A stretch of DNA of 64,000 bases from a virus, in UHGV virus genome UHGV-0125821; one strand, 5' to 3'. The translations under genes were made by a program, and so were the position numbers. This document shows positions 1 to 64,000 of the stretch, piece after piece (the stretch's first letter is position 1; the number at the start of each line of letters is the position of its first letter). The notes beneath the pieces were generated by a model. It had not been told where the DNA came from and ran no database searches. It was given only the letters and a program-made list of their open reading frames with translations.

Positions 1-38
1 GTGCTCAACAGGGGGATCTTTTCACCGCTGGTACCGAG

Positions 39-64
39 TTCTCTTAAACCAAGGTTTAGGATTG
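39..64. other. cix-like 26-bp crossover site for a Cin-family invertase (TTCTCTTAAACC-AA-GGTTTAGGATTG)
   Basis: Imperfect 12-bp inverted half-sites around a 2-bp core, resembling hix/gix-type sites (AAACCAAGGTTT core); overlaps the cin stop codon. Implies bases 1-38 lie inside an invertible segment. Confidence 0.55.
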
Positions 65-616
65 AAATGATGACGCCGGAAACTTCTTATAAAGCGTGGA
101 AACAGCCACATCATAGATGATTGCAACCTGCTTACGGGGGATGCCCTTCTCCAGCAATCGCCGCATTTGCTGCCATGTTTCTTCTTGGTATTTAGGCCGA
201 CGCCCACCTATACGACCTTCTGCGCGAGCTGCATCAAGTCCAGCGCGTGTACGTTCAACGATAAGCTCACGTTCCATTTCTGCCAGCGCCCCCATTACGT
301 GAAAGAAAAAGCGCCCCATTGGTGTACTGGTGTCGATGGAGTCAGTGAGACTCCGGAAGTTAATGCCTCTGTCACGAAGCTCTTCCACCAGCACAACCAA
401 GTGACGCATGCTGCGCCCAAGACGATCTAACTTCCATACGACTAGGGTGTCACCTCTGGAAAGCATACGGAGAACCTTTTTTAACCCAGGGCGTTCAGCC
501 TTTTTGCCGCTCGCCTTATCCTCAAAAATTAGCTCACATCCTGCGCTTTCAAGGGCGTTTCGTTGTAAAGCTGTGTTTTGGTCATTAGTTGATACGCGAA
601 TGTATCCAATAAGCAT
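56..616 (-). CDS. cin: Serine DNA invertase, Cin/Pin/Gin/Hin family
   Basis: Translation MLIGYIRVSTNDQ...GRIGGRRPK...IYDVAVSTLYKK is a typical invertase with catalytic Ser region and C-terminal HTH; SD AAGGGGGA precedes the ATG at 616; the longer track start at 676 is unlikely. Confidence 0.9.
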   Translation of the reverse strand: MLIGYIRVSTNDQNTALQRNALESAGCELIFEDKASGKKAERPGLKKVLRMLSRGDTLVVWKLDRLGRSMRHLVVLVEELRDRGINFRSLTDSIDTSTPMGRFFFHVMGALAEMERELIVERTRAGLDAARAEGRIGGRRPKYQEETWQQMRRLLEKGIPRKQVAIIYDVAVSTLYKKFPASSFQS

Positions 617-720
617 ATGTCCCCCTTGTATGTTAAGGAGGGAGATTTTAGAAGATGTCCTGTAAGGAAATAACAAACTGACTAAGTTAGTGGCGCATTA
701 GATGTTATTTCTGGAGGGGT

Positions 721-1047
721 ATGTTTGCAGATTATGAAAATCTGGCTGTAGTAGTCATAACATCCCTACTAAGTGGAACCGGCGTATTCCTTCTCGGAGT
801 TAGAGATGGGCGCATTTCTGCGTCCCTGCTCAATCTTGCGAGTGAATTGTTTACTGCGGTAACAGCCGGGCTTGCGGGGTATGGGGTGGCGGTTAGCCAA
901 GAATGGCCTGAAGGTATCATTTTCTGCGTTGTTCTGATTGCCAGTAACAACGGTAGTGAAATTTTACAGGGCTTGAAGTCCAGAGCTAGTAACGTCTTGA
1001 ATCTCTTAAGCGTAATAGCGAATGGGGGAAAAGGTGGAGAGAAATAA
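721..1047 (+). CDS. Small membrane protein, holin-like (LydA-position gene of a P1-type late operon)
   Basis: 108 aa with about three hydrophobic helices; first gene of an operon divergent from cin, matching the P1 lydA-lydB-darA layout. Call is by position and topology only. Confidence 0.4.
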   Translation: MFADYENLAVVVITSLLSGTGVFLLGVRDGRISASLLNLASELFTAVTAGLAGYGVAVSQEWPEGIIFCVVLIASNNGSEILQGLKSRASNVLNLLSVIANGGKGGEK

Positions 1048-1493
1048 TGGGTAACTTTGGAAATTATTTCATTTTTATCATGGCATTTGTTGCCATCATT
1101 GACCGTTTCATTTTTCGTCGCAAGAGTGTTGAGATTTTGAGTATTGGTGACGCTGTAGTGAAAGAATCCGCTATAGCATTTCCTGTTTCGCTACGTGTTA
1201 AGCGAAGCTGGGTCAGCAATGCTCAAATCGAATATTGGTTGCAAGACCTGAAAAATCCATCTGTGGTTATTTCAGGGAAAACGCGACCAGTTGACGCCTC
1301 AAAACGCGGTGAGAGAGAAGAGTATTTGCTCATCGATACGAAATATCTTGAGCCAACGAAGTGGGATCTGAAAGTCACATTGACTAACGGTAACTGTCGA
1401 CTGAATCCGCTTTATCGCATTTTCCCTATCAATGACTGCATAGAGCGCCAGTTTACGATCGAAAAGCGTGAAGGAGACTGGGATGTCAAATAA
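1047..1493 (+). CDS. Hypothetical protein with N-terminal membrane anchor (LydB-position)
   Basis: 148 aa; start overlaps the upstream stop; hydrophobic N-terminus. Confidence 0.4.
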   Translation: MGNFGNYFIFIMAFVAIIDRFIFRRKSVEILSIGDAVVKESAIAFPVSLRVKRSWVSNAQIEYWLQDLKNPSVVISGKTRPVDASKRGEREEYLLIDTKYLEPTKWDLKVTLTNGNCRLNPLYRIFPINDCIERQFTIEKREGDWDVK

Positions 1494-2103
1494 GAATAAT
1501 TATGTTCTTCTTAGTTATGATGAGTTAAACGAAAAGGGGCTGGCAAAACTCGTCAAAGAAATCAGCAAAGGTGGTTACAAGATAGCGAGGGTGATCCCTG
1601 CAAGTAATGGCAGGAAGAAAGATGGGATCATGACGCGCACATTTACCCTTATTGGTATTGATGAACAGACAATGGAAGTTCAGGTTAACGATACCGGTGA
1701 TATATCTGGGATCAAACTGAATGGTAAAACAGTACCGTTCAAGCCAGTAAAAACAATGTCGGCTTTGGGGCAATCTCTTGCGGCTTTATTTAATCGCGGA
1801 TCAACTTCTTTCCAGAAGTCATTAGCTCGAAAACTTGCTCGTGCAGCAAAAAATATTGATGACGGAAATAAGAAGCGGCAGGGAGTTAAATCTAACGCTC
1901 AGAAATTAGCTGAAGCGAAAGAATCACGTGATGCACTCCGTGAAGATATCGCTAATGCTAACGACAAACTGTCTAAACTCCAGAGCAAGTCAGACAAAGT
2001 AATGCAAGATACGGGTAACGTTAAAGCTGCCTTGTCTCAGGAAGTAGCTAAGACACGTGCTCTTAAAGAAGAAATCGCGCGCCTGGAGGATGAGCATGAT
2101 TAA
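1483..2103 (+). CDS. Hypothetical coiled-coil protein in the dar-like operon
   Basis: ATG at 1483 preceded by AAGGAG; C-terminal half predicted coiled coil; translationally coupled to the next gene. Confidence 0.5.
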   Translation: MSNKNNYVLLSYDELNEKGLAKLVKEISKGGYKIARVIPASNGRKKDGIMTRTFTLIGIDEQTMEVQVNDTGDISGIKLNGKTVPFKPVKTMSALGQSLAALFNRGSTSFQKSLARKLARAAKNIDDGNKKRQGVKSNAQKLAEAKESRDALREDIANANDKLSKLQSKSDKVMQDTGNVKAALSQEVAKTRALKEEIARLEDEHD

Positions 2104-4021
2104 CAATCCTTTACGAATTAATATTCAGTCTACTTTTGCTGATACGATCCCCGGCTATGTGCCAAGTCGCTGGTCTTCAGAAGAATTAAGCGAAGATGAC
2201 CTGATTTTTGAGGCGGCGACCTTAGAAGATATTGAGCTTGCCTATATGGGCAATGAAATTCTGGTTGTGTCTGACGAAGCTATGTTTGAGTCCATAACTA
2301 CAACCAGAATTCGGTTAGCTCAAACAATGCGAGCTTTCGTCCGTGCGCTGAATCGTGGCCTGAATGGTACGAATATTATGGCAGGGACTGATGAAGCCGG
2401 GACCGATGAAAATGGACGTAATTGTATTGGTGGTGCGATTATCGGTCGTGTACGTCGGGTAGCTAATATCCCTGTTTTGACCGCGCAGATACCGCTTACT
2501 GACGGGCAGAGTACAAGCATAATTTTCCACTCTCCAACAGCTGACGGGGCAAAAATAAAGAGTAACGACGAGCTTGTTGCATTTCAGTTTTTACTTAATA
2601 AGCGTAACGTAACTCACGTTGTCGCCCCGATTGGTGGGAGAGATGTTTCTTTAAGCCAGGTATGCCAGGCGCTATCTAATTTGATTGAGCGTAACAGCGA
2701 AAAATTTAAGAAAGCAAAAGAGCGCCAGGACAAAATGAAGGCAGATATTGAGAGTTATCTCAATGAAGCAGATAAACTGGCAGAAGAACGGTCAATAATG
2801 ATTGATCAGGTGGACGTTGCGCAACGTGGGCTGACTGAAAAGCGTGCTGCTCTTACGGAGATGCAAAAAAAACTTGATGCCCAGAAAGCCATCAACGAGG
2901 AATTACAAGAAAAACGCGATAAATTGTTGTCTGCTAAAGGTGAAAAAACGAAGGAACGAGCGTTTAGTGACCAGCTGCGACATGTAAAACATAATCTTGC
3001 CATTGACGGAAAAACAGTGCTGGATAATGGCGCTGAAGTTAATTATATCACGTCCGGCAGTGACAATTTCGTTACGATAGTAGCACCTGAAGGTAAATTC
3101 AGTATTGATGCCAGTGCTGTCAAAGGAGGCAGTTTGGCAGATGCTGCAACCAAATTACTTAAAGCCTACCGAGAGCATAACGCAGATAAATATAAAGTTG
3201 ATGTGTTACCAGGCCAGCAGGAAGACCCCGAACCACCACAGACAGACCCCGAGACGAACCCAGTATCACAACCAGAGAGCCAGGATGTAGGTAAATACCA
3301 CTATGCACTTCAATCTCGCCCGGCTGGTGTTGGTGCTGTGCCGGATGGAAATAAAGCCGTGCTTGATCGTCCTGACCAGGCTGATCAGTATTACGAATAT
3401 GCTCGTCACGGTATCATTACGTATGACCGTAAACTGACAGATGAAGAAGTCAGCCAGTACGAGTTGCTCTATCTTCCTGATGAAGATGAGCTGAAAGATT
3501 TTGCAGGCCAATTGGTTGTGTCCAGCATGTCGAAACATATTGATGGCTATGTAGACCTGTTTGGCAGTGACCTGAAAACATTCAAGGCGCAAGTGAAAAT
3601 TCTTTTCCGCAAAGCGTTTCCAAACGTGGCGTATCCACTTGGTGATGGGGAGAACCTTTTCATTATGGACGTGTATAACGCCCTTCAAAATCATTCAAGC
3701 GAAGTAAAAACAGAGCATGTGGTTGAGCCGGAATCACAACCACAACCAGCACCAGAACAGGAGCCGGAGCCAGAAGAAGCTGGTGAATCAGCAAGTGAAG
3801 CTGATCAGGAGGCAGATAAAGCACTGGAGTACCTGAAATCCGTGCCGGAGCAGTTTACATCCCGCGATCTGACGGTCATCAGTGCTGAACTTGATCATGT
3901 GCAGGAAGCAGCAAACGCTCTAATCAGCGCAGGTCGATACGACGAGAACGAAGCCACTGTTGGTGCAGCAGTTGACTACCTGATCAACATTCTGGCTGAA
4001 ATTCAGCAGGGAGGTGCTTAA
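2096..4021 (+). CDS. Large internal head/antirestriction-type protein (DarA-position; about 641 aa)
   Basis: Size and operon position match P1 DarA; ATG at 2096 follows a GGAGG; acidic Pro/Glu-rich linkers. I do not recognise the sequence itself, so the name is positional. Confidence 0.45.
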   Translation: MINNPLRINIQSTFADTIPGYVPSRWSSEELSEDDLIFEAATLEDIELAYMGNEILVVSDEAMFESITTTRIRLAQTMRAFVRALNRGLNGTNIMAGTDEAGTDENGRNCIGGAIIGRVRRVANIPVLTAQIPLTDGQSTSIIFHSPTADGAKIKSNDELVAFQFLLNKRNVTHVVAPIGGRDVSLSQVCQALSNLIERNSEKFKKAKERQDKMKADIESYLNEADKLAEERSIMIDQVDVAQRGLTEKRAALTEMQKKLDAQKAINEELQEKRDKLLSAKGEKTKERAFSDQLRHVKHNLAIDGKTVLDNGAEVNYITSGSDNFVTIVAPEGKFSIDASAVKGGSLADAATKLLKAYREHNADKYKVDVLPGQQEDPEPPQTDPETNPVSQPESQDVGKYHYALQSRPAGVGAVPDGNKAVLDRPDQADQYYEYARHGIITYDRKLTDEEVSQYELLYLPDEDELKDFAGQLVVSSMSKHIDGYVDLFGSDLKTFKAQVKILFRKAFPNVAYPLGDGENLFIMDVYNALQNHSSEVKTEHVVEPESQPQPAPEQEPEPEEAGESASEADQEADKALEYLKSVPEQFTSRDLTVISAELDHVQEAANALISAGRYDENEATVGAAVDYLINILAEIQQGGA

Positions 4022-4389
4022 TGACCATCTCTGTTTTAGACCGCCTGAAATTAGGTAAAGAGCTATCAGATCTAATGCAGGCGCAGAAAACTGCGCCAGT
4101 ATTGCAACGCGTCACCATTGGTAAGCAGATTGTTGATGTGATGCTGAAATTGGGCCTGGGGACTGCCGCGCAACCGGCAGCGGAACCGCAACAACAGACT
4201 GATCCTGTTGTAGATGAAGTCCCTAAGATAGTGACTGACTTCCTGGGCGGTGTCTTCACAAAGTCCACACAAATGGAATTTATTGATGCGCTGCGTGGGA
4301 TCTCAAACTATGTTGGCGAGTTCCTTACGTTGGAGCAGGCTAAAGAGCAGACCATAAGCTGGGTGAAAGCTAACGGTTATGCCGGGTAA
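4021..4389 (+). CDS. Hypothetical protein (dar-like operon)
   Basis: 122-aa ORF; ATG overlaps the upstream stop (TAATG). Confidence 0.5.
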   Translation: MTISVLDRLKLGKELSDLMQAQKTAPVLQRVTIGKQIVDVMLKLGLGTAAQPAAEPQQQTDPVVDEVPKIVTDFLGGVFTKSTQMEFIDALRGISNYVGEFLTLEQAKEQTISWVKANGYAG

Positions 4390-4471
4390 TCAAAAGGGGC
4401 TGAAATGCCCCTTTCACTTATCTGTTCTCACATAAATCACACACTTTTTACACTCACAGCTTTCTCTATAG

Positions 4472-5869
4472 TTGGAGTGTATTTTGAACAAATCAGTTAC
4501 TTCTGCGCTTTCCGGGGCCACAGATATTAACAGCGTCATTGCTCTGGTTTCTTCATTAGAGAGGAAAGAAACACGCCTGGGGCGAAGTAGCTACGTAGTC
4601 ACCAGCAAAGGTGCAGAGGTAAAGACGGCTTTTAAGGTCGTTGATGCCAGCAGTCTGATCATTTCGAACAACCTTGACGGTACGATTAACCCGGCCTTCC
4701 CGGAAGAACTCCAACCACGAGATCGTACCCGGTTATCCAGCAAACTCCAGGTTAACCGTATTGCCTCCAATTTACGCCCGGCACAATTAACGGATTCCGG
4801 TATGAGCAGCCACGGAGCGCCGATAGTTGGTCCGGACAACGTTGTTGAATCCGGCAACGGAAGGAGTATGGGTATCTGGCGTGCCTATGAGCAAGGACAG
4901 GCGGATGAGTATCGCCAGTACCTGATCGACCATGCGAAAGAGTTTGGTCTGAATCCTGACGAAATTTCGCAAATGTCTATGCCCGTACTGGTGCGAGAAA
5001 GACTCACAGATGTAGACCGCGCTCAATTTGCCCGCGATTCAAACATTAGCGATCTGCAAGAGATGGCAGCAAGTGAAAAAGCGTATGCGGATGCGCAATT
5101 TCTCACTGAGAGCGTCATGGCGCTATTTAATCCTTCAGATGATGGAAATCTGCTGGCGCGGTCCAATGATGCGTTTATTCGTGCGTTTTTGCGCGAAATT
5201 GGCGATACAGCGACAGCAGGCTTGCTTACTGCCGATGGGCGTCCCACGAAACAGCTTATCGATCGCATCCAGAATGCAATTTTTGCCAAAGCGTACAAGG
5301 ATGAAAGGCTTGTTCGGCTGGTGTCGGAAGAGCCAGATCCGGAAATGCGTAATATCCTGACCGCATTAAATACGGCAGCCAGCGATTTTGCGCAAATGCA
5401 GTCGCTGTCTGGCGACGCTCACCATGACGCAGTAACAGGCTTAGTGGACGGTATAGAGCAGGTTAATGGCCTGGATACACAGGCGATAGCAGCACTCCAG
5501 GAAGCAATTAATCTTGTACGTGAAGCCAAAGACAACGGTCAGGCCGTTGAAGAAGTGATCGCCCAAAGGGGGTTATTCGGCGACAGTACACCGGAAGCTG
5601 AGGCATTGGCGTTATTCATCGTAGCAAATAATCGCAGTGCGAAGCGTATGGGGGCAGCATTCAAAAAAATGGCGCAAAAAATCAACGACGAGCTGACTCA
5701 TAAACAACAGGCATTGGGCGATATGTTCGGCGGTGGCGATGTTGATCTGCGTCGTATTTTGTCTGCTGTATCTGATGAAATTGAGGGTGAATTTGGCGAA
5801 GGGAAAGGTCTGAACTTTGCTATGTTTGAAAATTCTACAGATCTAAATAATTGCCGTACGGAAAACTAA
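4472..5869 (+). CDS. Hypothetical protein (dar-like operon)
   Basis: 465-aa ORF with TTG start in the track; an in-frame TTG at 4484 has a better-spaced GGAG. Confidence 0.55.
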   Translation: MECILNKSVTSALSGATDINSVIALVSSLERKETRLGRSSYVVTSKGAEVKTAFKVVDASSLIISNNLDGTINPAFPEELQPRDRTRLSSKLQVNRIASNLRPAQLTDSGMSSHGAPIVGPDNVVESGNGRSMGIWRAYEQGQADEYRQYLIDHAKEFGLNPDEISQMSMPVLVRERLTDVDRAQFARDSNISDLQEMAASEKAYADAQFLTESVMALFNPSDDGNLLARSNDAFIRAFLREIGDTATAGLLTADGRPTKQLIDRIQNAIFAKAYKDERLVRLVSEEPDPEMRNILTALNTAASDFAQMQSLSGDAHHDAVTGLVDGIEQVNGLDTQAIAALQEAINLVREAKDNGQAVEEVIAQRGLFGDSTPEAEALALFIVANNRSAKRMGAAFKKMAQKINDELTHKQQALGDMFGGGDVDLRRILSAVSDEIEGEFGEGKGLNFAMFENSTDLNNCRTEN

Positions 5870-5933
5870 ACCAACCGCTGAAATCACATACTGATTATGC
5901 TGCCGCAAAACTGGAAACAATTTGCGGTGATTC

Positions 5934-7616
5934 ATGGCAACGAAAGACAAAAACAAAGGCTTTCTGTCAGCATTGAAGAAAGCCTTCAACGGTGGTGATG
6001 TTACGCCCGCCGATCCGGTCGTTTTTACGAGCGGACATAGTGTCGTTGCTCGTTCCGGCCTGTCTGCTTTACGTCCAGGCATCCTGGGGAGCAATAGCGA
6101 TGGCATGACGAGTGAAGCAGATTCAATTTCTTTATCCGCTGAACTGCCCGGCGAGCGCCTGCAAAAGTACAACATCCTGGAAACGATGGCTAAAAGCCCG
6201 ACTATCTCGACGGCTTTAAATATTCACATTGCACATGCGCTTGCGCCTTCAAAAAAAACCGGACAAGCATTCATCCTTTCGCCAAAGGATGGTTCCGATG
6301 CCGAGGCAGTAAGTAGATGTGAAGAGTTAACCGCTGATTTGGGGGCGATGATTAATGACGGACTTCCTTCATGGGCCATGATTATGGCGATCTTTGGGGT
6401 GTCTTATGTCCGACCTTATGCTGAACAGGGCAGGGGGATAACAGGCATTGAGTCCAGTTATTACACTCTGCCACACTTCGTCCAGGAGTTTTATCGTGGT
6501 AGCCAGCTGGTAGGTTTCAGTGGTGATTACATTCTGGATACGCATAGTTTGCGCAGAGTAATAACCGAACCGTGGAATCTGGTTTCCATGAAAAATCCCT
6601 ATTGGACGCCACAGCATAAAGTTATTCCGGTTAGCTACGGCACAAAAGGGTACTCACTGTTAAGTGATCAGGCTGATAAGCCGTTAATGGAGACGCAGAA
6701 TTACGGAACTTCATTCCTGGAATACAGCTATGAACCTTACCTTAATTTATGTGCTTCGCTCGCCGCGCTGAAATCAACGCGAAATAATGCAGCCAAAATT
6801 GACCGCCTGATTGCTCTTACGACGAACACACTGGACCCGGTTAATGCGGCGAACTATACGCGTGGCGTCAGCCAGGCATTGAAGCGTCATAGTGACCTGG
6901 TGGCGCAAAGGTCGATTAATGCCAACGCTATTCCGACTGTGCTTAACCATCTGATACCTGTTATGGGAGACGGGAAGAACGGCATCACCATTGATACGCA
7001 ATCCATACCCGCAGATATCAGTGGTATTGAAGACGTTATGTTTCACCTCCGGCAGCTTGCTGCAAGCCTCGGCATTGACGCAACAATGCTTGGCTGGGCT
7101 GATCAGATGAGCGGAGGGCTTGGAGAAGGCGGCTGGCAGCAAACTGCTATCCAGGCTGCATTGCGTGCGAACTGGATCAGACAGGCCGCCCAGCGAACTA
7201 TTTATCGGCTTCTGGACATTCACCTCGCTTATAAATATGGCAAGGTTTACACCGAAACAAACCGCCCTTATGACGTGCAATTCAACTCAATGAACACAGC
7301 TATCCAGGAAGAGGAAAACCGAGAACTGGATGCACGCGCCAACTTTGTTGCTGTCATCTCCCAAATTATGGACCAGATCCAGAACAACCCGAAACTGGCT
7401 GGTAGCGACGCGTTTATGCGTTATCTGTTCACTGAGCAGTTGCACATCGACGATGACACTCTCAACACCATGATCAAAGAGTTTAAGGCGAATGAATCAG
7501 AGCAAAACAACGAGCATGGTATGTACGAATCCGCGCCGTTGTCGTCCGGTGACGATCCGGAAAACTGGACGCCAGAACAGTTAATAAACTTTGCAAAATT
7601 TGTGATGAGCAATTAA
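5934..7616 (+). CDS. Hypothetical protein (dar-like operon)
   Basis: 560-aa ORF on the same strand, tightly packed. Confidence 0.55.
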   Translation: MATKDKNKGFLSALKKAFNGGDVTPADPVVFTSGHSVVARSGLSALRPGILGSNSDGMTSEADSISLSAELPGERLQKYNILETMAKSPTISTALNIHIAHALAPSKKTGQAFILSPKDGSDAEAVSRCEELTADLGAMINDGLPSWAMIMAIFGVSYVRPYAEQGRGITGIESSYYTLPHFVQEFYRGSQLVGFSGDYILDTHSLRRVITEPWNLVSMKNPYWTPQHKVIPVSYGTKGYSLLSDQADKPLMETQNYGTSFLEYSYEPYLNLCASLAALKSTRNNAAKIDRLIALTTNTLDPVNAANYTRGVSQALKRHSDLVAQRSINANAIPTVLNHLIPVMGDGKNGITIDTQSIPADISGIEDVMFHLRQLAASLGIDATMLGWADQMSGGLGEGGWQQTAIQAALRANWIRQAAQRTIYRLLDIHLAYKYGKVYTETNRPYDVQFNSMNTAIQEEENRELDARANFVAVISQIMDQIQNNPKLAGSDAFMRYLFTEQLHIDDDTLNTMIKEFKANESEQNNEHGMYESAPLSSGDDPENWTPEQLINFAKFVMSN

Positions 7617-7629
7617 CCGGAGGGAAATA

Positions 7630-8628
7630 ATGCAATCACTGAATACTGTTACGGATCGCTTCTCCCTGGTAGAGAAAATCCGCAAACACACACCGCAGAA
7701 CAACCGAAATTACGTCATTCAGTCGGTACGAGACACATTCAACTCGCCAGAAACAAAAGAGCGTATCGCGCTGGGTGAGATGTATGGTTATTACGGTCAT
7801 GGTCGCCGGGCGATGCACTATAACAAAACGAAAAGCCTGAACTTGCCGGAAGTCTCTGTTGTGATGGTAGATGGGAAGCCTGTTGTATTGGAGAACGTGC
7901 CGTCAAACAGGACTATCGACATTTCGATTGACGACAACGGCATTGTTACTCATACGCAGGAAATACTGGATACAGACACCGGGCGTATTGTTCAGGGCAT
8001 GATTAATTCTGGTGCTGGTGGTTGGTCGTGGGCTACATCTGGTCCAGATTCATCGGTATCCCTGGTAAAGTCTTTCCACGGCTTTGATTACGTAACTGTG
8101 CCTAACTATATCAGCCTCGACAAGAGAAGCCTGATGCTTGAATCAGCAGAAGAGCGCGATGCGGCTATTCATGCAGCACTTATCGAACAAGGTTTTACCG
8201 ATAACGCTGCTACGGATCTGGTTCACCACTTTTCAGCAATGAAAAATCAGCAAGCCATGCTCGAATCTGCACATCGTGAAGCCCTGGAATCAGAATTGAT
8301 GCTCCTTGAAGTGGAAAACATACAGCTTCGAGATAAGCTGCGCGCTCAAACAGCGATGATGGAAAGCCAGGGGGAAAATGCAAAGCAATGCCGCCGGATT
8401 TTGCGTGAAGCTATCCAGGAAATGCCTGTTTTTATCAGCGCAGAACAGCGCCGGGCGCTCTGCCGTATGCAGTCTGAAGATGATGCCCGCATAGTGGCTG
8501 CGATGCTTGAATCTCTTGGGGCAAATGCTACTTATGGCTTACCGGTATCAGGCAAGAAAGAACCAGAGTTATCACCGAAGGAGAACAAAAACACCACCCC
8601 GTTACTCTTCGTTTCCAGAAGGGGGTAA
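7630..8628 (+). CDS. Hypothetical protein (dar-like operon, last gene)
   Basis: 332-aa ORF starting 14 nt after the previous stop. Confidence 0.55.
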   Translation: MQSLNTVTDRFSLVEKIRKHTPQNNRNYVIQSVRDTFNSPETKERIALGEMYGYYGHGRRAMHYNKTKSLNLPEVSVVMVDGKPVVLENVPSNRTIDISIDDNGIVTHTQEILDTDTGRIVQGMINSGAGGWSWATSGPDSSVSLVKSFHGFDYVTVPNYISLDKRSLMLESAEERDAAIHAALIEQGFTDNAATDLVHHFSAMKNQQAMLESAHREALESELMLLEVENIQLRDKLRAQTAMMESQGENAKQCRRILREAIQEMPVFISAEQRRALCRMQSEDDARIVAAMLESLGANATYGLPVSGKKEPELSPKENKNTTPLLFVSRRG

Positions 8629-8641
8629 TCGCCTTGTTAAG

Positions 8642-8656
8642 TTAAATTTCTAACAT
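8642..8656. promoter_or_regulatory. Operator-like motif TTAAATTTCTAACAT (monovalent)
   Basis: Member of a recurrent asymmetric motif family with consensus TTA(G/A)(T/A)TTTCTAACA(T/C). Confidence 0.4.
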
Positions 8657-8742
8657 AGTGTATTTATATACACTGTTGATCCTGGTGGATGGGATCGAGT
8701 AGGATCGCGGTCACTGCTTCGGTAGCGACTGCCAAAAAAAGC

Positions 8743-8768
8743 AAAAGCCGCTGAGAAGCGGCTTTTTG
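8743..8768 (+). terminator. Rho-independent terminator
   Basis: GC hairpin AGCCGC-TGAGAA-GCGGCT followed by TTTTT. Confidence 0.7.
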
Positions 8769-8828
8769 GTGTATAAATCCACTGGCATAGATTTATACGG
8801 TAGATAGATTTTTTCACGGAACTATCTG

Positions 8829-9791
8829 GTGAGTATTTTAAATTCAGTTTCAGTAACTTTCAACACTTCTGAGTATAAAAACAACACTGAATACCACAAA
8901 AAAATCAAAGGTCATCAGTTGAGTTTTTTTGCTCGTCATAGCGGTCTTATTTCCCCTTCACATAGCGCCATTATTGCCGAGTTCGCCAACCTGGCAGGGG
9001 CTACCGATGAATACATGATCCGTCGCTCATATGCTGATATGTCCGAGATTACAGGACGCAGTATTTCTACTGTGCGCCGGGCATTTGCTGAAGCGACGAA
9101 GTGCGGAATGCTTGTTAAGCAACATCAGGTAGCGAATAACAATGCCCAGGTGTGTAACGTATATCGGTTTACGACACAATTTCTCCACTTCATTCATGTA
9201 GCAATGGAGATAGGGGGTAAGCAGGGCATCAAATTTGCCAACGCCACAAAACTGGTTAAGCAGTTGATTTCAAAGGTTCGTTATTTTTTTGAAACTGGGA
9301 CCCCCCTGTTCAAATTGAACAAGTCCCCCTATGTTCAAAATGAACAGCCAATAGAAAATAAGAGTCACTCTATAGCCAAAAGAAGAGAAAGATCATGCGC
9401 GGTTCAGCCAAAGGCTTCACCAGCAGATAGTTCTCAAACGGATAACGGGGTACTGGATAAAAAACCAGTAATCAGGGAAGAACATACCAACCACTGCCTG
9501 GCGGCGGCAAAAGCGAGAGCTGCAAAGCGTCGTTCAGACGAGGGGCACGCAAAACGGCAGGCTCTGTATCGTACCGCTGAAAAGCTGGCAAAAAAATTTG
9601 CATGGATACGTAGTGCCGCTACCGCAGTGAATAAGCCTAAACAATCCAGTGCCCTGGATTTCTCAATGGATTATTCTGGCTCCCAGGGGTGTGCAACCAT
9701 TGGTGAAGCCTTTGACCTGATGAAACAGCGTGGCTATCGGTCTGAATTTGACCGTGAGGATTGGTCAATCCCGGCGGGCTTTAGGGGATGA
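8829..9791 (+). CDS. Hypothetical DNA-binding protein (winged-helix-like segment)
   Basis: 320-aa ORF with GTG start; segment ITGRSISTVRRAFAEATKCGMLV resembles an HTH. A replication-initiator (RepL-like) role is only a guess. Confidence 0.45.
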   Translation: MSILNSVSVTFNTSEYKNNTEYHKKIKGHQLSFFARHSGLISPSHSAIIAEFANLAGATDEYMIRRSYADMSEITGRSISTVRRAFAEATKCGMLVKQHQVANNNAQVCNVYRFTTQFLHFIHVAMEIGGKQGIKFANATKLVKQLISKVRYFFETGTPLFKLNKSPYVQNEQPIENKSHSIAKRRERSCAVQPKASPADSSQTDNGVLDKKPVIREEHTNHCLAAAKARAAKRRSDEGHAKRQALYRTAEKLAKKFAWIRSAATAVNKPKQSSALDFSMDYSGSQGCATIGEAFDLMKQRGYRSEFDREDWSIPAGFRG

Positions 9792-9842
9792 CCTGTGTGT
9801 CTACAAAACATCCCAATGATCGGAAAATGCTCGCTCGATAAT

Positions 9843-9873
9843 TTGTGTTAGAAAATTAATTTGCTGTTTCTAA
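9843..9873. promoter_or_regulatory. Bivalent operator-like site (GTTAGA-N16-TCTAA inverted pair) upstream of the c4/icd/ant-like module
   Basis: TGTGTTAGAAAATTAATTTGCTGTTTCTAAA; same core spacing as three other bivalent copies; positioned like P1 Op51. Confidence 0.45.
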
Positions 9874-10078
9874 ATCGGAATGTATGATCTGCATCATCGA
9901 CTGAAGTCATCCATTGCTGAAATTTTTAGTTGATCTTCCATGTTTTCAGGCTTATATTCATGTCGTCGTAGCAAATTCTGCGACCGGGTTTAGCAGCCTG
10001 AATACGAATGCGGACAACCGCAGATATCCGATATTGCGGTATTTTTGTGTCCGTAAAACCACGTTACGCCCGAATTAT

Positions 10079-10155
10079 GGTGGGGCGTGATGGGGAGGCT
10101 TCGGCCTGCTGGTTTCATTCGTGCCAGTCTGCTAACCCCGTCACGTCCTGCCACC
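10079..10155 (+). ncRNA. c4-like antisense immunity RNA (candidate)
   Basis: Long closing stem GGTGGGGCGTGA...TCACGTCCTGCCACC around an AGGC-TTCG-GCCT hairpin; internal CTGCTAAC is complementary to GTTTAGCAGC repeats at about 9988 and 10157, the second just upstream of the icd-like RBS. Boundaries approximate. Confidence 0.35.
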
Positions 10156-10205
10156 CGTTTAGCAGCGGGGCGCAGGTTGTTAAACCTACGAATGAGGCCG
10201 TAACT

Positions 10206-10430
10206 ATGGTTAATGCCAATCCTTGCTCGCGCCCGGAATTTATCTGGCGTTTCCACTCCCTGCAAAAACACTGCGATCACTTCGCAATTGCCGCAACTGA
10301 AAAAGAAGCCCGTTCTCTGATCCCTGATCAACATGGCGTCCTGACTGGCCGTTTCTCTACTTCATCACAACCAAACACTAATCCTTGGTATCGCAATATT
10401 GCCAATCCCGGAATTGCGGAGGCACACTGA
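10206..10430 (+). CDS. Icd-like small protein (Ash/Icd family signature FIWRF...AATE.EAR)
   Basis: 74 aa from the ATG at 10206; motif PEFIWRFHSLQKHCDHFAIAATEKEARSLIP; paralog at 48952-49122. The 140-aa track ORF from 10008 is rejected. Confidence 0.5.
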   Translation: MVNANPCSRPEFIWRFHSLQKHCDHFAIAATEKEARSLIPDQHGVLTGRFSTSSQPNTNPWYRNIANPGIAEAH

Positions 10431-11137
10431 TGGATATCTGCATTCTTGAAAAGCCATCAATGACCAGCATTGAGATCGCGGAGCTGGTGGGAAAACGTCA
10501 TGACAATGTGAAGCGTACCATTGAAACATTAGCCGAATCCGGCGTTATTGTTCGTCCTCAAATTGAGGATGAACCAAAAATAGATGTAATGGGGCGTTCT
10601 CGATTAATTCAGGTGTTCCGATTTAGCGACGAGCAAGGCAAACGAGACAGTATTATTGTAGTCGCACAGCTTTGTCCTGAGTTTACTGCCCGGCTGGTGG
10701 ACCGCTGGCGCGAACTGGAAGAACAAGTACGCCAGCCGTTGACCGAAATAGAGATGATCGCCGCAATGGCTGCAAATGCAGTTCAGCAGCAAAAGCGGCT
10801 TCATGCTGTTGAGTCAAAGGTTAGCCAGGTCGCTGAAACCGTCGAGCAAATCAAGAAGGGCAACATTCCGGAAGGTTACATTGGCTACCGCCAGCTGGCG
10901 GCAAAATGCGGCCTGACCGAAGCCAAATGTCGCAACCTGGTTAACGCTTACCGGATTCCCACCGATACACATGAGTTTTTAACTCCAGAGGGGGTATTGT
11001 CGCGTCGTTCCATCGTGGCCTTATCTCCCTTCATGAATGCTTTTAACCGGATGATGTCGGAGGCTGAACACCGAGGAAAACGCTGGTATCACCCCAAAAT
11101 GGGGCAATTCCAGGTGATCGGTTGGGGAGGTGAGTGA
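10430..11137 (+). CDS. Antirepressor, Rha family (Ant-like)
   Basis: N-terminal SIEIAELVGKRHDNVKRTIETL is a Rha-type regulatory domain; ATG overlaps the icd-like stop (TGATG). Confidence 0.6.
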   Translation: MDICILEKPSMTSIEIAELVGKRHDNVKRTIETLAESGVIVRPQIEDEPKIDVMGRSRLIQVFRFSDEQGKRDSIIVVAQLCPEFTARLVDRWRELEEQVRQPLTEIEMIAAMAANAVQQQKRLHAVESKVSQVAETVEQIKKGNIPEGYIGYRQLAAKCGLTEAKCRNLVNAYRIPTDTHEFLTPEGVLSRRSIVALSPFMNAFNRMMSEAEHRGKRWYHPKMGQFQVIGWGGE

Positions 11138-11334
11138 TGGACATCATGCAGGCGGTAAAAAAAATCAGGGAAGGACAGGCTGAAGTGTGCCGCCGTAAAG
11201 CATGGAGTGTTGGTGTATGGGCCTGGCCTGATAATTACTCTACTACCGGATGGTTTTGTATTAATGGACTCCAGATCCGGGAAGTTGATTTATCGACGGC
11301 TGATATAGTCGGTAATGATTGGATCGTGACTTGA
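11137..11334 (+). CDS. Small DUF2829-like protein (Tad2-like fold candidate)
   Basis: 66 aa with AVKKIREGQ.EVCRRKAW and terminal DIVGNDWIV motifs, resembling the larger DUF2829 segment at 34130-34792. Confidence 0.35.
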   Translation: MDIMQAVKKIREGQAEVCRRKAWSVGVWAWPDNYSTTGWFCINGLQIREVDLSTADIVGNDWIVT

Positions 11335-11366
11335 AGCGTGATGCCCCGGCCTGGCCGGGGCTTTTT

Positions 11367-11852
11367 TCATGCCTCATTAGTTGAGGTTGCTGCGTCTCCG
11401 ACTGGTAACAGAGCGGTATTGCGTGGTTCGCCAGCAGGCCAGCGATAGCCAGACACTCTTGATGTTGGGAATGCGCGAATATTAACCGCATCCCCCTGGT
11501 TCCCACCCAGGACAAGCAGATCGCCATTGGCGCGGCGTCCGACAACGAAGCCTACGTGCCCACCGCCTACGCGGGTAAATACAACGATACATCCGTATGC
11601 CGGTGTATCTAATTTCTCGCCCCAATCCAGATAGGATTTTGCCGACTCAAATCTTGTTGAGCGGATGCCTACACGTTCCAGCATTGCACCGACAAATGCT
11701 GCGCACCACGGCGTTTCATCGTCTTTAATTCCGCCGCGCTTGATGTCGCGCCAGAACTGAACGATTTCAGGATTGTGTTTAGCGCCTTTTATTTCAGTCA
11801 GGCCAATGTGCTTACGGGCTTCAATTAGCCAGCGAGGTTCAATGTTTGCCAT
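11367..11852 (-). CDS. NlpC/P60-CHAP-like cell-wall hydrolase family protein
   Basis: 161 aa; candidate Cys in ETPWCAAFV and His in GGGHVGFVVG, typical of phage Cys-His peptidase families. Confidence 0.5.
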   Translation of the reverse strand: MANIEPRWLIEARKHIGLTEIKGAKHNPEIVQFWRDIKRGGIKDDETPWCAAFVGAMLERVGIRSTRFESAKSYLDWGEKLDTPAYGCIVVFTRVGGGHVGFVVGRRANGDLLVLGGNQGDAVNIRAFPTSRVSGYRWPAGEPRNTALLPVGDAATSTNEA

Positions 11853-12003
11853 ATTTTTCTCCCGGTCATGGGTTAATAAGTAGGCAAACTATGGGGAGTA
11901 TGTGATTTTGACGGTAGTATCGTCCCCCTGAAAATAACATTCTCCATACCCTCTCAACCGTACCGCATAGCGGAATTTTTTACGGTTTAGAGGGGGAAAT
12001 CCT

Positions 12004-15000
12004 TTGGACAAACTACTTCATTCAATCAGTGAAGTCTCCAGCTTAGGCGAACTGATTGAAATTGTTAGTCGGTTGCATAAATTACGTGCTGTTGCGACCT
12101 TTGGCGTCAGGAAAGCCGATGGTGTCAGTATTCAGAAAACACGCCGGGCAGCAAACAATGCCGCAGTAAATCTTCTTAATTCCCTTCCGCCCGGCTTCGA
12201 TGGGGCGAAATTAACTGACGAACAACGTCAGATTCTTGCTGGGTATACCGGTGAAGGCGGCCTGACAGATGGTGAGGGCAGCCAATACGAATACTACACG
12301 CCACAGTTTATGGCTGAAGGTATATGGGAGCTGTTTGCTGACTACGGTATTGATGGCGGTCACGTACTGGAACCATCAGCTGGCACGGGTATTTTCCAGG
12401 AGACAAAACGGCAGGGAATGATAATGACCAGCGCCGAGCTGTCTCCGATCTCCGGTCGAATCAACCAGCTGTTGCACCCGGAAGACGATGTGAACATTGG
12501 GGCGTTTGAGGCTCTGGCGGCGAAAGACGCAATGTATGACCACGCTGTTGGTAACGTACCGTTTGGCGAAGGCCGTTCCGGCGTTGCAGGGCTTGATCCG
12601 GCATATGCAAACGAGAAGAACGTTGGCAATTACTTTGTGCTGCGCACGATCGACAAGGTTAAGCCTGGTGGGCTTATCGTATTGGTGGTGCCAAATGGCA
12701 TGACCGATGGTACGAAATATAAAAAATTGCGCGATAAAGTCAGCCGTAAAGCGGAATTTTTGGGCGCACATCGTATGCCTTCCGGTACGTTCAGCGAATC
12801 CGGTACAGATACCGTGGTGGACGTATGGGTATTGCGTAAACACCCGGAAACCTTCCTGGAGATGATCCCCGACACGGATGATTCAACACTCAAATCGGCA
12901 AACGTCCTTTGGGATACCTTCCTCAAAGGAAAATGGTTTACAACCGAAGGGAAGCGATTTGTTTACGGCGACATGGAACGTACCAGCTTCCGCAATACCC
13001 TGGTGGTGAAAAAAGACGGTCGTGTATCCAATGAGTCGATGAAAACCGCGCTATCTCGTCGCTTTGATAGTCGCATCAATTGGGATTTGCTCGGCGTAAC
13101 TACTCAGGCATGGCAGGGCGCGAAAGTGGGCGATAAACGCCTTGTAGGCGGTATCTGGCATGAGTTTGATGGTCTGAAATGGGTTAAGGACACGACAACC
13201 AAATCCTCCGCGCTTGATGTAAGTCGATATGGTGTTTCGACGTTTGGCGATCTGCAGATCGCGTTTCAGTCAACAAATGGCATTCTGGCTTTGTCATGGG
13301 ACCAGATATCGGCGATCGCGTCTGACTATCCATCGGTTGTCAGTGATGAAGTGGCAGCAATGATTCGCTTTGCTGGCAAGCAGCGAGAAAAAGACAGGGA
13401 GCGCGTTATGCGCGGTGCACTGATAGGTCAGTTGATCAACAAGGCACTTGATTTGCGTAACCTGGGGGTGAACGTTGATGACAAACTGGCAGATGCATCC
13501 CGCCTGGCGGCAGCAGAAGTTGCGAAGTATGGACCACCGCACGTGATTAAGCTGAATGGGCTTGCTGAAGCTGGCGCTAAAAACTGGATGACGTTCACTG
13601 GCAATGTGAAACAGGATGGTTCCACTTCTGACCTTCTGGCAGGGCGACTTGATGTAACGGATGGTGCTGCCGGTATTGACTTTACGCGTCCTGAACAAGT
13701 GATAGCACATCTTTTTAGTGATGTAGCCCTTAATCCTATAACGCTGGGCGACTTTCGTGAGGCGTTTGCTGGTGAACTGCCAGAGGACGACGACGCGGCC
13801 CTTGAATACCTGGCGAAATTTGATGATATCGCTATTGATGGGTATGGCTGTCTGCTGCCGATGGACCGCGCCACCAGCGGCGATGTTGCAACCAAAACAG
13901 CACTGCTGGTGGGCTGGCGTGATGCGTCAACAGGTGAGCAGAAAGCGAACTTTGAGCGTCAGCTGGCGAAAATCGAAGAGAAACGCATTTTCACGCCACT
14001 AAATAAAGTCACCGTTAATCTGAATGCCCGCTGGCTGGATCGCCGCTTGATAAAAGAGTTCCTGGCAGAGCAGGGCTATGACGAGTTTAAGTACACTGAA
14101 CCTGATCTGAAGGTCGTCGATGGCATTCTGGTATCTCCGGACGATTACGAAGGTAAGGACGGGGTATTTACCGGCTATCAGCTACGAACCGTAAACGGCA
14201 AAAACGGGAATGAGTTCAAGAAGGCCAACAATAAAGACGGCTTCCTGAACCAGTTAGAAAACTACCTGAACGGTGTTAAACCGCGTGGGCAGAATGCTAA
14301 CGAGTACCTGGATAAAATTGCTCAACTGGAAGTTAGTTTTAACGACTGGTTACGCACTCACCCGCAGGCTGATCAGATAGCCCGCGAGTATAACGACGCA
14401 TTCAATGGTTTCATTCCGTTCACGCATTCTGACGCACCGCTTGGCCTGGAAGGGATTAGTGGAAAGCGCATTCCTCTGACTTATCAGAATGAAGAAGTGC
14501 GGCGCTTGTCAGAAGATGGGCGCGGCATCATGGGATTTGGTACCGGGCTGGGTAAAACCACGACCGCGCTTGCGCTTGAGGCGTATAACTTCGAAACAGG
14601 TCGCACTAAACGCACGTGTATTGTTGTTCCGAAGGCGGTTTATCAGAACTGGTATCACGAGGCACAGAGTTTCTACAGTGCTGATGCCTTCGCCAATATG
14701 ATGTTTATCGGTTTGGATGAAGTTCGTGATGACAGCGGAAATATTCTGACCGCGCCGGTGCTTGATGAAAATGGCGAACCACGCCTCGACAGTAACGGGC
14801 AGCCTCTTACCAGAAATGTTGTGAAAGAGTCCGCCAGCGCCGTTATCGTTCAGCGCATGAACATGATCCCGTCGTCAAATTGGCGAACGGTCATCATGAC
14901 AAAAGAACAATTCGCGTCTATCCCGCTACGAGAAAAAACCATCGATGAGAACTCACAGCAAGCTGTCTTTAATGCTGTGGAAATGGGGCGTCTTGACCTG

Positions 15001-18000
15001 GCGTCCGGTAAACACCGTGATGCGCAGAAGAAGAACAAGATTAAGGATCAGGCCGCGAATACCGGTACAACGAAGAAGCAGAATATCCCGTACTTTGAGG
15101 ATATGAACTTCGATAGCGTGATTGCCGACGAGGGGCATAACTACCGCAACTCCTTTAATGCCGGGCGTGAAGCGGGACAACTGGCATATTTGCCTAACCC
15201 GGCAGTATCCAAGATGGCCCGCGACATGGCTGTAAAAGCTGCGTACATGATGAAACGCAACAACGGGCGTGGTGTAGTCATGCTGACGGCAACACCGCTG
15301 GTGAACAGTCCGATTGATGCCTTCAACATGCTGTCTACTGTCATTCCGCAGGAAGAGTGGATGCGCATGGGCATCATTACGCCTGATGATTTCGTTCGTG
15401 TGTTTGGCAAAACAGCCACAGTTCAGGTCCAGAAAATTTCCGGGGAAGTGGAAGAGAAGCAGGGGCTGGTGGGCTTCCAGAACCTTGACGGCCTGCGTGG
15501 TATTTTCCATCGTTGGACCACTCTGAAGACTGCTGCAGATGTCGGAGCGACGGTTAAAATTCCCGACATCATCGAGAACACCTTGCAGATCCCGATGACA
15601 GGGGAGCAGGAGGCTGCTTATGAAGAGCTTCGTAAGCGTGCTCAGGAGTTAAGTCGCAATGATGAGCTGACAGTCGATGAAAACGGGCATATCACTAACG
15701 ACAAACCGGATGATTTCATCTTCTCCATCATCCGCGACATGGATAAGGTTGCTATAGATCCGGATCTGTATGCCAGTGCGATTACATTCCAGTTCCCCGT
15801 TGAGCTTGCAGACAAGGTAAAAGCTATTGCTGATGCCCTGCCAAAAGTCGCAGGCGGTAAAGTGGCAGAAGATGCAGACGAGGCCGAAGAAGACGGCGTT
15901 GGTGGACTGGTCAGTACGCGTACCAGCAAGGTAGTGAAGACCACCTTTAGTGAACATCCGGCGCATGTTGAAATACGCGCCAGCATTGAACTGGAAGCTG
16001 AAATACTGAAGGCCATTGCTGCCGCCGGGATTGATCTGCAGCAGGTATCACACCCCATCCCACCGAAGTATGCCGCGCTGATCGAAAACCTTCGTGAAGG
16101 TCTGAAGAACGGTAAACAAATTGTCTTCATTGATGAAAAAGCCCAGCACCAGAAGCTGCGCCGTATTATCGCCAGTGCACTGCAAATGCCGGAGCAGGAG
16201 ATAGGCATTATCAATGCGACGACCGTTAGCCAGGCTGGCGGCATCAAGCTGAAGAAGGTGAATAAGCCGACTGAACCTACTCCGAATAAAAACGGTGAAT
16301 ACAAAGAAGGGGCATGGGAAACCTACTACAGCAAACTTGCCCAATATGAGGATTATCTCTCAGCTAAAAATGATGCTGGCCTTGAGGGCATGGAAGGTAT
16401 TGCCGCCGACTATAACGAAGGTCGCACGCGCATCATAATCTGTAACAAGAAGGCTGAAGTAGGTATTAACCTGCACATCGGGACAACCGATATCCACCAC
16501 CTGACACTACCCTGGACACCAGCCAGTATCGACCAACGAAATGGGCGCGGTGCGCGCGTAGGGTCTCCGCAAGAGAAGGTCAATGTTCACTACTATTGTG
16601 GCAAAGGCACATTCGACGACTTCCGTCTGGATACGCTGAAACGTAAGAAAGACTGGATCAAGATGGTGATGACCTCCGACATGTCAGAGATCGCCAATGG
16701 TGATGCGGATGATGCTGATGAACGCGCCATTATGCTGGCGGCAAACCCGGAAGAACGCCGCGCAATCATGGCTCGCCAGGCGCAAGAGCGTGAAGAACGT
16801 CTGAAACTGAAAGCACAGCGCGAGGCCAACAATGCTCTCGATATCTACCTGAAAGCGGCAAACGCCGCCGGAAAAGATATCGGCATGATGGAGACAGAAC
16901 TGAAAAGCGCGATGGAACAGATAGAGTATTACCAGCGAAATCTTGACGACCTGATAAAAGCGGGTACGAACAGGAATGGGCAAAAATACGCACTTGAGCA
17001 GTTGAGTAGCTACAGAAAACGTGCGCGGGTGCTGCGGTTTGCGATCACCAGGGCAAAAGACGCGGATACCATAATGAAACGCTCTCGTGGTGATGTGGAG
17101 CGCGCTATTAAGTCTGGTGTGCTGGATATCAGTATCGATGTTATTCAGAACCCACAGGAATATATGCGCACTGACAAGAATATCCTGTTGCATAAAGGTA
17201 GTTATTACCGTGCAGTCATTGATGATCGCGAAACAACAGCGATTGTCCGGGTGGAAAAAATTGACGGTGAAAAAGCACAATACCTCTGCCGTATCGCCTG
17301 GCTGGATAGAGCAAGTCGTTACGCTCGAGCACCGGGGTCAATCGTTACATTGCCGTTTGACTCTGTGATTGAAGCGGTAACTTTTGAAGAGGGGGTAGCT
17401 GAATCGCGCGCAACGGCTGCGCGAGGTGTTCAGTGCCACCAGCTATCAACAATACTAACTCGCGATCAGTTCTATGATGCTATTCGCAATGGGGTAATGA
17501 ATGTTATTGCTGGTAAACCAGGTAATGCATGGGGCGGTGGGTCAGCTATTAAATACTGGGCATATCGCACAGATGATGGTCAGATTGCGCTGTCATCGGC
17601 CTATGATGGCGTGATAGGCCAAAAAATCGGGCGAGCATCGGATATAGCACCTGAGCGATGGATATATCCTGATGGCAACGACGAGGCGCTGAAGCGTGAA
17701 GTGGCAAAAATACAAGCCAGTGATAACCCGCTGAATATCGTGGACGGCGAGGGATTCCTCCAGGCATTGTATGGGTATGATTACATCCAGGGAATGCAGG
17801 CATGGGGCGCACAGGCAACGATGGATGATGTTGCCCAGGAGTTCGAAAACTGGATGGCTGGGCGTGGTCTGTCAGGTCGTTCGCTTAATAAAGTCACTTC
17901 TGAAGATATTCTTAGCTTGTTCCGCAAACCGTCCGGAGAAGGTCTGGAATCATTCTGGAGGACCGTGCTGGCATACCGTTTATTCCAGGGCAGGATGAAA

Positions 18001-18840
18001 GCCTTTAGCAATATCGATGATATTGAACGGATGTTTAATCAGGTCAAGATCGCGAAAATTAAGGCGAAGATCGAAAAAACACGTTCTGCGCTGGTGGCCT
18101 GGCGCGATGCATTGTTTGAGCAATATAAATCACTCAGTGATGCAGATGGATGGGCGGCATTGGAACAGCTGGCGAATAATGGGGTAGATGGAGCGAAACT
18201 CGCCATTGTTCAGGCTGATAACCCCCTGGAATCACCGGCAGCACAGTGGATTAAGGTGGGGGCTGTCATCAATGCATTTGATGAAAAACACATTAGTAAG
18301 GACGATTTTGCTGATGCTGTTTCTGTTAATCGCCTGGTAGAAATGGCTACCCGCCGCGCCCGTGAGTTGAAAGACGGCGACTATGTGAATGAGTTGCCGG
18401 ATACGCTCAAATCGGCAACGTGGCAGGACTATGTATCGCTGAAAAACGGCGGGGCCACTGAATCAGAGATCGCGGAAAGGCTTGAGCAGGCTGAAAGCAA
18501 AAGAGAAGAGCAGGCGGCAGTGGCTGAAGCCAGAGCTGATGAAGCGGCGAATGATGACTATATCATTGTGGTTAATGATAAGCCGATTCGCGCTAAGGCG
18601 CGTGTTCGCGGGCGCTGGTGGAGCGTCAGCGAGGACGTTGGCGCGGTTTATCTCATTGCCGACCAACCAGGTTCCTCGACAATACGGAACGCCAAAGACG
18701 CGATTAAGAAGATTGGCGGGCGTTTCTGGAATTTTGAAGCAAACCCGGTTGCTGATGTGAACTTTGACCGTCCTGCATGGATGGTATCTACGCGTTACTC
18801 GGTAGATGAACTGCGTAAAATAATCGCCGATGCGGCCTAA
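12004..18840 (+). CDS. darB: Giant methyltransferase-helicase fusion, DarB-like antirestriction protein (2278 aa)
   Basis: N-terminal MTase motifs (LEPSAGTGIF; DHAVGNVPFG); central SF2 helicase (GFGTGLGKTT Walker A; VIADEGHNYRN DExH box); size close to P1 DarB; TTG start after GAGGGGGA. Internal antisense ORFs are spurious. Confidence 0.8.
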   Translation: MDKLLHSISEVSSLGELIEIVSRLHKLRAVATFGVRKADGVSIQKTRRAANNAAVNLLNSLPPGFDGAKLTDEQRQILAGYTGEGGLTDGEGSQYEYYTPQFMAEGIWELFADYGIDGGHVLEPSAGTGIFQETKRQGMIMTSAELSPISGRINQLLHPEDDVNIGAFEALAAKDAMYDHAVGNVPFGEGRSGVAGLDPAYANEKNVGNYFVLRTIDKVKPGGLIVLVVPNGMTDGTKYKKLRDKVSRKAEFLGAHRMPSGTFSESGTDTVVDVWVLRKHPETFLEMIPDTDDSTLKSANVLWDTFLKGKWFTTEGKRFVYGDMERTSFRNTLVVKKDGRVSNESMKTALSRRFDSRINWDLLGVTTQAWQGAKVGDKRLVGGIWHEFDGLKWVKDTTTKSSALDVSRYGVSTFGDLQIAFQSTNGILALSWDQISAIASDYPSVVSDEVAAMIRFAGKQREKDRERVMRGALIGQLINKALDLRNLGVNVDDKLADASRLAAAEVAKYGPPHVIKLNGLAEAGAKNWMTFTGNVKQDGSTSDLLAGRLDVTDGAAGIDFTRPEQVIAHLFSDVALNPITLGDFREAFAGELPEDDDAALEYLAKFDDIAIDGYGCLLPMDRATSGDVATKTALLVGWRDASTGEQKANFERQLAKIEEKRIFTPLNKVTVNLNARWLDRRLIKEFLAEQGYDEFKYTEPDLKVVDGILVSPDDYEGKDGVFTGYQLRTVNGKNGNEFKKANNKDGFLNQLENYLNGVKPRGQNANEYLDKIAQLEVSFNDWLRTHPQADQIAREYNDAFNGFIPFTHSDAPLGLEGISGKRIPLTYQNEEVRRLSEDGRGIMGFGTGLGKTTTALALEAYNFETGRTKRTCIVVPKAVYQNWYHEAQSFYSADAFANMMFIGLDEVRDDSGNILTAPVLDENGEPRLDSNGQPLTRNVVKESASAVIVQRMNMIPSSNWRTVIMTKEQFASIPLREKTIDENSQQAVFNAVEMGRLDLASGKHRDAQKKNKIKDQAANTGTTKKQNIPYFEDMNFDSVIADEGHNYRNSFNAGREAGQLAYLPNPAVSKMARDMAVKAAYMMKRNNGRGVVMLTATPLVNSPIDAFNMLSTVIPQEEWMRMGIITPDDFVRVFGKTATVQVQKISGEVEEKQGLVGFQNLDGLRGIFHRWTTLKTAADVGATVKIPDIIENTLQIPMTGEQEAAYEELRKRAQELSRNDELTVDENGHITNDKPDDFIFSIIRDMDKVAIDPDLYASAITFQFPVELADKVKAIADALPKVAGGKVAEDADEAEEDGVGGLVSTRTSKVVKTTFSEHPAHVEIRASIELEAEILKAIAAAGIDLQQVSHPIPPKYAALIENLREGLKNGKQIVFIDEKAQHQKLRRIIASALQMPEQEIGIINATTVSQAGGIKLKKVNKPTEPTPNKNGEYKEGAWETYYSKLAQYEDYLSAKNDAGLEGMEGIAADYNEGRTRIIICNKKAEVGINLHIGTTDIHHLTLPWTPASIDQRNGRGARVGSPQEKVNVHYYCGKGTFDDFRLDTLKRKKDWIKMVMTSDMSEIANGDADDADERAIMLAANPEERRAIMARQAQEREERLKLKAQREANNALDIYLKAANAAGKDIGMMETELKSAMEQIEYYQRNLDDLIKAGTNRNGQKYALEQLSSYRKRARVLRFAITRAKDADTIMKRSRGDVERAIKSGVLDISIDVIQNPQEYMRTDKNILLHKGSYYRAVIDDRETTAIVRVEKIDGEKAQYLCRIAWLDRASRYARAPGSIVTLPFDSVIEAVTFEEGVAESRATAARGVQCHQLSTILTRDQFYDAIRNGVMNVIAGKPGNAWGGGSAIKYWAYRTDDGQIALSSAYDGVIGQKIGRASDIAPERWIYPDGNDEALKREVAKIQASDNPLNIVDGEGFLQALYGYDYIQGMQAWGAQATMDDVAQEFENWMAGRGLSGRSLNKVTSEDILSLFRKPSGEGLESFWRTVLAYRLFQGRMKAFSNIDDIERMFNQVKIAKIKAKIEKTRSALVAWRDALFEQYKSLSDADGWAALEQLANNGVDGAKLAIVQADNPLESPAAQWIKVGAVINAFDEKHISKDDFADAVSVNRLVEMATRRARELKDGDYVNELPDTLKSATWQDYVSLKNGGATESEIAERLEQAESKREEQAAVAEARADEAANDDYIIVVNDKPIRAKARVRGRWWSVSEDVGAVYLIADQPGSSTIRNAKDAIKKIGGRFWNFEANPVADVNFDRPAWMVSTRYSVDELRKIIADAA

Positions 18841-18876
18841 CAGATAAGGAGCGGCCCCAACTTGGGCCGAATTTGA

Positions 18877-19311
18877 ATGACGACATTAATTGACACTGTA
18901 AAACCGACGGAATCCTACCTTGAGGACATTTTGCCGCAGGCGCTCAATGGCAGGAGTGAAGAGGCGTTTCTGGATGCATATCTGAATGGCATGGTGGAAA
19001 GGCTGAAACGAGATCCACAGCTTTATCACCTTTATGGGCCGTGGTGGCCTGCGCTTAAAACGTTATTGCTGGAGCGCGGCGACATATCATTTGGACAAGT
19101 TGTAGATAGTGATGTGGCAGAGATCTACAAAATGAGTCGCCCGGCGCTTACGGTTTTGGCTGGGCATCTGTATTCGAGCGATCGCCTGGAAAATGACGCG
19201 GTATACAATCCTGTTCATGCTCTGGAAGTCGCACCTTATGCCGATGATACAGAGCCATACGTGTACATAAGTTACGACGAGTCTATAGAGAAATATCGAA
19301 TTATGGGGTAG
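18877..19311 (+). CDS. Hypothetical protein
   Basis: 144-aa ORF directly downstream of the darB-like gene. Confidence 0.5.
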   Translation: MTTLIDTVKPTESYLEDILPQALNGRSEEAFLDAYLNGMVERLKRDPQLYHLYGPWWPALKTLLLERGDISFGQVVDSDVAEIYKMSRPALTVLAGHLYSSDRLENDAVYNPVHALEVAPYADDTEPYVYISYDESIEKYRIMG

Positions 19312-19313
19312 CC

Positions 19314-19574
19314 ATGCGAAAGAATCGTAGGTTTACGGTCGAAGACCTAAAGGAATATTCCATATCGAAGGGGTATATCCTTGAGTTCCACCGATACAAG
19401 AAGGTTTTTACGCTGCGAAAAGCAGAAAACCCTGCGAACTGGAGCTGGATATACTTTCCTCACACCGATGATAAGTTGGTAGAACTTGTTGATGATTTAA
19501 CCTATGAAGGTTGGTTGATCGCAATCGACAAGACAATCAAAGAATTATCCGAACAGGATAAAATAACCCTTTAA
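19314..19574 (+). CDS. Hypothetical protein
   Basis: 86-aa ORF starting 3 nt after the upstream stop. Confidence 0.45.
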   Translation: MRKNRRFTVEDLKEYSISKGYILEFHRYKKVFTLRKAENPANWSWIYFPHTDDKLVELVDDLTYEGWLIAIDKTIKELSEQDKITL

Positions 19575-19710
19575 AAATAACAGGTTGGGTAAATGCCATG
19601 CGATTTACCCTCCTTGTTGATTAAGGTCACTCTTTACTCTAAAAGCAAATCCGACCTGTTGCATATAGACCATCCTTGAGTAGTATCTCTCTTGTTTTAC
19701 AAATCTAACG

Positions 19711-20205
19711 TTGTTGTTATTATTTTGCATATTTACTATCAATGGGTGTGTTAGAAAAATAGCGCGAAAGAGAAGGCGTCGCAGTGAATATTCTGAAACA
19801 TCCCCACATGCCGCAGCTCTTAGAGAACTGGAGAAAAACCCAGATCTAATCAAAAGGAACCATGAGCATTACGAGCAGGTTCGCGTCCTGGACTGGTTGT
19901 ATCGCAATATGCGTTATGTGTATGAGCATACTCACGCCACTCCAAACGGTGGCCTGCGAGGCAAAAGGACGGCAATAAAAATGGTGGCAGAGGGCCAAAA
20001 GAAGGGATATCCCGATCTTTCTATAGACCTTGCTTGTGGGGGATACCACGGAATGCGCATTGAGATGAAACATGGGAGAAATCGCCTGACTCCCGAACAA
20101 CTCGTCTGGATGACTCGCCTCACTGAAGCCGGTTACTACTGCTTTGAGGCGCGCAGTGCCGCTGAAGCCATAAAAGCTATCACGGAGTATGTTTGTCTTG
20201 ATTAA
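19711..20205 (+). CDS. VRR-NUC domain nuclease (start codon uncertain)
   Basis: C-terminal HATPNGG...GYPDLSIDL...IEMKHGRNRLTPEQLVWMTRL fits the VRR-NUC (PD-(D/E)xK) pattern; the track start is TTG and no well-supported in-frame start precedes the domain. Confidence 0.5.
   Translation: MLLLFCIFTINGCVRKIARKRRRRSEYSETSPHAAALRELEKNPDLIKRNHEHYEQVRVLDWLYRNMRYVYEHTHATPNGGLRGKRTAIKMVAEGQKKGYPDLSIDLACGGYHGMRIEMKHGRNRLTPEQLVWMTRLTEAGYYCFEARSAAEAIKAITEYVCLD
19747..19759. promoter_or_regulatory. Operator-like motif GTGTTAGAAAAAT
   Basis: Reverse-orientation copy of the recurrent motif; lies inside the 5-prime extension of the 19711 ORF. Confidence 0.35.
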
Positions 20206-20219
20206 ACGGAGAAATCGTT

Positions 20220-20420
20220 TTGCGTTTACTTAACGTGGCAGAACTTATCCCTGCAGGAACTAATGCTATCGCTCGTCGTCGCTCATGGCAGCAGGCTCTA
20301 TGTATTGAGATCTCGAAACGTATCAATGGAAGTTTTGAAGCTCACAATATTGTTACTGGCGATAAGGTTCACATAACCCCGGAAAGTGCAAGCGCTGATG
20401 ATTGGGAGTTTGTACATTGA
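20220..20420 (+). CDS. Hypothetical small protein
   Basis: 66-aa ORF, TTG start. Confidence 0.3.
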   Translation: MRLLNVAELIPAGTNAIARRRSWQQALCIEISKRINGSFEAHNIVTGDKVHITPESASADDWEFVH

Positions 20421-20716
20421 GCAAAAAATATTATGTGAGTCTGGCGTTCGCTGACGATGCGGGGAGGACGCGGAGTATCACGTTGAGCACACCGGTTAAG
20501 GCTGTGACAGCGCCGTTAATCCGTGAAGCACTCAGAGAGCTGGAATTGGGGGAAAACTCGGCACTGTTGTCGGTTAGTTGGTTCGGGAAAATGTCAGAGA
20601 AACAATACGTGGATGGAGTTACCCCAATAACAGTAATGAGGCTACTTTCATTGCTGCAATGGGCCATCGTACCTGTATTTATCGCGTATCTTATTTATCA
20701 GGCTGCAACACAGTAA
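20402..20716 (+). CDS. Hypothetical protein with C-terminal transmembrane helix
   Basis: 104-aa ORF ending in LLSLLQWAIVPVFIAYLIY; followed by a terminator. Confidence 0.4.
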   Translation: MGVCTLSKKYYVSLAFADDAGRTRSITLSTPVKAVTAPLIREALRELELGENSALLSVSWFGKMSEKQYVDGVTPITVMRLLSLLQWAIVPVFIAYLIYQAATQ

Positions 20717-20721
20717 TTGCA

Positions 20722-20750
20722 TAAAAACCCGCCAATTAGCGGGTTTTTTG
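20722..20750 (+). terminator. Rho-independent terminator
   Basis: AAAACCCGC-CAATTA-GCGGGTTTTTTG. Confidence 0.75.
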
Positions 20751-20790
20751 TTTATTGCATCTTCCGATACCGTCATCAAACTAATAAAAT

Positions 20791-20805
20791 ATGTTAGAAA
20801 ACTAA
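20791..20805. promoter_or_regulatory. Operator-like motif (reverse complement of TTAGTTTTCTAACAT)
   Basis: Exact 15-mer shared with sites at 31322, 48135 and 43237; 25 nt upstream of the 20830 start. Confidence 0.45.
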
Positions 20806-20829
20806 TTCAACAAAGTAACGGGAATAGCA

Positions 20830-22038
20830 ATGAGTCAACACACTGATACTTCTAATCTGGAAATTATCTCGACAGCAATTGAAACGCTGCGCACACAAAT
20901 CGCTCTTATACAGAAACGGAATCCGGGTGATGACCTGTCAAAGCGACTGCACGAGAGTGTCATTGCCACTACAGATAACCTGGTGGCGGAAATCAACAAG
21001 CTGCTTGATGATGGGGCAGTTGATTACAATAAGCTGGTGGATCAGTTTGAGGAATACCAACAAGCAGTTAATGATGGCTTGATCCGTTTTTCACAAGTCA
21101 CAGGCGTATCAGCGACAGTTGAAAGCCTGGGTGATGCAGTTAATCAATTTGCCGCGAATATGCGTAATGAGATCGGCAATCTGGAAGCGCGTCTTGAACA
21201 GGCAAATACACTGCGTAAATCTGCCGAAGCCGATTTGAACCGTTACAAAAAAGACTATCCGCCCAGCCTGACAAAGCGGCTGGATGTTGCGGAGAAGGAT
21301 AACCGCACGCTGAAAAGAGAGCGCCGGGAACTAAAAGAGCGTTTAACCAAGCTCAATCAGCAATGCATTGATTATCAAGGCGAAGGCGTCACACTGCGTA
21401 AAAAGTTGGCTACAGCGCAGAGCATTATCGAAACATTAAAGCGAGAGTGCTCACAGCTTGGTCACGATCTGAACCGTGCTTGTGGCATGGGACAAAGACC
21501 AGAGACATTTCCACTTATGTATGACGGAAGGGATGCCATTGCCTACATCCATGAGTATCCGCACGGCCTGGTTGCGGAAACTGGGCAGCGTGGCGAAGCA
21601 CTGCTGACGGCTAATTACCATCAACAAATCAGAACCAATCGCTTGTTAACGATGGATGTGATCCCATCGGTATGGGGAACGCCGCTTTACTATCGCCTGC
21701 CGGGCTTCGAAAAGGACTGGAATACCGACATAGACGAATGTCTCGCAGATAAAATTATGGCGTACCTGGAGACGGATTTTCCGCGCTTATATCGCCGGAT
21801 TATGGACTCTAAGGATGCGCCAATCGATGAATTAAAAATGCGTCCGGAGACGCTGGAGGCAATCAAGCAGACGGAGTTTGATACTGTATTCAGTGTGGCC
21901 TGCATTCCAAGCTGTTTCCATGAAAGCATTCCGTTCATGCAAGGAGATCGTCGTCAGGAAATCATTGACGCTTGCCGGGTATGGGCGAACGAATGGGATA
22001 AGAAGAATGGGGGTGTAGAAGATCTTTACGGGAAATAA
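20830..22038 (+). CDS. Hypothetical protein with N-terminal coiled coil
   Basis: 402-aa ORF bracketed by operator-like motifs at both ends. Confidence 0.6.
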   Translation: MSQHTDTSNLEIISTAIETLRTQIALIQKRNPGDDLSKRLHESVIATTDNLVAEINKLLDDGAVDYNKLVDQFEEYQQAVNDGLIRFSQVTGVSATVESLGDAVNQFAANMRNEIGNLEARLEQANTLRKSAEADLNRYKKDYPPSLTKRLDVAEKDNRTLKRERRELKERLTKLNQQCIDYQGEGVTLRKKLATAQSIIETLKRECSQLGHDLNRACGMGQRPETFPLMYDGRDAIAYIHEYPHGLVAETGQRGEALLTANYHQQIRTNRLLTMDVIPSVWGTPLYYRLPGFEKDWNTDIDECLADKIMAYLETDFPRLYRRIMDSKDAPIDELKMRPETLEAIKQTEFDTVFSVACIPSCFHESIPFMQGDRRQEIIDACRVWANEWDKKNGGVEDLYGK

Positions 22039-22054
22039 TGTGTTAGAAATCTAA
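22039..22054. promoter_or_regulatory. Operator-like motif TGTGTTAGAAATCTAA
   Basis: Core GTTAGAA immediately followed by TCTAA; right after the 20830-22038 stop. Confidence 0.35.
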
Positions 22055-22196
22055 AATCACAATTCGAATGTATTGATTGTGAGGGTAACTTAACATAGAA
22101 TTTTCCTTGCTGGTGGGCGGTACCCACGTTTCGCTTGCTGGGCTTGATAGTCACTTATTGGTTATTGTTCGCCCACCAGCATTTAACAAATTAAAG

Positions 22197-22209
22197 TGTT
22201 AGAAAAATA
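22197..22209. promoter_or_regulatory. Operator-like motif GTGTTAGAAAAAT
   Basis: Same core as the other copies. Confidence 0.35.
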
Positions 22210-22547
22210 TAGTAACGCAAGAGCACGCTTTGGCACCGTGCAGGCCAAAGTTCAGCAGGTTTAGTGCGGAAAGTGGTTTCAGAGAGAGCACTTTGCGGAG
22301 TAAACGACAATACATGTTGAGCCACGGAAGGTCTTTTTAAGGTGTTCATTGATGATGGTCCGGCAGAGAGTAACGGTACATGCTGCATCTAATCATCAAT
22401 GCACATCTTCAACATTAAGGAGGCATAGGGATTTTTGTGGCGGTTACCTTTTGCCCTGAGTCTCCTTAATGTTGCAGTAATGCACCTATGCGGATGTGGC
22501 CTTGCATTGTGTCTTGAAAGAATGGGGTAAGGCCGGGGATATCCCCA

Positions 22548-22562
22548 GGGGGAGGCACCCCC
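22548..22562 (+). other. RNA hairpin GGGGG-AGGCA-CCCCC (1 of 3 with invariant AGGCA loop)
   Basis: 5-bp stem, 5-nt loop; stems differ between copies by compensatory changes. Confidence 0.4.
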
Positions 22563-22788
22563 GCTGCAACGAACAGCCACAGACGGCAGTCTAGTGATGG
22601 AAACGTGCAAAGACTTTAAACCTCGTTACGGCTGGCGTGGCAAACGCGACAACCGAGACAGAGCGGTGACGGGCGGAGAGAGTGCCGCATCAAGAAAGAA
22701 GCCGACTTGTGATCCCTTTCAGCGGGCATTTGAAAGTGAATCTAGCTCAGGCAGTCGGCTTCTTTCTTGTGTGAGATGTAGCGTATTT

Positions 22789-22812
22789 GCCCATCTTCGG
22801 GTGGGCTTTTTT
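22789..22812 (+). terminator. Rho-independent terminator closing an ORF-poor structured region
   Basis: GCCCATC-TTCG-GGTGGGC followed by TTTTTT; preceded by a long imperfect hairpin at about 22700-22770. Confidence 0.6.
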
Positions 22813-23272
22813 AGGGTTTTCGTCATGGTTAGCGACTTTGCGGCGGTTTAGAAACCGACCATTAAAGTAAATGCAAACGATGATCTGATGATGGTAGCGG
22901 CCTAAGAAGCCTGACGCCACGGGGTATGAGTCGTCCCCCGTCAAAAAATCGACCGCAGAGTGTCCCCGTCTGTGTATTAGGGAACGGGGAGGCATAACAG
23001 GCAAGGGCGCTGGTGTGATTAACCAGATGAATGAGAAGGGTCAGGTCTTTCTGGTCAGCGCCCTTACCTGTTACGTCCCTCCCGCGTAATAGCCATTGCT
23101 TAATGGCATCCTGGGGGAATTTCTTGTAACGGGTATATCCCGTCATGCTGAAGGCGCTAATCACGCTGGAAGCCAGGGTTATGCATCCCCTGTTACTGAA
23201 TTGCAGCCAGGGCGCGGTGCGCCGAAAAGCATACGGAGGTGGAAGCCCTCGCCGGAGACGTACCCGGCAAGT

Positions 23273-23348
23273 GATGGTGTAGCTCAGCGGTTAGAGCGGT
23301 TGACTGTTAATCAACGGGTCGATGGTTCAAATCCATCCACCATCGCCA
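23273..23348 (+). tRNA. tRNA-Asn (anticodon GTT)
   Basis: Manual fold: 7-bp acceptor GATGGTG/CACCATC, D-arm GCTC..GAGC, anticodon loop CTGTTAA, T-arm GATGG-TTCAAAT-CCATC, 3-prime CCA. Confidence 0.9.
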
Positions 23349-23350
23349 AT

Positions 23351-23426
23351 GCCGGTTTAGCTCAGTTGGTAGAGCGCCTGCCTTGTAAGCAGGATGTCAG
23401 CGGTTCGAGTCCGTTAACCGGCACCA
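23351..23426 (+). tRNA. tRNA-Thr (anticodon TGT)
   Basis: Acceptor GCCGGTT/AACCGGC, anticodon loop CTTGTAA, T-loop TTCGAGT, 3-prime CCA; 2 nt after tRNA-Asn. Confidence 0.9.
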
Positions 23427-23847
23427 ACACAACAGGTAAGGGTATTTTGCGACGTCGGAGATCGCCGTGCTTGGCAGAGGGTTCGAATCCCTACGAAGTA
23501 CCCTTACCGTTGTGATGAAGTGCAGCTCTTTGAAGCAACCAGAAGATAAGCATCTGGCTTCACAACATAAACCGCAGGAACGACCAATAAACGGTAGTCC
23601 GTATGGAGAACACCCCGTTGAGGAAGAGGCCTGGCCGGAACCGTAACCGGCACTACAACGTTAAGAACACTGGCGTAACGGGGTCATATCCCAATCTATG
23701 AATAAATGTTGCGTTGCAGCGTGACAACCAGTGTTCTCAACATTGTGGTGAATGCACAGGCTGATGTGCCGCAACTACAGTAGTGCGCGCTTTGCGGGGC
23801 TTGCTACAACCCTGTGTCGGAGTTCAGCACCGACCATCACAATCACT

Positions 23848-23934
23848 GGAGAGTAGGGAGCATGGTGCTCAAACGGTCTTGAAAACCGTCCCATTGCGCA
23901 AGCGATGATGGTTCGATTCCATTACTCTCCGCCA
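23848..23934 (+). tRNA. tRNA-Ser-like gene (anticodon TGA, long variable arm)
   Basis: Manual fold: acceptor GGAGAGT/ACTCTCC, anticodon stem ACGGT/ACCGT with loop CTTGAAA, 4-bp variable-arm hairpin, T-arm GATGG-TTCGATT-CCATT, discriminator G and CCA; D-arm short (3 bp). Confidence 0.45.
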
Positions 23935-24142
23935 GTGCAACGTTAAGAGTATTTGGCTAATTAAGCGAATGCCGGAAGCAGAACCGGATCACCAAATGCG
24001 TACAGGCGTCATCGCCGCCCAGCCAGCCAAGTGCTCTTACCATTGCGGTGAATGCGGTTAAGCGCACGCGGAACAGTTAAAACAATCCTCCTTAGTGGTT
24101 AAGTCAAACATCCCGGCGTTAATTGTTAACTGGTTAACGTCA

Positions 24143-24157
24143 CCTGGAGGCACCAGG
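24143..24157 (+). other. RNA hairpin CCTGG-AGGCA-CCAGG (2 of 3 with invariant AGGCA loop)
   Basis: Same loop as 22548 and 25771 with a covarying stem; followed by a T-run at 24166-24172. Confidence 0.4.
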
Positions 24158-24197
24158 CACCGCAGCTTTTTTATTCGTTAAATAATGGAGTGAGAGG

Positions 24198-24434
24198 ATG
24201 CAGAACAATCCGAACAAATGTCGAACGCTATGGGTGCGGTTATATATTTATGTCGCCCTCTGTTTGATTGTGTCACTGGTTCTGTATGTTTGGCTTTTGC
24301 CAAATATGATCTCATCTGACAGCACAATACTTGTATTGTTGGGAGTCCTTCTCGCGCTCATTTACCCGGCTTTTGCAGTAGTCTTTTTTCGTGAAAAAAC
24401 CAGGAAATTGATTAATGAAAAAAACGTTGATTAG
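24198..24434 (+). CDS. Small integral membrane protein
   Basis: 78 aa with two hydrophobic helices; overlaps the start of the downstream SPFH gene. Confidence 0.4.
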   Translation: MQNNPNKCRTLWVRLYIYVALCLIVSLVLYVWLLPNMISSDSTILVLLGVLLALIYPAFAVVFFREKTRKLINEKNVD

Positions 24435-25221
24435 TGCAGCGATTATTTTTGGTTCTTTATGTCTGACCGGATGCGACCGGGTAGAACCAGGCAATGTAGG
24501 GATCAAAGTAAATAAGCTGGGGGATGATAAAGGTGTCGGCGAAGTAGTTGGCGTTGGTCGCTACTGGACAGGCTGGAACACAGAAGTTTATATCTTCCCG
24601 ACCTTTAAGCAAATGAAGACCTATGATGATCCGTTCAGCTTCCAAATGAGCGACGGGACAACAATTGGTTACCACATTGGTGTAGCTTACAAGGTTGATC
24701 CGGCAAAAGTCACAACTGTATTTCAGACCTACCGCAAAGGCGTGGATGACATTACCGACACTGACCTGCGCCAGAAGATCGCCGATGCACTCAACCGACT
24801 GGCCAGCAAAATGACCACCGATAAGTTTATCGACGGTGGTAAGTCTGAACTGCTGGATTCAGCACTTAAAGATATTCAGGAAGAGATGACCCCCATCGGC
24901 ATTCAGGTCATGAGCCTCTCTTATGTCGGTAAACCGGAATATCCGCCAACCGTTATCGACAGCATTAATGCAAAAGTCACGGCGAACCAGAAAACTCTGC
25001 AACGCGAAGCAGAAGCCAACATGCTGCGCGCAGAAGCTGCCGGACAGGCCGATGCCATTCGCACAAAAGCCCAGGCTGAAGCTGATGCCATTCGTTTACG
25101 CGGTGAGGCTCTGCGCCAGAACCCCGGCGTTATGGAGTTGGAAGCGATCAACAAATGGAACGGAACGCTACCGCAGTATATGACCAGTAATACCGCTGTT
25201 CCGTTTGTTCCGGTGAAATAA
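24415..25221 (+). CDS. SPFH/band-7 (prohibitin/HflC-like) domain lipoprotein
   Basis: Lipobox LTGC in the signal peptide; SPFH-type core and Ala/Glu-rich C-terminal helix (AEANMLRAEAAGQADAIRTKAQAEADAIR). Confidence 0.65.
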   Translation: MKKTLISAAIIFGSLCLTGCDRVEPGNVGIKVNKLGDDKGVGEVVGVGRYWTGWNTEVYIFPTFKQMKTYDDPFSFQMSDGTTIGYHIGVAYKVDPAKVTTVFQTYRKGVDDITDTDLRQKIADALNRLASKMTTDKFIDGGKSELLDSALKDIQEEMTPIGIQVMSLSYVGKPEYPPTVIDSINAKVTANQKTLQREAEANMLRAEAAGQADAIRTKAQAEADAIRLRGEALRQNPGVMELEAINKWNGTLPQYMTSNTAVPFVPVK

Positions 25222-25375
25222 CCAAATAGATAACATGATGGAATTTTGGACGTTTGCCGACAAGAACCCTTGGTGGACATTTTTATTTCTGCTGGTGGTT
25301 GCATATGGGGTCGAGCAAGCAGCAAAAGCCTTACGCGGTCCTGGCAAAAAGCGTAAGCGGAATTAACAGTAATCT

Positions 25376-25451
25376 GGCCCTTTAGCTCAGTGGTTAGAGC
25401 AGGCGACTCATAATCGCACGGTCACCGGTTCAAATCCGGTAGGGGCCACCA
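25376..25451 (+). tRNA. tRNA-Ile (anticodon CAT, lysidine type; tRNA-Met not excluded)
   Basis: GGCCCTTTAGCTCAGTGGTTAGAGCAGGCGACTCATAATCGC... closely resembles E. coli ileX/ileY tRNA; 3-prime CCA encoded. Confidence 0.85.
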
Positions 25452-25770
25452 TATTTGGTTGTAACACGGCGTCTGGCACATGCGTCGTTAGCGGTCTGGT
25501 GACGTTAAAAGGGGTATCTTTGACTCTTGCTTAGGCAAACGGACCAGGTAGCCGGAATGTGCAAGCCCCGGTAACAGTGGCGGACCGAGGACTCACCATC
25601 CTGGCGATTCGGTGTGACAGCCGGAAGAGCACGGCGCACAACAGGAAAAGGCGTTTAATTAGCGTGAGCGCCGTTTCCGTTGTGGTAATTGCGGCTATGC
25701 GCTCGTGACGAAGCCATTTTCATTCACTACGTTCTGATAAGTGACGTCGCCAGGAGTGGCTAACCTGGCA

Positions 25771-25785
25771 GGTGGAGGCACCACC
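25771..25785 (+). other. RNA hairpin GGTGG-AGGCA-CCACC (3 of 3 with invariant AGGCA loop)
   Basis: Third copy with a covarying stem; in the non-coding stretch between tRNA-Ile and the 25907 gene. Confidence 0.4.
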
Positions 25786-25906
25786 GCCACAACTCCTTTC
25801 AATTCATCATATAGCCGCTCAGGCTGTACCCCTTAATTAATACGAAGTTACGACATCACTACCGGTACTTCCGGGGGATAGTCGCGCGTGTAAAAAAGGA
25901 GACGTT

Positions 25907-26482
25907 ATGTTAATGGCGAACGATAACGCATATGCAGAAGAAGATCTCATTTTGAGTGACTTCATAGGGAAGCGTGAACGCTGGACCCAAAAGCGAGAGG
26001 AACTTTACGCCTCATTAGTTCGCAAAGGCGTCAATATCGAAACCGCACAGAGCGGCGATATGACAGTGGTAAGCGTTGGATTGCACGGTGTAAGCGTGTC
26101 AGCAATCAATCATGAGCCATACGTTGCGTTATCCGAGTCAATGGTAAGGTTAGTTAAGTTCCTGAAGTACACAGAAGCGAATAATGTAATCATTGGCAAA
26201 AAGAATATCCCTTTTTCCTCGGCTTTTTACTGGATGATGAAAGGGCTTGATGCCCGGCGGACATCATGGCCTAAAGGGAGCTATATATCGATGTTCCGTG
26301 GCAGCATTGGCAGCAAAGAAAAGCTCTTCGAATTCTTGCCGGAAGAGGCATTCGATATTGTGGAAGGGTGCGATGTGATGGTGATGCCTCGCCTGGTAAT
26401 GATGAATGGTGATTTACAGGCGCAGACAGACTGGTTTGCAACTGGTGTGGATATTATCGCGACTGACTGGGAGGCTTTCTGA
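25907..26482 (+). CDS. Hypothetical protein
   Basis: 191-aa ORF; AAGGAG upstream. Confidence 0.5.
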   Translation: MLMANDNAYAEEDLILSDFIGKRERWTQKREELYASLVRKGVNIETAQSGDMTVVSVGLHGVSVSAINHEPYVALSESMVRLVKFLKYTEANNVIIGKKNIPFSSAFYWMMKGLDARRTSWPKGSYISMFRGSIGSKEKLFEFLPEEAFDIVEGCDVMVMPRLVMMNGDLQAQTDWFATGVDIIATDWEAF

Positions 26483-26874
26483 TGTACGGGACTACCAAAT
26501 TAAGCACTCAACAGGCCACCAATATGGAGTGGTCTATCGCTAACTGTAAGATCGTGTCATGCAATGCCACGCGTACTGATGTGGGCCATAAAAGCACTAT
26601 AACAGGCTATCTAGTAATGACCACCAGGGGGATGAGGGTTAGCTTTCGCTGGAAAGCAGAGCAAGTAACGCCATTCAGAGAGCCATCAATGCCGCTGCAG
26701 GTTGAGCAGGATTATCTATGTTTACCAGAAATAGATGGCGGAATGCTGGTGGAGTCTGATGGTAGTAAGGCTGATTTTGAAGCCAATTTGAAGCTGGCAC
26801 AGGCCGTAATCAATAGTTATCGCGGAAAGTGGATCGCAAAAGTGAAACATGTTGTTCGTTTGTCTCGCTGGTAG
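26482..26874 (+). CDS. Hypothetical protein
   Basis: 130-aa ORF, start overlapping the upstream stop. Confidence 0.5.
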   Translation: MYGTTKLSTQQATNMEWSIANCKIVSCNATRTDVGHKSTITGYLVMTTRGMRVSFRWKAEQVTPFREPSMPLQVEQDYLCLPEIDGGMLVESDGSKADFEANLKLAQAVINSYRGKWIAKVKHVVRLSRW

Positions 26875-26890
26875 CGTTAGGTATTTAATA

Positions 26891-26906
26891 TTAATTTTCT
26901 AATACA
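26891..26906. promoter_or_regulatory. Operator-like motif TTAATTTTCTAATACA (variant core TCTAATA)
   Basis: About 80 nt upstream of the lpa-position gene; in P1 the lpa promoter is C1-controlled. Confidence 0.4.
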
Positions 26907-26982
26907 ATCATCTTTTTACCAGTCTATACAGTTTTAACATTCTCATTATCATCCCCTCGGTCATTTCCTGCCCGGGGGATTA

Positions 26983-27375
26983 ATGGAACAAATCAGCAGC
27001 GCAGAAATTGCGGATATCATGATCAGGGCTGACTGCTATCTGACAGTCACTGAAATTACCACTCTCGCCAAAGAAAAATACCCTCATCTCCATGTTTCAC
27101 GAGTAAGTGTAACTAACATCATTCGTCATTTTGTTCGTTCAAGCAGGGCAATCTGTGAGCTTGATGATCGTGTTTACCCACGAAAATACTGGTTGCATGG
27201 CCTGAACGGATATCAGTTCAAGGTGCGTGGGCGAACCCCTGAATATGGCAGTTTACTGGTTAAAAACTGTAGCAGGAAATCAGTCGAACAGGCGCGAAAA
27301 GAGCAACGAGAGCTGGTGGACATGGCGAATAAGCTGTGGAATGCCGCCGTTATAAAGCGTGGTGTTGCTTTATGA
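26983..27375 (+). CDS. Late-promoter-activator-position protein (Lpa-like, by position upstream of pacA)
   Basis: 130-aa ORF whose stop overlaps the pacA ATG (ATGA); operator-like motif upstream. No sequence recognition. Confidence 0.4.
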   Translation: MEQISSAEIADIMIRADCYLTVTEITTLAKEKYPHLHVSRVSVTNIIRHFVRSSRAICELDDRVYPRKYWLHGLNGYQFKVRGRTPEYGSLLVKNCSRKSVEQARKEQRELVDMANKLWNAAVIKRGVAL

Positions 27376-28736
27376 GTCTGGTTAATTGGGAGGAGCACCG
27401 CGCCCGCTTTATAGCGTTGCGTGAAGAAAAAGGGATCACTGTAAAGGAATACTGTGAGGAGCATGGCCTTAGCTTCAATACAGCCAGAAAGCATCTCAAT
27501 ATGAAAAAAAATGAGGTGCGGTCGCAGGTAAAGACAACAAAAAAAAGCACCAAATCACCTGAAAAAAAACGGGCGGGAAGAGCAACAAAAAAGCTGGAAG
27601 AGGGTGTAGAAAAAACAAAATTTACAGAAATTGACAATTCGCAGGGCGCAGGTTCTTTCCGAAGTATGCCGAGAAAGAAAACTTCGGATCATGAAAATAA
27701 TTCAAATAATAACAATAAGATAAAAGAATCTGTCAGGAGATCATTGCGCGAAAAAATGGCGAAAATGATCCCCGAAGAAGATAAAAACGCCCCAAAAATT
27801 GAGGGATCTTCTGCAATGATCCATGACGGTGCTGTGCAGCGAGCCACATTGCCAACTACGAATGTGGCTCGCGATATGATGAAGAACGGCGCAGAAGAAC
27901 ACCTGCGGTTAGCAATTCAAATGGCGCAAGAGCGCGCACTTCAGTATCAAAGCATTGTTGATCAGGAGGCCGAACGTCTACAGGCGGAAATAGACGCCTT
28001 GGGCGATAAAGAGCCAGAAGGAATGCACCCTGGGCAGCGCCTTCTCGGTCTAATCAGTGACGCGGCCTACTACATGAATGATTTTATCAGTAGGTTGGCA
28101 GCTATATATCAGTCCGAACAAAAGCTGCGACAGGGGGATGAAAAGCTTCGTCAGAGCGCTCGCCAGCAAGCATTCAAAGAGGCTGAGGCCAGAGAAAAAC
28201 TCGAATTAGCACGCCTACAGGCCGAACAGCGTGGCAAAGAGATTGAATATCGCATTGGCGCTGACGCACGCGCAGCCAGAGTTATCGCCGCCGCTATACG
28301 TATGCGTGAGCGCGAGGAACTGGATGATATCGGTGTTGCTGAATACATCGAGCGCCAGGGTGTCAGCGTCCCGGCTATCCTCGCGGCGCGCGCGGCGAAA
28401 GCTATCACTCTTCTCGAACCACCTGTTTCTGACGTCAATGATGTTGATGATGAACAGCTGGACAAAGAGGCAAGGGAGTTTGCAACGCTTCAGGCTAACC
28501 ATCCGCAATGGCTGGCAGAGCGCCGGGCGGATGTGGCAACCATTGTTGAAGAATTGGGGTGCGGAGATTACGACCGCAATGGCGAGCGTAAAGCTGGAGA
28601 ATTCGAGGCCAACGACGAAGAGCTGGATATTGACCCTTCGGCAACGGCTGAAATTTACGGTGATTATGATGCATCTGATGCAGGGTATGACGCCGGAGAT
28701 GATGATATCGCGATAGAACCGCCGGAGGATGATTAA
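27372..28736 (+). CDS. pacA: Terminase small subunit, P1 PacA-like
   Basis: Begins MSLVNWEEH; immediately upstream of and coupled to a clear PacB homolog; Lys-rich linker then acidic C-terminus. Confidence 0.75.
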   Translation: MSLVNWEEHRARFIALREEKGITVKEYCEEHGLSFNTARKHLNMKKNEVRSQVKTTKKSTKSPEKKRAGRATKKLEEGVEKTKFTEIDNSQGAGSFRSMPRKKTSDHENNSNNNNKIKESVRRSLREKMAKMIPEEDKNAPKIEGSSAMIHDGAVQRATLPTTNVARDMMKNGAEEHLRLAIQMAQERALQYQSIVDQEAERLQAEIDALGDKEPEGMHPGQRLLGLISDAAYYMNDFISRLAAIYQSEQKLRQGDEKLRQSARQQAFKEAEAREKLELARLQAEQRGKEIEYRIGADARAARVIAAAIRMREREELDDIGVAEYIERQGVSVPAILAARAAKAITLLEPPVSDVNDVDDEQLDKEAREFATLQANHPQWLAERRADVATIVEELGCGDYDRNGERKAGEFEANDEELDIDPSATAEIYGDYDASDAGYDAGDDDIAIEPPEDD

Positions 28737-30244
28737 TGGCTGGCGGGCGCAAGATTAAATGCGTCACCAGAGATCCACGCTGGCGCGATATGGTAATCAA
28801 ATACCGCTACAACTTTACCCAGGCTGTTGTCGATATTTTTGGGATGTTCCCCTCCCAGCAGCAGCAGCAGATCATTCAGTCCGTACAGGAAACGGGGAGT
28901 AGGACTACCGTCACGTCCGGACACGGAACGGGGAAGTCGTCCCTTACCGCGATGTTGCTGTTGATTTTTATGATCCTGTTCCCCGATGCCCGTGTCATCA
29001 TTGTTGCTAACAAGATAGGCCAGGTAAAAACAGGCGTATTCAAATACGTTAAACAGTATTGGGCGAATGCAGTTAAGCGTCATGGGTGGTTGCAGACCTA
29101 TTTTGTCCTCTCTGACACCATGTTTTATGAGCGCTCCCGTAAGGGGATTTGGGAAGTTCTCTGCAAAGGTTATCGACTCGGCAACGAAGAAGCGCTGGCG
29201 GGGGAACACGCGGCACATTTGCTTCTAATTCTGGATGAAGCATCTGGTATATCTGATAAGGCGATCGGCGTAATGACCGGTGCTCTTACTGAAGAAGATA
29301 ACCGGATGTTGATGCTATCCCAGCCAACAAGGCCAAGTGGTTATTTCTACGATTCGCACCATTCTCGAGCAAAAACCCCAGACAACCCGAAAGGGATCTG
29401 GACAGCAATTGTTCTTAACTCGGAAGAATCACCGTTCGTCACACCACAATTCATCAAGGAGAAGCTTCTGGAATATGGCGGGCGCGATTCTATTGAGTAC
29501 ATGGTCAAGGTGCTTGGTCAGTTCCCACGAGAAATTAACGGCTATTTGCTTGGTCGTGATGAATGCGATCGCGCTGCTCGCCGCAAGGTGTTGTTGGAGA
29601 AAAACTGGGGATGGGTGGCAACGGCTGACGTTGGTAATGGGCGAGATAAGTCGGTCCTCAACATCTGCAAGGTATCAGGTCACAGGGATAAGCGGCGCGT
29701 TGTTAACTTTAAGGTAATGGAGATGCCTGGCACTATGGACCCATTGGCCTTTGCTGACTTCATATATAACGAATGTACGCCGGAAAAATACCCGAATATA
29801 ACAATCGCGGTTGATGCTGATGGTTTTGGTTCTGATACGTGTGCGCAGTTGGTGCGTCGTGGTGCGAACCCGGTACGTATTCGGTGGGGAAAACCCATGT
29901 TTGCGAACAAAGACAGGGAGCGATTTGTTAATCAGCGTGCCTACGCAAATATTATGGCGCGTGATGCCATAAAGTCAGGGCGTATGCGGATAGACAGTGA
30001 CCCTAAAACGGCAGAGCAAGCGTCAAAAATCCCCTTTTTACTGAATGAAGAAGGGAAAATGGCGATGATGCGCAAAGAGCACATGCGGCAAAAGCTAAAC
30101 ATCAAATCGCCTGACCGATGGGATACCTACTGCTTCACTATGCTGGTGGACTATGTGCCTGCTAATGAAGATATTGGTGCCGAAATGGCAACTTTCCGAG
30201 ATCAGGTTCTGGCGGATATCGAAATGCCGGATCTGGATATATAA
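28736..30244 (+). CDS. pacB: Terminase large subunit, P1 PacB-like
   Basis: 502 aa; terminase ATPase Walker A TSGHGTGKSS and Walker B LLLILDEASG motifs; overall match to my recollection of P1 PacB. Confidence 0.85.
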   Translation: MAGGRKIKCVTRDPRWRDMVIKYRYNFTQAVVDIFGMFPSQQQQQIIQSVQETGSRTTVTSGHGTGKSSLTAMLLLIFMILFPDARVIIVANKIGQVKTGVFKYVKQYWANAVKRHGWLQTYFVLSDTMFYERSRKGIWEVLCKGYRLGNEEALAGEHAAHLLLILDEASGISDKAIGVMTGALTEEDNRMLMLSQPTRPSGYFYDSHHSRAKTPDNPKGIWTAIVLNSEESPFVTPQFIKEKLLEYGGRDSIEYMVKVLGQFPREINGYLLGRDECDRAARRKVLLEKNWGWVATADVGNGRDKSVLNICKVSGHRDKRRVVNFKVMEMPGTMDPLAFADFIYNECTPEKYPNITIAVDADGFGSDTCAQLVRRGANPVRIRWGKPMFANKDRERFVNQRAYANIMARDAIKSGRMRIDSDPKTAEQASKIPFLLNEEGKMAMMRKEHMRQKLNIKSPDRWDTYCFTMLVDYVPANEDIGAEMATFRDQVLADIEMPDLDI

Positions 30245-30271
30245 AGCCCCGCGATGCGGGGCCGGTTGTGA

Positions 30272-31309
30272 TTACCAGAGCTTCGCGGCGTACTGCGTTT
30301 GGGGGAATGTGTATCCGTAACGTTCTTCGATTGCTTTGCCGTATTTTTTACGAGCTTCATTCAGTTTAATGCCGGTCAGGTCGTCTCCAGAGGCCATCAT
30401 TACGTCTAACAATTCCAGATCCATTTTATCCAGCCTTGCCATTGCTTCACGTGATGTACGTATCTTACGCTCAATGATATGGCGAATAGCCGGATCGGCA
30501 TCCTCCAGCATCTTAGCGGATTTCTGCTTAAGGCTTTCATTGCGAATATCGATGTTCCTTAAGATGTACGACTTCGCAACGTAGCTTGGCTGGTGTTTTT
30601 CCAGGTCACGAACACGATATAAGTTAAAATCGCCGAGAAGGCTGCAAGGTACCGATTCGACGCCAGAATAAATTGTAATGCTCCGGCGTTCACCAACATT
30701 ATTGACAACGGGGATCGTTGTCTTCGGTAGTCTTGCGAAAACCAATGCACCATGTGCGCCAACTCTAAAGCGAGAAAGGGCATTGCTGCCTTCGATGTTT
30801 GTTGTCAGCACAACATCTGTATATGCCTCTTTACGCGCCCGGTAGATCTCGCCTTCAGGCTCAGCTTCAAAGAAGCGCTGTTCTTCTTCAAGATCGCCTA
30901 CGATTTGAGAAAAAACCCTATTTTTCAGGCTTTTCTTTATGATTTTGTCGTATTTTTTTAGCAATTGTTCACGTGTAAATGTACGTGTTGTTGTAGCGCT
31001 TTGCACAACGACATGCGTGCTTTGATTGGTGTCCTCAATGATGAATGGGATCGGAGAATATACAGACTCAACAATGTTCGACGCTTTGCCGTCGGCATCG
31101 CGGCACATGTCAACGAAGGCTTTCCATTCAGCAAGACATTTTTCAGCTTCTTCTAATATGTTTTGGTCATGCGTTAATGCAACATGGCGGAATTCCTCGC
31201 CAGCATAACTGGTATCATGGAAAACAGAGTTTGCGACCACCAGCTCTTTCCACCGTTCAGCGGTTTGCAGGAACCGTTTGTACTCTTTCTCGATCGACTT
31301 CTTACTCAT
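30272..31309 (-). CDS. Hypothetical protein in the c1 position (candidate C1-type immunity repressor)
   Basis: 345-aa ORF between pacB and rox/dre, where c1 lies in P1; operator-like motif 13 nt upstream of its start; sequence not recognised. Confidence 0.5.
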   Translation of the reverse strand: MSKKSIEKEYKRFLQTAERWKELVVANSVFHDTSYAGEEFRHVALTHDQNILEEAEKCLAEWKAFVDMCRDADGKASNIVESVYSPIPFIIEDTNQSTHVVVQSATTTRTFTREQLLKKYDKIIKKSLKNRVFSQIVGDLEEEQRFFEAEPEGEIYRARKEAYTDVVLTTNIEGSNALSRFRVGAHGALVFARLPKTTIPVVNNVGERRSITIYSGVESVPCSLLGDFNLYRVRDLEKHQPSYVAKSYILRNIDIRNESLKQKSAKMLEDADPAIRHIIERKIRTSREAMARLDKMDLELLDVMMASGDDLTGIKLNEARKKYGKAIEERYGYTFPQTQYAAKLW

Positions 31310-31321
31310 TATTCCTACTCG

Positions 31322-31338
31322 ATTTAGTTTTCTAACAT
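31322..31338. promoter_or_regulatory. Operator-like motif ATTTAGTTTTCTAACAT at the 5-prime end of the c1-position gene
   Basis: Exact shared 15-mer; position suggests autoregulation. Confidence 0.45.
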
Positions 31339-31520
31339 AAAATTACTATGACAAATTTATGTCGAATAACAGAGTGAGTAAAGGATCGAACTGTGATTTT
31401 TTGTCATCAATTTTAGAAAACCAACCGTAGAAACCACACTTCGCAAATTAAAGACCATGAAGGCAACGTGTTACTGGTCATCATCAATCTATGATGGGTT
31501 AAAAAAAAATCGGCATTTTA

Positions 31521-31552
31521 TAACTTTAAATAATTGGCATTATTTAAAGTTA
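31521..31552. other. rox site (Dre recombinase target), 14-bp inverted repeats around a 4-bp spacer
   Basis: TAACTTTAAATAAT-TGGC-ATTATTTAAAGTTA is the reverse orientation of the rox sequence as I recall it; it can also be read as a 34-bp lox-like site with 13-bp arms; about 150 bp upstream of dre. Confidence 0.85.
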
Positions 31553-31704
31553 GGCTATAATCATGTGTAGATGAACAGTATTGACATCACTGAAAATACG
31601 TACCTCGAATCAAAGGCTTGTATTTTGAAAATTAACTTATAGCTACCCTGTCATTTTTATATTTTTCGCGTAGCATCATCTGTATATAGAGGTGAAATAG
31701 TTTC

Positions 31705-32733
31705 ATGAGTGAATTGATTATCTCTGGCAGTTCCGGTGGTTTTCTGCGCAACATTGGCAAAGAGTACCAGGAAGCCGCAGAAAACTTTATGCGGTTCATG
31801 AATGACCAGGGGGCTTATGCGCCGAATACTCTGCGCGACCTCCGGTTGGTGTTTCATTCCTGGGCGCGCTGGTGTCACGCTCGCCAGCTTGCCTGGTTTC
31901 CGATCTCACCAGAAATGGCCCGCGAGTATTTTCTTCAGTTGCATGATGCCGATCTGGCTTCGACCACCATTGATAAGCACTACGCCATGCTTAACATGCT
32001 GCTTTCTCATTGTGGCCTTCCGCCACTTTCGGATGATAAAAGTGTTTCTCTGGCTATGCGGCGTATCCGGCGCGAAGCGGCAACGGAAAAAGGCGAACGA
32101 ACAGGCCAGGCTATACCGCTGCGATGGGACGACCTGAAACTGCTCGACGTCCTGTTGTCCAGGTCAGAACGGCTGGTGGACCTGCGCAACCGGGCTTTTC
32201 TCTTTGTTGCATACAATACGCTGATGCGTATGTCGGAAATCTCGCGTATTCGTGTAGGAGATCTGGACCAAACAGGTGACACCGTCACGCTACATATTTC
32301 ACACACGAAGACAATAACGACCGCCGCCGGGCTTGATAAGGTGCTTTCCCGTCGCACTACTGCTGTGCTGAATGACTGGCTGGATGTTTCCGGGCTTCGT
32401 GAACATCCTGACGCGGTGCTGTTCCCGCCGATACACCGTAGCAATAAGGCCAGGATTACGACAACGCCCCTTACTGCACCTGCAATGGAGAAAATATTCA
32501 GCGACGCCTGGGTGTTGCTGAATAAAAGGGATGCCGCGCCAAACAAAGGGAGATACCGGACGTGGACCGGGCATAGTGCTCGTGTCGGGGCCGCTATCGA
32601 TATGGCTGAAAAGCAGGTGTCTATGGTGGAGATCATGCAGGAAGGAACCTGGAAGAAACCGGAAACACTTATGCGGTATCTGCGCCGTGGCGGTGTGTCT
32701 GTGGGGGCTAATAGCCGCTTGATGGATTCGTAG
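31705..32733 (+). CDS. dre: Tyrosine site-specific recombinase, Cre family (Dre-like)
   Basis: 342 aa; aligns with Cre across conserved blocks (FLFVAYNTLMRMSEISRIRVGDL versus Cre FLGIAYNTLLRIAEIARIRVKDI; WTGHSARVGAAIDMA); adjacent rox site. Confidence 0.9.
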   Translation: MSELIISGSSGGFLRNIGKEYQEAAENFMRFMNDQGAYAPNTLRDLRLVFHSWARWCHARQLAWFPISPEMAREYFLQLHDADLASTTIDKHYAMLNMLLSHCGLPPLSDDKSVSLAMRRIRREAATEKGERTGQAIPLRWDDLKLLDVLLSRSERLVDLRNRAFLFVAYNTLMRMSEISRIRVGDLDQTGDTVTLHISHTKTITTAAGLDKVLSRRTTAVLNDWLDVSGLREHPDAVLFPPIHRSNKARITTTPLTAPAMEKIFSDAWVLLNKRDAAPNKGRYRTWTGHSARVGAAIDMAEKQVSMVEIMQEGTWKKPETLMRYLRRGGVSVGANSRLMDS

Positions 32734-32734
32734 A

Positions 32735-32750
32735 TTAAATTTCTAACACA
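32735..32750. promoter_or_regulatory. Operator-like motif TTAAATTTCTAACACA
   Basis: Immediately after the dre stop and upstream of the next operon. Confidence 0.4.
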
Positions 32751-32806
32751 TCTTTTTAGATTGATGTCTTTGCTGTAAAGTACCCTCGCCTATTTCGGAG
32801 GGTGCT

Positions 32807-33151
32807 TTGCAGAGTCAAATCACGGAATCAAGACGCTTTAAGGTGGATGGTTACACCGTAACCTTCGCTGCTGGTGTTAAGAACAGTCATGCTGTCGTTG
32901 TATTCGGCATCATGACCGGGCTTGAGGCCGTCCCTGTGTTTACCCTCGAAAAAAACTGGCGAAATCTGGAGGAAGCAGAAAGCTACGTCCGGAAAGTAAC
33001 CATCATTGCCGCCGAAAAACTCCTGGCCCACTATCAGGAAAATTATCGCACTATGGTCGAGAAGATTAATCTCGCTTTCACTCGCCCCACTACCGGCTTT
33101 ATTGCACCGGATACTAATGCAGGTCGCTATCCTGCAAGGGGGCGTCGGTGA
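32807..33151 (+). CDS. Hypothetical protein
   Basis: 114-aa ORF (TTG start in track). Confidence 0.4.
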   Translation: MQSQITESRRFKVDGYTVTFAAGVKNSHAVVVFGIMTGLEAVPVFTLEKNWRNLEEAESYVRKVTIIAAEKLLAHYQENYRTMVEKINLAFTRPTTGFIAPDTNAGRYPARGRR

Positions 33152-33624
33152 AAACTTATTACCCATCTCTGAATTGTTACCCGTCTTCCTATCCAGGATT
33201 GTCCGGGAAGCTGTTAGCTCTATTAGCTAAAGCACCTACGGAATGGTTTAAGCCAGTCGTTATCAATCCACACTTCCTGGATTACGGATCTGTTCGCACT
33301 CGTAACGAACTCAAAAACTTACTGGCGCATGGATTCATTCGACACCGTGCCGGTAAAGGCTATCAGTTATCGATTGCGCCAGAAGAGGCCGTGCGGCTAT
33401 TCGCATATCGTGACAGCCAGACAAAAGCTCGGGTAATAGCTCAAATACTTCATAACGGCAGCACCTATGCCCGCCAGTTTGGCGGCGACACGTCGCAGTT
33501 CTTGCGGGCGGTGCGATCGCTGGAGGAGCAAGGAGTTATTGAAAGTTCCTGTCTTCCTGTTCCTACCGTTCCACATATCAAACGTCGGGTTTACACCTTC
33601 ACGCAGAGAGCTAAAAAACAATGA
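33148..33624 (+). CDS. Hypothetical protein, possible winged-helix DNA binder
   Basis: 158 aa; 4-nt overlaps with both neighbours. Confidence 0.5.
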   Translation: MKTYYPSLNCYPSSYPGLSGKLLALLAKAPTEWFKPVVINPHFLDYGSVRTRNELKNLLAHGFIRHRAGKGYQLSIAPEEAVRLFAYRDSQTKARVIAQILHNGSTYARQFGGDTSQFLRAVRSLEEQGVIESSCLPVPTVPHIKRRVYTFTQRAKKQ

Positions 33625-34115
33625 TTTACGTAAAAGTGAAACGCCTACATCCGGCAGCAAAACTTCCAGCTTATGCCACCTCCGGATCGGCGGCGATGGA
33701 TTTTGAGGCTGTTGAAATAAAACCATGTGTCGATAGCAATGGTGCAATTTCCTCAAGCTGGTGGGTATACACCGGACTGGCTATGGAGATCCCGCCCGGC
33801 TGGTGTCTGAAACTCTATCCGCGTTCCGGATTGGGCTGCAAAAAACATACTCGCCTGGCTAACTGCGTAGGAATTATCGACTCCGATTATCGCGGTGAAA
33901 TCATGGCAAAACTGATTACAGATCCCGGTGGTGAAGGCGTTTGCCTCAAGCCAGGAATGGCGGTCATGCAAGGCATTTTTGAGCGTGTTGAACCGGTATC
34001 GCTGGTAGAAGTTGATGAACTCGATGAAACAGAGCGAGGCGCTGGTGGCTTTGGTAGCACATCGGAAGACCGCGTTGAAATCAAGCGTACACCGCTTCAG
34101 TACGCAAAGTTTTAA
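33621..34115 (+). CDS. dut: dUTP pyrophosphatase (dUTPase)
   Basis: Conserved dUTPase motifs GIIDSDYRGE and RGAGGFGSTS. Confidence 0.85.
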   Translation: MIYVKVKRLHPAAKLPAYATSGSAAMDFEAVEIKPCVDSNGAISSSWWVYTGLAMEIPPGWCLKLYPRSGLGCKKHTRLANCVGIIDSDYRGEIMAKLITDPGGEGVCLKPGMAVMQGIFERVEPVSLVEVDELDETERGAGGFGSTSEDRVEIKRTPLQYAKF

Positions 34116-34129
34116 GTAGAGGAAGGATT

Positions 34130-34792
34130 ATGGTCAGCACTTTTCAGGTGTTCCCCAAATACAAATGCCACAGCATCATTCGGGCATCGAAAATCAAAGA
34201 TATTGTTATTGTCGGCAAAGCTTATGCGCCCATTTTTGGCAGTATCGAAGTCGTTGAGCCAAAAGGAATGACGCTTCGTGTTGATGGTGTGTTCTTGGAA
34301 AAATTCCGACCGCAAATAGGAGGATATCTCGTCACTGCTGAAAATGGCTATCTGGTCTATGTGCCAGAGAAAGCATTTGAAAAATGCTATAGCCGGGTTA
34401 ACGACGCCTCCGAAAATGGGGTATCGCTCAGCATTGAAGGTCACAATGGGGTGACATTCATTACAGCCAGGGACGTAACTATTTCTGCTGGCGGTATCGC
34501 TACTCTACAAGAAGAAATCGACCTTGAAGCAGCCGACTTTTCTGACGCGCTGATGTGGCTGAAGGATGGCAAGAAAGTTGCCCGGCGCGGGTGGAACGGC
34601 GAAAACCAATTCTGCTGGCTGGTTCCTGAAGGACAGTACCCGGCACGAATGGAAGCCATTAAGGGATATTTCCCCGGCGATCTCGTTCCGTATGGTGCTT
34701 ATTTCGCCTTAAAAAATGCACAAGGTGTAGTTGTTCCGTGGTTGCCTTCTGTAGGCGACTTACTGGCATGTGACTGGTTTGTAGTGGAGTGA
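34130..34792 (+). CDS. Two-domain protein with C-terminal DUF2829 (Tad2-like) domain
   Basis: C-terminal DALMWLKDGKKVARRGWNG...VVPWLPSVGDLLACDWFVV fits the DUF2829 pattern; N-terminal about 130 aa unassigned. Confidence 0.5.
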   Translation: MVSTFQVFPKYKCHSIIRASKIKDIVIVGKAYAPIFGSIEVVEPKGMTLRVDGVFLEKFRPQIGGYLVTAENGYLVYVPEKAFEKCYSRVNDASENGVSLSIEGHNGVTFITARDVTISAGGIATLQEEIDLEAADFSDALMWLKDGKKVARRGWNGENQFCWLVPEGQYPARMEAIKGYFPGDLVPYGAYFALKNAQGVVVPWLPSVGDLLACDWFVVE

Positions 34793-34798
34793 TTTAAC

Positions 34799-35599
34799 GT
34801 GGAAAATACTAAAGCAATTCAATACCGCTTGCGTAATGGCCTGCTGGTGGCTGTGAACGCCGACATGTCACTGCCGTTTGACACGATTGAACGTACTATC
34901 ATGACGTATCTCGGCTTTAATGAAGAGCTGAATGAAGAGCATGGCGTAGCTATATGGAGTGATGCAGAAAGCGGCGTTCATCGTTACATCACCGCCAGGG
35001 GCAAAGACTACTCTCTGGAAGAACTGTTTACCCTTGCACAGTCTTTCGAATGTGTAGCATTAGACATGTTTAATGATCCTGCTATAGCGCAACGACTTAT
35101 ACGCGAGCTTGGGCTATCCGTTACACCAATTATCTTTAAGAATGGCAGCCTGACTGGCACATGGCGCGTAGAACGCATCTCAAACTACCTTCCATATAAC
35201 CGACAGTTAAATGGAGTAATCTCCGGCGTTAATCAGCCCGTAGCGTGTGAAAATGTAAACCTGGTTGCCGCTGTTTTGGCAACCGCATGTCGTGTTATCG
35301 GTTTGGCTAAACAGGCATTTATTCATTTCCCAAATGGTGCAGAAGGTAGCGCAGAGATTATCGCGTGTGATTTCGAATTTACCTGGATGCTACGCGAATA
35401 TCTGGACCAAACAGTATTCCGTGCCGAAGAACTGGATATGTATATCACGTCAACGATTCCAGACGATGTGCGAGCTGAAGCAATCGCTACAGCCAGGGCG
35501 AAATGCCGTGCGGCGATTGCAGAGCAGGCCAAAGAAGAACCGTCCGATGAAGCCGTGGCTGATGTTGAAGCAGAGGTAGCGGAGGATGCTGACGCCTAA
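34799..35599 (+). CDS. Hypothetical protein
   Basis: 266-aa ORF (GTG start in track); acidic C-terminus. Confidence 0.5.
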   Translation: MENTKAIQYRLRNGLLVAVNADMSLPFDTIERTIMTYLGFNEELNEEHGVAIWSDAESGVHRYITARGKDYSLEELFTLAQSFECVALDMFNDPAIAQRLIRELGLSVTPIIFKNGSLTGTWRVERISNYLPYNRQLNGVISGVNQPVACENVNLVAAVLATACRVIGLAKQAFIHFPNGAEGSAEIIACDFEFTWMLREYLDQTVFRAEELDMYITSTIPDDVRAEAIATARAKCRAAIAEQAKEEPSDEAVADVEAEVAEDADA

Positions 35600-35653
35600 A
35601 AACATCACCGAATTAGCTGGCTGACAGCAGAAAAAATCATTGAGTGATAGTAG

Positions 35654-35685
35654 GAAGCCCGCCTGGTTGAGCGGGCTTCTTTTCA
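35654..35685 (+). terminator. Rho-independent terminator between convergent genes
   Basis: GAAGCCCGC-CTGGTTGA-GCGGGCTTC followed by TTTTC. Confidence 0.7.
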
Positions 35686-36063
35686 AATATTGGAACCAAA
35701 TAATTCACGTAGTTTTTCCGCTACTGAAGATACGGGGATTTCTCCAGTTGCGGCCCCCACCGCAAGTTCCACCAGCACGGGAGAATCATATACCTGTATA
35801 CCGTTACGGCGTAGAAATAGCAGCGCACTGTTTAGCGCGGTACGCTTATTGGCATCATTGAATATATGCCCTCTCGCCGTAGCCACCAGGTAGGTGGCGG
35901 AGACTTCGAAAAGGTCGGTGATCTCTTCGTAGGCAACTCTGGCCTGAACTCTCCCGATAATGGCCTCTGCCCTACCCGGATCTGACATTCCCGGCAGGCC
36001 GCCGTAGCGGCTTATATTCGCATCATGAAGCGCAATAAGTTCTTCCGGTGATATATGCCTCAT
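35683..36063 (-). CDS. doc: Doc toxin (Fic-fold kinase; death on curing)
   Basis: Near-identical over most of its length to P1 Doc as I recall it ([22 protein letters not shown]...[13 protein letters not shown]). Confidence 0.95.
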
Positions 36064-36290
36064 TATCGGTTAACCAGTTCCTTGTTGGTGGAGTCCAGGG
36101 TGTCAAACAGGGATGCAAATTCAGCATCCAGCGCCGCTTTTTTGTAGGCTTCAAAAGTAGCCTTGCTGACAATTACTGCTGGCTCTCGGCCTCTGCGGGT
36201 GATTTCAACCTCTTCCCCGGCTTCAACATTGTTGAGCACTTCAGAAAGGTTGCCGCGCGCGGTACGGAAGTTAATGGATTGCATAAACAC
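36063..36290 (-). CDS. phd: Phd antitoxin (prevents host death)
   Basis: [32 protein letters not shown]... matches P1 Phd; stop overlaps the doc start. Confidence 0.9.
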
Positions 36291-36392
36291 CTCGTGTGCT
36301 CGTTATGTGTACGCAATTATAGGTTTTAATGATGCTGAATACCACTTCTTGGTGCCTTAAATCCTCGAGATGCAGTCTTGCAATTGCTGGGA

Positions 36393-36815
36393 TTAAGCAG
36401 AATAAGTGGTTGGAATTCTGAGCAGTAATCCAATCTTGGCTATGTGTGCATATGGCAGCTCTCCGGTTTTACCATCATGTATCGAGGCTATCAGATTCAA
36501 TTCTTGCGCCGCTTTACGAATTTCAGTTTCTGATGGAACAAGGCGAAAACCGGTGTGTAACATTTTGATATAGAAAGGTAATAGTTCGTACTTCACCCGT
36601 AACTGTGCTGCCGCATCTTTCAAATCATGGATGATTTCTTGTTTTAAGTCAGAGCGGGGATTCGATAGCTTTGCTTGGTTAGACAATAACAGATGCGATA
36701 TTTCCCCCAACTGTTCCTTGAATGAAATGTAAGACTCAACCCCCTTGATGATGAGTCGACCTAGGACAAAAACGCTTACTCCAGTGACAACAGTGACAAA
36801 AGCAGACGAACTCAT
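36393..36815 (-). CDS. Hypothetical membrane-anchored protein
   Basis: 140 aa with N-terminal TM helix; moderately AT-rich; downstream of doc. Confidence 0.45.
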   Translation of the reverse strand: MSSSAFVTVVTGVSVFVLGRLIIKGVESYISFKEQLGEISHLLLSNQAKLSNPRSDLKQEIIHDLKDAAAQLRVKYELLPFYIKMLHTGFRLVPSETEIRKAAQELNLIASIHDGKTGELPYAHIAKIGLLLRIPTTYSA

Positions 36816-36949
36816 TCGCGTACCTAAAAAGAGAATTATAACCTCATCTTATCTTCAAGTGAGTAACCGCGTCTAATGGGAGGAATCATTTAAATGGCCA
36901 GGGCGATATAGAGCCAGTCATGCCTCTCTATGGTTTCTCTGAAAACAAA

Positions 36950-37339
36950 TCATATAGCAGGACTATCATCAAATTCACCGCCCCTGGCGTCATTGATAAT
37001 GTGGGTGATCACACCAAAAACAGCATTACTACCCGTGTAACCATCGTCATCTACTGGTAACGCCTCTTTCTTCCCGGTGCTTAAATCCTCCAGGTGCTGG
37101 CGCGGATACTTCCGGTATCTTTTTACGCGATATTCCCCCTCCATAGCGCATATAAGCAGTGAGCCATCAACCGGAGTAAGTGAGGAATCAACCACCAGCA
37201 AAGCACCTTGCAATATTCCCTCACGGTGATGGCTGTCTGCCGCCCGCATGAAGTAGGTCGCTGAAGGATGTCTGATTAGTTGCTGATCAAGAGAAATACG
37301 GCTCTCTGCATAATCCGCCGCAGGAGAAGGGAAGCCCAT
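36950..37339 (-). CDS. humD: UmuD-prime-like SOS mutagenesis protein homolog (HumD-like, S24 peptidase fold)
   Basis: GFPSPAADY...HPSATYF...LLVVD...GEYRVKR...VFGVITHII aligns with UmuD lacking its N-terminal arm. Confidence 0.8.
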   Translation of the reverse strand: MGFPSPAADYAESRISLDQQLIRHPSATYFMRAADSHHREGILQGALLVVDSSLTPVDGSLLICAMEGEYRVKRYRKYPRQHLEDLSTGKKEALPVDDDGYTGSNAVFGVITHIINDARGGEFDDSPAI

Positions 37340-37438
37340 AGCGTTTTACCTCAATGATACTGTTTATTCATACAGTATACATTGAAAAGGCATAGTTTGT
37401 GAAAGCGGGGTTTGCAGGCGCGCCACGCTGGGGGCTAA

Positions 37439-37831
37439 TCACATTGGTGGCGTGAACTTGCCATTCATATATTGCAAAATGCTTGACTCAATTTTTTCAT
37501 TAAAATCAGAATGATGCTCCTCAAGGACAAAGCGCGCCTTATTGTTGCGCACAATAACCTCCGCCAACGGACTAACCAGAGATGTGGAGTTAGAGATTTT
37601 CTCGGCGCGCTCTACATCGCTTTTAAACGTTACGATGAAGTGCTGGTGGCCTGGTGACCGGCGACACAACATGCGTCGCACTTCCACGGTATCTTCACGG
37701 CCTTGAGTATGTACAGGAAAGCTATCGACCACCGCTGTATTGGTGCGGATTGTCTGCATAGAACGCGTGTTGTCGTGATAGTTAAGCATGTTTAATGTCT
37801 TCCCCATCTTGCCGTTATTTTCTTGGTGCAT
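37439..37831 (-). CDS. Hypothetical protein
   Basis: 130-aa ORF in the minus-strand operon. Confidence 0.4.
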
Positions 37832-38066
37832 CCTCGTTCTGATACACCGGATGGCTCCCTTTTGGCAACTGGAGGCTTAACTGCCGGTAGTGCCGTAACC
37901 GTTCCATGAAATAGGTGCGCAGGTTCTCTGGTTGCTCGCGGGCTACCTGTTCAGCCATGACAGGTATGTTCAATCGCTCTTTGTACGCCACACCGCTGGC
38001 AGCCAGATCAACGTTAACCTTATCCCGTTCTTCCTGACTTTTAGCTGCAATATTCCAGTCGCTCAT
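37815..38066 (-). CDS. Hypothetical protein
   Basis: 83-aa ORF. Confidence 0.4.
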
Positions 38067-38068
38067 AT

Positions 38069-38341
38069 TTAAGGCTCACATTTCCAGATGGTATTCTGAA
38101 CACCCGAACCGGGCGCAAGATTAGGGTTAGCGTTCGCGCTATGCTGATATACTGCTTTAGACTTCCCATATTGCTGACAGGCTTTATCTGCGGTTTTTTG
38201 CAGGCTATCCAGGCCATACCAACCATCTGACTGTATGCTTACCTTTTCACCGTCGTTGTATTGCACCATTGCACACCCAGATATAGCCAGTATCGCGCCG
38301 ACAATAACGCTTTTCCATAAAACTCTATGCAACATATACAA
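38069..38341 (-). CDS. Small lipoprotein
   Basis: 90 aa; signal peptide with lipobox AISGC. Confidence 0.5.
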
Positions 38342-38380
38342 AAATCCCCTCTGTGAATTGAGGGGATTTTAGCATGGTGA

Positions 38381-39211
38381 TCAGATATCGGCCTTATTCG
38401 GAATTTTATCAGCCACCAGCGGCAATAAAGCCTTCGCCATTTCATGAACCAACATGGCATCAATGACGCCTAGCGTATGGCCCGGCTTAATCTTTAATGC
38501 GGCCTCAAGATAGCCTCTTTCCAGAGTGGTTTTTACGCTTTTCTTGGGCGATTGTTGGGAACTATCCGGAAAATCCGGATGGTTGCCAGCCAGTCTACGC
38601 AAAACGGCCTTAACAGCCTCAATACGGTCATCATCGCAATTTTCCAGCGTATCTATGCGGTCGAGCATGATGATTGCGTTATCAATATCAGGATTGCCGG
38701 TCCACTCATTACCGCGATTGGATTCGGCAGCATGGTTGCCGCGTACTGGTTGATTCTCGGCTTTACCCTGTCTGTCGTCGCTGCATGAATGCCCTTCCAG
38801 CCAGGCCAATGCTTGTCGCATGAAATACGCAATATGTTTGCCGTGGTAATCGTCTTCATCGATGTGAAAAGCGATACTGCGGATGTATTCAATTGCGTTT
38901 TCAATGGCCTCCGGCGTTATCGGCGCTGGCGGTGCGGTATAAAACTTCGTCCCCAACGGCAACAACTTCATCGCTTTTTCTCCCTTAATGATGCGATAAG
39001 TTGATTTCCCGCCAAGGTCTACCGTCCCATCCATAACAAGGCCATGTTGCTTCTCTGAAACTTCACCAATAGGCTCTGCTTCCAGCGATGTCAGCGCAAT
39101 CCGCGCCAGTTCTTCCGCTTCTTCTGCTGGCAGTACAACGTTGCTACCAGGTCCGTATGTTTCGCGCCACTGCTTGATTGTCAGTAGTCGCTCTTTGGTT
39201 ATAGTGGTCAT
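38381..39211 (-). CDS. Hypothetical protein
   Basis: 276 aa; 4-nt overlap with the upstream gene. Confidence 0.5.
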   Translation of the reverse strand: MTTITKERLLTIKQWRETYGPGSNVVLPAEEAEELARIALTSLEAEPIGEVSEKQHGLVMDGTVDLGGKSTYRIIKGEKAMKLLPLGTKFYTAPPAPITPEAIENAIEYIRSIAFHIDEDDYHGKHIAYFMRQALAWLEGHSCSDDRQGKAENQPVRGNHAAESNRGNEWTGNPDIDNAIIMLDRIDTLENCDDDRIEAVKAVLRRLAGNHPDFPDSSQQSPKKSVKTTLERGYLEAALKIKPGHTLGVIDAMLVHEMAKALLPLVADKIPNKADI

Positions 39212-39489
39212 TTGTTAACCCTCAAAACTTTATGCCCGGGCGCAAAAGCACGCGTTTTGTCTTTGCTTATTCGCCAGCCATCCTTGCGCGCCTCTTTTGC
39301 ACAGCCAGCCCATGACGTACCTATATACTCACCGAAGTCTGGCACTGGATATACACCTTCCGTGCACTGACGGCAGTCACAATAGAGATGCATGGTGTAA
39401 CTTGCAGCGATAGCCATATCACTCTCCTTTAGTACGCAAGTGGTTTTTCCAGCGGTTTTGCGCCGCGCTGGGCTTTTTGCAAAAACCAC
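39208..39489 (-). CDS. Hypothetical Cys-rich small protein (start uncertain)
   Basis: YCDCRQCTEG and WAGC cysteines suggest a zinc-binding fold. Confidence 0.35.
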   Translation of the reverse strand: MVFAKSPARRKTAGKTTCVLKESDMAIAASYTMHLYCDCRQCTEGVYPVPDFGEYIGTSWAGCAKEARKDGWRISKDKTRAFAPGHKVLRVNK

Positions 39490-39593
39490 AATCCATCATC
39501 CCGTAATGTTTCATTAACCCCATCCGTCGGTTGCTGAGTCTCACCCACTGCCAGACGCCAGGAGCGTTTCTACGAACTAACAGAATCTTTGCT

Positions 39594-40346
39594 TTACGGT
39601 TTTTCATCGTTTTGCTCTCCTGCGTCTCCTTTGATGCAAATGCCAGCGACGCATGGCACATTAACTTCCACGATGCGCACAGTTGGTTTGTACATCTCAA
39701 TCGCTGTCAGCCAGTCAGCGCCAGTCATGCGCTTTTCTGCATCGCCATTAGTCCACTTAACCGGTACACCAATAGCCTTCATCGCGATTTCTATTTCCCC
39801 GGCGATGGCGCTTTTTCCGCAACCAGTAAAACCAGAAACAACGACAAGAACTTCACCTTTGGCTGGTTTTATTTCCCGTGCTTCCAGTTCTGCAATGCGC
39901 TTCTCTGCGGCTTCCAGCTTCTCGCGCATATCGTCAACGTACTCGACCAGAGAACCGCCAGCAGGAATTTCGCACTCCTCGACCAGTTGGAAGTAGATAT
40001 CAGCTGCGGCCCGTGTGTTGCTATGCCTAGCGTCGCCCATCTCACCTTCACGAAGAGCATCGCGTTCGGCGGTAAGATTGGCTATTTTGCTGTCTTTGCC
40101 TTCCAGCTCAACACGCAGCTTCCCTACCGTTAGCGCAATATCCTCGTTCTCCTGATCGCGGCTTTTGATGTATTGCAGGTTTCTTTCCCGTTCATCCAAC
40201 AATGCCAGCGCGATATCTGGCGAAAAGTGCTTCATAAAATCGTTAAGCGCATTAATTCGCTGATCGAAAGGCATTACAGGTGCTTCACCAGCAATTTTTG
40301 TTTTTTCAGCGATTTCACGAAGCTTTTGATAATCAATCTTGCTCAC
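39594..40346 (-). CDS. Paralog-family early protein with C-terminal P-loop NTPase-like domain
   Basis: GTG start after AAGGAGG; N-terminus SKIDYQKLREIAEK shared with three paralogs; Walker A-like GFTGCGKS. Confidence 0.5.
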   Translation of the reverse strand: MSKIDYQKLREIAEKTKIAGEAPVMPFDQRINALNDFMKHFSPDIALALLDERERNLQYIKSRDQENEDIALTVGKLRVELEGKDSKIANLTAERDALREGEMGDARHSNTRAAADIYFQLVEECEIPAGGSLVEYVDDMREKLEAAEKRIAELEAREIKPAKGEVLVVVSGFTGCGKSAIAGEIEIAMKAIGVPVKWTNGDAEKRMTGADWLTAIEMYKPTVRIVEVNVPCVAGICIKGDAGEQNDEKP

Positions 40347-40987
40347 TGGTTGCCTCCTTTGCGAAGCTGCTCCGCACAATGCAGCAGGGCGTCCGTCGCT
40401 TCTTTCACCGTAACGATGTCGCCATCGTCCAGCCCGGCAACCGTCGCGTCCTTAACGAACACCGAGCAAAGGTCATTAAACGCCTGCGCACGTACTTCAG
40501 CCAGGAGAGCGTCGGTGACCGGAGTTTCAGGAATCCGTCTCCTCATCCGTTCTATTGCATGATTGAACCCGAAATCTTCAGCAAGAGATACGTCATCCAT
40601 ATTGTCATTGTCGTCCTCAATATCCCGTGGTTCTGGAATTGCAGACTTTATTACCGCATTCTCCGCTGCTAGCGCCGCGCACTTGGCCTCAAGAGCGGCA
40701 ACCACTTCCTGATGGTCTTTGTACTTAACGTATGAGCCGGAGATGTCATCACCTTCGGTGTTTAGCCATGCGTCATTGCAATTCACTGCGTAGGTTCTGA
40801 TGCTCATGCTGATGCTCTCCCGCCCCTGACAGACGCCAGGCCAGTCAATAAAGTATCCGCAATGCCTACCCTCAGACGTGCGCGCAGGATAAATGCCGTT
40901 ATGACCCGGCAAAATATATGCTACCCATTCATCTTGCGTTGCCTGTTTCGCCGCCTCGCGCAGTTCTTTATAGTTAATTTCGCTCAC
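40343..40987 (-). CDS. Paralog-family early protein (Ea22-like organisation)
   Basis: N-terminus MSEINYKELREAAKQ and C-terminus LRKGGNQ shared with paralogs; near-identical gene junction repeated at 40340, 40975 and 45860. Confidence 0.5.
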   Translation of the reverse strand: MSEINYKELREAAKQATQDEWVAYILPGHNGIYPARTSEGRHCGYFIDWPGVCQGRESISMSIRTYAVNCNDAWLNTEGDDISGSYVKYKDHQEVVAALEAKCAALAAENAVIKSAIPEPRDIEDDNDNMDDVSLAEDFGFNHAIERMRRRIPETPVTDALLAEVRAQAFNDLCSVFVKDATVAGLDDGDIVTVKEATDALLHCAEQLRKGGNQ

Positions 40988-41223
40988 TGGTTGCCTCCTT
41001 TACGGATCTGCGCTGCGATGCGCGAAAAAAAAGACTCCCGCGTATGACTGTTAAGAGCTGGCGCGAACGCTGCGTTAAGAACAGCAGCATCACAGCCGTC
41101 ATCAATATAGAGCGCAATTTTTTTCTCCAGGCGCGCTTTGGCTTCCTGCAACTGCATACCCCGGCACGCACGCGGGATATAATCAGCAATTTGAGCGATA
41201 GCCTTTTCGTTCTGTTTAAACAT
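40984..41223 (-). CDS. Short paralog-family protein sharing the C-terminal IRKGGNQ module
   Basis: 79-aa ORF ending with the same motif and junction as its neighbours. Confidence 0.4.
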   Translation of the reverse strand: MFKQNEKAIAQIADYIPRACRGMQLQEAKARLEKKIALYIDDGCDAAVLNAAFAPALNSHTRESFFSRIAAQIRKGGNQ

Positions 41224-41419
41224 GCTTCACCTCGATAGGCTTGATGGTGTCTAACAGCAGTCGACGGCGCGTATTTTCTGCAAAGTGGCGGCGTCCGGTA
41301 TCTTTGTGGTAAAACTCATTTTTGCCGACGACCCACATCCGCTCTGTTTGGTGCAGTTTTTTTACCTGCGGACCGTCTTTGGTGATCACGGTGCCGGTAT
41401 GGGTTTTTACGATTGTCAT
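41216..41419 (-). CDS. Hypothetical small protein
   Basis: 67-aa ORF overlapping neighbours. Confidence 0.35.
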   Translation of the reverse strand: MTIVKTHTGTVITKDGPQVKKLHQTERMWVVGKNEFYHKDTGRRHFAENTRRRLLLDTIKPIEVKHV

Positions 41420-41502
41420 GCCACTACCTCTTCGAACAGATGAACGAGACAGGCCGATGCTCGTCCACCTAAAAAGCTGACGACTTGATGCATACTCACG
41501 GT

Positions 41503-42195
41503 TTATTCCTGAATGCGCTTAAACTCAATTACCCATACCCACGGGTTAGATAGCCAGTTATCCTGCCCGTAAATACTGCGCCAGATATCACCAAAACCAA
41601 CGCGATAAACAGCTTCCGGCGGTGTAATTTTGTACATCGCCGGAGATGCGCCTTCTGCTTTAGCATCTGCCTCGCTCATATCACGCAGCCGTTCCACACG
41701 CACGTCGGTAATTTCCAGCAAAATGCGCGATGCCCAGCGCGGCATGTGAATTGATGGACACCACCCGCCATCAAATTTTTCATTCACAGTGTGAGGTTTC
41801 CAGTCGGCATCATCGGGTATCGACCACAAGCCGTAATCACCCGGCTTTTGCTCACAACTGGCCCGATAAATCCTTGCTGCGTTCTTCTCATCGCCACGAC
41901 AAAGGTTGTCGTTCCAGTCCACACTGCAACCATCCTCATTGCCTAATATCGCCCACGCCTCACGGACCCATATGCGATCACCAACGTTACCGAACGGGCA
42001 TAAACCATGTTCAGGTGCATCCATAACGTGGGTATAGACACCATTGCGTTTCTTTGTCGGTTTACGGATAACCAGGCAGTTATCGGCCCTGACATTTTTT
42101 ACAGGTCGGCGAGTCTGCGTCTTCCTTCCTTCGAGGATGGCCCTGACCATCTCATCGTTAAAAATCATCCCGCGTTCTTTCATTTTTTGATCCAC
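41503..42195 (-). CDS. ASCH-like domain phage protein (tentative)
   Basis: N-terminal MIFNDEMVRAILEGRKTQTRR and GDRIWVREAW resemble ASCH-fold prophage proteins. Confidence 0.4.
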   Translation of the reverse strand: MDQKMKERGMIFNDEMVRAILEGRKTQTRRPVKNVRADNCLVIRKPTKKRNGVYTHVMDAPEHGLCPFGNVGDRIWVREAWAILGNEDGCSVDWNDNLCRGDEKNAARIYRASCEQKPGDYGLWSIPDDADWKPHTVNEKFDGGWCPSIHMPRWASRILLEITDVRVERLRDMSEADAKAEGASPAMYKITPPEAVYRVGFGDIWRSIYGQDNWLSNPWVWVIEFKRIQE

Positions 42196-42199
42196 CTCA

Positions 42200-43195
42200 T
42201 CAGTTATTGAAAGTGATCACTCCGCGCTCGATGGCGAAGTCAAAAAGCTGGTTAGCGGCTACGTAAAGGCGTATGCCATGTGCTTTTTCCCATGCCCGAA
42301 CATCGTTTTCTGCGCTTCTGGCGCAGTCATCGCAAAGAGGAACAGCCCAGCGGTCGTGTTCGTTTAACGAGCGGGCGCGGTACATGAACGGGTGGTTAAC
42401 TTTGCCACCGCATCCGATGCACGGACGAGAAACCACAAACCGGAGATAAGCCGGGCTTTTACCGAGGACCGCTTTTGGTCGGCGCATATAAAGCAGACCG
42501 GAATCCTCATCTACAGACAGGTTGACGATCTGCTCTGCGGTTATGTCCACCAGCTCACGGGTGCTGTGCTCCCAGGTGATATCTGATTCTTTCAGCGTAC
42601 CGGTAGGGATTTCAGTTTTTGGCTGACAAAATGCAATGCGACCGGCTTCATCTGGCAGCTCATCTTTCAGATTCCGGCGAATGGCCCAAAAAGTGAGTTC
42701 AACCATGCTCAGATCGCGTTCTGGCGGTAGTTTTAACTCGCTCGCAGCCCAGTTCATAACCCAGTTGGCACGATTCAGGGATAACTGGTCGTCCAGCTTG
42801 CTGTACCCCTTCATCATGTATTCCGCATCATGCTTCCAGCACAGGCGAACGGCAGAGCCGTTATAGAAATGGGTGGTTAGCTGGTGGCTGCAATCGCGCT
42901 TATCGTGCGCCTGGCAATCGTGGATATTGGAACTTACCCAATGAACAAGCGAATCTTCACCGCCCAACGCGTTAAATACGCGCTCGCTTTGAAAAAACGG
43001 TTTCAGAGACTGGTTGGCAACCAGCGAATAATTCAGATCCACTACGCCATCTGGCGTGTTTTCAGCCTGTTCACGCGGAAGTGGGGAGATAATGAAACGG
43101 CGACCTGCGCCAATGTAGTTGCTGGTGGGCTTGTCTACCGGAAAGACAGCCACACCAGCTCCGTTTACGAAATGAGGTGTGATTATTGCACTCAT
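42200..43195 (-). CDS. Hypothetical protein with C-terminal Cys-rich zinc-binding-like motif
   Basis: 331 aa; CIGCGG...PLCDDC near the C-terminus; first gene after the bivalent operator. Confidence 0.5.
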   Translation of the reverse strand: MSAIITPHFVNGAGVAVFPVDKPTSNYIGAGRRFIISPLPREQAENTPDGVVDLNYSLVANQSLKPFFQSERVFNALGGEDSLVHWVSSNIHDCQAHDKRDCSHQLTTHFYNGSAVRLCWKHDAEYMMKGYSKLDDQLSLNRANWVMNWAASELKLPPERDLSMVELTFWAIRRNLKDELPDEAGRIAFCQPKTEIPTGTLKESDITWEHSTRELVDITAEQIVNLSVDEDSGLLYMRRPKAVLGKSPAYLRFVVSRPCIGCGGKVNHPFMYRARSLNEHDRWAVPLCDDCARSAENDVRAWEKAHGIRLYVAANQLFDFAIERGVITFNN

Positions 43196-43236
43196 AATGT
43201 ATACCGACTCTGTTTTGTTCCGAGCGGTAAAATAAT

Positions 43237-43270
43237 ATGTTAGAAAACTAAAATCAATGTTCTAACACAT
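43237..43270. promoter_or_regulatory. Bivalent operator-like site (GTTAGA-N16-TCTAAC)
   Basis: ATGTTAGAAAACTAAAATCAATGTTCTAACACAT, 25-60 nt upstream of the 42200-43195 start. Confidence 0.5.
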
Positions 43271-43292
43271 TTTGAGTGCGTAAATGATTTGA

Positions 43293-43985
43293 TCAGACTT
43301 TAAGCTGCCCTCCCTTCACCTGCATTAGCGTCAGATTTCCACAAAAAACCGCGCCCGTGTCTATGTAGTGCTGATTCCAGTATGCTTTTGGTCTTCGTAC
43401 CGGTGTGTGCCCAAAGATAAAGCGATCTGCGCCTGTGATTTCTCCACCAATGCCATCTATCGAATCACCGACGCGACTGCGCGACCAGACAACATCAAAA
43501 AGCGATACATCCTTACCGAACTGGTACTCTCCACCTGGATAGTCGGCATGGGCTATAACGATAGTTTCATGTCCGGTGTTCAACTCAATGATATATGGCA
43601 GACGCTTTACCAGCTCCACCAGCGCCTTGGCTAATATTTCCTGATCAGTGTCCAGCATGAAGAACCATTGTCCGCCATTCATTAGCCAGTTATTCACGTT
43701 GCCATCTGGACTTAACGCATCAAGCATCAACCGCTCATGGTTCCCCATTACTGCCCTGAACCAGGGCATCTGCAATAGTTCCAGACATTCGACATTTTCA
43801 GTACCGCGATCGATAAGGTCGCCAACCGATATCAGTAAATCCTGCGCCGGGTCAAAATCCACACGATGGAGTTCGGACATCAGTCTGGTGTAGCAACCAT
43901 GCAGATCACCAACTACCCATATGTTTCTGTAGCCAGAACCATCAATACGGCTATATAAATTCACTTCATGCATAGCTTGGATCAT
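43293..43985 (-). CDS. Ser/Thr protein phosphatase, lambda-PPase-like metallophosphoesterase
   Basis: Motifs VVGDLHG, GDLIDRG and GNHE; start at 43985 gives an ATGA overlap with the upstream stop. Confidence 0.85.
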
Positions 43986-44293
43986 GCGGCAACCTTCTCC
44001 CGCAGCCAGATACAAACTGGACCATCTTCAGTGTCATGAATAGAGCCAACAAACCAGCCTTCACCCTCTGGTCGCTCCGGTTCCCAGGCGGCAATATCGG
44101 GACCAGCTGCGTCCATATCAAAATCATCTTCATCCATACTGCGAATAGTCCACTGAAGATTATTTTCCTTCATCCAGGCGTCAAATTCCTCAGTGGAAAT
44201 ATATTCACGACCTGCGCAAAACTTCTCATACTCCGGATGTGTCCAGCAGCCATATTCATCACGTTCTACCGGCATTTCTTTAATTGTGTTCAC
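43982..44293 (-). CDS. Hypothetical acidic protein
   Basis: 103 aa. Confidence 0.45.
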
Positions 44294-44514
44294 TCTTCAT
44301 CCTCCAAATCAGCAACCGCGTCCATCACATCAGAACCGCGAATAACTTCAAAAGCGCGGCAGGCCATTTGAAATACCCGTTGCTCTTGCGGGTGCGGAGA
44401 CTCCCAATATTTGAAGCCTGGGCGATGCGTGTACCCCATCATGGAATAAAAATCGCCAGCAAGTTCAATCGCGGCATCAACAAGTTCGCGATTTGTCATC
44501 GTCTGTTCTGTCAT
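44290..44514 (-). CDS. Hypothetical small protein
   Basis: 74 aa; 4-nt overlaps. Confidence 0.4.
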   Translation of the reverse strand: MTEQTMTNRELVDAAIELAGDFYSMMGYTHRPGFKYWESPHPQEQRVFQMACRAFEVIRGSDVMDAVADLEDEE

Positions 44515-44801
44515 TTGGTTTTCTCCTGTCTGAACATCACTATCATCAGGTCGCCTTTTGTCGCTATTCTGGCTGTTGTGCCTGGTTCAATGCTGCCAAG
44601 TTCAAATGCGTCATAGAACGCTTCTAATGCCTTCTGGCGTAGTTCCTGTTTGCGCCGTTTTTTCCACTGTTTCAGGAAAATGGAACCCAGCCATCGCCAT
44701 GTACGGGACATGATGTAAAGCCAACCGAGAAGTGCCAGACCGGAATTTAGGAGCGTATCGATCGTTATTGTCGTGTCGATATTCATTGGATTCTGCCTCA
44801 T
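44511..44801 (-). CDS. Hypothetical small membrane protein
   Basis: 96 aa with one hydrophobic helix. Confidence 0.4.
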   Translation of the reverse strand: MRQNPMNIDTTITIDTLLNSGLALLGWLYIMSRTWRWLGSIFLKQWKKRRKQELRQKALEAFYDAFELGSIEPGTTARIATKGDLMIVMFRQEKTK

Positions 44802-44877
44802 CTTTTTTCATCGTATCCCCCTCCCATGCGGGGCGACGGTGCGCCCCGTTAAAATTCAAAGTGATCAAATTCGTCAT

Positions 44878-45201
44878 TCATTTTCTTAAGTCCTCTTCCC
44901 GGATAACGTTGTTGCACGCATCCACACACTCGTCGCAGATGAAAACGTCTTCCCCGGCAATTAACTTTTTGACGGCGTGCTGTGGTTTATTGCAGAAGCT
45001 GCAATAAAGCGTTCGCCTGACTGATACGGATGGTGCGCCAGATGTCAGCCGCGCGATGTCGTTCTTGCGACGCAATATCACACGGCTGCACTCGACCAGC
45101 ATCTCCGGGGATATCTTCTCCTCCGTAGCGAGCGTTTCTAATCGTTCGAGTATGTGGAAGGCTTTTTCCTGGGTAATTGCAGAATGCGATGTGGTCATCA
45201 T
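44878..45201 (-). CDS. Small protein with ClpX-type N-terminal zinc-binding-domain-like C4 module
   Basis: [39 protein letters not shown] parallels the ClpX N-domain ([40 protein letters not shown]); no AAA+ module. Confidence 0.6.
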
Positions 45202-45866
45202 CTTTTCCCTTCAAAGTTCGGGCGCAGGCAGGATTGTCCTTTACGAAGCAGGGCTGCGAACCTGTCAGCCGCATCCGCGCAAGCAGAAGCAACGGAATCA
45301 AAAAATGGATCATCTCCGGTATCGCGCATCGTCAAAGCGAATGCCTCCAATCCCTGAGCCTGTATTTCAACAAGGTAAGCTTCAGATGTAGTGCTTTTCG
45401 CCTCGCCTAATTTGTTATGAGCTATGTTCGCTACACATGCGATGTCTATATCTGGATGATTAATTGGGAGATGGCTAAGAATTTCCTCAAGTGCTGCTTT
45501 TTTGTTTTGGCATTCCGCCACCAGCGCCCCGCAATTGCTTTCCAGCTCTGCAATACACTTTTTAGCGGCTTCCAGCTCAACACGCAGATTCTCAAGCGTT
45601 AGAGCCATCTCCACGTTCTCGTCCAGCAGTTCAATCACATCAGGATCGCTATCATCAACTACTGTTATGCGCGATTTTTTGTAATGCTCGTCAGCATAAG
45701 TTCGTCCAGTTTTGAAGCATCCGTCATCCTCCATGCCAGAACAGGCATAAACAACATGTGATCCAGATATGCGCTGCATTGACATTTCCTCGCCACAAAC
45801 AGAGCATTTAGGCGCTGGTTTCGGTGAAAAACGTTCACGTAACGTCTGATAATAAAGCTCGCTCAC
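45198..45866 (-). CDS. Paralog-family early protein (Cys-rich variant)
   Basis: N-terminus [13 protein letters not shown]; shares the conserved upstream junction. Confidence 0.5.
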
Positions 45867-46372
45867 TGGATGACTCCTTTACGAAGCTGTTCGGCGATAT
45901 CTTCGAGAACGCCATCAGAGAATGAGCGATCAAAATCGCCTTCCGGCGCATTAGCCATAAACTCAGTAGAGGTAAGAATCATCCGGGCAATATCCGCGGC
46001 GTTCTTCGCAGTATCATCAATAAAACCAGCTTTCCAGGCAGCCAGCATTCTGTTCGCCACAAAGTAAGCGCCCTCCTTGCGTGCTTCAGTCTTCACTTCA
46101 TCCAGGAAAGTGTCGGTCGCAGGAGTAGTTTTTTGTGGTGATAGGGCGATACGAATTGTTTCAAGAGCTGGATCTATTTCCACTGTTGGCACCTTGATAA
46201 AACCAAGCTGCACGCCATTCATAATGAACGTGCGGCGATCCTCACATATCGCCTTCAGTCTCGCATTCTCCGCAGCCAGCGCCGCGCGCTCTTTCTCAAG
46301 TCGGGAAATTTCCGTTACATACTCAGCGTTACGCTCTGCCAGTTGTGCGGGCGTTAAACCTTCAGACTTCAT
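45863..46372 (-). CDS. Paralog-family early protein (coiled-coil)
   Basis: C-terminus [11 protein letters not shown] and the shared junction. Confidence 0.5.
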   Translation of the reverse strand: MKSEGLTPAQLAERNAEYVTEISRLEKERAALAAENARLKAICEDRRTFIMNGVQLGFIKVPTVEIDPALETIRIALSPQKTTPATDTFLDEVKTEARKEGAYFVANRMLAAWKAGFIDDTAKNAADIARMILTSTEFMANAPEGDFDRSFSDGVLEDIAEQLRKGVIQ

Positions 46373-46679
46373 ACACTCTCCTTTCGAAATAAACGTACTG
46401 ATTAATCATGCCCAGGGGCATTTCGAGTTTTTCCGCGATCTCACGGCGGGGAACACCACACTGATGAAGCTGCCGTGCCAGTTCTATATCGCTCTGCCGG
46501 TATTTGGCTGACGGATGAAAGTCTCCTTTCAGAATCATGCTGATCCCCAACTCCCGCGCTTTAGTCCTGACGGCATCACCGGTACGACCGATCAGCTTCC
46601 CAATACTCTCGACCGTCATAGTTCCGGCGCACTGGCGGAGTATCATGATTTCTGCCCTTCCCCATCCCCGCCAGCTCAC
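46362..46679 (-). CDS. Small HTH-containing protein
   Basis: 105 aa; IGKLIGRTGDAVRTKARELG looks like an HTH. Confidence 0.45.
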   Translation of the reverse strand: MSWRGWGRAEIMILRQCAGTMTVESIGKLIGRTGDAVRTKARELGISMILKGDFHPSAKYRQSDIELARQLHQCGVPRREIAEKLEMPLGMINQYVYFERRVYEV

Positions 46680-47314
46680 GCAGAACTCCTTCTAACCAAA
46701 AGAACGCCATCTTCAGAAACAACGTTGCAGGACTTCAGGTAATTCATTGCCTCTTTCGGTAATGGATTCTTTGGATCGGCGTTTGCCAGGGATTTCGATA
46801 ACCTCATGATAAATTTGATCATTACCTTCTGGCGGAGCTTGTGCTCATGAGATAAAGAAAGGTAATAGGAAATGGTATGGGCTAAACGCTCACGAAGCTG
46901 TTCTGTGCCGTGATATACAGCAGCGATATCACGCAGTGCATTGACCAGTTCCCGGTAAATATGTGGAGCAACCTGGCATTCAATGTTGGTTGGTGACTCA
47001 TAAATTACAGTCAGCCCCAGCTTTTCAGCCAGCGCGTGCTCTGCACGAGCACCAACCGATTCTTCCCATTGATTGAGCAAATAGATCGCATCAGCAGAAC
47101 GCACCATTGCCAGGCAAATATCCATGTATTCACTCTGGCAAAGGCCACCAGGTAACACCGCTGGATTCAGAACGATATGCCCTTCAGCCATCAGCTCGCT
47201 CGCTTTCGCATTAAACGCCGCACGGTTGTAATCTGGATAACCAGTCATCGGCCCCGCGATGTAAATTTTCAAAACACGTTTCACCATCAAAATTTCCCCA
47301 AAATCGTGACGCAA
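46676..47314 (-). CDS. DUF4406-like (nucleoside 2-deoxyribosyltransferase-fold) protein with C-terminal extension
   Basis: KIYIAGPMTGYPDYNRAAF...HIVLNPA...DAIYLL fits the DUF4406 pattern; start may be the internal Met at about 47287. Confidence 0.5.
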   Translation of the reverse strand: MRHDFGEILMVKRVLKIYIAGPMTGYPDYNRAAFNAKASELMAEGHIVLNPAVLPGGLCQSEYMDICLAMVRSADAIYLLNQWEESVGARAEHALAEKLGLTVIYESPTNIECQVAPHIYRELVNALRDIAAVYHGTEQLRERLAHTISYYLSLSHEHKLRQKVMIKFIMRLSKSLANADPKNPLPKEAMNYLKSCNVVSEDGVLLVRRSSA

Positions 47315-47480
47315 AACATAAGCACTGCGAAAAGCTCAATACCAAGCTCAAGTAGCGCCAACGCCCCGAAAAACAACACATAGAACAGGCCAATCTCATT
47401 CACAGATGGCTGGTGGATCGCACTTAAAGCTATAAGCATCATGTCCTCCAAACAGTTATCAGGAATGATATTAATGTTTT

Positions 47481-47510
47481 GTGTTAGAAAATCAATTTTG
47501 AATATCTAAC
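47481..47510. promoter_or_regulatory. Bivalent operator-like site between divergent ref and the minus-strand early operon
   Basis: GTGTTAGAAAATCAATTTTGAATATCTAAC with 16-bp core spacing; P1 ref is C1-controlled. Confidence 0.5.
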
Positions 47511-47559
47511 TGTTTTGATCAATCATAGAAAAATAGCTGAAAAGTAAGAGGCAGCCATC

Positions 47560-48138
47560 ATGCAGAAACAGAGCTATTGGGAGAAACAGAGACAAAAAGC
47601 CATGCAAAAATTGGCTGACCCAGCCTGGCGAGAGGAACAAAGGGCAAAGCGCCTTCAACAAGCTCAACGCCAGCAGCAACGAGCGAGAGAAAAAGCCGCA
47701 TCGCCTGAATATCGGCAAAAGAGAATTGAAAAAGCAAAGCAATATGACCAGCGGAGAAAAGAGAAAACTGTATCCGCTCCGTCCAAAAAAACACGCACGT
47801 CACGCGGCCTGAAGGGCAGATCACTCACAGCCGATGAACGCCGGATACAGACCGCTATCGGTACTCTCCCCTGCATTGCCTGCCATATTCACGGGCAACA
47901 TAGCCCAGTGGTATCCCTGCACCATATCTTCGGGAGAACGGCAGAGAACGCGCATAAATATGTCCTCCCTTTGTGTAAATGGCACCACCAGTACGCAGCG
48001 CCAGCCGAGGTCCGAGAACAATATCCCTGGCTGGTCCCTGTTCATGCTGACGGAAAAATAGGCGGAAAAGCAGATTTCATGCGGCACAATGCCGATGAAA
48101 TGACGTTATATCAGATGGCGATTGAATTGATAAATTAG
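47560..48138 (+). CDS. ref: Ref-like HNH endonuclease (recombination enhancement function)
   Basis: Basic disordered N-terminal region followed by Cys/His-rich core CIACHIHGQH...LCKWHHQ, as in P1 Ref; size close to P1 Ref. Confidence 0.8.
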   Translation: MQKQSYWEKQRQKAMQKLADPAWREEQRAKRLQQAQRQQQRAREKAASPEYRQKRIEKAKQYDQRRKEKTVSAPSKKTRTSRGLKGRSLTADERRIQTAIGTLPCIACHIHGQHSPVVSLHHIFGRTAENAHKYVLPLCKWHHQYAAPAEVREQYPWLVPVHADGKIGGKADFMRHNADEMTLYQMAIELIN

Positions 48139-48149
48139 TTTTCTAACAT
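48135..48149. promoter_or_regulatory. Operator-like motif TTAGTTTTCTAACAT right after the ref stop
   Basis: Exact shared 15-mer. Confidence 0.4.
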
Positions 48150-48469
48150 TTTAAGTTGAATTGTAAATTTCTCCGATGTACATTCACTACCGATTGGCAC
48201 ACCGGTCAACTTTTTGAGACAAACTGTTTAGTTTTTCGTATTATTGCCGCCGCCATACCTATGGCGGTGCAATATAGGTGGCTGAAAAGCCCCCGTTGAC
48301 TCACGGTGTTCCAGCCTTTATTGCGCCGCCACCAGACCGTGGAACAGTCGATGGCGGCTCCGAAAGCAAGGAGTCACTACACTATGAACAACTACAGTCT
48401 TTTCCCATCACTCGTCGTCCACCACTCACGCGATAATCTGCATTCTTTACTCGCGCTGGGGGTGTCAAA

Positions 48470-48637
48470 ATGACTGTTCGCTACCTCAACTTTCAAATCA
48501 AGAACATTACTGGCGGTTGCTATGACTGGTTTGTCACTCTCGGAAAAGAAGTGATCACCGGGAAGCTGGATGAAGTGAAAGCTAAAGCAATGGCCTACGC
48601 CTGCAAGCAAGCCCGGAAGAAATCCGCCAAAGCATAA
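48470..48637 (+). CDS. Hypothetical small protein (55 aa, below the ORF-track cutoff)
   Basis: ATG preceded by GGGGG; followed by a strong terminator at 48743-48766. Confidence 0.3.
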   Translation: MTVRYLNFQIKNITGGCYDWFVTLGKEVITGKLDEVKAKAMAYACKQARKKSAKA

Positions 48638-48742
48638 AATACTGACTGTTGCGCCCTGGCATTATCGTGGGGTATATTTCTACGGCACCTTAGAAAAACG
48701 GGTGCCGGGATTGGAACCCCGGATAATGCAAAAGGCGACACA

Positions 48743-48766
48743 GACGCCGAAAGCGTCTTTTTTTTT
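48743..48766 (+). terminator. Rho-independent terminator
   Basis: GACGC-CGAAA-GCGTC followed by nine T. Confidence 0.75.
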
Positions 48767-48815
48767 GTGTCATGCCATCGCACAGCCATACGTAGCGTTT
48801 AGCTCAGAGATCAAT

Positions 48816-48891
48816 GGTAGTGCTGGCTGGGCTGCCGAAAGGCAGGCCGGTTCCCTTTTGCGCCGGTAGTTCCAACCCAGTCAGTGCTACC
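48816..48891 (+). ncRNA. Second c4-like antisense RNA (candidate)
   Basis: Stem GGTAGTGCTGG...CCAGTCAGTGCTACC around a CTGCC-GAAA-GGCAG hairpin; internal GGTAGTTCCAA is complementary to TTGGAAC...GGTAGC around the RBS of the icd-like ORF. Boundaries approximate. Confidence 0.3.
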
Positions 48892-48951
48892 GCCATTGAG
48901 ATTGGAACCTCACGCGGTAGCTCCTTAAATTAGCAAAAGGAGGCTGCCAAT

Positions 48952-49122
48952 ATGGCTACTATCCCTACCCCAACTCATTCTGAATTTATCTGGCGTTTCT
49001 ATTCCTGCCAAAAGCACCTGTATATCTGCGTCATGGCTGCTACCGAATCAGAGGCGCGCTCATACCTTCCCGAAGAACCCTGCATTTTTGCTGCTCGCTT
49101 CACTCTAATTGAAAGGTCTTAA
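48952..49122 (+). CDS. Second Icd-like small protein (56 aa)
   Basis: SEFIWRFYSCQKHLYICVMAATESEARSYLP is paralogous to the 10206-10430 product; SD AAGGAGG. Confidence 0.45.
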   Translation: MATIPTPTHSEFIWRFYSCQKHLYICVMAATESEARSYLPEEPCIFAARFTLIERS

Positions 49123-49244
49123 CGATAGTCTGCCACGAATAGTTACTTCCACTGCCTAAAGTTATTTAATTGCATTACAAAGTGTAAATTAGTAACATTA
49201 GAATCTCACACAGCACTATAACTATATGTTTTTTATGTAAAAGG

Positions 49245-49604
49245 ATGATAATCGTGGCTACTAAAATTAAACTTGAAAACCCTCAAACTGGCGAATCAAT
49301 CACCGGTTTTTATGGTTTTTCCTGGACTACATTCTTGTTTGGTGCTTTTCCAGCTTTGTTCAGGAAAGACTTTATAACTTTTATTGGGGTATTTGTAGTG
49401 ATGCTGATACTGGCATTCCTCACAGCCGGAATTGGCCCGTGGATTGCCTCATTTATCTGGGCGTTCATGTATAATAAATATTTCACCGTAAATAAGATAA
49501 AACAAGGCTTCATTTTTGCTGGTTCTCACACAGAAAATGAGTTGGCTGCTAGCAAGCTAGGATTGTCATTAAATCAAAACAACTGCAAAACTATTACCGA
49601 GTAA
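49245..49604 (+). CDS. Small membrane protein (DUF2628-like, tentative)
   Basis: ENPQTGESITGFYGFSWTTFLFGAFPALFRKDF plus two TM helices; AT-rich gene. Confidence 0.45.
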   Translation: MIIVATKIKLENPQTGESITGFYGFSWTTFLFGAFPALFRKDFITFIGVFVVMLILAFLTAGIGPWIASFIWAFMYNKYFTVNKIKQGFIFAGSHTENELAASKLGLSLNQNNCKTITE

Positions 49605-49643
49605 AGCCAAAAAGCAGGCTTAATAGTAAGCCTGCTATGTCAA

Positions 49644-50477
49644 TCACGAATCTCTCTGACAATTCAGAAACATAAACGCCCGCTTGTCTGTTAAATCCGT
49701 AACATAATACTCTCTCATGCCTGTAGGTTTTATTCTACGAGCATATACAAACTTATGAACTGGTTGTTTTTCCCCATAACTTACATCAGTCCTAAATTCA
49801 TCAACCACGCTACCATCTTTTTCAGTTTCCTTTCTCACTAGCTGATTTTCTAATACAGGCTTTGATTCGTCCATGCCACTAAAAGCATCCTGACCTGTGC
49901 TGTTGCCTCGGTTTCCGCGTGGCAAATCCCATGAAAAATAAGTGCCATAGTCAGTAATCACACGATCCCATGTTCCGGAATCCCCCATATAGTTAGAACG
50001 CTCCCCCTTGTAAGTTACAGCCACCTTACAGGCATACGTTTCACCATTATTTTTTTTATCATGTCCAGCCATGCTTGCAGGAGTTGCAGGGGAATTATGA
50101 ATAGATGCGCTTACATCATCTTGCGTTAATTCCTCAACTGGAGCAAATTCATATATGGGTGTGCCGAGGCTATTTAAATATAACTTATATCTAACCCTAA
50201 GCGCACTTCCATCAGAGAATTCATACGTTCCCAGACATTGGAGCTTATTTTTTTCTCTTATCTCATTGATCTGATTATAAGCATCAATTACAGAGATTGC
50301 TTCCTGATCGTCCTTAAGCAGTTCATTATAATCATCGATTAACATCTGTCTGGTTTTAGGGGCATTACAGTCAATTTTGCTAAAATCATAAGCAAAGGCA
50401 AATGTGGGAACAGAGAGAGCAACAACAGTAGCAAGTATTGTTGAGGAACATCTTTTCCCATTTTTTATAAAAAACAT
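49644..50477 (-). CDS. Secreted/exported hypothetical protein (AT-rich cargo)
   Basis: Start at the internal Met (50477) gives a signal peptide MFFIKNGKRCSSTILATVVALSVPTFAFA with GGAG upstream; the track start at 50555 is less likely. Confidence 0.5.
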   Translation of the reverse strand: MFFIKNGKRCSSTILATVVALSVPTFAFAYDFSKIDCNAPKTRQMLIDDYNELLKDDQEAISVIDAYNQINEIREKNKLQCLGTYEFSDGSALRVRYKLYLNSLGTPIYEFAPVEELTQDDVSASIHNSPATPASMAGHDKKNNGETYACKVAVTYKGERSNYMGDSGTWDRVITDYGTYFSWDLPRGNRGNSTGQDAFSGMDESKPVLENQLVRKETEKDGSVVDEFRTDVSYGEKQPVHKFVYARRIKPTGMREYYVTDLTDKRAFMFLNCQRDS

Positions 50478-50821
50478 TTCATTAACTCCATACTTTACCA
50501 TCTTAGCCGCGAGCGCGGTCCCTAAAACCCTTAACTTCACTGCACCGTCCTTCATGCAATCAAAATGACTTTTATGTTATAAAAATAATCAGCAAAATCA
50601 ACATGATTTAGGCCAAATTTCGGTCAAAAATAAAATCCACAAAAAGTGGTTGACACTATTTTGGAAATCACAAACTGCACATAATCCATCGCGCTAACGG
50701 CTCCCGTTGAAGGTTCTTTTGACGATTAACTTTCAGCCGAAGCGCGGTAGGGAGTCATAACGCCAAAGCAGGCCGCCATGTGCGGCCTTTTTTTGTATCC
50801 GTCATCCGTGGAGGAAGGACA

Positions 50822-51475
50822 ATGGAAAAGATCGCAATATTCAGCCTGACCACCAGCAAGCCTCAAATGCTCACTGCAATACTGAAAGACGGTGCTCTCA
50901 TTATTAACGAAGTAAAACCCCTCCCCGCGTCAGCATTGGAGCAAAAGCAAAAAATTCCTCCAGCTATAGCAGCCCTGCGGAAAAGCAAATTTAAGGTACT
51001 GGTAGACGAAATTACGCCAACGATCTCCGCTGGCACCGGAGCAAGCCAGGTGACTCTCAAGACCCGTCATGCCGATGGCAGAGCAGCAATCATCGTCGGG
51101 ATGGAAAGATACAGAGAGTTAAAACTCCAGAAGCTATTATCCCTGCCGCAAAATAACAAAGGTGCTTTCGAAATCCCTGACTCCATCGTTGACACCGAAT
51201 ACAACGGTAACGGAGAAGAAGTCTACCGGGTGAACTGGCAGGATATCAGGCCGGAGCATATTCTGATGATCCTGTGTTGCTACGCAACCGTATACCACAA
51301 CGTTGCCAGTGCGGATTACGTAGAGCAGATGATCGGTACAGTCGAGAAAGAGCAAAAAACAGGCATACTCGCTTCGTTCCTGTCCATTATTGGGCATGAA
51401 AAAGTTAAAGCAGGCACCTCCCAGCCAAAGTCACTGACTGGGAAAGAAGTTGATGAAGATACCGTGATACTTTGA
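50822..51475 (+). CDS. Hypothetical protein
   Basis: Start MEKIAIFSL after GGAGGAAGG; the track start at 50780 would include a terminator-like hairpin. Confidence 0.5.
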   Translation: MEKIAIFSLTTSKPQMLTAILKDGALIINEVKPLPASALEQKQKIPPAIAALRKSKFKVLVDEITPTISAGTGASQVTLKTRHADGRAAIIVGMERYRELKLQKLLSLPQNNKGAFEIPDSIVDTEYNGNGEEVYRVNWQDIRPEHILMILCCYATVYHNVASADYVEQMIGTVEKEQKTGILASFLSIIGHEKVKAGTSQPKSLTGKEVDEDTVIL

Positions 51476-51803
51476 TCACATTAGTAGCTTTGTTAACTCC
51501 CTCAATACCAGGTAGAAGAGTAACAAAAATATTGACGCGAGTATTTGAGTGGTCAATGAAGCGTTCATAAACAGATCAATTAGCATTAATAATTCGAAGA
51601 TAACATCCATGTCATTCACTCCGTTTAATTTTTAATCTAATGCCAGCAAATGAAGCTGGCCCCCGCATAAAGATTAATGAAAGTCACTTGTCACCAGTGA
51701 GGGGATTTATGAACCACATCCCCCTGAACTGGTGGCCTGTCTGTTTCTCGCATTTCACACCCTGCATACAGTTTCCCCCAGGTTATGACTGAGAGGCTTT
51801 GTT

Positions 51804-52133
51804 ATGGGCTATAGCAGACTCGACGATAGGTACATTGAAGACGATATTTTTCGTGCGCTGTTTCACCAGGAAATGATTAAGCGGGTATCGGAGTATCACT
51901 CTGATAATTTCCAGTACACGATAAAGATTGATGAAGTATATCGTTCAGATCTTGCAGCCTACCGGGCGTATGGCAATGCAGATTTGCGCTGGGTATTCCG
52001 GGTGCTGGTGGGCCATGAGTCAGAAATGGAAGAAATGCCCGCAGGGACCACGTTAACTCTTCCTGATGTGGCATGGCTGAGGAACAAGATCCGTGATTAC
52101 GCGAGCGCGGAACCGGAGATAGAAAATGCCTGA
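51804..52133 (+). CDS. Hypothetical protein
   Basis: 109-aa ORF, coupled to the next gene. Confidence 0.45.
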   Translation: MGYSRLDDRYIEDDIFRALFHQEMIKRVSEYHSDNFQYTIKIDEVYRSDLAAYRAYGNADLRWVFRVLVGHESEMEEMPAGTTLTLPDVAWLRNKIRDYASAEPEIENA

Positions 52134-53319
52134 TTTCCTGAAAAACCAGGACGGGCGCTATATCACTGACGGCCTGTCCTCTAAGGACTTCACGCGTTTA
52201 TTCGAGCTTATCAGGAAAGAACAAACCCGTAAGCGCCGACAAGCTCACCGGACGCTGACGCCAGGTAGACTGAGGAACAAATCCGCCGAAGATATTCTCA
52301 AGTTAGGGAAGAAAAAAGGCGGCACGTTCTTCACGCGAGACGACCTGAAAGGTTTCGAAAAGCTACGGAGTAAAACGCGCGAAAAATACGACAGCAAGAC
52401 GGCTGGCATCACATACGCCCAGCTGGTGGCATCCAGCCAGGCAATCGATATTAAGCGTGCAAATAACGCCGTGGATGACGGATCTGGTATCAAAAGAGCT
52501 ACACCCGTATCTCTTCGCCACAATGTGATTAATATCCGCGTAGAAGCATCGGATATATCCGTCCACCAGCACCATATCGTCCGGATACGCTTTGAAGAAT
52601 GGGATCAGATGGTTGATGACATCGCAGAAGACGATAAATCAGCTCTCAAAATCACTAAATCACTGTGCGCCGGGCGAGTGTCTTTCGATTGTGACTGTGG
52701 TCGTCATCAATACTGGTATCGTTACATCGCCACTGCGGGTAACTTTGCCCTGGCACCGCCAAAAGAATACGCCTATCCAAAAGTTCGCAACCCGAAGCTG
52801 CAAGGCGTCGCCTGTAAACACGTGATCCACTCAATGACGCGGTTACAGTCCGCCAGTTGGCAAATGAGTATTGCTCGTGCGCTACAAAAGGCTGCAACGC
52901 AAATTGCATTTGGTGATGATCGCCGCCGTACAACCAAACACTTCTCAAAAGAAGACGAGAAGGAGTTTAATCGCAATCGTAGCAGTAAAACGAACGTTGA
53001 AGCCGCCAAACGCGAATGGAGGCTCTATCAGAAGCGCCAGGCAGCTTTAAGTACAAAACTGGCAAAGGACAACGGCAAGATCGACAAACTACGTGACCAA
53101 TTGACCAAGGCCAGAAAGTTGTCAGATGCACAGAAAAAACGGGCGGCAGCAAAAGAAGCGGCCTTGCAACGTGAGAAACAGAAAAACAAGGAGCTTCAGC
53201 AACGCCTTGCCGATCAGTTCGCACTGAAGAAGCAGGCGTTCATTGATGCGCTTGTCATGGCTGGAACACCACCAGCACAAGCTGAAAAAATGTTCATGGA
53301 GTATGTAAAAAAAGCATAA
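52126..53319 (+). CDS. SWIM-type zinc-finger protein with Lys-rich coiled-coil C-terminus
   Basis: CDCGRHQY...CKHVIH resembles a SWIM CxC...CxH module. Confidence 0.5.
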   Translation: MPDFLKNQDGRYITDGLSSKDFTRLFELIRKEQTRKRRQAHRTLTPGRLRNKSAEDILKLGKKKGGTFFTRDDLKGFEKLRSKTREKYDSKTAGITYAQLVASSQAIDIKRANNAVDDGSGIKRATPVSLRHNVINIRVEASDISVHQHHIVRIRFEEWDQMVDDIAEDDKSALKITKSLCAGRVSFDCDCGRHQYWYRYIATAGNFALAPPKEYAYPKVRNPKLQGVACKHVIHSMTRLQSASWQMSIARALQKAATQIAFGDDRRRTTKHFSKEDEKEFNRNRSSKTNVEAAKREWRLYQKRQAALSTKLAKDNGKIDKLRDQLTKARKLSDAQKKRAAAKEAALQREKQKNKELQQRLADQFALKKQAFIDALVMAGTPPAQAEKMFMEYVKKA

Positions 53320-53352
53320 ACCACACATAGCCTAGTAGTTTATGCTGGGCTT

Positions 53353-54081
53353 TCATTTTTTTGAAAGATCAATTCCAGTATTATCAAACAAACTGGAAAT
53401 ATCAGACACCAATTTATTAAAATGCTTGTCATCATTATAGAATGATGTGCTTTTTATAGCGACTATAAAATCACATAAATCTTGCGGAGATTCAATGCTA
53501 ACCCCCTTATTTTTATATAGTTCAATAATACTGCCAACATCAGTATGCAATAGTTTTATCGCGCCACAAATTTCTCGCTGTTTCGTAACCAAGTCATTAA
53601 GTTTATTTTCATTTTCATCTAAGATTTGTTTTGAATATTTAGCGTCATTGGTTGCTTGATTTAACTTTGTTTTCTTTCTTTGCAATTCTATTCTTTTATC
53701 ATAATCAGCAACTTCATCTAAATATCTTATTTCAGTGTATAATTTACTTGTTAGCTTAGATATCTTCAGTGTGAGAACAGGAGCTAACACAGATGCAAAT
53801 ACTCCATAAACAAATGGGATTACAACGTGATAAACCCACGGGGATACAATCCAATTATCAATGAACGGGACATTACCACCAACAGAAACAATAGATAATG
53901 TATATAGGATGTCGTCCTTTGACTTTAATATAATTAAAATATCCTTCCAGTTAAAAATTAGAAAAGAAATGACAACATATGCAAAAACCTTGTTAAATAT
54001 TTTATCTTTTATTATTTCAGAAAATGATTTTAGTTCTGTTTCATTTATAGACGGATTATCTTTAACTTTTTCTGACATCAT
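53353..54081 (-). CDS. Membrane-anchored coiled-coil protein (AT-rich cargo; exclusion/abortive-infection candidate)
   Basis: 242 aa with N-terminal TM helices then a long K/N/D-rich helical region; much lower GC than flanks. Confidence 0.5.
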   Translation of the reverse strand: MMSEKVKDNPSINETELKSFSEIIKDKIFNKVFAYVVISFLIFNWKDILIILKSKDDILYTLSIVSVGGNVPFIDNWIVSPWVYHVVIPFVYGVFASVLAPVLTLKISKLTSKLYTEIRYLDEVADYDKRIELQRKKTKLNQATNDAKYSKQILDENENKLNDLVTKQREICGAIKLLHTDVGSIIELYKNKGVSIESPQDLCDFIVAIKSTSFYNDDKHFNKLVSDISSLFDNTGIDLSKK

Positions 54082-54102
54082 AGCTTATCCTGATTACTTT
54101 TA

Positions 54103-54303
54103 TTATGGATAGTTAAAAGATTCAACAGGTGATGGTGGTTGAATTGGGTAATGTTTCTTCTCGTACTCCTCAATGAGAAGACTCATAACCTCAAAGAAAT
54201 CACCTTCCGGAGTATTCATTTCCGGTTCGTTATCGAACATCGGTTCGACCGCACGCAGTGCGGCCTCATAATCTTGTTCTGTACGGATAGGTTTAATGTT
54301 CAT
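54103..54303 (-). CDS. Small protein resembling the N-terminal domain of long HigA/HipB-type antitoxins
   Basis: IRTEQDYEAALRAVEPMFDNEPE...LLIEEYEKKHYPI pattern; 66 aa, no HTH; directly downstream of higA. Confidence 0.3.
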   Translation of the reverse strand: MNIKPIRTEQDYEAALRAVEPMFDNEPEMNTPEGDFFEVMSLLIEEYEKKHYPIQPPSPVESFNYP

Positions 54304-54359
54304 TAATTACAAAGGAAAGCCCACTTGCTAAGTGGGCTTTTTGTATGTGTTTTACTATA

Positions 54360-54698
54360 TCAGGCTGCTTTTTTATTCAGGTTCCGCTGAGAAATAAATT
54401 TTTCAGCAGTATTGATACGACTTAACTCTTCCTGAACGCGCATATCATTTTCGACTTCCCACAGATCTACTGCGGTCTGAAGATTAATCCAAAAATCTAC
54501 AGAAGTATCGAATGCTTTTGCCAGGCGATATGCCATATCCATCGTTAGCTTACGATTGTTATTAACAAGAGCACTTACGGTGTTACGATGAACATGAAGT
54601 ATTTCTGCTAACTCGTTGATCTTCAGCTCTAACGGCTCCAGGTATTCGTACAGCAGGATATCACCTACGGTCGTCGGTTTTCTGGTTGCCTGTTTCAT
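54360..54698 (-). CDS. higA: HigA antitoxin (XRE-family HTH)
   Basis: MKQATRKPTTVGDILLYEYLEPLELKINELAEILHVHRNTVSALVNN... is a typical HigA. Confidence 0.85.
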   Translation of the reverse strand: MKQATRKPTTVGDILLYEYLEPLELKINELAEILHVHRNTVSALVNNNRKLTMDMAYRLAKAFDTSVDFWINLQTAVDLWEVENDMRVQEELSRINTAEKFISQRNLNKKAA

Positions 54699-54768
54699 TT
54701 TTTGCCCTTACTAGCGTGCGTATTAAGTGGACTCTGGTCAGAACCCGGTCCGTAACCGGGTATCTGTT

Positions 54769-55071
54769 TTAGTATTTGTGAGGGTCGAGATACAAGTCCT
54801 CGGCCTTTCCGTTAACCCACTTAAAAATTAACCTATATTGCTTATTCACCCTTACTGATGAATAGCCATTTAGCTTCCCTGACAGTTCCTCATACCGATT
54901 ACCTGGTGGTGATCTTAAATCCTTACAGGTAGTTGCGGCATTGATAATGTCCAACTTCCGTGACAATGTCATATGAATATCAGGAGGTATCTTTCTATGT
55001 GGTGTTGAAAATTCAAAAAAATCATCAAGCCACGCATCCCTGAAATCCTTTATGTTAATTTTTTTGGTCAT
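54769..55071 (-). CDS. higB: HigB toxin (RelE/ParE superfamily)
   Basis: DDFFEF...LRSPPGNRYEELSGKLNGYSSVRVNKQYRLIF fits the HigB family; toxin gene precedes antitoxin as in higBA. Confidence 0.85.
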   Translation of the reverse strand: MTKKINIKDFRDAWLDDFFEFSTPHRKIPPDIHMTLSRKLDIINAATTCKDLRSPPGNRYEELSGKLNGYSSVRVNKQYRLIFKWVNGKAEDLYLDPHKY

Positions 55072-55221
55072 TAGTCATTTGATCCTCCGTGATGATTACC
55101 GAATGCCATAACTATAGCGCACCGTTGCACTGTGCGCAAGTGCATTTTATGAATTCCCCCTCCTTCATCCAAAATCACAATCTCCAGAAAATCTTCCTTT
55201 CGATACCTGACAGATCGACCT

Positions 55222-56025
55222 TTGAGGATGCTTATGGGCCGTTTTGACGAATGGTTTGCTGACGATGCAAACCTGGCAAGTAAGGAGTCAGAACATGACA
55301 GCACGCAGAGAGAAACGCCAGCGCCGATTGAAGCGAATGCAGGAGGCGCGCCGGAACATGGCAATACCGGTTCGGATTCATTCAGCATTCTGGAAGAGCA
55401 ACCCGCCGCCCAAGCTGATAGCCATGATAATTTTGCTGATAGCAACGGTGGCCTTACTCCGGATGCTGGCGAATCAGATATAGCCATACTTCCATCTTCC
55501 CTGGCTGGCAGAGAACCGACTCCACAGTTAAAAGCACGCTATAACGGGCATAAAGCCTTTAACGACCAAATCCGCGCAGACTGGATGCTGATTATTGAAT
55601 CCAGCCCAGACGCGTTTCAGGCTCTCTTATATCGACCAGATGTTGGCACATATGGGGTAGTCAGCGACGAAACAGGAGAAGAGTCATTCACTGAACTGGA
55701 TAACAACCAACGCGAACTGACTTACCAGGAACCTGAAATCGTTTATGTGCTGGATAACCCTGACGGGCGTGACTCTTTCCATGCGATTGACGCAGACGGT
55801 GAGCAGGATGGCTTAACCGATGATGTTCTGATTCTGCGTATTGCAGCAAATAACGTCCCCGTCGGCTCAATTCTTGAATGGAATGAAGAGATGGTAAACG
55901 GCGTAGCGCGCCGCTGGTGGTACGTGCACCGTATTTTTAGCTACGGCACACAGCATGTTGGTTCGCTTTACTACTGCATACCTGCCAGGAATTTTGATAC
56001 GACTCAAAACGGAGTGATCGAATGA
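55222..56025 (+). CDS. Hypothetical acidic protein (possible virion/baseplate module)
   Basis: 267 aa, Asp/Glu-rich; first gene of a coupled four-gene plus-strand cluster. Confidence 0.45.
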   Translation: MRMLMGRFDEWFADDANLASKESEHDSTQRETPAPIEANAGGAPEHGNTGSDSFSILEEQPAAQADSHDNFADSNGGLTPDAGESDIAILPSSLAGREPTPQLKARYNGHKAFNDQIRADWMLIIESSPDAFQALLYRPDVGTYGVVSDETGEESFTELDNNQRELTYQEPEIVYVLDNPDGRDSFHAIDADGEQDGLTDDVLILRIAANNVPVGSILEWNEEMVNGVARRWWYVHRIFSYGTQHVGSLYYCIPARNFDTTQNGVIE

Positions 56026-56789
56026 CTTCAAATAAAACCCTCCTGGCGCGAACAGGTGAATGGCAAACCTCACGCACAGGAAAATTCCAGACCACGGGCT
56101 TTGAAAACGTGGATAACGCGTTTGCGACGCTAATCAGCAACATTTTTTCTGATATCTTACTGGTGGCCCCCGCGCCGGAAGAAAAACGCTTTGCGTCATT
56201 CCTGAATCGTCCACCAGCAGAGCGTGTCTATGTGGCCCGTTTCGACAATGCGATCGAGTTTCTTAAAGCAGTTCGTCGCGCAAATGCCGGGCAAGGGAGA
56301 AAACCTGAAAACCAGAACATTAACCGGGATGCTCTCCCCCTGGTCAATATCTCACGCACTATGGATATCAATTATATCAACGATGATCAGCAGATTGACC
56401 GCAAAAAAGTAGCCAGTTTTTGCGAACCGGATACCGGAATGCCTTTAGCAGAACTGGAATACACCCAGGCCATTCTGACGTATGACGTTACGTTAATGGC
56501 AACTGATAAAGCGACCATGAGTCTGATGTGTAATTCGCTGGGCGCACGGCTTCGCCTGATGACAGGTACACAATTTGAAGCAACCACTCACCTTGTTCGT
56601 GTCCCGGTCCCGCTGATTTGCTCGATACAGGATGCCAAAGAAGTCGGCTTTACGGATGTTTCAGCACCAATTGGAGAAGAGCGTATTTATGCCACACAAG
56701 CGCCGATAAGTGTGATTGCAGACGTGATCACAGCATGGGAGTTGGACGCAAAACGTATTATTACCGAAACCTCGATATCTATGGGGTGA
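56022..56789 (+). CDS. Hypothetical protein (possible baseplate module)
   Basis: 255 aa; 4-nt overlap upstream. Confidence 0.45.
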   Translation: MTSNKTLLARTGEWQTSRTGKFQTTGFENVDNAFATLISNIFSDILLVAPAPEEKRFASFLNRPPAERVYVARFDNAIEFLKAVRRANAGQGRKPENQNINRDALPLVNISRTMDINYINDDQQIDRKKVASFCEPDTGMPLAELEYTQAILTYDVTLMATDKATMSLMCNSLGARLRLMTGTQFEATTHLVRVPVPLICSIQDAKEVGFTDVSAPIGEERIYATQAPISVIADVITAWELDAKRIITETSISMG

Positions 56790-56792
56790 TAA

Positions 56793-57773
56793 GTGGCCCA
56801 GGAGTTACAACAATATTTTCTACAGTCAGTGCTCATTAACGATAACAAAGTGCCACGAGACTGGATTTTTACCGCAGTATATGTAGAAAAAACCAGCCTC
56901 AAAGCCCCTTTGCTAAAACTGGAAATTCATGACGCTACCGGCACCGTAATTGATGACTGGAAAGCCAAATACGGTGCATCGCTGGTGGCTGAAATGGGCG
57001 ATCCAAACGGTAATGCAGGCACTTTTAAAACAGATTTCTTTGTTACGTCTGCAATGCTGGCTGGTGATGTTGTTACCGTTATTGCTGTCAGTGAAGACGT
57101 GCGCAGGTTTAAGATCCCCTCCCCGCGCACAAATTTACATACCAACAAAACACCAGACGCTATATTCAAGGCATATTCCGGCAAACTTAAAATTACCAGC
57201 AGCGTGCTAAAACGCGCAGTTACATATCATCTGAATGCCGGTGACAAACCGTCAAAAATGCTTTCGGAGATAGCGCGAGACAAAGGTGCATTGTGTTGGG
57301 TATGTCGGGGGGAATTTAACTTTTACACCCTGGCTGATCTGATGAAGCAAACGCCATCATTTACCTACGAGGGGAATAACCCTAAAGCAGAATACACTTT
57401 GTCCAAAATGCGCCTACTCCAACAGGAACATGCGACAACAGCAAAGAATCAATATCGTTTTGTTGGGTATTCCATGACCGATGGCTACGTCGAATATGGC
57501 GATAGCTCACTCCCAGTGCGTTATATATCCGACTCTGATATGGAAACTCTTCGCAATATGCAGCTGTCTCTCGTCCCCAAAATGGATATAGAAGTCGCAG
57601 GCAATCCTGATATAAAACCGGGGATGGTAATAGAGATTATCGTATACCGCTATGACCAGGAAAACCGCATTGATGAATCAATGCCCCGTAAGCTGATAGT
57701 AAAAAATGTTGCGCACTTTGAGGACCGCGTAGGCTACACAACACGAATGATATTGGGAGTGCCTAACAAATGA
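56793..57773 (+). CDS. Hypothetical structural protein (possible baseplate hub)
   Basis: 326 aa immediately upstream of the spike-like gene. Confidence 0.45.
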   Translation: MAQELQQYFLQSVLINDNKVPRDWIFTAVYVEKTSLKAPLLKLEIHDATGTVIDDWKAKYGASLVAEMGDPNGNAGTFKTDFFVTSAMLAGDVVTVIAVSEDVRRFKIPSPRTNLHTNKTPDAIFKAYSGKLKITSSVLKRAVTYHLNAGDKPSKMLSEIARDKGALCWVCRGEFNFYTLADLMKQTPSFTYEGNNPKAEYTLSKMRLLQQEHATTAKNQYRFVGYSMTDGYVEYGDSSLPVRYISDSDMETLRNMQLSLVPKMDIEVAGNPDIKPGMVIEIIVYRYDQENRIDESMPRKLIVKNVAHFEDRVGYTTRMILGVPNK

Positions 57774-58423
57774 AGCGTAGAGCGCAAATTGTTGGAACTG
57801 TGCACCCGGCAGGGCTTATGCGTGCTCAAGTCCGTGTTTTACCTGACTGGAATGGCGTTCCTGATGACGATCTACCCTGGGCGGAATACCAGTTACCCAT
57901 CGGGAACGCTTTTGTACCTACAGTCAAAGGTGACCTGGTCTGGGTAGAGTTTCCTTATTTAGATGTTAACGGTCGAATAGACACCAGACGCCCAATGATA
58001 GTTGGTGCCGCTCAGGATGCACCGGGAGGAATTCCAAACGTTGCACCAGAAGCATCTGGCAAAGGCAACGGCTGGACGCCGCCGGAAGTAGATGGAGCAC
58101 CTCCCCGCCCCCAAATCTCAGCAACGAAAGACTTCGTTATTCACCGCAACAATATTCTTGAAGTACGAACTGCTGGTGGCGGCTATGAAATTGCCAATAC
58201 GGCAGCAGGCTCAAGGATTGGCATGAATGAGTCCGGGCAGATATATATCATTGGTCCGGCTGATGTAATCGTGAATGCAGGAGGGAGTGTTAACGTCAAA
58301 TCAGCCAACAACATCAATGTTAATGGGGAAAATATAGCTGTCACCGCTAACGGAGACATAGCTTTCAAGGCAGGAGGAACCTTTCAGGCCACTGCTGGCA
58401 ACTTCGATTTCAAGAAAGGATAG
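57770..58423 (+). CDS. Baseplate central spike-like protein (gpV/gp5-type OB fold plus beta-helix)
   Basis: N-terminal GTVHPAG...DLVWVEFPYLDVNGR...PMIVGA resembles P2 gpV/Mu gp45; C-terminal repeats (VNAGGSVNVKSANNINVNGENIAVTANGDIAF). Confidence 0.5.
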   Translation: MKRRAQIVGTVHPAGLMRAQVRVLPDWNGVPDDDLPWAEYQLPIGNAFVPTVKGDLVWVEFPYLDVNGRIDTRRPMIVGAAQDAPGGIPNVAPEASGKGNGWTPPEVDGAPPRPQISATKDFVIHRNNILEVRTAGGGYEIANTAAGSRIGMNESGQIYIIGPADVIVNAGGSVNVKSANNINVNGENIAVTANGDIAFKAGGTFQATAGNFDFKKG

Positions 58424-58437
58424 AAAATGCACCCATT

Positions 58438-58471
58438 TGTGTTAGATAATTAATATGTATTTTCTAACACA
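58438..58471. promoter_or_regulatory. Bivalent operator-like site immediately upstream of rdgC
   Basis: TGTGTTAGATAAT-TAATATGT-ATTTTCTAACACA: 13-bp arms matching 12/13 as an inverted repeat, 8-bp AT spacer; ends 12 nt before the ATG. Confidence 0.5.
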
Positions 58472-58482
58472 AATGGTGAGAC

Positions 58483-59388
58483 ATGAGATCAGTCGCTTTC
58501 AAAAATATCTTCATCTATCGTCTTTCACGCGAAGTTAGCTGGGATACTGCAGAAGTAAATGCAGCCCTTAGCAAGTTTGTGTTTACCCCATGCGGTTCTC
58601 AGGATATGGCTAAAGCTGGTTGGACCTCCGTTCTTGGTGACAACCTCACCCATGAATACCAGGGTTTTCTTCTGATACAGCATAAACGAGAGGAAAAAAT
58701 CCTACCCTCTCAAGTGCTCAAAGAAGAGTTACAGAAAAAAATCCTGACACTTGAAGAAGAGCAAGACAGAAAGCTGAAGAAGACTGAAAAAGATTCGCTG
58801 AAGGATGAAGTGCTTCACTCTCTGCTTCCTCGTGCTTTCACGAGAAAATCAGTCGCTAAAATCCTGATAGACCGAAGCAATCATCTGGTTTTTGTCGAGG
58901 CCAGCAGTGCTAAAAAAGCAGAGGATCAGCTGGCTTTGTTACGGAAATCGCTTGGCAGCTTGCCCGTTGTCCCCTTCTCTCCGAAAGACCCATTAGAACT
59001 GACCATCACTGGCTGGATTAAAAATGGCTTCCCGAACGGTTTCCGTGCCGGTGAGGAAGCGACCTTAAAAGCATTGCTTGATGATGGCGGCGCGGTCCGC
59101 TGCAAAAAAGTGGACCTGCTATCCGACGAGATCATGAGTCATATAGAAGCTGGTAAGGTTGCAACCACAGTTGCGGTTAACTGGCAAGACCGTGCATTTT
59201 TCAGACTGAATGACGATATGAGTATCAAGGCTTTGTCGTTCAGCGACGAATTGTACGACCAGAACGACGATATTGATCGAGAGGATGTTGCGCAACGATT
59301 TGACGCTGACTTTATCCTGTTTACTGCTGAATTATCCGCGATGTTCACTTCGCTGGTGGAGGCCGTTGGTGGTGAAGCTGAACGTTAA
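58483..59388 (+). CDS. rdgC: Recombination-associated protein RdgC homolog
   Basis: Aligns with E. coli RdgC over its length ([14 protein letters not shown]; [21 protein letters not shown]; [17 protein letters not shown]). Confidence 0.85.
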
Positions 59389-59401
59389 CAATAGACCTCT
59401 G

Positions 59402-60052
59402 ATGGTGAGTCTTTGTGATTTCACGGGGAAAATGGTCGCCCCCTGGCTGGAGCATGGTATAGATGCTGTTATCGTCGATCCACAACACGCAGAGACCAGA
59501 GATGAGCTGATGCAATCAGGCGCAGTTCTGACACGTATCAGTGCGATTATCGATAGTGATGAAGTTTATGCTTTTCTCCGAAATAATTTACAACGTATTG
59601 TGTTTTTAGCTGGTTTTCCGCCGTGCACGGACCTTGCTGTTTCCGGTGCGCGCTGGTTTGCGCATAAGGCTGACAAAGATCCGTTTTTCCAGTTCAAAGC
59701 AATGCAGGTTGTCTGGCAGTGTTATGACATTGCAAAGATGATCGGTTGTCCGTACATGATTGAAAATCCGGTCAGCAAAATATCGACATTCTGGCGTAAG
59801 CCAGATCACATCTTTCACCCTTACTTCTTCACTGCATATTGTCAGGAAGATAACTACACCAAAAAAACATGCCTCTGGAGCGGCCAGGGCTTTGTCATGC
59901 CTGATGCCCTAATGGACGAATCATTAGGCAAGCCAGATAACAGAATCCATGCCGCGCCACCAGGGCCTGACAGGGCTAATTTTCGAAGTGCTACTCCACA
60001 TGGATTCGCAAAGGCAGTTTTCGAAGCGAATAAGGGGGTGCTCTATGAGTAA
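59402..60052 (+). CDS. C5-cytosine methyltransferase-like protein (short; motifs IV and VI only)
   Basis: AGFPPCTDLAVSGA (PCQ-like catalytic Cys) and MIENPVS (ENV-like); only about 216 aa with no obvious target-recognition domain. Confidence 0.45.
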   Translation: MVSLCDFTGKMVAPWLEHGIDAVIVDPQHAETRDELMQSGAVLTRISAIIDSDEVYAFLRNNLQRIVFLAGFPPCTDLAVSGARWFAHKADKDPFFQFKAMQVVWQCYDIAKMIGCPYMIENPVSKISTFWRKPDHIFHPYFFTAYCQEDNYTKKTCLWSGQGFVMPDALMDESLGKPDNRIHAAPPGPDRANFRSATPHGFAKAVFEANKGVLYE

Positions 60053-60950
60053 ATCTATAGCAAGCATAGCCATAGAAAAACAGGATACGATGGCTGAAAT
60101 TAGCTATATGCGCACCATTCGGACTCCGGATGAATATGAGCGTCCGATATTCAAATGGGTAGGTGGTAAATTCTCAGAATTGCCTACAGTGCTTGAGCAT
60201 CTACCACACGGTAAGCGGTTAATAGAACCATTCGTTGGTGGCGGTTCCGTATTTACGAATGCAGGATTTTGCCACAACCTGCTTAATGATATTAACGGTG
60301 ACCTGATTAACTTCTATCAGACATTGCAGCGAGAAGGACATTCGCTCGTCACGCTGTCATATAGTTTTTTCCAAAATTACAACAACGCTGACGCTTACCT
60401 CGAAGTGCGTGAGGCATTTAACAGAGGAAAGTATGACCAGCTACATCATGCTGCCGCCTTTTTGTACCTTAATCGGCACTGTTTTAATGGCGTAACGCGG
60501 TACAACCAAAATGGCGAGTTCAACGTGGGGTATGGCAAATACAAAGCGCCCTACTTCCCACATGCAGAGATGGAGGCATTTTTGGCTGATGACGTACTCA
60601 AAAACACGTCCTTTGTATCAGGTGACTTTGCTGGCGTCATCGAGGCGGCTGGTGAAGGCGATGTGATTTTTTGCGATCCGCCGTATGAACCGCTGCCGGA
60701 TACAGAAGGGTTTACCAGTTATTCAGGAAATAGCTTCCGTTTCGACGAACAGAAACGGCTGGTATCTCTATTGGTGGAAGCCCACCAGCGCGGCGCTAAG
60801 GTAGTGATAACAAATAGTGGTGCGCCAAACATCCGTGAACTATATGAAGGAAACGGGTTTAAAGTACATCATATGGCAGCCAGACGGTCGGTGTCCTGCA
60901 AGGCGTCAACACGTGTAGTTGCTAACGATATAATTGCAATAATGAAGTAA
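60045..60950 (+). CDS. N6-adenine DNA methyltransferase, Dam/DpnM family
   Basis: Motif I EPFVGGGSVF and motif IV FCDPPYEP; ATG at 60045 preceded by AAGGGGG and overlapping the upstream stop. Confidence 0.8.
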   Translation: MSKSIASIAIEKQDTMAEISYMRTIRTPDEYERPIFKWVGGKFSELPTVLEHLPHGKRLIEPFVGGGSVFTNAGFCHNLLNDINGDLINFYQTLQREGHSLVTLSYSFFQNYNNADAYLEVREAFNRGKYDQLHHAAAFLYLNRHCFNGVTRYNQNGEFNVGYGKYKAPYFPHAEMEAFLADDVLKNTSFVSGDFAGVIEAAGEGDVIFCDPPYEPLPDTEGFTSYSGNSFRFDEQKRLVSLLVEAHQRGAKVVITNSGAPNIRELYEGNGFKVHHMAARRSVSCKASTRVVANDIIAIMK

Positions 60951-60985
60951 AAAACGCCGCAGTAGCGGCGTTTACTTTTTTATGT
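60949..60985. terminator. Bidirectional Rho-independent terminator between the Dam-like gene and glnS
   Basis: AAAAACGCCGC-AGTA-GCGGCGTTT hairpin flanked by A-run and T-run. Confidence 0.75.
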
Positions 60986-60998
60986 GGCGAAATACCTA

Positions 60999-62660
60999 TT
61001 AACCTAACTTCGCCCAGGTATCACGCAGCCCAACGGTGCGGTTAAATACCGGTTTTTCCGCCGTAGAATGGCGGCTGTCGAGGCAGAAATAACCTTCACG
61101 CTCAAACTGGAATGCTTTACCCGCTACCGCTTCTTTCAGCGACGGTTCAGCAAAACCCTGTTTGATCACCAGCGATTCCGGGTTAATCACCGACAGGAAA
61201 TCATCCGCAGCACCTGGGTTCGGCACGCTGAACAGACGATCGTACAGGCGGATTTCAACCGGCAGCGCATGTGCCGCGCTCACCCAGTGAATAACGCCTT
61301 TCACTTTACGACCATCTGCCGGATCTTTGCTTAAGGTGTCGGCGTCATAAGTACAGAAGATGGTGGTGATATTGCCTTCGGCATCTTTCTCCACGCGTTC
61401 AGCCTTAATGACGTAAGCATTACGCAGACGCACTTCTTTACCCAGCACCAGACGTTTGTACTGCTTGTTAGCTTCTTCGCGGAAATCGGCGCGGTCGATC
61501 CAAATCTCACCGCTAAACGGCACCTGACGGCTACCCATTTCCGGTTTGTTCGGATGGTTCGGCATGGTGACCATTTCGCCTTCGCCCTGGTAGTTTTCGA
61601 TAACCAGTTTCACCGGATCGATAACCGCCATTGCGCGCGGCGCATTTTCGTTGAGATCTTCACGGATGCAGGATTCCAGCGACGCCATCTCAATGGTGTT
61701 GTCCTGCTTGGTCACGCCGATGCGTTTGCAGAACTCACGAATAGAAGCCGCAGTGTAACCACGACGACGCAGACCGGAAATGGTCGGCATACGCGGGTCA
61801 TCCCAGCCTTCAACGTGCTTGTCGGTCACCAGCAGGTTCAGCTTACGCTTGGACATCACGGTGTATTCCAGATTCAGGCGCGAGAATTCGTACTGGCGCG
61901 GGTGAACAGGAATGGTGATGTTGTCCAGCACCCAGTCGTACAGGCGACGGTTGTCCTGGAACTCAAGCGTACACAGAGAGTGCGTAATACCTTCCAGCGC
62001 ATCGCTGATGCAATGGGTGAAGTCGTACATCGGGTAGATGCACCACTTGTTGCCAGTCTGGTGGTGTTCAGCAAATTTAATGCGGTACAGCACCGGATCG
62101 CGCATTACGATAAATGGCGACGCCATGTCGATTTTCGCACGCAGGCAGGCTTTACCTTCTTCAAAACCACCGGTACGCATTTTTTCGAACAGCGCCAGGT
62201 TCTCTTCAACGCTGCGGTCGCGGTACGGGCTGTTTTTACCCGGCTGCGTCAGGGTGCCGCGGTATTCGCGGATCTGTTCCGGCGTCAGTTCATCAACGTA
62301 CGCCAGGCCTTTATTGATCAGTTCGATCGCATAGGCGTGGAGCTGATCAAAATAATCGGAGGAGTAACGGACGTTACCAGACCAGTGAAAACCTAACCAC
62401 TCAACGTCGTTTTTGATCGACTCAACATACTCGATATCTTCTTTTACCGGGTTAGTGTCGTCGAAACGCAGGTTGCACTGGCCTTTATAGTCCTGGGCGA
62501 TCCCGAAGTTCAGGCAGATAGATTTCGCATGACCAATATGCAGATAGCCATTCGGTTCCGGCGGGAAACGGGTATGTACTGTGGTGTGCTTACCACTGGC
62601 CAGATCTTCATCGATGATCTGACGAATAAAGTTAGTCGGGCGGGCTTCTGCCTCACTCAT
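60999..62660 (-). CDS. glnS: Glutaminyl-tRNA synthetase
   Basis: 553-aa product essentially identical to E. coli GlnS as I recall it ([18 protein letters not shown] motif; VMSKR KMSKS motif). Confidence 0.95.
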
Positions 62661-62847
62661 TGTGGATTCCTCAAAGCGTAAACTACGTATAACAGCGTAT
62701 GATCTTATAAGCCGAATAGGCTGACAACCACTAGTTGATTAGAAATTGCTTTCTATCGTTATTTCAATAATGAGCTTTTTCATGAAGCCCACTTTTGCGC
62801 ATAAGTAAATTAATGACAAATGGTACACAATTGGAACCAAAAAGGAT

Positions 62848-62895
62848 GTAAAGGTGCACCAAATTAGTGGTGTATTGGTGCACCTTTGGTTCAAG
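62848..62895 (-). terminator. Perfect 11-bp inverted repeat (AAAGGTGCACC...GGTGCACCTTT): putative par-operon terminator or operator
   Basis: 16-nt loop; on the minus strand it is followed by TTTTT. Confidence 0.4.
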
Positions 62896-62928
62896 ACTTT
62901 TTAAGTTCTAAAACCAACCTGAAAGACT

Positions 62929-63216
62929 TTATTTTGCTTCCTCAGACTCCGCTAACATGAGGATAGCATGGCGGATCATATTCAATTTGCTGCGATTATG
63001 CTTTTTACTTAACGCATCAAGTACCTGGTACTCGTATTCATTGAAACCAACACGAATAGATTTAAAATCACGTGGAGCGTCCTTATCGAGCACTTTGTTG
63101 TCTTCTGGTTGCTCACCTGGCACCAAATCAGCCTTACTGGCAAAATCCTCAATTCGGCGTTCAAGATCGGGGTCTTTTACTTCGGGGGCTTTTACCGATT
63201 TACGAGGCTTAATCAC
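62929..63216 (-). CDS. ParG/ParB-like ribbon-helix-helix centromere-binding protein
   Basis: 95 aa; C-terminal RHH-like KSIRVGFNEYEYQVLDALSKKHNRSKLNMIRHAIL; start overlaps the parA stop. Confidence 0.6.
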   Translation of the reverse strand: MIKPRKSVKAPEVKDPDLERRIEDFASKADLVPGEQPEDNKVLDKDAPRDFKSIRVGFNEYEYQVLDALSKKHNRSKLNMIRHAILMLAESEEAK

Positions 63217-63850
63217 TTAATAACTCCTTAACCAACATCTGGATTTCACCTTTAGCTTTCCCGTTGTCCATCTCAACAACGCCCTTCCCTTCAGCCATGC
63301 AATCGCGGTAAACCTTACGATCACGAATGATGGTTTTCAGCAACTTCAGTTGCGGATATTCAGCCAGGTACTCTTTGGCCTCATTGGTTTCATTCACAAC
63401 CGGATTGGATGGGGCCATTGTTAAGACTGCGAACGCCTTAATGCTAGGATTAGGCATCAGGTCCAAAGCCTCTTCAAACACTTCAACAAAGTGTGCCAGC
63501 GTGTCTAAATCTGGTTGAGATGGTCTGAATGGGACCAACACAATATCTGCAGCGGTTATGCCTGTACGCATCTCTTTGCTATCGCGCCCGGCTGTATCAA
63601 CAACTACAAATTCATAACGCTTATCCAGATCGAGAAGTGTTTCTCGAATATTACCAAACTTCTGGACACAATGAATAACAGGAGAAACCTCTGCCGTGTT
63701 ACGGTCAGCTGCCCAGCGGGCAGCTGTTCCTTGCTTGTCTGCATCTAGTAACACTACATCCTTATTTGCGCGGGCAAGCTCCGCACAGATGTTTACGCTT
63801 GTGGTTGATTTTCCACAGCCACCTTTTTGGCTGACTACCAATATAATCAT
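63209..63850 (-). CDS. parA: ParA/ParF-type small partition ATPase (type Ib)
   Basis: Deviant Walker A KGGCGKST near the N-terminus; start at 63850 (MIILVVSQ) with GAGGA upstream; the track start at 63880 is less likely. Confidence 0.8.
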   Translation of the reverse strand: MIILVVSQKGGCGKSTTSVNICAELARANKDVVLLDADKQGTAARWAADRNTAEVSPVIHCVQKFGNIRETLLDLDKRYEFVVVDTAGRDSKEMRTGITAADIVLVPFRPSQPDLDTLAHFVEVFEEALDLMPNPSIKAFAVLTMAPSNPVVNETNEAKEYLAEYPQLKLLKTIIRDRKVYRDCMAEGKGVVEMDNGKAKGEIQMLVKELLSD

Positions 63851-64000
63851 ATCCGTTCCTCGGTGTGATTTTGGTATCAAAACGGTTCCAGATAAGAGCC
63901 TTTTTGATGCGGGACAGGCTCTATAATGGAGTCATGAATGTTTGGCAAAGTATAACATCAATCAGACCAAATACACCTTATATTGCATCCTATTTAACAC

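Follow-up and report, generated by a model that had tools for sequence, protein, structure and literature searches.

AGGCA hairpins in the tRNA-containing operon

The stretch of DNA analysed (hereafter, the window) comprises 64 000 nt of the virus genome UHGV-0125821, and the elements described below lie inside an RNA-rich operon that contains tRNA genes and that is under the C1-controlled ban promoter in phages P1 and P7. Three 15-nt hairpins with the loop AGGCA are present on the plus strand, namely, GGGGG-AGGCA-CCCCC (at 22548), CCTGG-AGGCA-CCAGG (at 24143) and GGTGG-AGGCA-CCACC (at 25771), as a sequence-only reading of the same DNA had recorded. Among the 81 perfect plus-strand hairpins with a 5-bp stem and a 5-nt loop, AGGCA is the sole loop to occur three times. 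The 9-mer common to the three, GGAGGCACC, has three copies in the 64 kb, all at the hairpin sites, against an expectation of 0.34, and a count of three was reached in 1 of 100 shuffles; as a plain 5-mer, AGGCA is not enriched in the window (124 observed versus 139 expected). Within the stems, the inner two pairs (GG/CC) are identical and the outer three vary through compensatory changes, which bears out the earlier description of differing, compensated stems, a pattern that extends across the family. The distances to the next start codons had also been given correctly, but the first of the ORFs concerned (GTG at 22594) spans a perfect 17-bp inverted repeat together with a terminator and is probably not a gene; real genes lie downstream of two of the three hairpins. 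A degenerate fourth copy, absent from the earlier reading, has the hairpin GUCGG-AGUUCAGCA-CCGAC at 23816–23834.

We consider it probable that each AGGCA hairpin forms one helix, P5, within a folded RNA domain (~100–125 nt) that is homologous to the core of the small RNA STnc100, and that the window holds four such modules (M1, M3, M4 and the degenerate M2).

Architecture of the modules

From 5' to 3', the domain consists of an 8-bp closing stem (helix P1), a conserved AAU junction, the hairpin P2, whose loop is conserved and contains GC, a pseudoknot that joins the strand immediately 3' of P2 to the loop of the hairpin P4, and, finally, P5. The 3' strand of P5 passes into the 3' strand of helix P1 with 0–1 base between them and, given this contiguity, P5 can stack on helix P1, with AGGCA at the tip. 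RNAfold predicts the same multi-branch architecture for all four modules. Their membership was assessed with a covariance model, R2, constructed from 124 matches at other loci in other phages, with the window and D6 sequences excluded; applied to the window, it returns exactly M3, M1 and M4 and, weakly, M2, the next match scoring 10.5 bits.

All four modules are on the plus strand. In M3 (24043–24165; 69.8 bits with R2, E 4e-17), helix P1 pairs 24043–24050 with 24158–24165, P2 occupies 24053–24066, the pseudoknot joins 24074–24080 to the loop of P4 (24115–24141), and P5 is 24143–24157 (CCUGG-AGGCA-CCAGG); the ATG at 24198 comes 33 nt after the end of the module. In M4 (25679–25793; 34.2 bits, E 2e-7), the corresponding elements are helix P1 (25679–25686/25786–25793), P2 (25691–25702), a pseudoknot between 25712–25718 and the loop of P4 (25749–25769) with the strands AGCCAUU/AGUGGCU, and P5 (25771–25785; GGUGG-AGGCA-CCACC); homologues of M4 are found in Klebsiella Lastavirus phages and in E. 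coli phage LLS. M1 (22472–22569; 35.3 bits, E 1e-7) has helix P1 at 22472–22478/22563–22569, P2 at 22482–22498 and P5 at 22548–22562, and two sequential hairpins replace the pseudoknot, a nested one at 22498–22534 and a small one at 22535–22546; its RNAfold energy is –46.7 kcal/mol (z –3.3). M2 (23742–23843) is degenerate and represents a subfamily (M2-type): helix P1 (23742–23750/23835–23843), P2 (23754–23769) and P4 (23794–23815) precede the variant P5, the loop of which is complementary over 5 bp to the P2 loop, GGCUGA. The R2 match to M2 (15.3 bits, E 0.03) covers only helix P1 and GAAU. The M2 sequence is identical in phage P1, RCS47 and others, and the gene for tRNA-Ser (23848–23934) begins 4 nt after its end.

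Covariation supports an RNA fold

In an alignment of 92 distinct sequences, pairing amounts to 93% in helix P1, where six of the eight pairs show double changes, and to 99.8% in P5, where three of the five do. The 3' ends of M1 and M4, which MAFFT placed wrongly, were positioned by model guidance. The observed covariation scores were reached by none of 500 shuffles, and shifting the partner columns by 1–3 positions lowers the pairing to 35–49%. The pseudoknot also covaries: across 43 distinct P4 loops, the mean complementary run is 5.60, versus 4.35 ± 0.15 in re-paired controls, for which the maximum over 2000 permutations was 4.88. The earlier proposal of selection on RNA structure is thus upheld, and the signal persists in related genomes, where a covariance-model search had been suggested as a check.

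Most family members were gathered with a pattern requiring GGAGGCACC; as regards the loop, only the smaller BLAST-derived and orthologous sets are free of bias. In the set retrieved by BLAST with the 5' 34 nt only, every copy carries AGGCA, presented on the stems CCUGG/CCAGG, UCUGG/CCAGA, GGUGG/CCACC or CCGGG/CCCGG. The loop had been called invariant, which goes too far: it reads AAGCA in phage P1 and AGGAA in phage Ro157c2YLVW, indicating that its sequence is dispensable in some lineages, and rare IMG/VR copies have AGGCC or GAAA-type loops.

Two further explanations are a palindromic protein-binding site, in keeping with the fact that each hairpin is also an inverted repeat at the level of DNA, and chance. 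However, all copies lie on one strand, co-oriented with tRNAs and genes, the asymmetric loop is kept in a single orientation, and helix P1 retains pairing through G-U, which corresponds to A-C on the opposite strand and assigns the structure to the plus-strand RNA. The long-range covariation of helix P1 and the pseudoknot is equally at odds with both ideas, as is, for chance, the rarity of three GGAGGCACC copies in shuffled sequence. A pattern scan of bacterial genome contigs, which gives a coarse host range only, points the same way: 5 of 100 loci pass the model, all from Enterobacteriaceae, and the other 95 are chance matches that fail it. With covariation that is specific to one strand, the DNA-level and chance explanations are effectively refuted.

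The same results alter the view of what the functional unit is. The sequence-only reading took the 15-nt hairpin as the unit, for example as a recognition hairpin for an antiterminator or other RNA-binding regulator upstream of genes; on this view, each hairpin would act independently, much like boxB. In the nut sites of lambda and P22, boxB stands by itself as a 15-nt hairpin capped by a GNRA-like purine pentaloop; it follows boxA by a few nucleotides and is placed just downstream of an early promoter. The size is indeed that of boxB, as are the 5-bp stem and conserved pentaloop; moreover, the stem covaries, and two of the three window hairpins precede real genes. Yet the hairpin never occurs alone, being always the 3'-terminal helix of a larger pseudoknotted domain (at least 100 nt, found in many contexts) whose other helices covary too; P4 lies directly upstream of it, AGGCA differs from a GNRA-like purine loop in sequence and class, and the only promoter-like site is 450–3700 nt away. 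Furthermore, the element is present in virulent T1-like phages and in stand-alone sRNA genes with their own terminators, and no N-like gene is annotated in the stretches of D6, P1 and P7 examined. We, therefore, regard a boxB-like role as highly unlikely. A boxA-like UGCUCUU(U/A) is seen in the upstream hairpin (see below) of ~6 of 19 copies only, where it is base-paired; in other copies, covarying sequence takes its place.

Homology to STnc100

STnc100 is an Hfq-associated sRNA encoded by lambdoid prophages in Salmonella and E. coli, and the literature deals only with these lambdoid members (PMC8550237, PMC12370729). Against the Rfam STnc100 model (RF02076), M3 scores 39.5 bits (E 2.5e-6) over model positions 31–147, which is below the gathering threshold of 47 bits, as is every copy in the window; M1, M2 and M4 go unmatched with E allowed up to 10. 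Elsewhere, the D6 orthologue scores 39.6, a Rac-type copy 43.8 and lambdoid copies 57–161 bits, the lambdoid family members being full-length, true STnc100. The elements of the STnc100 core fold, i.e. the closing stem, AAU, P2, P4 and an abutting 5-bp AGGCA hairpin, were all recovered by R2, RNAfold and covariation. The Rfam consensus itself includes CCGGG-AGGCA-CCCGG, which directly abuts the 3' strand of the closing stem, as in M3. On sequence and structural comparison, then, the domain is homologous to the structured core of the STnc100/PasD family. The earlier statement that no such element had been described holds for the phage records, since the corresponding sites of P1, P7 and D6 carry no annotation, but not for Rfam.

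There are, nevertheless, clear differences. The window copies lack model positions 1–30 (the promoter-proximal 5' part) and 148–206 (the linker and terminator), are embedded in a tRNA-containing operon and are preceded by a competing hairpin; in addition, the pseudoknot is missing from the Rfam structure line, the notation of which cannot represent one. No sigma-70-like site was found upstream of the modules in the window, and just one terminator-like site follows them, 220 nt beyond M1, M3 being followed by a U-run only. By comparison, of 62 distinct stand-alone (type-A) copies, 38 have a –10-like hexamer 4–9 nt upstream (background 6%) and 41 a terminator ~25 nt downstream; the respective figures for other copies are 3 and 5 of 24. 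Stand-alone STnc100 copies are often in tandem, in arrays of 3–5, each with its own terminator.

Hfq RIL-seq in enteropathogenic E. coli (EPEC) identified the prophage sRNAs PasD1 and PasD2, which are expressed and owe their stability to Hfq (PMC8550237). Expression is documented for STnc100 as well as PasD (PMC8550237; PMC12370729; bioRxiv 10.64898/2026.05.13.724894), and PasD is reported to be structurally homologous to STnc100 in the last of these, a 2026 preprint. Going by that description, PasD1 and PasD2 are presumably built on the same core. They differ in being stand-alone genes in the lambdoid late region, beside Q and a sialate esterase gene, and the copies in the window would lack their seed regions and terminators.

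An Rfam 15 scan of 22300–26000 at E up to 10 returned tRNAs, STnc100 and weak scattered matches only; there was no match to a known self-cleaving ribozyme or riboswitch. A CsrA-type GGA hairpin was rejected, as GGA straddles the stem–loop border and the GGA of the P2 loop is unconserved, and so was a Shine–Dalgarno mimic (GGAGG), which reads GGAAG in the phage P1 copy. No match to a phage P1 late-promoter or C1-operator DNA site was obtained, and the element also occurs in unrelated phages.

Distribution and genomic context

Orthologous copies are present in D6, P7, P1, RCS47 and Ro157c2YLVW, with further copies in T1-like, Lastavirus and lambdoid phages and in Qin, a prophage of E. coli K-12, where an unannotated copy lies between dicF and dicB. 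Overall, the domain is found in many enterobacterial phages and in ~85% of E. coli genomes, K-12 included. A second IMG/VR scan (GTAATN{60,90}GGAGGCACC, 14 specified bases) was estimated to yield mostly chance matches, and its loci (L127–L246) were not used beyond the pattern filter. In one group of copies (type B), the start codon of the next gene, i.e. kilR, dicB, terB/tciA or the window ORF at 24198, comes 28–37 nt after the end of the module. The genes dicB, kilR and tciA have been described as inhibitors of host cell division.

The association with tRNA genes raises the question of whether the modules are themselves tRNA-like, the stack of helix P1 on P5 and the D-arm-like P2 serving as a substrate or guide for tRNA-processing enzymes and marking cleavage sites in untranslated tRNA/sRNA operons. 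The stack, 8 + 5 bp, resembles the 7 + 5 bp of the tRNA acceptor and T arms, the terminal 5-bp hairpin being contiguous with the 3' strand of the closing stem in both, and the 5' strand leads, over 2–4 nt, into a small hairpin. A tRNA gene is located within 1.5 kb of 32% of modules, versus 17% of random positions at the same loci, and all 43 such genes are co-oriented with the module; M2 directly precedes tRNA-Ser, and the LASTA copy ends ~4 nt before tRNA-Arg. The complementarity of the P5 and P2 loops would also fit, albeit that it is confined to the M2-type subfamily and shows no true covariation. On the other hand, ARAGORN identifies four true tRNAs only and the modules go undetected by the Rfam tRNA model, their loop has 5 nt rather than the 7 nt of a T-loop, no CCA or discriminator-like sequence follows helix P1, there is no anticodon arm, and a pseudoknot occupies the middle of the domain. 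Two-thirds of the copies have no nearby tRNA and, M2 aside, 1 of 133 lies within 10 nt of one. We, thus, consider a tRNA-like punctuation role doubtful.

A competing hairpin upstream of the closing stem

Each window module is preceded by a plus-strand hairpin that impinges on the 5' strand of helix P1. The 3' arm of LH1 (22410–22474; inverted repeat I1) ends where the 5' strand of M1 helix P1 starts, and the segment covering both (22330–22580) has an RNAfold z-score of –4.4. LH2 (23651–23750; inverted repeat I5, 87% complementary) has a 3' arm (23728–23750) that includes the 5' strand of M2 helix P1, and its paralogue LH3 (23933–24050; direct repeats D3 and D5) similarly includes that of M3 in its 3' arm (24027–24050). 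LH4 (25637–25684; CACAACAGGAAAAGGCG / CGCCGUUUCCGUUGUG) overlaps the M4 strand with its 3' arm. When the upstream context is included for M2 and M3, the minimum free energy (MFE) fold favours the upstream hairpin over helix P1, suggesting that the latter may not form in the primary transcript. Bulk MFE folding with 170 nt upstream was too noisy to classify copies, owing to the untranscribed DNA thereby included for stand-alone genes, and was replaced by a targeted hairpin analysis. The latter tabulated 19 copies that are not part of stand-alone sRNA genes, taken from P1-like, T1-like, Lastavirus and lambdoid phages; in all 19, the upstream hairpin pairs 5–8 nt of the helix P1 5' strand, such that the two pairings are mutually exclusive, and the hairpin arms covary.

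Such an arrangement could constitute a cis-acting, two-state switch, in which, in copies embedded in operons, the first 6 nt of the 5' strand of helix P1, GUUGUG, pair either with CACAAC at the base of the long upstream hairpin or with (C)CACAAC of the 3' strand, and a ligand, protein or processing event favours the folded domain and alters the next gene (dicB, kilR, tciA/terB or the ORF at 24198). The lineage comprising M3, phage P1 and P7 has altered all three strands jointly (U to C in the 5' strand of helix P1, and A to G both in its 3' strand and in the upstream arm), but this counts as a single evolutionary event. The position of the type-B copies just ahead of start codons and the aptamer-like, pseudoknotted junction with its conserved joining residues are also consistent with a switch, as, circumstantially, is the over-induction of tciA in a P1vir-infected hfq mutant (bioRxiv 10.64898/2025.12.28.696737). 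However, the competing hairpin is absent from the Rac- and Qin-type copies that precede kilR and dicB, no conserved expression platform was found after helix P1, the U-run being present only at M3 in the window, and the tandem, separately terminated genes of bona fide STnc100 fit poorly with a leader. A switch of this kind is, therefore, possible but unlikely.

Possible mode of action

For the maturation of the domain, the partner of its loop and its biological output, we infer a scheme that is the likeliest of those considered but tentative, its chances being somewhat below even. Here, the domain would act as an RNA: processing of the operon transcript would free or mature it, and it would then persist on its own as a stable, structured molecule or form the 5' leader of the gene that follows. 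In M1–M4, the upstream hairpin would hold the 5' strand of helix P1 until it is cut, probably by RNase III, or displaced, and the AGGCA loop would then dock onto a host factor or onto the P2 loop, in the manner of the contact between the T- and D-loops of tRNA. The AGGCA loop may possibly be recognised by a protein or by a processing enzyme.

A broader proposal is that enterobacterial phages reuse the STnc100-type core in several settings, its pseudoknotted fold serving autonomously as a sensor or adaptor: as the 5' domain of sRNAs, as a leader of dicB, kilR and tciA, and as a unit of tRNA operons, with helix P1 gated by the competing hairpin upstream and AGGCA as the effector site or the docking site for a host factor or ligand. 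We regard this as a rather improbable generalization; if true, it would define a new class of cis/trans regulatory RNA in ~85% of E. coli genomes.

Implications

Both STnc100 and PasD are prophage RNAs that are abundant in pathogenic E. coli and Salmonella. The present analysis shows that their conserved part is the 5' domain, which holds a pseudoknot and in which the AGGCA loop is nearly invariant, and not the presumed seed or terminator. The domain, moreover, has spread beyond lambdoid prophages to P1, P7, D6, T1-like and Lastavirus phages, and to the dicF–dicB gap of K-12. The analysis also points to a lack of RNA annotation in the ban/tRNA operon of phage P1, and suggests that plp and upl, two ORFs of this phage, may not be genes. 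The wide spread of the domain makes it a tractable model for studying its role, and the competing upstream hairpin provides a concrete structural feature that is open to testing.

Architecture of the RNA domain

The three hairpins described in the sequence-only reading lie exactly where it had placed them, all on the + strand: GGGGG-AGGCA-CCCCC at 22548–22562, CCTGG-AGGCA-CCAGG at 24143–24157 and GGTGG-AGGCA-CCACC at 25771–25785. Among the 81 perfect + strand hairpins with a 5-bp stem and a 5-nt loop, AGGCA is the sole loop seen three times. The shared 9-mer, GGAGGCACC, has no sites in the 64 kb beyond these hairpins (three observed against 0.34 expected, a count seen in 1 of 100 dinucleotide shuffles), and the bare 5-mer AGGCA is not enriched in the window. 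The window is of the D6/P1 phage-plasmid type, its best match being phage D6 (97.7% identity over the aligning 66% of the query), and the hairpins sit in an RNA-rich stretch with tRNA-Asn, tRNA-Thr, tRNA-Ser and tRNA-Met/Ile(CAU), the equivalent of which in phages P1 and P7 is the C1-controlled ban operon.

In a permissive Rfam scan, 24044–24164 matches positions 31–147 of the 206 in the model of STnc100, a prophage sRNA (RF02076; 39.5 bits, E 2.5e-6; gathering score 47), the consensus of which has CCGGG-AGGCA-CCCGG running straight into the 3' strand of a closing stem of 7 bp. Folding of ~100–135 nt around each hairpin, and of a fourth similar stretch, gave one architecture in all four cases: from 5' to 3', a closing stem of 8–9 bp (stem P1) leads through an unpaired AAU into a small hairpin (P2), after which come a middle part that varies, another hairpin (P4) and the AGGCA hairpin (P5), which abuts the 3' strand of stem P1. 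The four + strand copies, or modules, are M1 (22472–22569), M2 (23742–23843), M3 (24043–24165) and M4 (25679–25793), M2 carrying a divergent P5, GUCGG-AGUUCAGCA-CCGAC. By Rfam's own measure the domain is not a member of STnc100: the score of M3 lies under the gathering threshold, and the other three modules go undetected.

Family membership and covariation

A scan of IMG/VR with the pattern GGTGAATN{65,95}GGAGGCACC returned >120 loci; a filter for the closing stem and P5 reduced these to 96 distinct sequences (36 representatives at <85% identity). With the window and D6 left aside, 124 hits (92 distinct) from the remaining loci were aligned to a first covariance model, R1. This alignment alone was the source of a second model, R2, with which the entire window was then searched with no filters applied. 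R2 found M3 (69.8 bits, E 4e-17), M1 (35.3 bits, E 1e-7), M4 (34.2 bits, E 2e-7) and M2 (15.3 bits, E 0.03), the E-values being rough, and the best match thereafter scored 10.5 bits. As M3, M1 and M4 are thus recovered by a model built from outside, all three hairpins are the P5 element of one RNA family. Of 100 bacterial-genome loci with the text pattern only, taken as a negative control, 95 failed the model; the five that passed are from Salmonella, Pluralibacter, Kosakonia, Citrobacter and E. coli.

Across the 92 distinct sequences, pairing reaches 93% in stem P1, where six of the eight pairs show double (compensatory) changes, and 99.8% in P5, where three of five do so; none of 500 shuffles matched the observed scores, and pairing falls to 35–49% when the partners are slid by 1–3 columns. 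The G–U pairs in stem P1 assign the structure to the + strand RNA, and we regard it as extremely improbable that the hairpins are DNA palindromes or chance occurrences.

A further pairing, seen by eye and then computed, involves the P4 loop, which is complementary to a strand 2–5 nt past P2: CCAGUC/GACUGG, CUAGAC/GUCUAG, AUCAGCA/UGCUGAU, CUGGUG/CACCGG, AGACUGACA/UGUCAGUCU and AGCCAA/UUGGCU are examples, as are CAGUUAA/UUAACUG in M3 and AGCCAUU/AGUGGCU in M4. The mean complementary run is 5.60 for 43 distinct P4 loops, compared with 4.35 ± 0.15 (maximum 4.88; 2000 permutations) when loops are re-paired with the strands of other sequences, an excess that argues for a pseudoknot, which is also supported by thermodynamic prediction; in M1, two sequential hairpins take its place. 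Together, comparative and folding analyses show a conserved RNA domain on the transcribed strand, predicted to be pseudoknotted, with four copies in the window.

The large alignment is biased towards AGGCA because the collecting pattern required the loop; since most family members had been collected in this way, copies free of the bias were sought by BLAST with the 5' 34 nt only, or through overall similarity. All five so found (KpV2811, Sf11, LLS, SopranoGao and Kp4865-4) have AGGCA, on stems CCUGG/CCAGG, UCUGG/CCAGA, GGUGG/CCACC and CCGGG/CCCGG. Among P1-like orthologues of M3, D6 and RCS47 retain AGGCA, as does P7 on a stem with a G–U pair. The earlier description of an invariant loop on a covarying stem captures a real pattern, but the loop is not absolutely fixed: it is AAGCA in the phage P1 orthologue and AGGAA in that of Ro157c2YLVW, and the extra IMG/VR copies include rare AGGCC and, in weak copies, a GAAA-type loop.

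A competing upstream hairpin

A long hairpin precedes M1–M4 and every other tabulated copy outside stand-alone sRNA genes (P1, P7, D6, RCS47, KpV2811, Sf11, LLS, both Lastavirus phages and several IMG/VR contigs). It spans 42–154 nt and continues through its 3' arm into the 5' strand of stem P1; its base is CACAAC/GUUGUG, so that the first 5–8 nt of that strand can pair either with the upstream arm or with (C)CACAAC in the 3' strand of stem P1. The arms covary (GGUAAGAGCA/UGCUCUUUCC, GUGAAAGCGCAC/GUGCGCUUCCA, GGGUAGCUCAC/GUGAGCUACUC, GAUGAGAGUA/UGCUCUCAUC and GGAAAAGGCG/CGCCGUUUCC), and in the lineage of M3 and phages P1 and P7 all three strands have changed jointly. Competition between stem P1 and the upstream hairpin is supported by covariation and by thermodynamic prediction, the minimum-free-energy folds of M2 and M3 with their upstream context favouring the upstream hairpin over stem P1; in M1, the upstream hairpin stops where stem P1 starts. 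Competition of this kind is what a true two-state cis switch governing the next gene would employ, a reading that we consider unlikely. In Sf11 and KpV2811, TAATAAT lies ~6 nt ahead of the 5' arm, and the hairpin may there form the 5' end of the primary transcript.

Hairpins of this type also occur apart from complete modules. An orphan, CAUAACAGGCAAGGGCGCUG/CAGCGCCCUUACCUGUUACG (22993–23075), lies upstream of tRNA-Asn with no module after it, and a remnant (23428–23514) has within it GGTTCGAATCC, which resembles a tRNA T-arm, and after it the truncated beginning of a module, GTTGTGATGAAG; the RCS47 counterpart (L247:2233-2365) has an intact hairpin and an M2-type module. T-arm-like hairpins are also found within or beside the upstream hairpins of locus L057 and LASTA. 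In ~6 of 19 copies (window 24031–24039, P1, P7, KpV2811, Sf11 and SopranoGao), the 3' arm reads UGCUCUU(U/A), which matches the start of the rrn/lambda boxA, and GU-rich GUUGUGGUG follows; a Nus-factor site seems unlikely here, as the motif is base-paired and is replaced with covariation in other copies. Free-standing boxB-like sites are very improbable, and the resemblance to boxB is one of size only.

Genomic contexts

Some copies of the domain make up the 5' part of stand-alone sRNAs, and others are operon-embedded or leader elements. The ‘type A’ copies, which are lambdoid, are bona fide STnc100 (57–161 bits, full model) and have the appearance of stand-alone genes. Among the 62 distinct ones, a TANNNT hexamer ends 4–9 nt upstream of 38 (6% background), and a terminator-like hairpin starts ~25 nt downstream of 41. 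They are often in tandem arrays of 3–5, as on four IMG/VR prophage contigs (L098, L017, L031 and L051), where diverged STnc100 genes, each with its own terminator, are spaced by ~250 nt; an isrI-like sRNA match lies within the L098 array. Both STnc100 and its relative PasD are expressed, and the stability of PasD is Hfq-dependent (PMC8550237; bioRxiv 10.64898/2026.05.13.724894; PMC12370729).

The ‘type B’ copies, including M3, end 28–37 nt short of a start codon, that of kilR, dicB, terB/tciA or the ORF at 24198 in the window. One lies unannotated in the dicF–dicB gap of the Qin prophage carried by E. coli K-12 MG1655 (NC_000913.3 1649455-1649580; L376:1156-1281); it scores 76.3 bits, has the same CCUGG-AGGCA-CCAGG hairpin as M3, and goes unmentioned in a recent study of dicBF regulation (bioRxiv 10.1101/2023.04.14.536235). 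The Rac-type sequence is present in 4623 of 5426 complete E. coli genomes, nearly always with no annotated feature beneath it. A DicF match below the Rfam threshold lies directly ahead of the module in Rac-SA53. The counterpart in the window of the annotated ‘dicF-like region’ of phage P1 is 22691–22812, comprising a perfect 17-bp inverted repeat (22691–22707/22753–22769) and then a strong terminator (22789–22806) with a T-run. Direct repeats GTGTTAGAAATCTAAAATCAC and GTGTTAGAAAAATATAGTAAC (22040–22216) flank the sole sigma-70-like promoter of the region (22073–22101), and may be operator sites for the module-bearing operon.

A tRNA gene lies within 1.5 kb of 43 of 133 modules (17% of random positions in the same loci), and in all 43 cases it is co-oriented with the module; tRNA-Ser follows the end of M2 by 4 nt, and tRNA-Arg that of the LASTA copy by ~4 nt. 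We think a role as a tRNA-like punctuation signal improbable, and the likeness to tRNA is confined to the geometry of the terminal helices. On the opposite strand, the phage P1 ORFs plp and upl (L002:3118-3687, minus strand) overlap an M2-type module and its upstream hairpin, sequence that many P1-like phages share at 100% identity; the corresponding stretch of the window (23440–23850) has no equivalent long ORFs, so plp and upl may be spurious.

Proposed role

Our tentative preference is for a domain that is matured from the operon transcript and persists as a stable RNA or leader, the stacked P1 and P5 stems presenting AGGCA for contact. The upstream hairpin would be the maturation or gating signal, in its simplest form an RNase III site, a suggestion that draws on the processing of phage polycistronic RNAs. 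The partner of AGGCA would be either a host factor or the P2 loop. There is some support for the latter: every P2 loop has a GC that could pair with the one in AGGCA, and in the M2-type subfamily the P5 loop is expanded to AG(A)UUCAG(C/U)A, with 5–6 bp of complementarity to the P2 loop GGCUGA(U).

Comparison shows the domain to be a homologue of the core of STnc100/PasD, an sRNA family that is expressed, and it would work like that core; the promoter-proximal and terminator parts of STnc100 are lacking from the window domain. As the domain is the sole part common to all contexts, we infer that it has a function of its own, without need of a seed sequence.

Follow-up and report, generated by a model that had tools for sequence, protein, structure and literature searches.

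SPFH proteins organize membranes. Prohibitin, HflK/C, erlin, stomatin, flotillin and QmcA all form rings or cages, and AAA proteases or the ERAD machinery are the partners of the group comprising HflK/C, prohibitin and erlin. In HflK/HflC, the SPFH domain leads into a long coiled-coil helix and then a C-terminal tail, and the complex is anchored in the inner membrane with its bulk in the periplasm. The phage protein analysed here has the same layout, and HflK/C provides its best sequence matches among solved structures (E = 1e-4) and stands among its top fold matches. However, HflK and HflC carry an N-terminal transmembrane (TM) anchor and form a pair of paralogues, whereas the phage protein has a lipobox and is the product of a single SPFH gene, which is carried by phages and, unlike HflK/C, comes with its own phage-encoded hairpin partner. 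The HflK/HflC equivalog models (TIGR01933, TIGR01932, NF008181 and NF008259) score the phage protein at 11–21 bits against cutoffs of 134–660, which are not reached.

SPFH–NfeD operons (QmcA–YbbJ, PDB 8z5g; archaeal stomatin PH1511–PH1510) likewise combine a small membrane protein with an SPFH scaffold, and their genes, as in the phage pair, often overlap and are found as natural fusions; QmcA is also a significant fold match. They differ in that the phage partner is just a two-TM hairpin without an NfeD/OB-fold or protease domain. In addition, the SPFH domain of QmcA lies on the cytoplasmic side, whereas that of the phage protein is predicted to face the periplasm.

Among phages, gp19 and gp20 of N4 are true orthologues of the pair: gp20 is 60% identical to the SPFH protein, gp19, a 68-aa hairpin, shares the loop motif, and the two genes overlap. 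N4 differs in being strictly virulent and in having Tyr as the residue following the lipobox Cys (position +2), and the literature searched contains no described function for gp19 or gp20. The MbpV/MbpS pair of Staphylococcus Kayvirus is likewise composed of a small membrane protein gene immediately 5' of an SPFH gene of similar length, in a virulent phage. The likeness is looser, however, with about 24% identity, a TM-anchored MbpS, a location in the lysis region, and an MbpV that has one TM helix and a charged tail and is devoid of the loop motif; the authors of that study proposed, as speculation, that MbpS aids Sec export of Tgl (PMC7150955). Likened by description, Pasteurella multocida PM0222 (Pmorf0222) is a prophage-encoded HflK/C-like SPFH protein as well, studied only as a host-directed virulence factor and TLR2 agonist. 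Apart from PM0222, the Kayvirus speculation and mentions in annotation, the literature searched yielded no study on the function of a phage SPFH protein, and according to a paper from 2026 the reason why phages carry this gene 'remains unclear' (PMC13239085).

The tRNA-flanked slot in D6, P1 and the window

By sequence comparison, the window (i.e., the whole stretch of 64,000 nucleotides analysed here, from virus genome UHGV-0125821) is a D6-like relative of P1. The region is collinear with phage D6, and many non-mobilisable plasmids of ~90 kb from E. coli and Salmonella match it over 5 kb at about 97% identity, in agreement with the phage-plasmid assignment of the original prediction. The placement of the pair between tRNA genes was also correct, with tRNA-Asn, tRNA-Thr and tRNA-Ser (UGA) upstream and a tRNA with a CAT anticodon downstream (Table 1); the P1 record labels the homologue of this last tRNA trnI (ileX-like tRNA-Ile2).

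Table 1. Coordinates of the two-gene cassette and its surroundings in the window
Feature	Position	Strand	Description
tRNA-Asn	23273–23348		Upstream of the pair
tRNA-Thr	23351–23426		Upstream of the pair
tRNA-Ser (UGA)	23848–23934	+	Left flanking tRNA (ARAGORN); in D6, absent from P1
Structured leader	24044–24164	+	Conserved; ends in a U-run directly before the cassette
Cassette	24165–25233	+	1,069 bp replacing the 631-bp tciA–tciB segment of phage D6
Hairpin gene	24198–24434	+	78-aa predicted inner-membrane hairpin; ORF and phrog_1130
Second A-run (A6)	24394–24399	+	Also varies; alters the cytoplasmic tail of the hairpin
SPFH/Band_7 lipoprotein gene	24415–25221	+	268 aa; PF01145 and phrog_200
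A7 homopolymer	24418–24424	+	Inside the two-gene overlap; A6 allele fuses both ORFs
Heptad deletion site	24997–25014	+	21-bp in-frame loss after base 25005; alignment with RCS47 and P88
TciC homologue	25235–25366	+	43-aa single-TM ORF; comparison with P1 TciC and D6 ORF 6642–6755
CAT-anticodon tRNA	25376–25451	+	Right flanking tRNA (ARAGORN: Met)

A blastn comparison of the window with the D6 locus gives homology at 22001–24164 and 25234–27000 and nothing between, the left flank of the cassette being 95.5% identical and the right flank 95.6%. The tRNA-flanked position corresponds to the plp/upl/tciABC slot of P1, which is known to vary, and the locus as such is an ordinary accessory-gene swap within this slot. 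In P1 and D6, tciABC occupies the same slot between tRNA genes, TciB is likewise a small two-TM protein, and TciC is kept beside the cassette. TciA, however, is a TerB-domain rather than an SPFH protein and has no signal peptide in its sequence, and TciB has no detectable homology to the hairpin (no DUF3927 match in the Pfam scan). The TerB-domain TciA and the DUF3927 TciB, whose annotation as tellurite or colicin resistance is based on homology, are both absent from the slot in the window, where just the TciC homologue is left. A TciC-like ORF is absent from P1-like carriers of the SPFH cassette, such that in RCS47 the tRNA directly follows the SPFH stop codon; from this comparison, the TciC-like ORF is probably a remnant of the displaced tciABC and not part of the SPFH module.

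The leader preceding the cassette is common to D6, where it lies 5' of tciA, and to the P1-like carriers, with shared homology over 24027–24164. It weakly matches the sRNA family STnc100 (Rfam RF02076) with 39.5 bits (E = 2.5e-7), below the gathering score of 47, and the fold of 24020–24200 is no more stable than that of shuffled sequence (z = -0.49). No sigma-70-like promoter was found beside the cassette, the sole consensus site within 22000–26000 being located at 22073–22101, and no match to the P1 C1 operator consensus within 3 mismatches was found anywhere in the window. The composition of the cassette is unremarkable, with a GC content of 40% for the hairpin gene and 49% for the SPFH gene, compared with 48% for the window. 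We note that a Tad2-like anti-defence gene adjoins the cassette. None of the three ORFs matches a known anti-phage defence at E ≤ 1 in PADLOC-DB v2, a database of 2023.

The SPFH lipoprotein and its small membrane partner

The SPFH domain of the original prediction is found by the Pfam profile PF01145 (Band_7), which covers residues 22–208 of the protein with profile positions 2–176 of 176 (E = 3.3e-30; 105.9 bits against a gathering cutoff of 23.6). The assignment as a lipoprotein is likewise borne out, both by the match to phrog_200, a 'lipoprotein' family of PHROG (E = 2.6e-109), and by the N-terminus, MKKTLISAAIIFGSLCLTG followed by C20-D21. This comprises an n-region, an h-region and an L-T-G-C lipobox, with a signal peptide of aa 1–19, composed of MKK and a hydrophobic core leading into L-T-G-C20, that fits the lipobox pattern [LVI][ASTVI][GAS]C. 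The lipobox Cys is invariant in an alignment of 68 sequences and is kept in 135 of the 150 family representatives. In another 14 of the 150, an uncleaved TM anchor takes the place of the lipobox Cys, for which reason the family is placed at the inner membrane. In a single case (P0118), the lipobox Cys is changed to Tyr.

Asp at position +2, present here and in all close enterobacterial homologues, is the classical inner-membrane retention signal of E. coli; it would therefore place the SPFH domain at the inner membrane on its periplasmic side, as in HflK/C. Elsewhere the +2 residue is the above-mentioned Tyr in N4, Glu in a Cronobacter phage, and Ser or Thr in non-enterics; the residue being variable, some members of the family may be targeted to the outer membrane.

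The SPFH protein is composed of an alpha/beta domain (about aa 20–175), a 58-residue coiled-coil helix (178–235), a short helix (238–247) and a conserved C-terminal tail (KWNGxLP...PF). The AF2 model, with a mean pLDDT of 81.4, has the strands and helices of the domain at 20–175 and the long helix at 178–235. The top Foldseek matches of this model are prohibitin (8rrh), HflK/C (7vhq and 7wi3) and erlin (9vvj), with E ~ 1e-13, and the Foldseek probability is 1.00 to prohibitin, HflK/C, erlin, stomatin, flotillin and QmcA. The usual form of the protein has 275 residues; the allele in the window has lost one coiled-coil heptad, QEVKQRE, by a deletion that sits between two copies of CAACGCGAA, and this 268-aa allele is present on at least 16 public contigs.

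The tiny membrane partner of the original prediction proved to be real, as a conserved upstream ORF with its own loop motif and family match. The ORF is preceded by a Shine–Dalgarno sequence, GGAGTGAGAGG, immediately on its 5' side. Its 78-aa product has two hydrophobic helices (about 10–36 and 42–66), positively charged termini, and a short inter-helix loop, PNMISSDST. The predicted topology is that of two TM helices with both termini inside (N-in/C-in), which exposes the conserved loop LLPNMISSDST to the periplasm. The protein matches the 'membrane protein' family phrog_1130 of PHROG (E = 4.2e-14), and the corresponding partner in P88 is 48% identical (E = 6e-21). A loop motif, G..P.L(I/V)S(A/S).(D/S)T..V..G, is common to 64 non-redundant members of the hairpin family. 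The value of dN/dS is 0.17–0.30 for the hairpin gene, in comparisons with unsaturated dS, and 0.018–0.077 for the SPFH gene. Both ORFs are under strong purifying selection. The small ORF is a genuine conserved partner and not a chance ORF. The gene is missed by automatic annotation: the RCS47 record omits the hairpin, and in the complete E. coli genomes listed the matches also span the hairpin gene, yet SPFH alone is annotated.

A protease, which the original prediction had named as a frequent partner of SPFH proteins, was not found by Pfam, NCBIfam or PADLOC, and neither an NfeD domain, PF01957, nor a protease domain was detected in the 78-aa hairpin by Pfam and NCBIfam at E ≤ 1, nor by the two scans in the TciC-like ORF. 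The label 'serine protease' in several phage records was discarded as an annotation habit for the SPFH family. We also note that a partner of 78 aa is too short to contain an NfeD OB-fold or a ClpP-like protease domain.

The stop codon of the hairpin gene overlaps the start of the SPFH gene by 20 nt, across the A7 run. In the A6 allele, where the DNA reads aatgaaaaaacg (locus L220) against aatgaaaaaaacg in the window, both ORFs are joined into one fusion protein of 347 aa (P0001), and variants of the second A-run (L007 and L036) differ in the tail of the hairpin. Gene overlaps of 4–17 nt are retained in P88, Stx2, N4, ORM_20 and CKB-S1. In-frame fusions account for 16–19 of the 150 family representatives (about 13%), in the order hairpin, linker, signal peptide with lipobox, and SPFH domain, and the existence of these natural fusions argues that hairpin and SPFH protein work together. 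The fusions are topologically coherent only with the C-terminus of the hairpin in the cytoplasm and the SPFH domain in the periplasm. For the natural fusion P0001, AF2 gives three N-terminal helices and the SPFH fold. An apparent fusion of the opposite order (P0309, with the hairpin at the C-terminus) was set aside; its normal C-terminal tail is lost, which suggests that a hairpin ORF further downstream has been joined to it by a frameshift or by read-through.

Distribution and genomic setting of the pair

An SPFH homologue is encoded in 766 of 50,697 phage records and in 515 of 5,426 complete E. coli genomes (about 9%). The same gene pair is found in P1-like, P2-like and Stx/lambdoid phages, in virulent N4 (gp19/gp20), and in Vibrio and Ochrobactrum phages. 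Homologues extend, beyond strictly virulent N4 (60% identity), to Vequintavirinae, jumbo phages and crAss-like phages, as well as to Gram-positive phages and haloarchaeal viruses. In about 77 of 80 close loci, the SPFH gene is immediately preceded by the hairpin ORF. The word-indexed hairpin search returns close relatives only, and distant partners were found by position and with a custom HMM, which places a hairpin homologue directly upstream in 30 of the 44 SPFH clusters (formed at 90% identity), a further 7 being recognized by the motif; in the distant Gram-positive and Caulobacter versions, the small partner is a different one. The pair is thus a cassette of many unrelated phages, and not an oddity of one phage-plasmid. 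The view that the combination is unusual stands only in part: the module is uncharacterised, shared by many phages and modestly interesting, but the presence of the pair in P2-like, Stx-lambdoid and N4 phages shows that the arrangement is restricted neither to phage-plasmids nor to tRNA clusters.

In N4, the pair is part of the early region and lies beside gp18, annotated as 'superinfection exclusion' in the record; in P2-like phages it belongs to an early operon, in an Stx2 phage to the early-left side between cI and int, and in Kayvirus to the lysK–tgl lysis region. The module is located in early or non-structural operons whether the phage is temperate or strictly virulent, and should therefore have its use in the lytic cycle. 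Lysogeny or plasmid stability, on which the original prediction proposed to check knock-out effects, is unlikely as the primary function, since the module is common in strictly virulent phages; we do not think that it is a lysogenic-conversion or plasmid-maintenance factor.

A proposed periplasm-facing scaffold and its competing explanations

Taken together with the comparison to D6, the pair is very probably a self-contained phage cassette replacing tciA–tciB, in which an inner-membrane hairpin is coupled to an exported, periplasm-facing SPFH protein lipidated at Cys20. The first gene would give an inner-membrane hairpin of roughly 60–80 aa with both termini in the cytoplasm, of which the nine-residue loop P-x-L/M-I/V-S-S/A-x-D/S-T would be the sole part exposed to the periplasm. 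The second gene would be translationally coupled to the first, and its SPFH product exported and lipid-anchored at Cys20. The order of SPFH domain, long helix and C-terminal tail is the same as in all structurally solved SPFH proteins; by analogy with these, the subunits may oligomerize by way of the long helix, forming a ring or cage that sets a patch of inner membrane apart, and the hairpins, made 1:1 with the SPFH subunits, may be held at or inside the ring via their periplasmic loops. In such an arrangement, to which we give an even chance, the hairpin would act much as NfeD does for QmcA, or as FtsH does as the client of HflK/C.

In one alternative, the phage cage mimics HflK/C by capturing or displacing host FtsH, or another inner-membrane protein with a periplasmic domain, which would change the rate at which membrane or regulatory substrates are turned over, in the way that HflK/C acts on lambda CII. 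Among solved structures and among NCBIfam models alike, HflK and HflC are indeed the best sequence matches, fold and periplasm-facing topology both fit the HflK/C, prohibitin and erlin group, and the gene is frequent in temperate enterobacterial phages. The similarity is weak, however (about 20 bits against cutoffs of 134–660, and 16–20% identity), and the phage protein comes from one SPFH gene rather than a K/C pair, with a lipid anchor in place of the TM helix. Furthermore, the dedicated, co-evolving hairpin and the fusions suggest a client or partner encoded by the phage itself, and the module is also found in virulent phages, which have no lysogeny decision to make, and in haloarchaeal viruses, and archaea are not known to have FtsH. 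Mimicry of HflK/C is, on balance, unlikely.

A role in the timing of lysis is doubtful as well. The hairpin would here be a class-II-holin-like or pinholin-like protein, and the SPFH ring would restrain or organize its oligomerization, implying antiholin-like or raft-organising control of lysis. Class II holins have a two-TM, N-in/C-in architecture, and the hairpin is compatible with them in both its size (60–80 aa) and its predicted layout; its match to the 'holin' family phrog_565, however, is weak and not significant (E = 0.016), and a sharply conserved periplasmic loop is atypical of holins. The Kayvirus pair does lie between lysK and tgl, and MbpV, in the words of the authors, 'resembles holins' (PMC7150955). 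In N4, P2-like, Stx, Vibrio and Ochrobactrum phages and in the window, by contrast, the pair is located away from lysis genes. A spanin-like role was dropped on account of the occurrence of the module in Gram-positive and archaeal viruses; in addition, enterobacterial carriers have separate lysis genes.

Two further readings are highly improbable. Several observations count against a lysogenic-conversion surface or virulence lipoprotein that is expressed from prophage or plasmid, released in outer-membrane vesicles (OMVs) and active on the animal host: bacterial lipoproteins in general stimulate TLR2, the family abounds in virulent and environmental phages outside the context of an animal host, Asp at +2 argues for inner-membrane retention, and the conserved hairpin would be left without a role. 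The gene is nonetheless common in the phage-plasmids of pathogenic E. coli (O157, O111 and O103) and in Stx phages, and there is a precedent in the prophage-encoded HflK/C-like PM0222 of Pasteurella multocida, which is reported to be secreted in OMVs, to signal via TLR1/2 and to add to virulence (PMC9872710). Decaying or neutral hitch-hiking cargo, functionless in this element and with the heptad deletion and the slippery A-runs as signs of erosion, could account for the 21-bp deletion, the A-run variants, the occasional truncated partners (L047 and L061) and the lipobox variant of P0118, but not readily for an SPFH dN/dS of 0.02–0.08, a deletion that is in frame and exactly one heptad long, two ORFs that have stayed intact in the window as in about 97% of close relatives, and an identical 268-aa allele on at least 16 contigs.

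In sum, the whole is best explained by an inner-membrane scaffold that faces the periplasm, has a hairpin as its partner and is used in lytic growth, an explanation that we consider about as likely as not. What such a scaffold would do for the phage can be put forward only tentatively: it might preserve or insulate the energised inner membrane of the infected cell, either by excluding superinfecting phage DNA or pore-formers, or by preventing premature depolarisation and lysis. More speculative still, and in our judgment rather improbable, is an ancient module of many phages whose periplasm-facing cage on the inner membrane would shield the infected cell from depolarising attack by superinfecting phage, pore-forming colicins or membrane-targeting abortive-infection effectors, the fused forms being made as one polypeptide that would then be cut by lipoprotein signal peptidase (LspA) at the internal lipobox. 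If this were true, phages would encode, in the shielding cage, a membrane-protection or counter-defence device of a new class.

Ordinary as a locus, the SPFH–hairpin pair is modestly interesting as an uncharacterised module of many phages. Few membrane organizers are as widespread, or as little understood, as SPFH scaffolds such as HflK/C, prohibitin, stomatin and flotillin, and here a minimal version, composed of a lipid-anchored SPFH protein and a hairpin of 60–80 aa, is a mobile unit of temperate and virulent phages of enterobacteria, vibrios and alpha-proteobacteria. With only two genes, and with tractable phages (N4, P1-like and P2-like) among its carriers, the pair would be a convenient model for client recognition by SPFH cages, and it could show what phages need from the inner membrane of their host.

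The hairpin and SPFH genes and their products

The original prediction placed an SPFH/band-7 lipoprotein and a small membrane partner between tRNA genes, and two ORFs are found there, overlapping by 20 nt across the A7 run. The Pfam Band_7/SPFH match to the 268-aa product spans the whole profile (E=3.3e-30; 105.9 bits versus a cutoff of 23.6), which confirms the domain by HMM, and PHROG 200, 'lipoprotein', matches with E=2.6e-109. At the N-terminus, MKKTLISAAIIFGSLCLTG followed by C20-D21 has the classic form of a lipoprotein signal peptide; the +2 residue is Asp, as it is in all close relatives. An exhaustive HMMER search of 1.84 billion representatives yielded 179 clusters at E<=1e-30, and in 14 among the best 150 of these 179 the lipobox is replaced by an uncleaved transmembrane (TM) anchor. 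The +2 Asp, these anchors, and the ties by fusion to a hairpin partner that is itself an inner-membrane protein support residence of the SPFH protein at the inner membrane. In P0118, a fairly common E. coli SPFH variant (276 aa, 23 contigs), Tyr replaces the lipobox Cys (IIGYDRVEPG), and this protein would not be lipidated.

An AF2 model (input alignment of 68 sequences; mean pLDDT 81.4) comprises an SPFH alpha/beta domain (residues ~20-175), a 58-residue helix (178-235) and a short helix (238-247), followed by a C-terminal tail, KWNGxLP...PF, that is conserved yet modelled with low confidence. In Foldseek comparisons with the PDB, prohibitin, HflK/C and erlin rank best (E~1e-13), ahead of stomatin, flotillin, QmcA and major vault protein. 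Every one of these assembles into rings or cages, and the three best matches face away from the cytoplasm, as the SPFH lipoprotein must do. One heptad of the long helix (QEVKQRE) is missing from the window's allele through a 21-bp deletion between two CAACGCGAA repeats, which keeps both reading frame and heptad register; this allele is found on at least 16 public contigs.

Features of the slot and its surroundings (window positions)
Feature	Position	Strand	Remarks
tRNA-Ser (UGA anticodon)	23848-23934	+	common to D6, absent from P1
Leader ending in U-run, immediately before cassette	24044-24164	+	Rfam STnc100, sub-threshold
Hairpin membrane protein gene	24198-24434	+	78 aa; PHROG 1130
A-runs A6 and A7, end of hairpin gene	24394-24399, 24418-24424		polymorphic among relatives
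SPFH/Band_7 lipoprotein gene	24415-25221	+	268 aa; Pfam Band_7, PHROG 200
TciC homologue, left over from tci module	25235-25366		43 aa
CAT-anticodon tRNA	25376-25451	+	Met by ARAGORN, from anticodon
Tad2-like (Thoeris anti-defence 2) ORF	25907-26482	+	191 aa; PF11195

Pairing of the hairpin with the SPFH protein

The predicted small membrane partner consists of two hydrophobic helices with basic termini and a short loop (PNMISSDST), and is matched by PHROG 1130, 'membrane protein' (E=4e-14). An intact hairpin ORF lies directly upstream of the SPFH gene in ~77 of 80 close IMG/VR loci. Clustering the SPFH proteins of 214 loci at 90% identity gave 44 clusters, in 30 of which an HMM built from seven hairpins recognised a homologue directly preceding the SPFH gene in the same orientation; inspection of the remainder revealed a 2-TM ORF bearing the loop motif in seven more. 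The motif G..P.L(I/V)S(A/S).(D/S)T..V..G at the inter-helix turn is common to 64 non-redundant hairpins. Sequence change has been much faster in the hairpin than in the SPFH protein (48% versus 92% identity between the window and phage P88), but the hairpin is nonetheless under purifying selection (dN/dS 0.17-0.30). Together, these comparisons speak for the hairpin as a genuine partner of the SPFH protein.

Natural in-frame fusions, 16 to 19 among the best 150 of the 179 clusters, run in the order hairpin, linker, signal peptide with lipobox Cys, SPFH. Such fusions are topologically sensible only with a cytoplasmic hairpin C-terminus and a periplasmic SPFH domain, which argues that the two proteins form a 1:1 functional unit. 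A one-base slip from A7 to A6 in the window's own lineage gives the same type of fusion (P0001, 347 aa), present in one NCBI and one Logan assembly, and other A-run alleles (related loci L007 and L036) alter the hairpin's cytoplasmic tail; this polymorphism may stem from slippage, or may be no more than sequencing noise.

Public databases already list both proteins, under generic names. Automatic annotation leaves the hairpin gene unlisted: among the E. coli RefSeq matches listed (H111-H139), only an 'SPFH domain-containing protein' is annotated, though the matches include the hairpin ORF, and the RCS47 record (L001, 4156-4392) likewise lacks it. The pair belongs to the SPFH superfamily and to PHROGs 200 and 1130; PADLOC, NfeD and protease profiles had no match at its ORFs. 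Membership in the HflK/HflC equivalogs is ruled out by the score (~20 bits versus cutoffs of 134-660), the lipid anchor and the lone SPFH gene, as is a strict SPFH-NfeD operon, the partner being without an NfeD domain, although the operon logic of a small membrane partner, overlapping genes and occasional fusion is common to both.

A variable tRNA-flanked slot

Over 5 kb the region shares ~97% identity with many non-mobilisable E. coli and Salmonella plasmids of ~90 kb, and it is collinear with phage D6, a P1 relative, in the order pmgS-like gene, ~1.2 kb of non-coding DNA, tRNAs, slot, two ORFs, lpa and pacA. The pair is preceded by tRNA-Asn, tRNA-Thr and tRNA-Ser and followed by the CAT-anticodon tRNA. 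Homology to D6 stops at 24164 and restarts at 25234, the intervening 1,069 bp standing in for tciA-tciB. In P1 the same slot carries plp/upl and tciABC; in the P1-like RCS47 and Ro157c2YLVW it carries the pair at 88% DNA identity, ending directly at the tRNA. Judged from these slot contents, one cassette has been exchanged for another at a site already known to vary; the arrangement, thought unusual for a phage-plasmid tRNA cluster, is an ordinary accessory swap. The Tad2-like ORF (39.1 bits versus a cutoff of 25; E=1e-9), annotated only as a hypothetical protein in D6, lies just downstream of the CAT tRNA; because this anti-Thoeris gene adjoins the slot, the pmgS-to-lpa segment appears to be an accessory region for anti-defence and host interaction.

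The structured leader scores 39.5 bits against STnc100 (gathering score 47; E=2.5e-7) and contains a GTTAAC-centred palindrome. It is conserved in D6, where it precedes tciA, and in P1-like phages, where it precedes the SPFH cassette; by fold energy it does not surpass shuffled sequence. The best Rfam score of the tRNA-Ser is to tRNA-Sec (45.1 bits, narrowly missing the gathering score of 47), and in the D6 record tRNAscan-SE did not call its amino acid. Since the P1 homologue of the CAT tRNA is annotated trnI (ileX-like tRNA-Ile2), the tRNA here would probably read AUA after lysidine modification. The ~1.2 kb at 22039-23272, which separates the pmgS-like gene from the first tRNA, has no convincing ORF and probably encodes small RNAs; a single promoter-like site lies at 22073-22101 and a strong intrinsic terminator at 22786-22815, and from 22786 onward the stretch is homologous to the P1 region after the annotated 'dicF-like' element. 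The stretch homologous to the P1 plp/upl region (23497-23841, minus strand) contains no more than broken ORFs of 49 and 37 aa on that strand, and annotated plp in P1 overlaps tRNA-Thr on the opposite strand, which makes it doubtful that this lineage has a true plp gene. Allowing up to 3 mismatches, the whole 64 kb has no match to the P1 C1 operator consensus (ATTGCTCTAATAAATTT); D6 encodes a C1-like repressor, which presumably recognises a different operator.

Distribution and possible function

Of 50,697 phage records, 766 contain SPFH homologues by tblastn. Among the temperate carriers are P1-like and D6-like phages, the P2-like P88 (an early operon with a 67-aa membrane protein and a 276-aa lipoprotein), and Stx2 and lambdoid phages, in which the pair, its 62-aa hairpin unannotated, is placed early-left, between cI and xis/int. 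Strictly virulent carriers include N4 (gp19 and gp20, 60% identity, beside gp18, annotated in the record as 'superinfection exclusion'), Vequintavirinae, Vibrio CKB-S1, Ochrobactrum ORM_20, and jumbo, crAss-like and Lak phages; more distant (~24% identity) are Staphylococcus Kayvirus, with MbpV/MbpS in the lysis region, and haloarchaeal viruses. Among complete E. coli genomes, 515 of 5,426 have a homologue, in 201 plasmid and 391 chromosomal places. Two chromosomal examples, from Vibrio and Epibacterium, lie amid runs of small hypothetical genes and have the small ORF upstream; the Epibacterium one also has a phage integrase gene ~2 kb downstream.

The full-text literature searched contained no report of a function for any phage SPFH protein; SPFH presence in phage genomes 'remains unclear' (PMC13239085, 2026), and PMC7150955 offers speculation only, on Sec-assisted export. 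We tentatively propose that, during infection, the module maintains the integrity and the energised state of the cell's inner membrane, since it serves virulent and temperate phages, usually amid early, non-structural genes, and alternates in the slot with a TerB-like module to which homology-based annotation assigns colicin or tellurite resistance. The pair would be expressed with the early or lytic programme, SPFH subunits would oligomerise on the inner membrane as a ring turned towards the periplasm, and the hairpin loop would dock to the SPFH domain; membrane upkeep could consist in keeping out superinfecting DNA or pore-formers, or in preventing the membrane from depolarising too early. 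Modulation of FtsH in the manner of HflK/C seems unlikely: the fold is akin to HflK/C, but the phage protein is lipid-anchored and encoded by one gene alone. Equally improbable is a lysis-timing device with a holin-like hairpin. A host-directed lipoprotein like Pasteurella PM0222, or neutral cargo, is each very improbable. The finding of lasting interest is broader: a minimal SPFH scaffold that faces the periplasm and has its own dedicated hairpin partner, conserved as a pair, and in some cases as a fusion, in phages of very different kinds.

Follow-up and report, generated by a model that had tools for sequence, protein, structure and literature searches.

The rox site, the dre gene and the surrounding genes

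The window, that is, the whole stretch of 64,000 nucleotides of the virus genome UHGV-0125821 that was analysed, contained a rox recombination site at position 31521–31552, followed by the dre gene at 31705–32733 (+ strand, including the stop codon), which encodes a tyrosine recombinase of 342 aa. On the other side of the site, a c1-type prophage repressor gene of 345 aa was present at 30272–31309 on the − strand, divergent from dre; the homologous coding sequence in the D6 record AY753669 is annotated as phage repressor protein C1. The start codon of c1 was found 211 bp from rox, and the distance between rox and dre was 152 bp, the same as in the D6 GenBank record, where the orientation is also the same.

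Read on the + strand, the site consisted of TAACTTTAAATAAT-TGGC-ATTATTTAAAGTTA, with the c1-side arm at 31521–31534, the asymmetric spacer TGGC of 4 bp at 31535–31538 and the dre-side arm at 31539–31552. The two 14-bp arms were perfect reverse complements of each other. Read on the − strand, the site matched the published 32-bp rox, TAACTTTAAATAATGCCAATTATTTAAAGTTA, at 32 of 32 positions with no mismatch, and was thus identical to the wild-type 32-mer as printed by Chuang et al. (2015; PMC4777119), where the 14-4-14 architecture of rox and the active-site residues of Dre are also given. It was likewise base-for-base identical to nucleotides 4909–4940 of AY753669.1, annotated as misc_recomb ("region of crossover (rox) site for Dre recombinase"), and lay on the same strand relative to dre. 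PMC4777119 and the GenBank annotation of D6 were our sources for the published facts on rox and Dre. The 32-mer TAACTTTAAATAATGCCAATTATTTAAAGTTA was unique in the 64-kb window, no further match appeared when up to 3 mismatches were allowed, and 100 dinucleotide-preserving shuffles gave 0 matches, none being expected by chance. A sequence-only reading of the same DNA had taken the 32-bp palindromic site for rox, and this identification was borne out by both sources; the span that it gave, 31521–32733, was exact, beginning with the first base of rox and ending where the stop codon of dre ends. It had further described the site as lying in reverse orientation, which is right in that the − strand corresponds to the usual print of rox, but this is a matter of printing convention only; relative to dre, the site is oriented as it natively is in D6.

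The dre gene was preceded by a Shine-Dalgarno-like GAGGTG at 31689–31694 (+), read from the sequence 10 nt upstream of the ATG. A terminator scan 3' of dre called none, and a weak hairpin without a T-run was present at about 32782–32803. The protein contained a Phage_integrase domain (PF00589, 5e-17, 62.6 bits, the cutoff being 27.1) and, more weakly, an N-terminal SAM-like domain. The best matches among solved structures were all Cre, with 1nzb_A at E 5.3e-69 over residues 22–341. Alignment with Cre, translated from the P1 record, showed 41.9% identity, and all seven catalytic residues were kept: R175, E178, K202, H290, R293, W316 and Y325 of Dre align with R173, E176, K201, H289, R292, W315 and Y324 of Cre, and the same catalytic residues are given for Dre in PMC4777119. 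The earlier description of the adjacent 342-aa protein as a Cre homolog was therefore correct.

The Dre protein was identical at 341 of 342 residues to the D6 Dre of both available records (AY753669/AAV84949.1, annotated as "dre: tyrosine recombinase" at 5093–6121, and MF356679/ASR76376.1, translated), and the gene differed from D6 dre at 8 of 1029 nucleotides. The pairwise alignment with published Dre and rox that had been proposed as a check thus gave 341/342 and 32/32, and not a distant similarity. The only residue that differed was alanine 278, which is a threonine in D6. Since one residue separates this protein from the characterised enzyme, the allele could in principle be inactive or shifted in specificity, with the module decaying or recognising some other site. 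We consider this very unlikely. The open reading frame was intact with its catalytic residues in place, and residue 278 falls within a loop where Dre and Cre differ by an indel of 3 residues. Exactly this A278 protein was encoded by 99 public contigs; it belongs to a cluster of 845 members at 90% identity, which bear names from E. coli and Salmonella. Both A278 and T278 are natural, and a perfect rox adjoined A278 in several independent genomes and T278 likewise. There was no sign of loss of function in the A278 protein, and the allele is probably active.

Immediately beyond c1 were the terminase genes pacA and pacB, both on the + strand and both found at the offset that corresponds to the D6 annotation. 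For pacA, the longest open reading frame was 27336–28736, with the D6-equivalent ATG at about 27372; pacB occupied 28736–30244 and showed 45–66% amino acid identity to P1 pacB by tblastx. The pac cleavage sites annotated in P1 (90804–90813) are about 4 kb away from lox; if pac lies within pacA here as it does in P1, rox would be about 3–4 kb from pac. A P1-type pac, that is, a cluster of TGATCA/G hexamers, was sought in the pacA of the window and was not found, only 1 hexamer being present, whereas the same search showed the expected 4+3 hexamer cluster in P1 pac. The window pacA contained a loose cluster at 27661–27840 with five GATC in 160 bp. Downstream of dre were two unnamed open reading frames, dut, another open reading frame and isaA. 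The order c1 (−), rox, 152 bp, dre (+), orf, orf, dut was present in every related locus examined, and the c1 equivalents in the related loci L005–L012 matched PF27008, Phage_P7_repressor_C1.

Relation of the element to D6 and P1

Since 2004, the year of the original Dre/rox paper (Sauer and McDermott 2004), the system has served as a standard tool in genome engineering. The genome of D6 has been published already, and plasmid prophages of the D6 type are known to occur commonly in both E. coli and Salmonella.

In the megablast search of 31300–33000 against phage records, only D6 was found (the immC region AY753669.1 and the genome MF356679.1/NC_050154.1), at 98.9% identity over 1.7 kb. When the whole window was aligned to D6 MF356679 by blastn, 58,696 of the 64,000 bases aligned in one collinear series in reverse orientation, with long blocks of 94.9–98.0% identity, mostly 95–98%. 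The alignment ran straight across the linearisation point of the D6 record, which falls in the middle of rox. The window itself is a fragment without ends and is continuous across rox, which, like the plasmid location of most relatives, is consistent with a plasmid. About 5.3 kb of the window, for example 24165–25233, 37436–38405 and 40358–42197, was without a D6 counterpart; these segments encoded an SPFH/Band 7 lipoprotein, Ead/Ea22-like proteins and small unknowns, and they were found in other D6-like plasmids. A PADLOC scan of the open reading frames in these segments showed no known defence proteins.

A match was found in 144 PLSDB plasmids, for the most part non-mobilisable, about 90 kb in size and from Escherichia, Salmonella and Shigella, and in 124 of 5,426 complete E. 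coli genomes, where 124 of the 127 places were on plasmids. Over 24000–46500, the best PLSDB record was CP042632.1, an E. coli plasmid of 94.7 kb from a pig, which covered 94% of this region at 98.9% identity. Plasmid prophages such as CP042632.1 and pYU39_89 (CP011430) are the same type of element as the window, about 90 kb in size and with the same recombinase and site. Their differences from the window were those of the usual variable early-region and cargo genes, and nothing identical to it was found among the phage records, PLSDB, the E. coli genomes, the 21 IMG/VR contigs with an exact rox and the contigs that encode the exact protein. Such plasmid prophages are a described population in Salmonella Typhimurium ST213 (PMC6799933). 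The D6 annotation contains the plasmid maintenance and addiction genes phd/doc, a parA-like gene and repL.

Dre belongs to the PF00589 family, and 3 of the 127 places in complete E. coli genomes were chromosomal, so the recombinase might be thought of mainly as an integrase that inserts the element into the host chromosome at a rox-like site and not as an enzyme of resolution or cyclisation. This has a very slim chance of being right, given the 124 places on plasmids of about 90 kb, the maintenance genes of D6 listed above, the published description of D6-like elements as plasmid prophages (PMC6799933) and the site itself, which is of a simple symmetric 14-4-14 type like loxP and is without arm-type sites.

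The closeness to D6 raised the question of whether the window is phage D6 itself, for which the dre region (98.9% over 1.7 kb to D6 as the best phage match) and the collinear gene order would speak. With D6, the window shared rox at 32/32, Dre at 341/342, the 152-bp spacing, the orientation and the neighbours (c1; orf117, orf116 and dut). The differences, however, were T278A, the 8 nucleotides in dre, present against both D6 records, the roughly 5.3 kb of replaced or inserted DNA and the 95–98% identity of most of the rest, where about 100% would be looked for; CP042632.1, moreover, was closer than D6 over 24000–46500. The alignment of the whole window to the D6 genome refuted this identity. 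The window is a D6-like element, probably a plasmid prophage, and an ordinary member of its population, not D6 itself.

An engineered origin of Dre and rox has next to no chance of being right, although both are common in synthetic vectors and the exact 32-mer is found in engineering papers. The window contained a single rox (even with 3 mismatches allowed) in the native c1-rox-dre context, the upstream region and the codons of dre are the native ones, the 8 nucleotides at which the gene departs from D6 are natural differences, and all around it are 64 kb of collinear phage-plasmid genome. The same allele was present on 99 contigs from natural isolates.

The sequence-only reading held that Dre and an exact rox fix the lineage. 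The lineage is indeed D6-like, but an exact rox alone is not sufficient for this, because it also adjoins Dre orthologues of 94% identity whose flanks are only about 80% identical. The lineage is fixed by the whole-window alignment.

The P1 comparison covered nucleotides 1–50000 and 90500–94800 of P1 (NC_005856.1). Only about 3 kb of the window aligned to the compared parts at the nucleotide level, including cin (window 1–618) at 97%; the remaining similarity was 30–68% at the amino acid level, and the order and the orientation of the blocks differed. Window 1–5800 corresponded to P1 32275–26228 (inverted), 6021–7511 to 17435–18934 (direct) and 12277–19254 to 16981–10058 (inverted), followed by pacB (28750–30214 to 91721–93191), cre (31771–32274 to 499–999), isaA (34886–35523 to 21854–22491), ref (47799–48135 to 2289–2625) and mat (50978–51436 to 2983–3441). 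In P1, c8, ref and mat come directly after cre, whereas the ref and mat homologues of the window were about 16 and 19 kb from dre. The window therefore bears the mosaic relation to P1, with a different gene order, that had been read from its sequence, and the D6 annotation already records such a relation. Over the compared parts of P1, both nucleotide similarity and gene order argue against membership in Punavirus (P1 proper), to which the window probably does not belong.

The likeness to the Cre/loxP system of P1 extended from the protein (the same fold family, the same catalytic residues, 41.9% identity) to the position of the site, which in both cases has the c1 immunity region on one side and the recombinase gene on the other, is about 4 kb away from pacA/pacB and has the same orientation relative to the gene; read from c1 to cre, lox is also the reverse of the usual print of loxP. 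The outer arm bases TAACTT...AAGTTA are common to loxP and rox. However, loxP is built as 13-8-13 and rox as 14-4-14 (PMC4777119). In P1, coi, imcB and imcA lie between c1 and lox, and the 418 bp from lox to cre contain cra and three annotated cre promoters, with P4cre upstream of lox; in the D6 type, the distance is 152 bp, cra is absent and the −35 of a predicted promoter falls within the site. Dre/rox and Cre/loxP are described as heterospecific in the literature.

The native module and its inferred role

The rox site and the Dre protein of the window have the identity of the characterised pair and stand in the native arrangement and in a D6-like context. Taking these observations together, we conclude, with a probability of about 0.95, that 31521–32733 is the native Dre/rox recombination module of a D6-like phage-plasmid of Enterobacteriaceae, a prophage that is probably kept as a circular plasmid. 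The catalytic mechanism and the biological roles described below are put forward by homology with Cre/lox.

By this homology, each 14-bp arm of rox would be bound by one Dre monomer, and two rox sites would come together in a synapse as a tetramer. Tyr325 would then cleave the DNA, forming a 3'-phosphotyrosine intermediate, and the strands would be exchanged via a Holliday intermediate around the asymmetric centre of the site, with accessory factors probably not needed. In the prophage, such a reaction would resolve plasmid multimers to monomers and would allow the faithful partition of a low-copy element; in pYU39_89, a D6-like plasmid, multimer resolution is the function assigned to this recombinase together with its site (PMC6799933). 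On infection, linear and terminally redundant DNA could be cyclised by Dre whenever rox is contained in the redundancy. The cyclisation of P1 DNA by Cre-lox is stated in PMC3973344. That rox lies within the terminal redundancy of the first headful is suggested by analogy with P1, because the P1-type pac cluster was not found in the pacA of the window.

The module is already known and is ordinary biology, as the sequence-only reading also judged: Dre/rox is in use as a tool, the D6 genome is published and the D6-like population has been described. Its practical value is that of an anchor, through which the window was identified as a D6-like phage-plasmid, so that the annotation of MF356679 can be carried over to its remaining parts.

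Natural rox variants and a predicted promoter overlapping the site

The variation of rox in nature was examined in 44 loci, which were obtained from IMG/VR scans for the exact rox sequence and for a degenerate pattern of it, and from the contigs encoding the exact Dre protein. The canonical rox was found in 26 of the 44 loci. In 12 loci, the A nucleotide at position 9 of the c1-side arm was substituted by a G (A9G), the adjacent Dre being 89–100% identical. The spacer was GGGG in 1 locus (adjacent Dre 99.1%) and TAGC in 1 locus (adjacent Dre 70%), and 4 loci contained AAACTTTAAATAAT-AAAC/ACCC-ATTATATAAAGTTT next to a Dre of about 55% identity. The A9G sites and the rare spacers GGGG and TAGC may act as naturally heterospecific or asymmetric sites.

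In the relatives, identity to the window was 92–99% over the 100 bp that flank rox towards dre, and in many loci it fell to about 60% over the 100 bp towards c1; this discontinuity was sharp and was located exactly at rox. The A9G arm variant was always accompanied by the divergent c1-side flank, the half-sites of rox segregating with their flanks.

A break of this kind is as would be expected of crossover in the spacer between heteroimmune relatives in nature, and a hypervariable c1 control region that ends at rox would look similar. The flanks suggest that in nature, where relatives share a host cell, immunity regions may be shuffled between them through exchange mediated by Dre.

A promoter scan predicted a sigma-70 promoter into dre at 31534–31561 (+), with 11 of 12 consensus positions. 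The predicted −35, TTGGCA at 31534–31539, lies within rox and covers the spacer; after a gap of 16 bp follows the predicted −10, TATAAT at 31556–31561, which begins 3 bp beyond rox. No other match in the 64-kb window, on either strand, reached 11/12, and about one per window is expected at random, so that the existence of the match is not significant in itself and it is its position that is suggestive. The TATAAT was found at the same offset in all examined Dre orthologues of 70–100% identity, though the adjacent bases vary, and it was not present in the homologues of about 55% identity. The annotated cre promoters of P1, by comparison, do not overlap lox.

If the promoter is real, one would expect it to be blocked whenever Dre occupies rox, and the transcription of dre would thereby be shut off. 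A literature search on autoregulation of Dre at rox returned nothing relevant. These points can be combined into one reading, in which a promoter autoregulated by Dre is built into rox, the natural variants are possibly heterospecific or asymmetric and exchange mediated by Dre shuffles immunity regions; taken as a whole, it is tentative, and we regard it as possible though rather doubtful. If it holds, the occupancy of the site would be coupled to the supply of the enzyme in an autoregulatory loop of the resolvase style, for which P1 cre/lox carries no such annotation, and the embedded promoter together with the heterogeneity of natural sites would be of modest interest. For recombinase engineers and for the study of phage-plasmid evolution, the natural rox variants next to near-identical Dre proteins and the conserved predicted promoter overlapping rox are of minor value.

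Variation of rox and the mosaic boundary

The rox site of the window (31521–31552, minus strand) was found to vary in nature. Among the 44 tabulated loci, which comprised IMG/VR matches to rox or degenerate rox and contigs encoding the exact Dre of the window, 12 contained G instead of A at the 9th position of the c1-side arm (A9G; L007, L010, L011, L036, L039, L041, L043, L044, L046, and L048–L050), and the adjoining Dre proteins were 89–100% identical. The spacer was substituted by GGGG in a single locus (L047; adjoining Dre 99.1%) and by TAGC in another (L038; 70%). The form AAACTTTAAATAAT-AAAC/ACCC-ATTATATAAAGTTT was present in L037, L040, L042, and L045, where it adjoined Dre homologues of approximately 55% identity.

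The flanks of rox were compared between the window (31421–31520 on the c1 side, 31553–31652 on the dre side) and the public loci L007–L050. An abrupt mosaic boundary falls precisely on rox: the dre-side flank of 100 bp shared 92–99% identity with the window in many relatives whose c1-side flank of equal length shared only approximately 60%. The A9G arm co-occurred with the alternative c1-side flank in every case. This linkage and the drop in flank identity at rox would fit heteroimmune D6-like elements having undergone site-specific exchange at the rox spacer. The c1-rox-dre region was found twice in one assembly, contig UGFE01000007.1 (GCA_900450295.1, 265 kb), the two copies (L005 and L006) lying approximately 94 kb apart. 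This has the look of a circular plasmid of approximately 94 kb assembled as a concatemer, and not of a true duplication.

A predicted dre promoter overlapping rox

A sigma-70 promoter directed into dre (31705–32733, plus strand) was predicted at 31534–31561 (plus strand), with 11 of 12 consensus positions. The -35 element, TTGGCA, is contained in rox, where it spans the spacer; the -10 element, TATAAT, lies outside rox, 3 bp past its end. No other sequence in the 64-kb window scored 11/12 or higher; about one such match is expected there at random, so the position of this predicted promoter rather than its existence is of note. The TATAAT element kept a constant offset across all examined Dre orthologues of 70–100% identity, and the bases beside it were variable. 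The annotated cre promoters of P1 do not overlap lox, whereas the predicted dre promoter of the D6-type window overlaps rox. The arrangement suggests that Dre bound to rox may repress its own gene.

Modules compared with P1 and D6

The cin invertase region (1–618) was 97% identical to P1 cin at the nucleotide level, whereas the neighbouring genes showed merely 30–68% protein identity to P1. Judged from sequence, cin is a recently exchanged mosaic module common to the P1 and D6 lineages. The pac site of P1 contains 4+3 TGATCA/G hexamers within pacA. No such cluster was found at the equivalent pacA position of the window (27661–27840), which contained five GATC sites in a looser cluster with flanking bases unlike those of P1; the pac site of D6-type elements therefore appears to be distinct from the P1 site.

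Rfam identified two distinct C4 antisense-RNA immunity modules on the plus strand, corresponding to the two annotated icd/antirepressor gene pairs of D6. The first (9952–10158) contained the c4-a1b1 targets (9952–10004) and C4 RNA (10073–10158), and the second (48685–48897) an isrK-like sRNA match (48685–48763) and C4 RNA (48810–48897). ARAGORN found four plus-strand tRNA genes: tRNA-Asn-GTT (23273–23348), tRNA-Thr-TGT (23351–23426), tRNA-Ser-TGA (23848–23934), and tRNA-Met-CAT (25376–25451). The corresponding D6 region is 6084–7850 of MF356679, a record in which three of the four are annotated, on the strand opposite to the ARAGORN and Rfam calls; tRNA-Met, corresponding to D6 6084–6159, is not annotated there.

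The segment 24165–25233 had no D6 counterpart. It encoded a predicted membrane protein of 78 aa (24198–24434) and an SPFH/Band 7 lipoprotein-like protein of 268 aa (24415–25221; Pfam PF01145, 3e-30), neither of which was matched by PADLOC. An annotated "SPFH domain-containing protein" was also present inside the matched region of other D6-like plasmids. The early-region genes at 37436–42197 were replaced relative to D6. Two Ead/Ea22-like proteins (39594–40379 and 40343–40987, both minus strand), a weakly matched ASCH-like ORF of 230 aa (41503–42195), and several small ORFs without family assignment were found here, adjoined by a DUF968 protein (42200–43195). The replaced region resembles the variable cargo typical of D6-like phage-plasmids.
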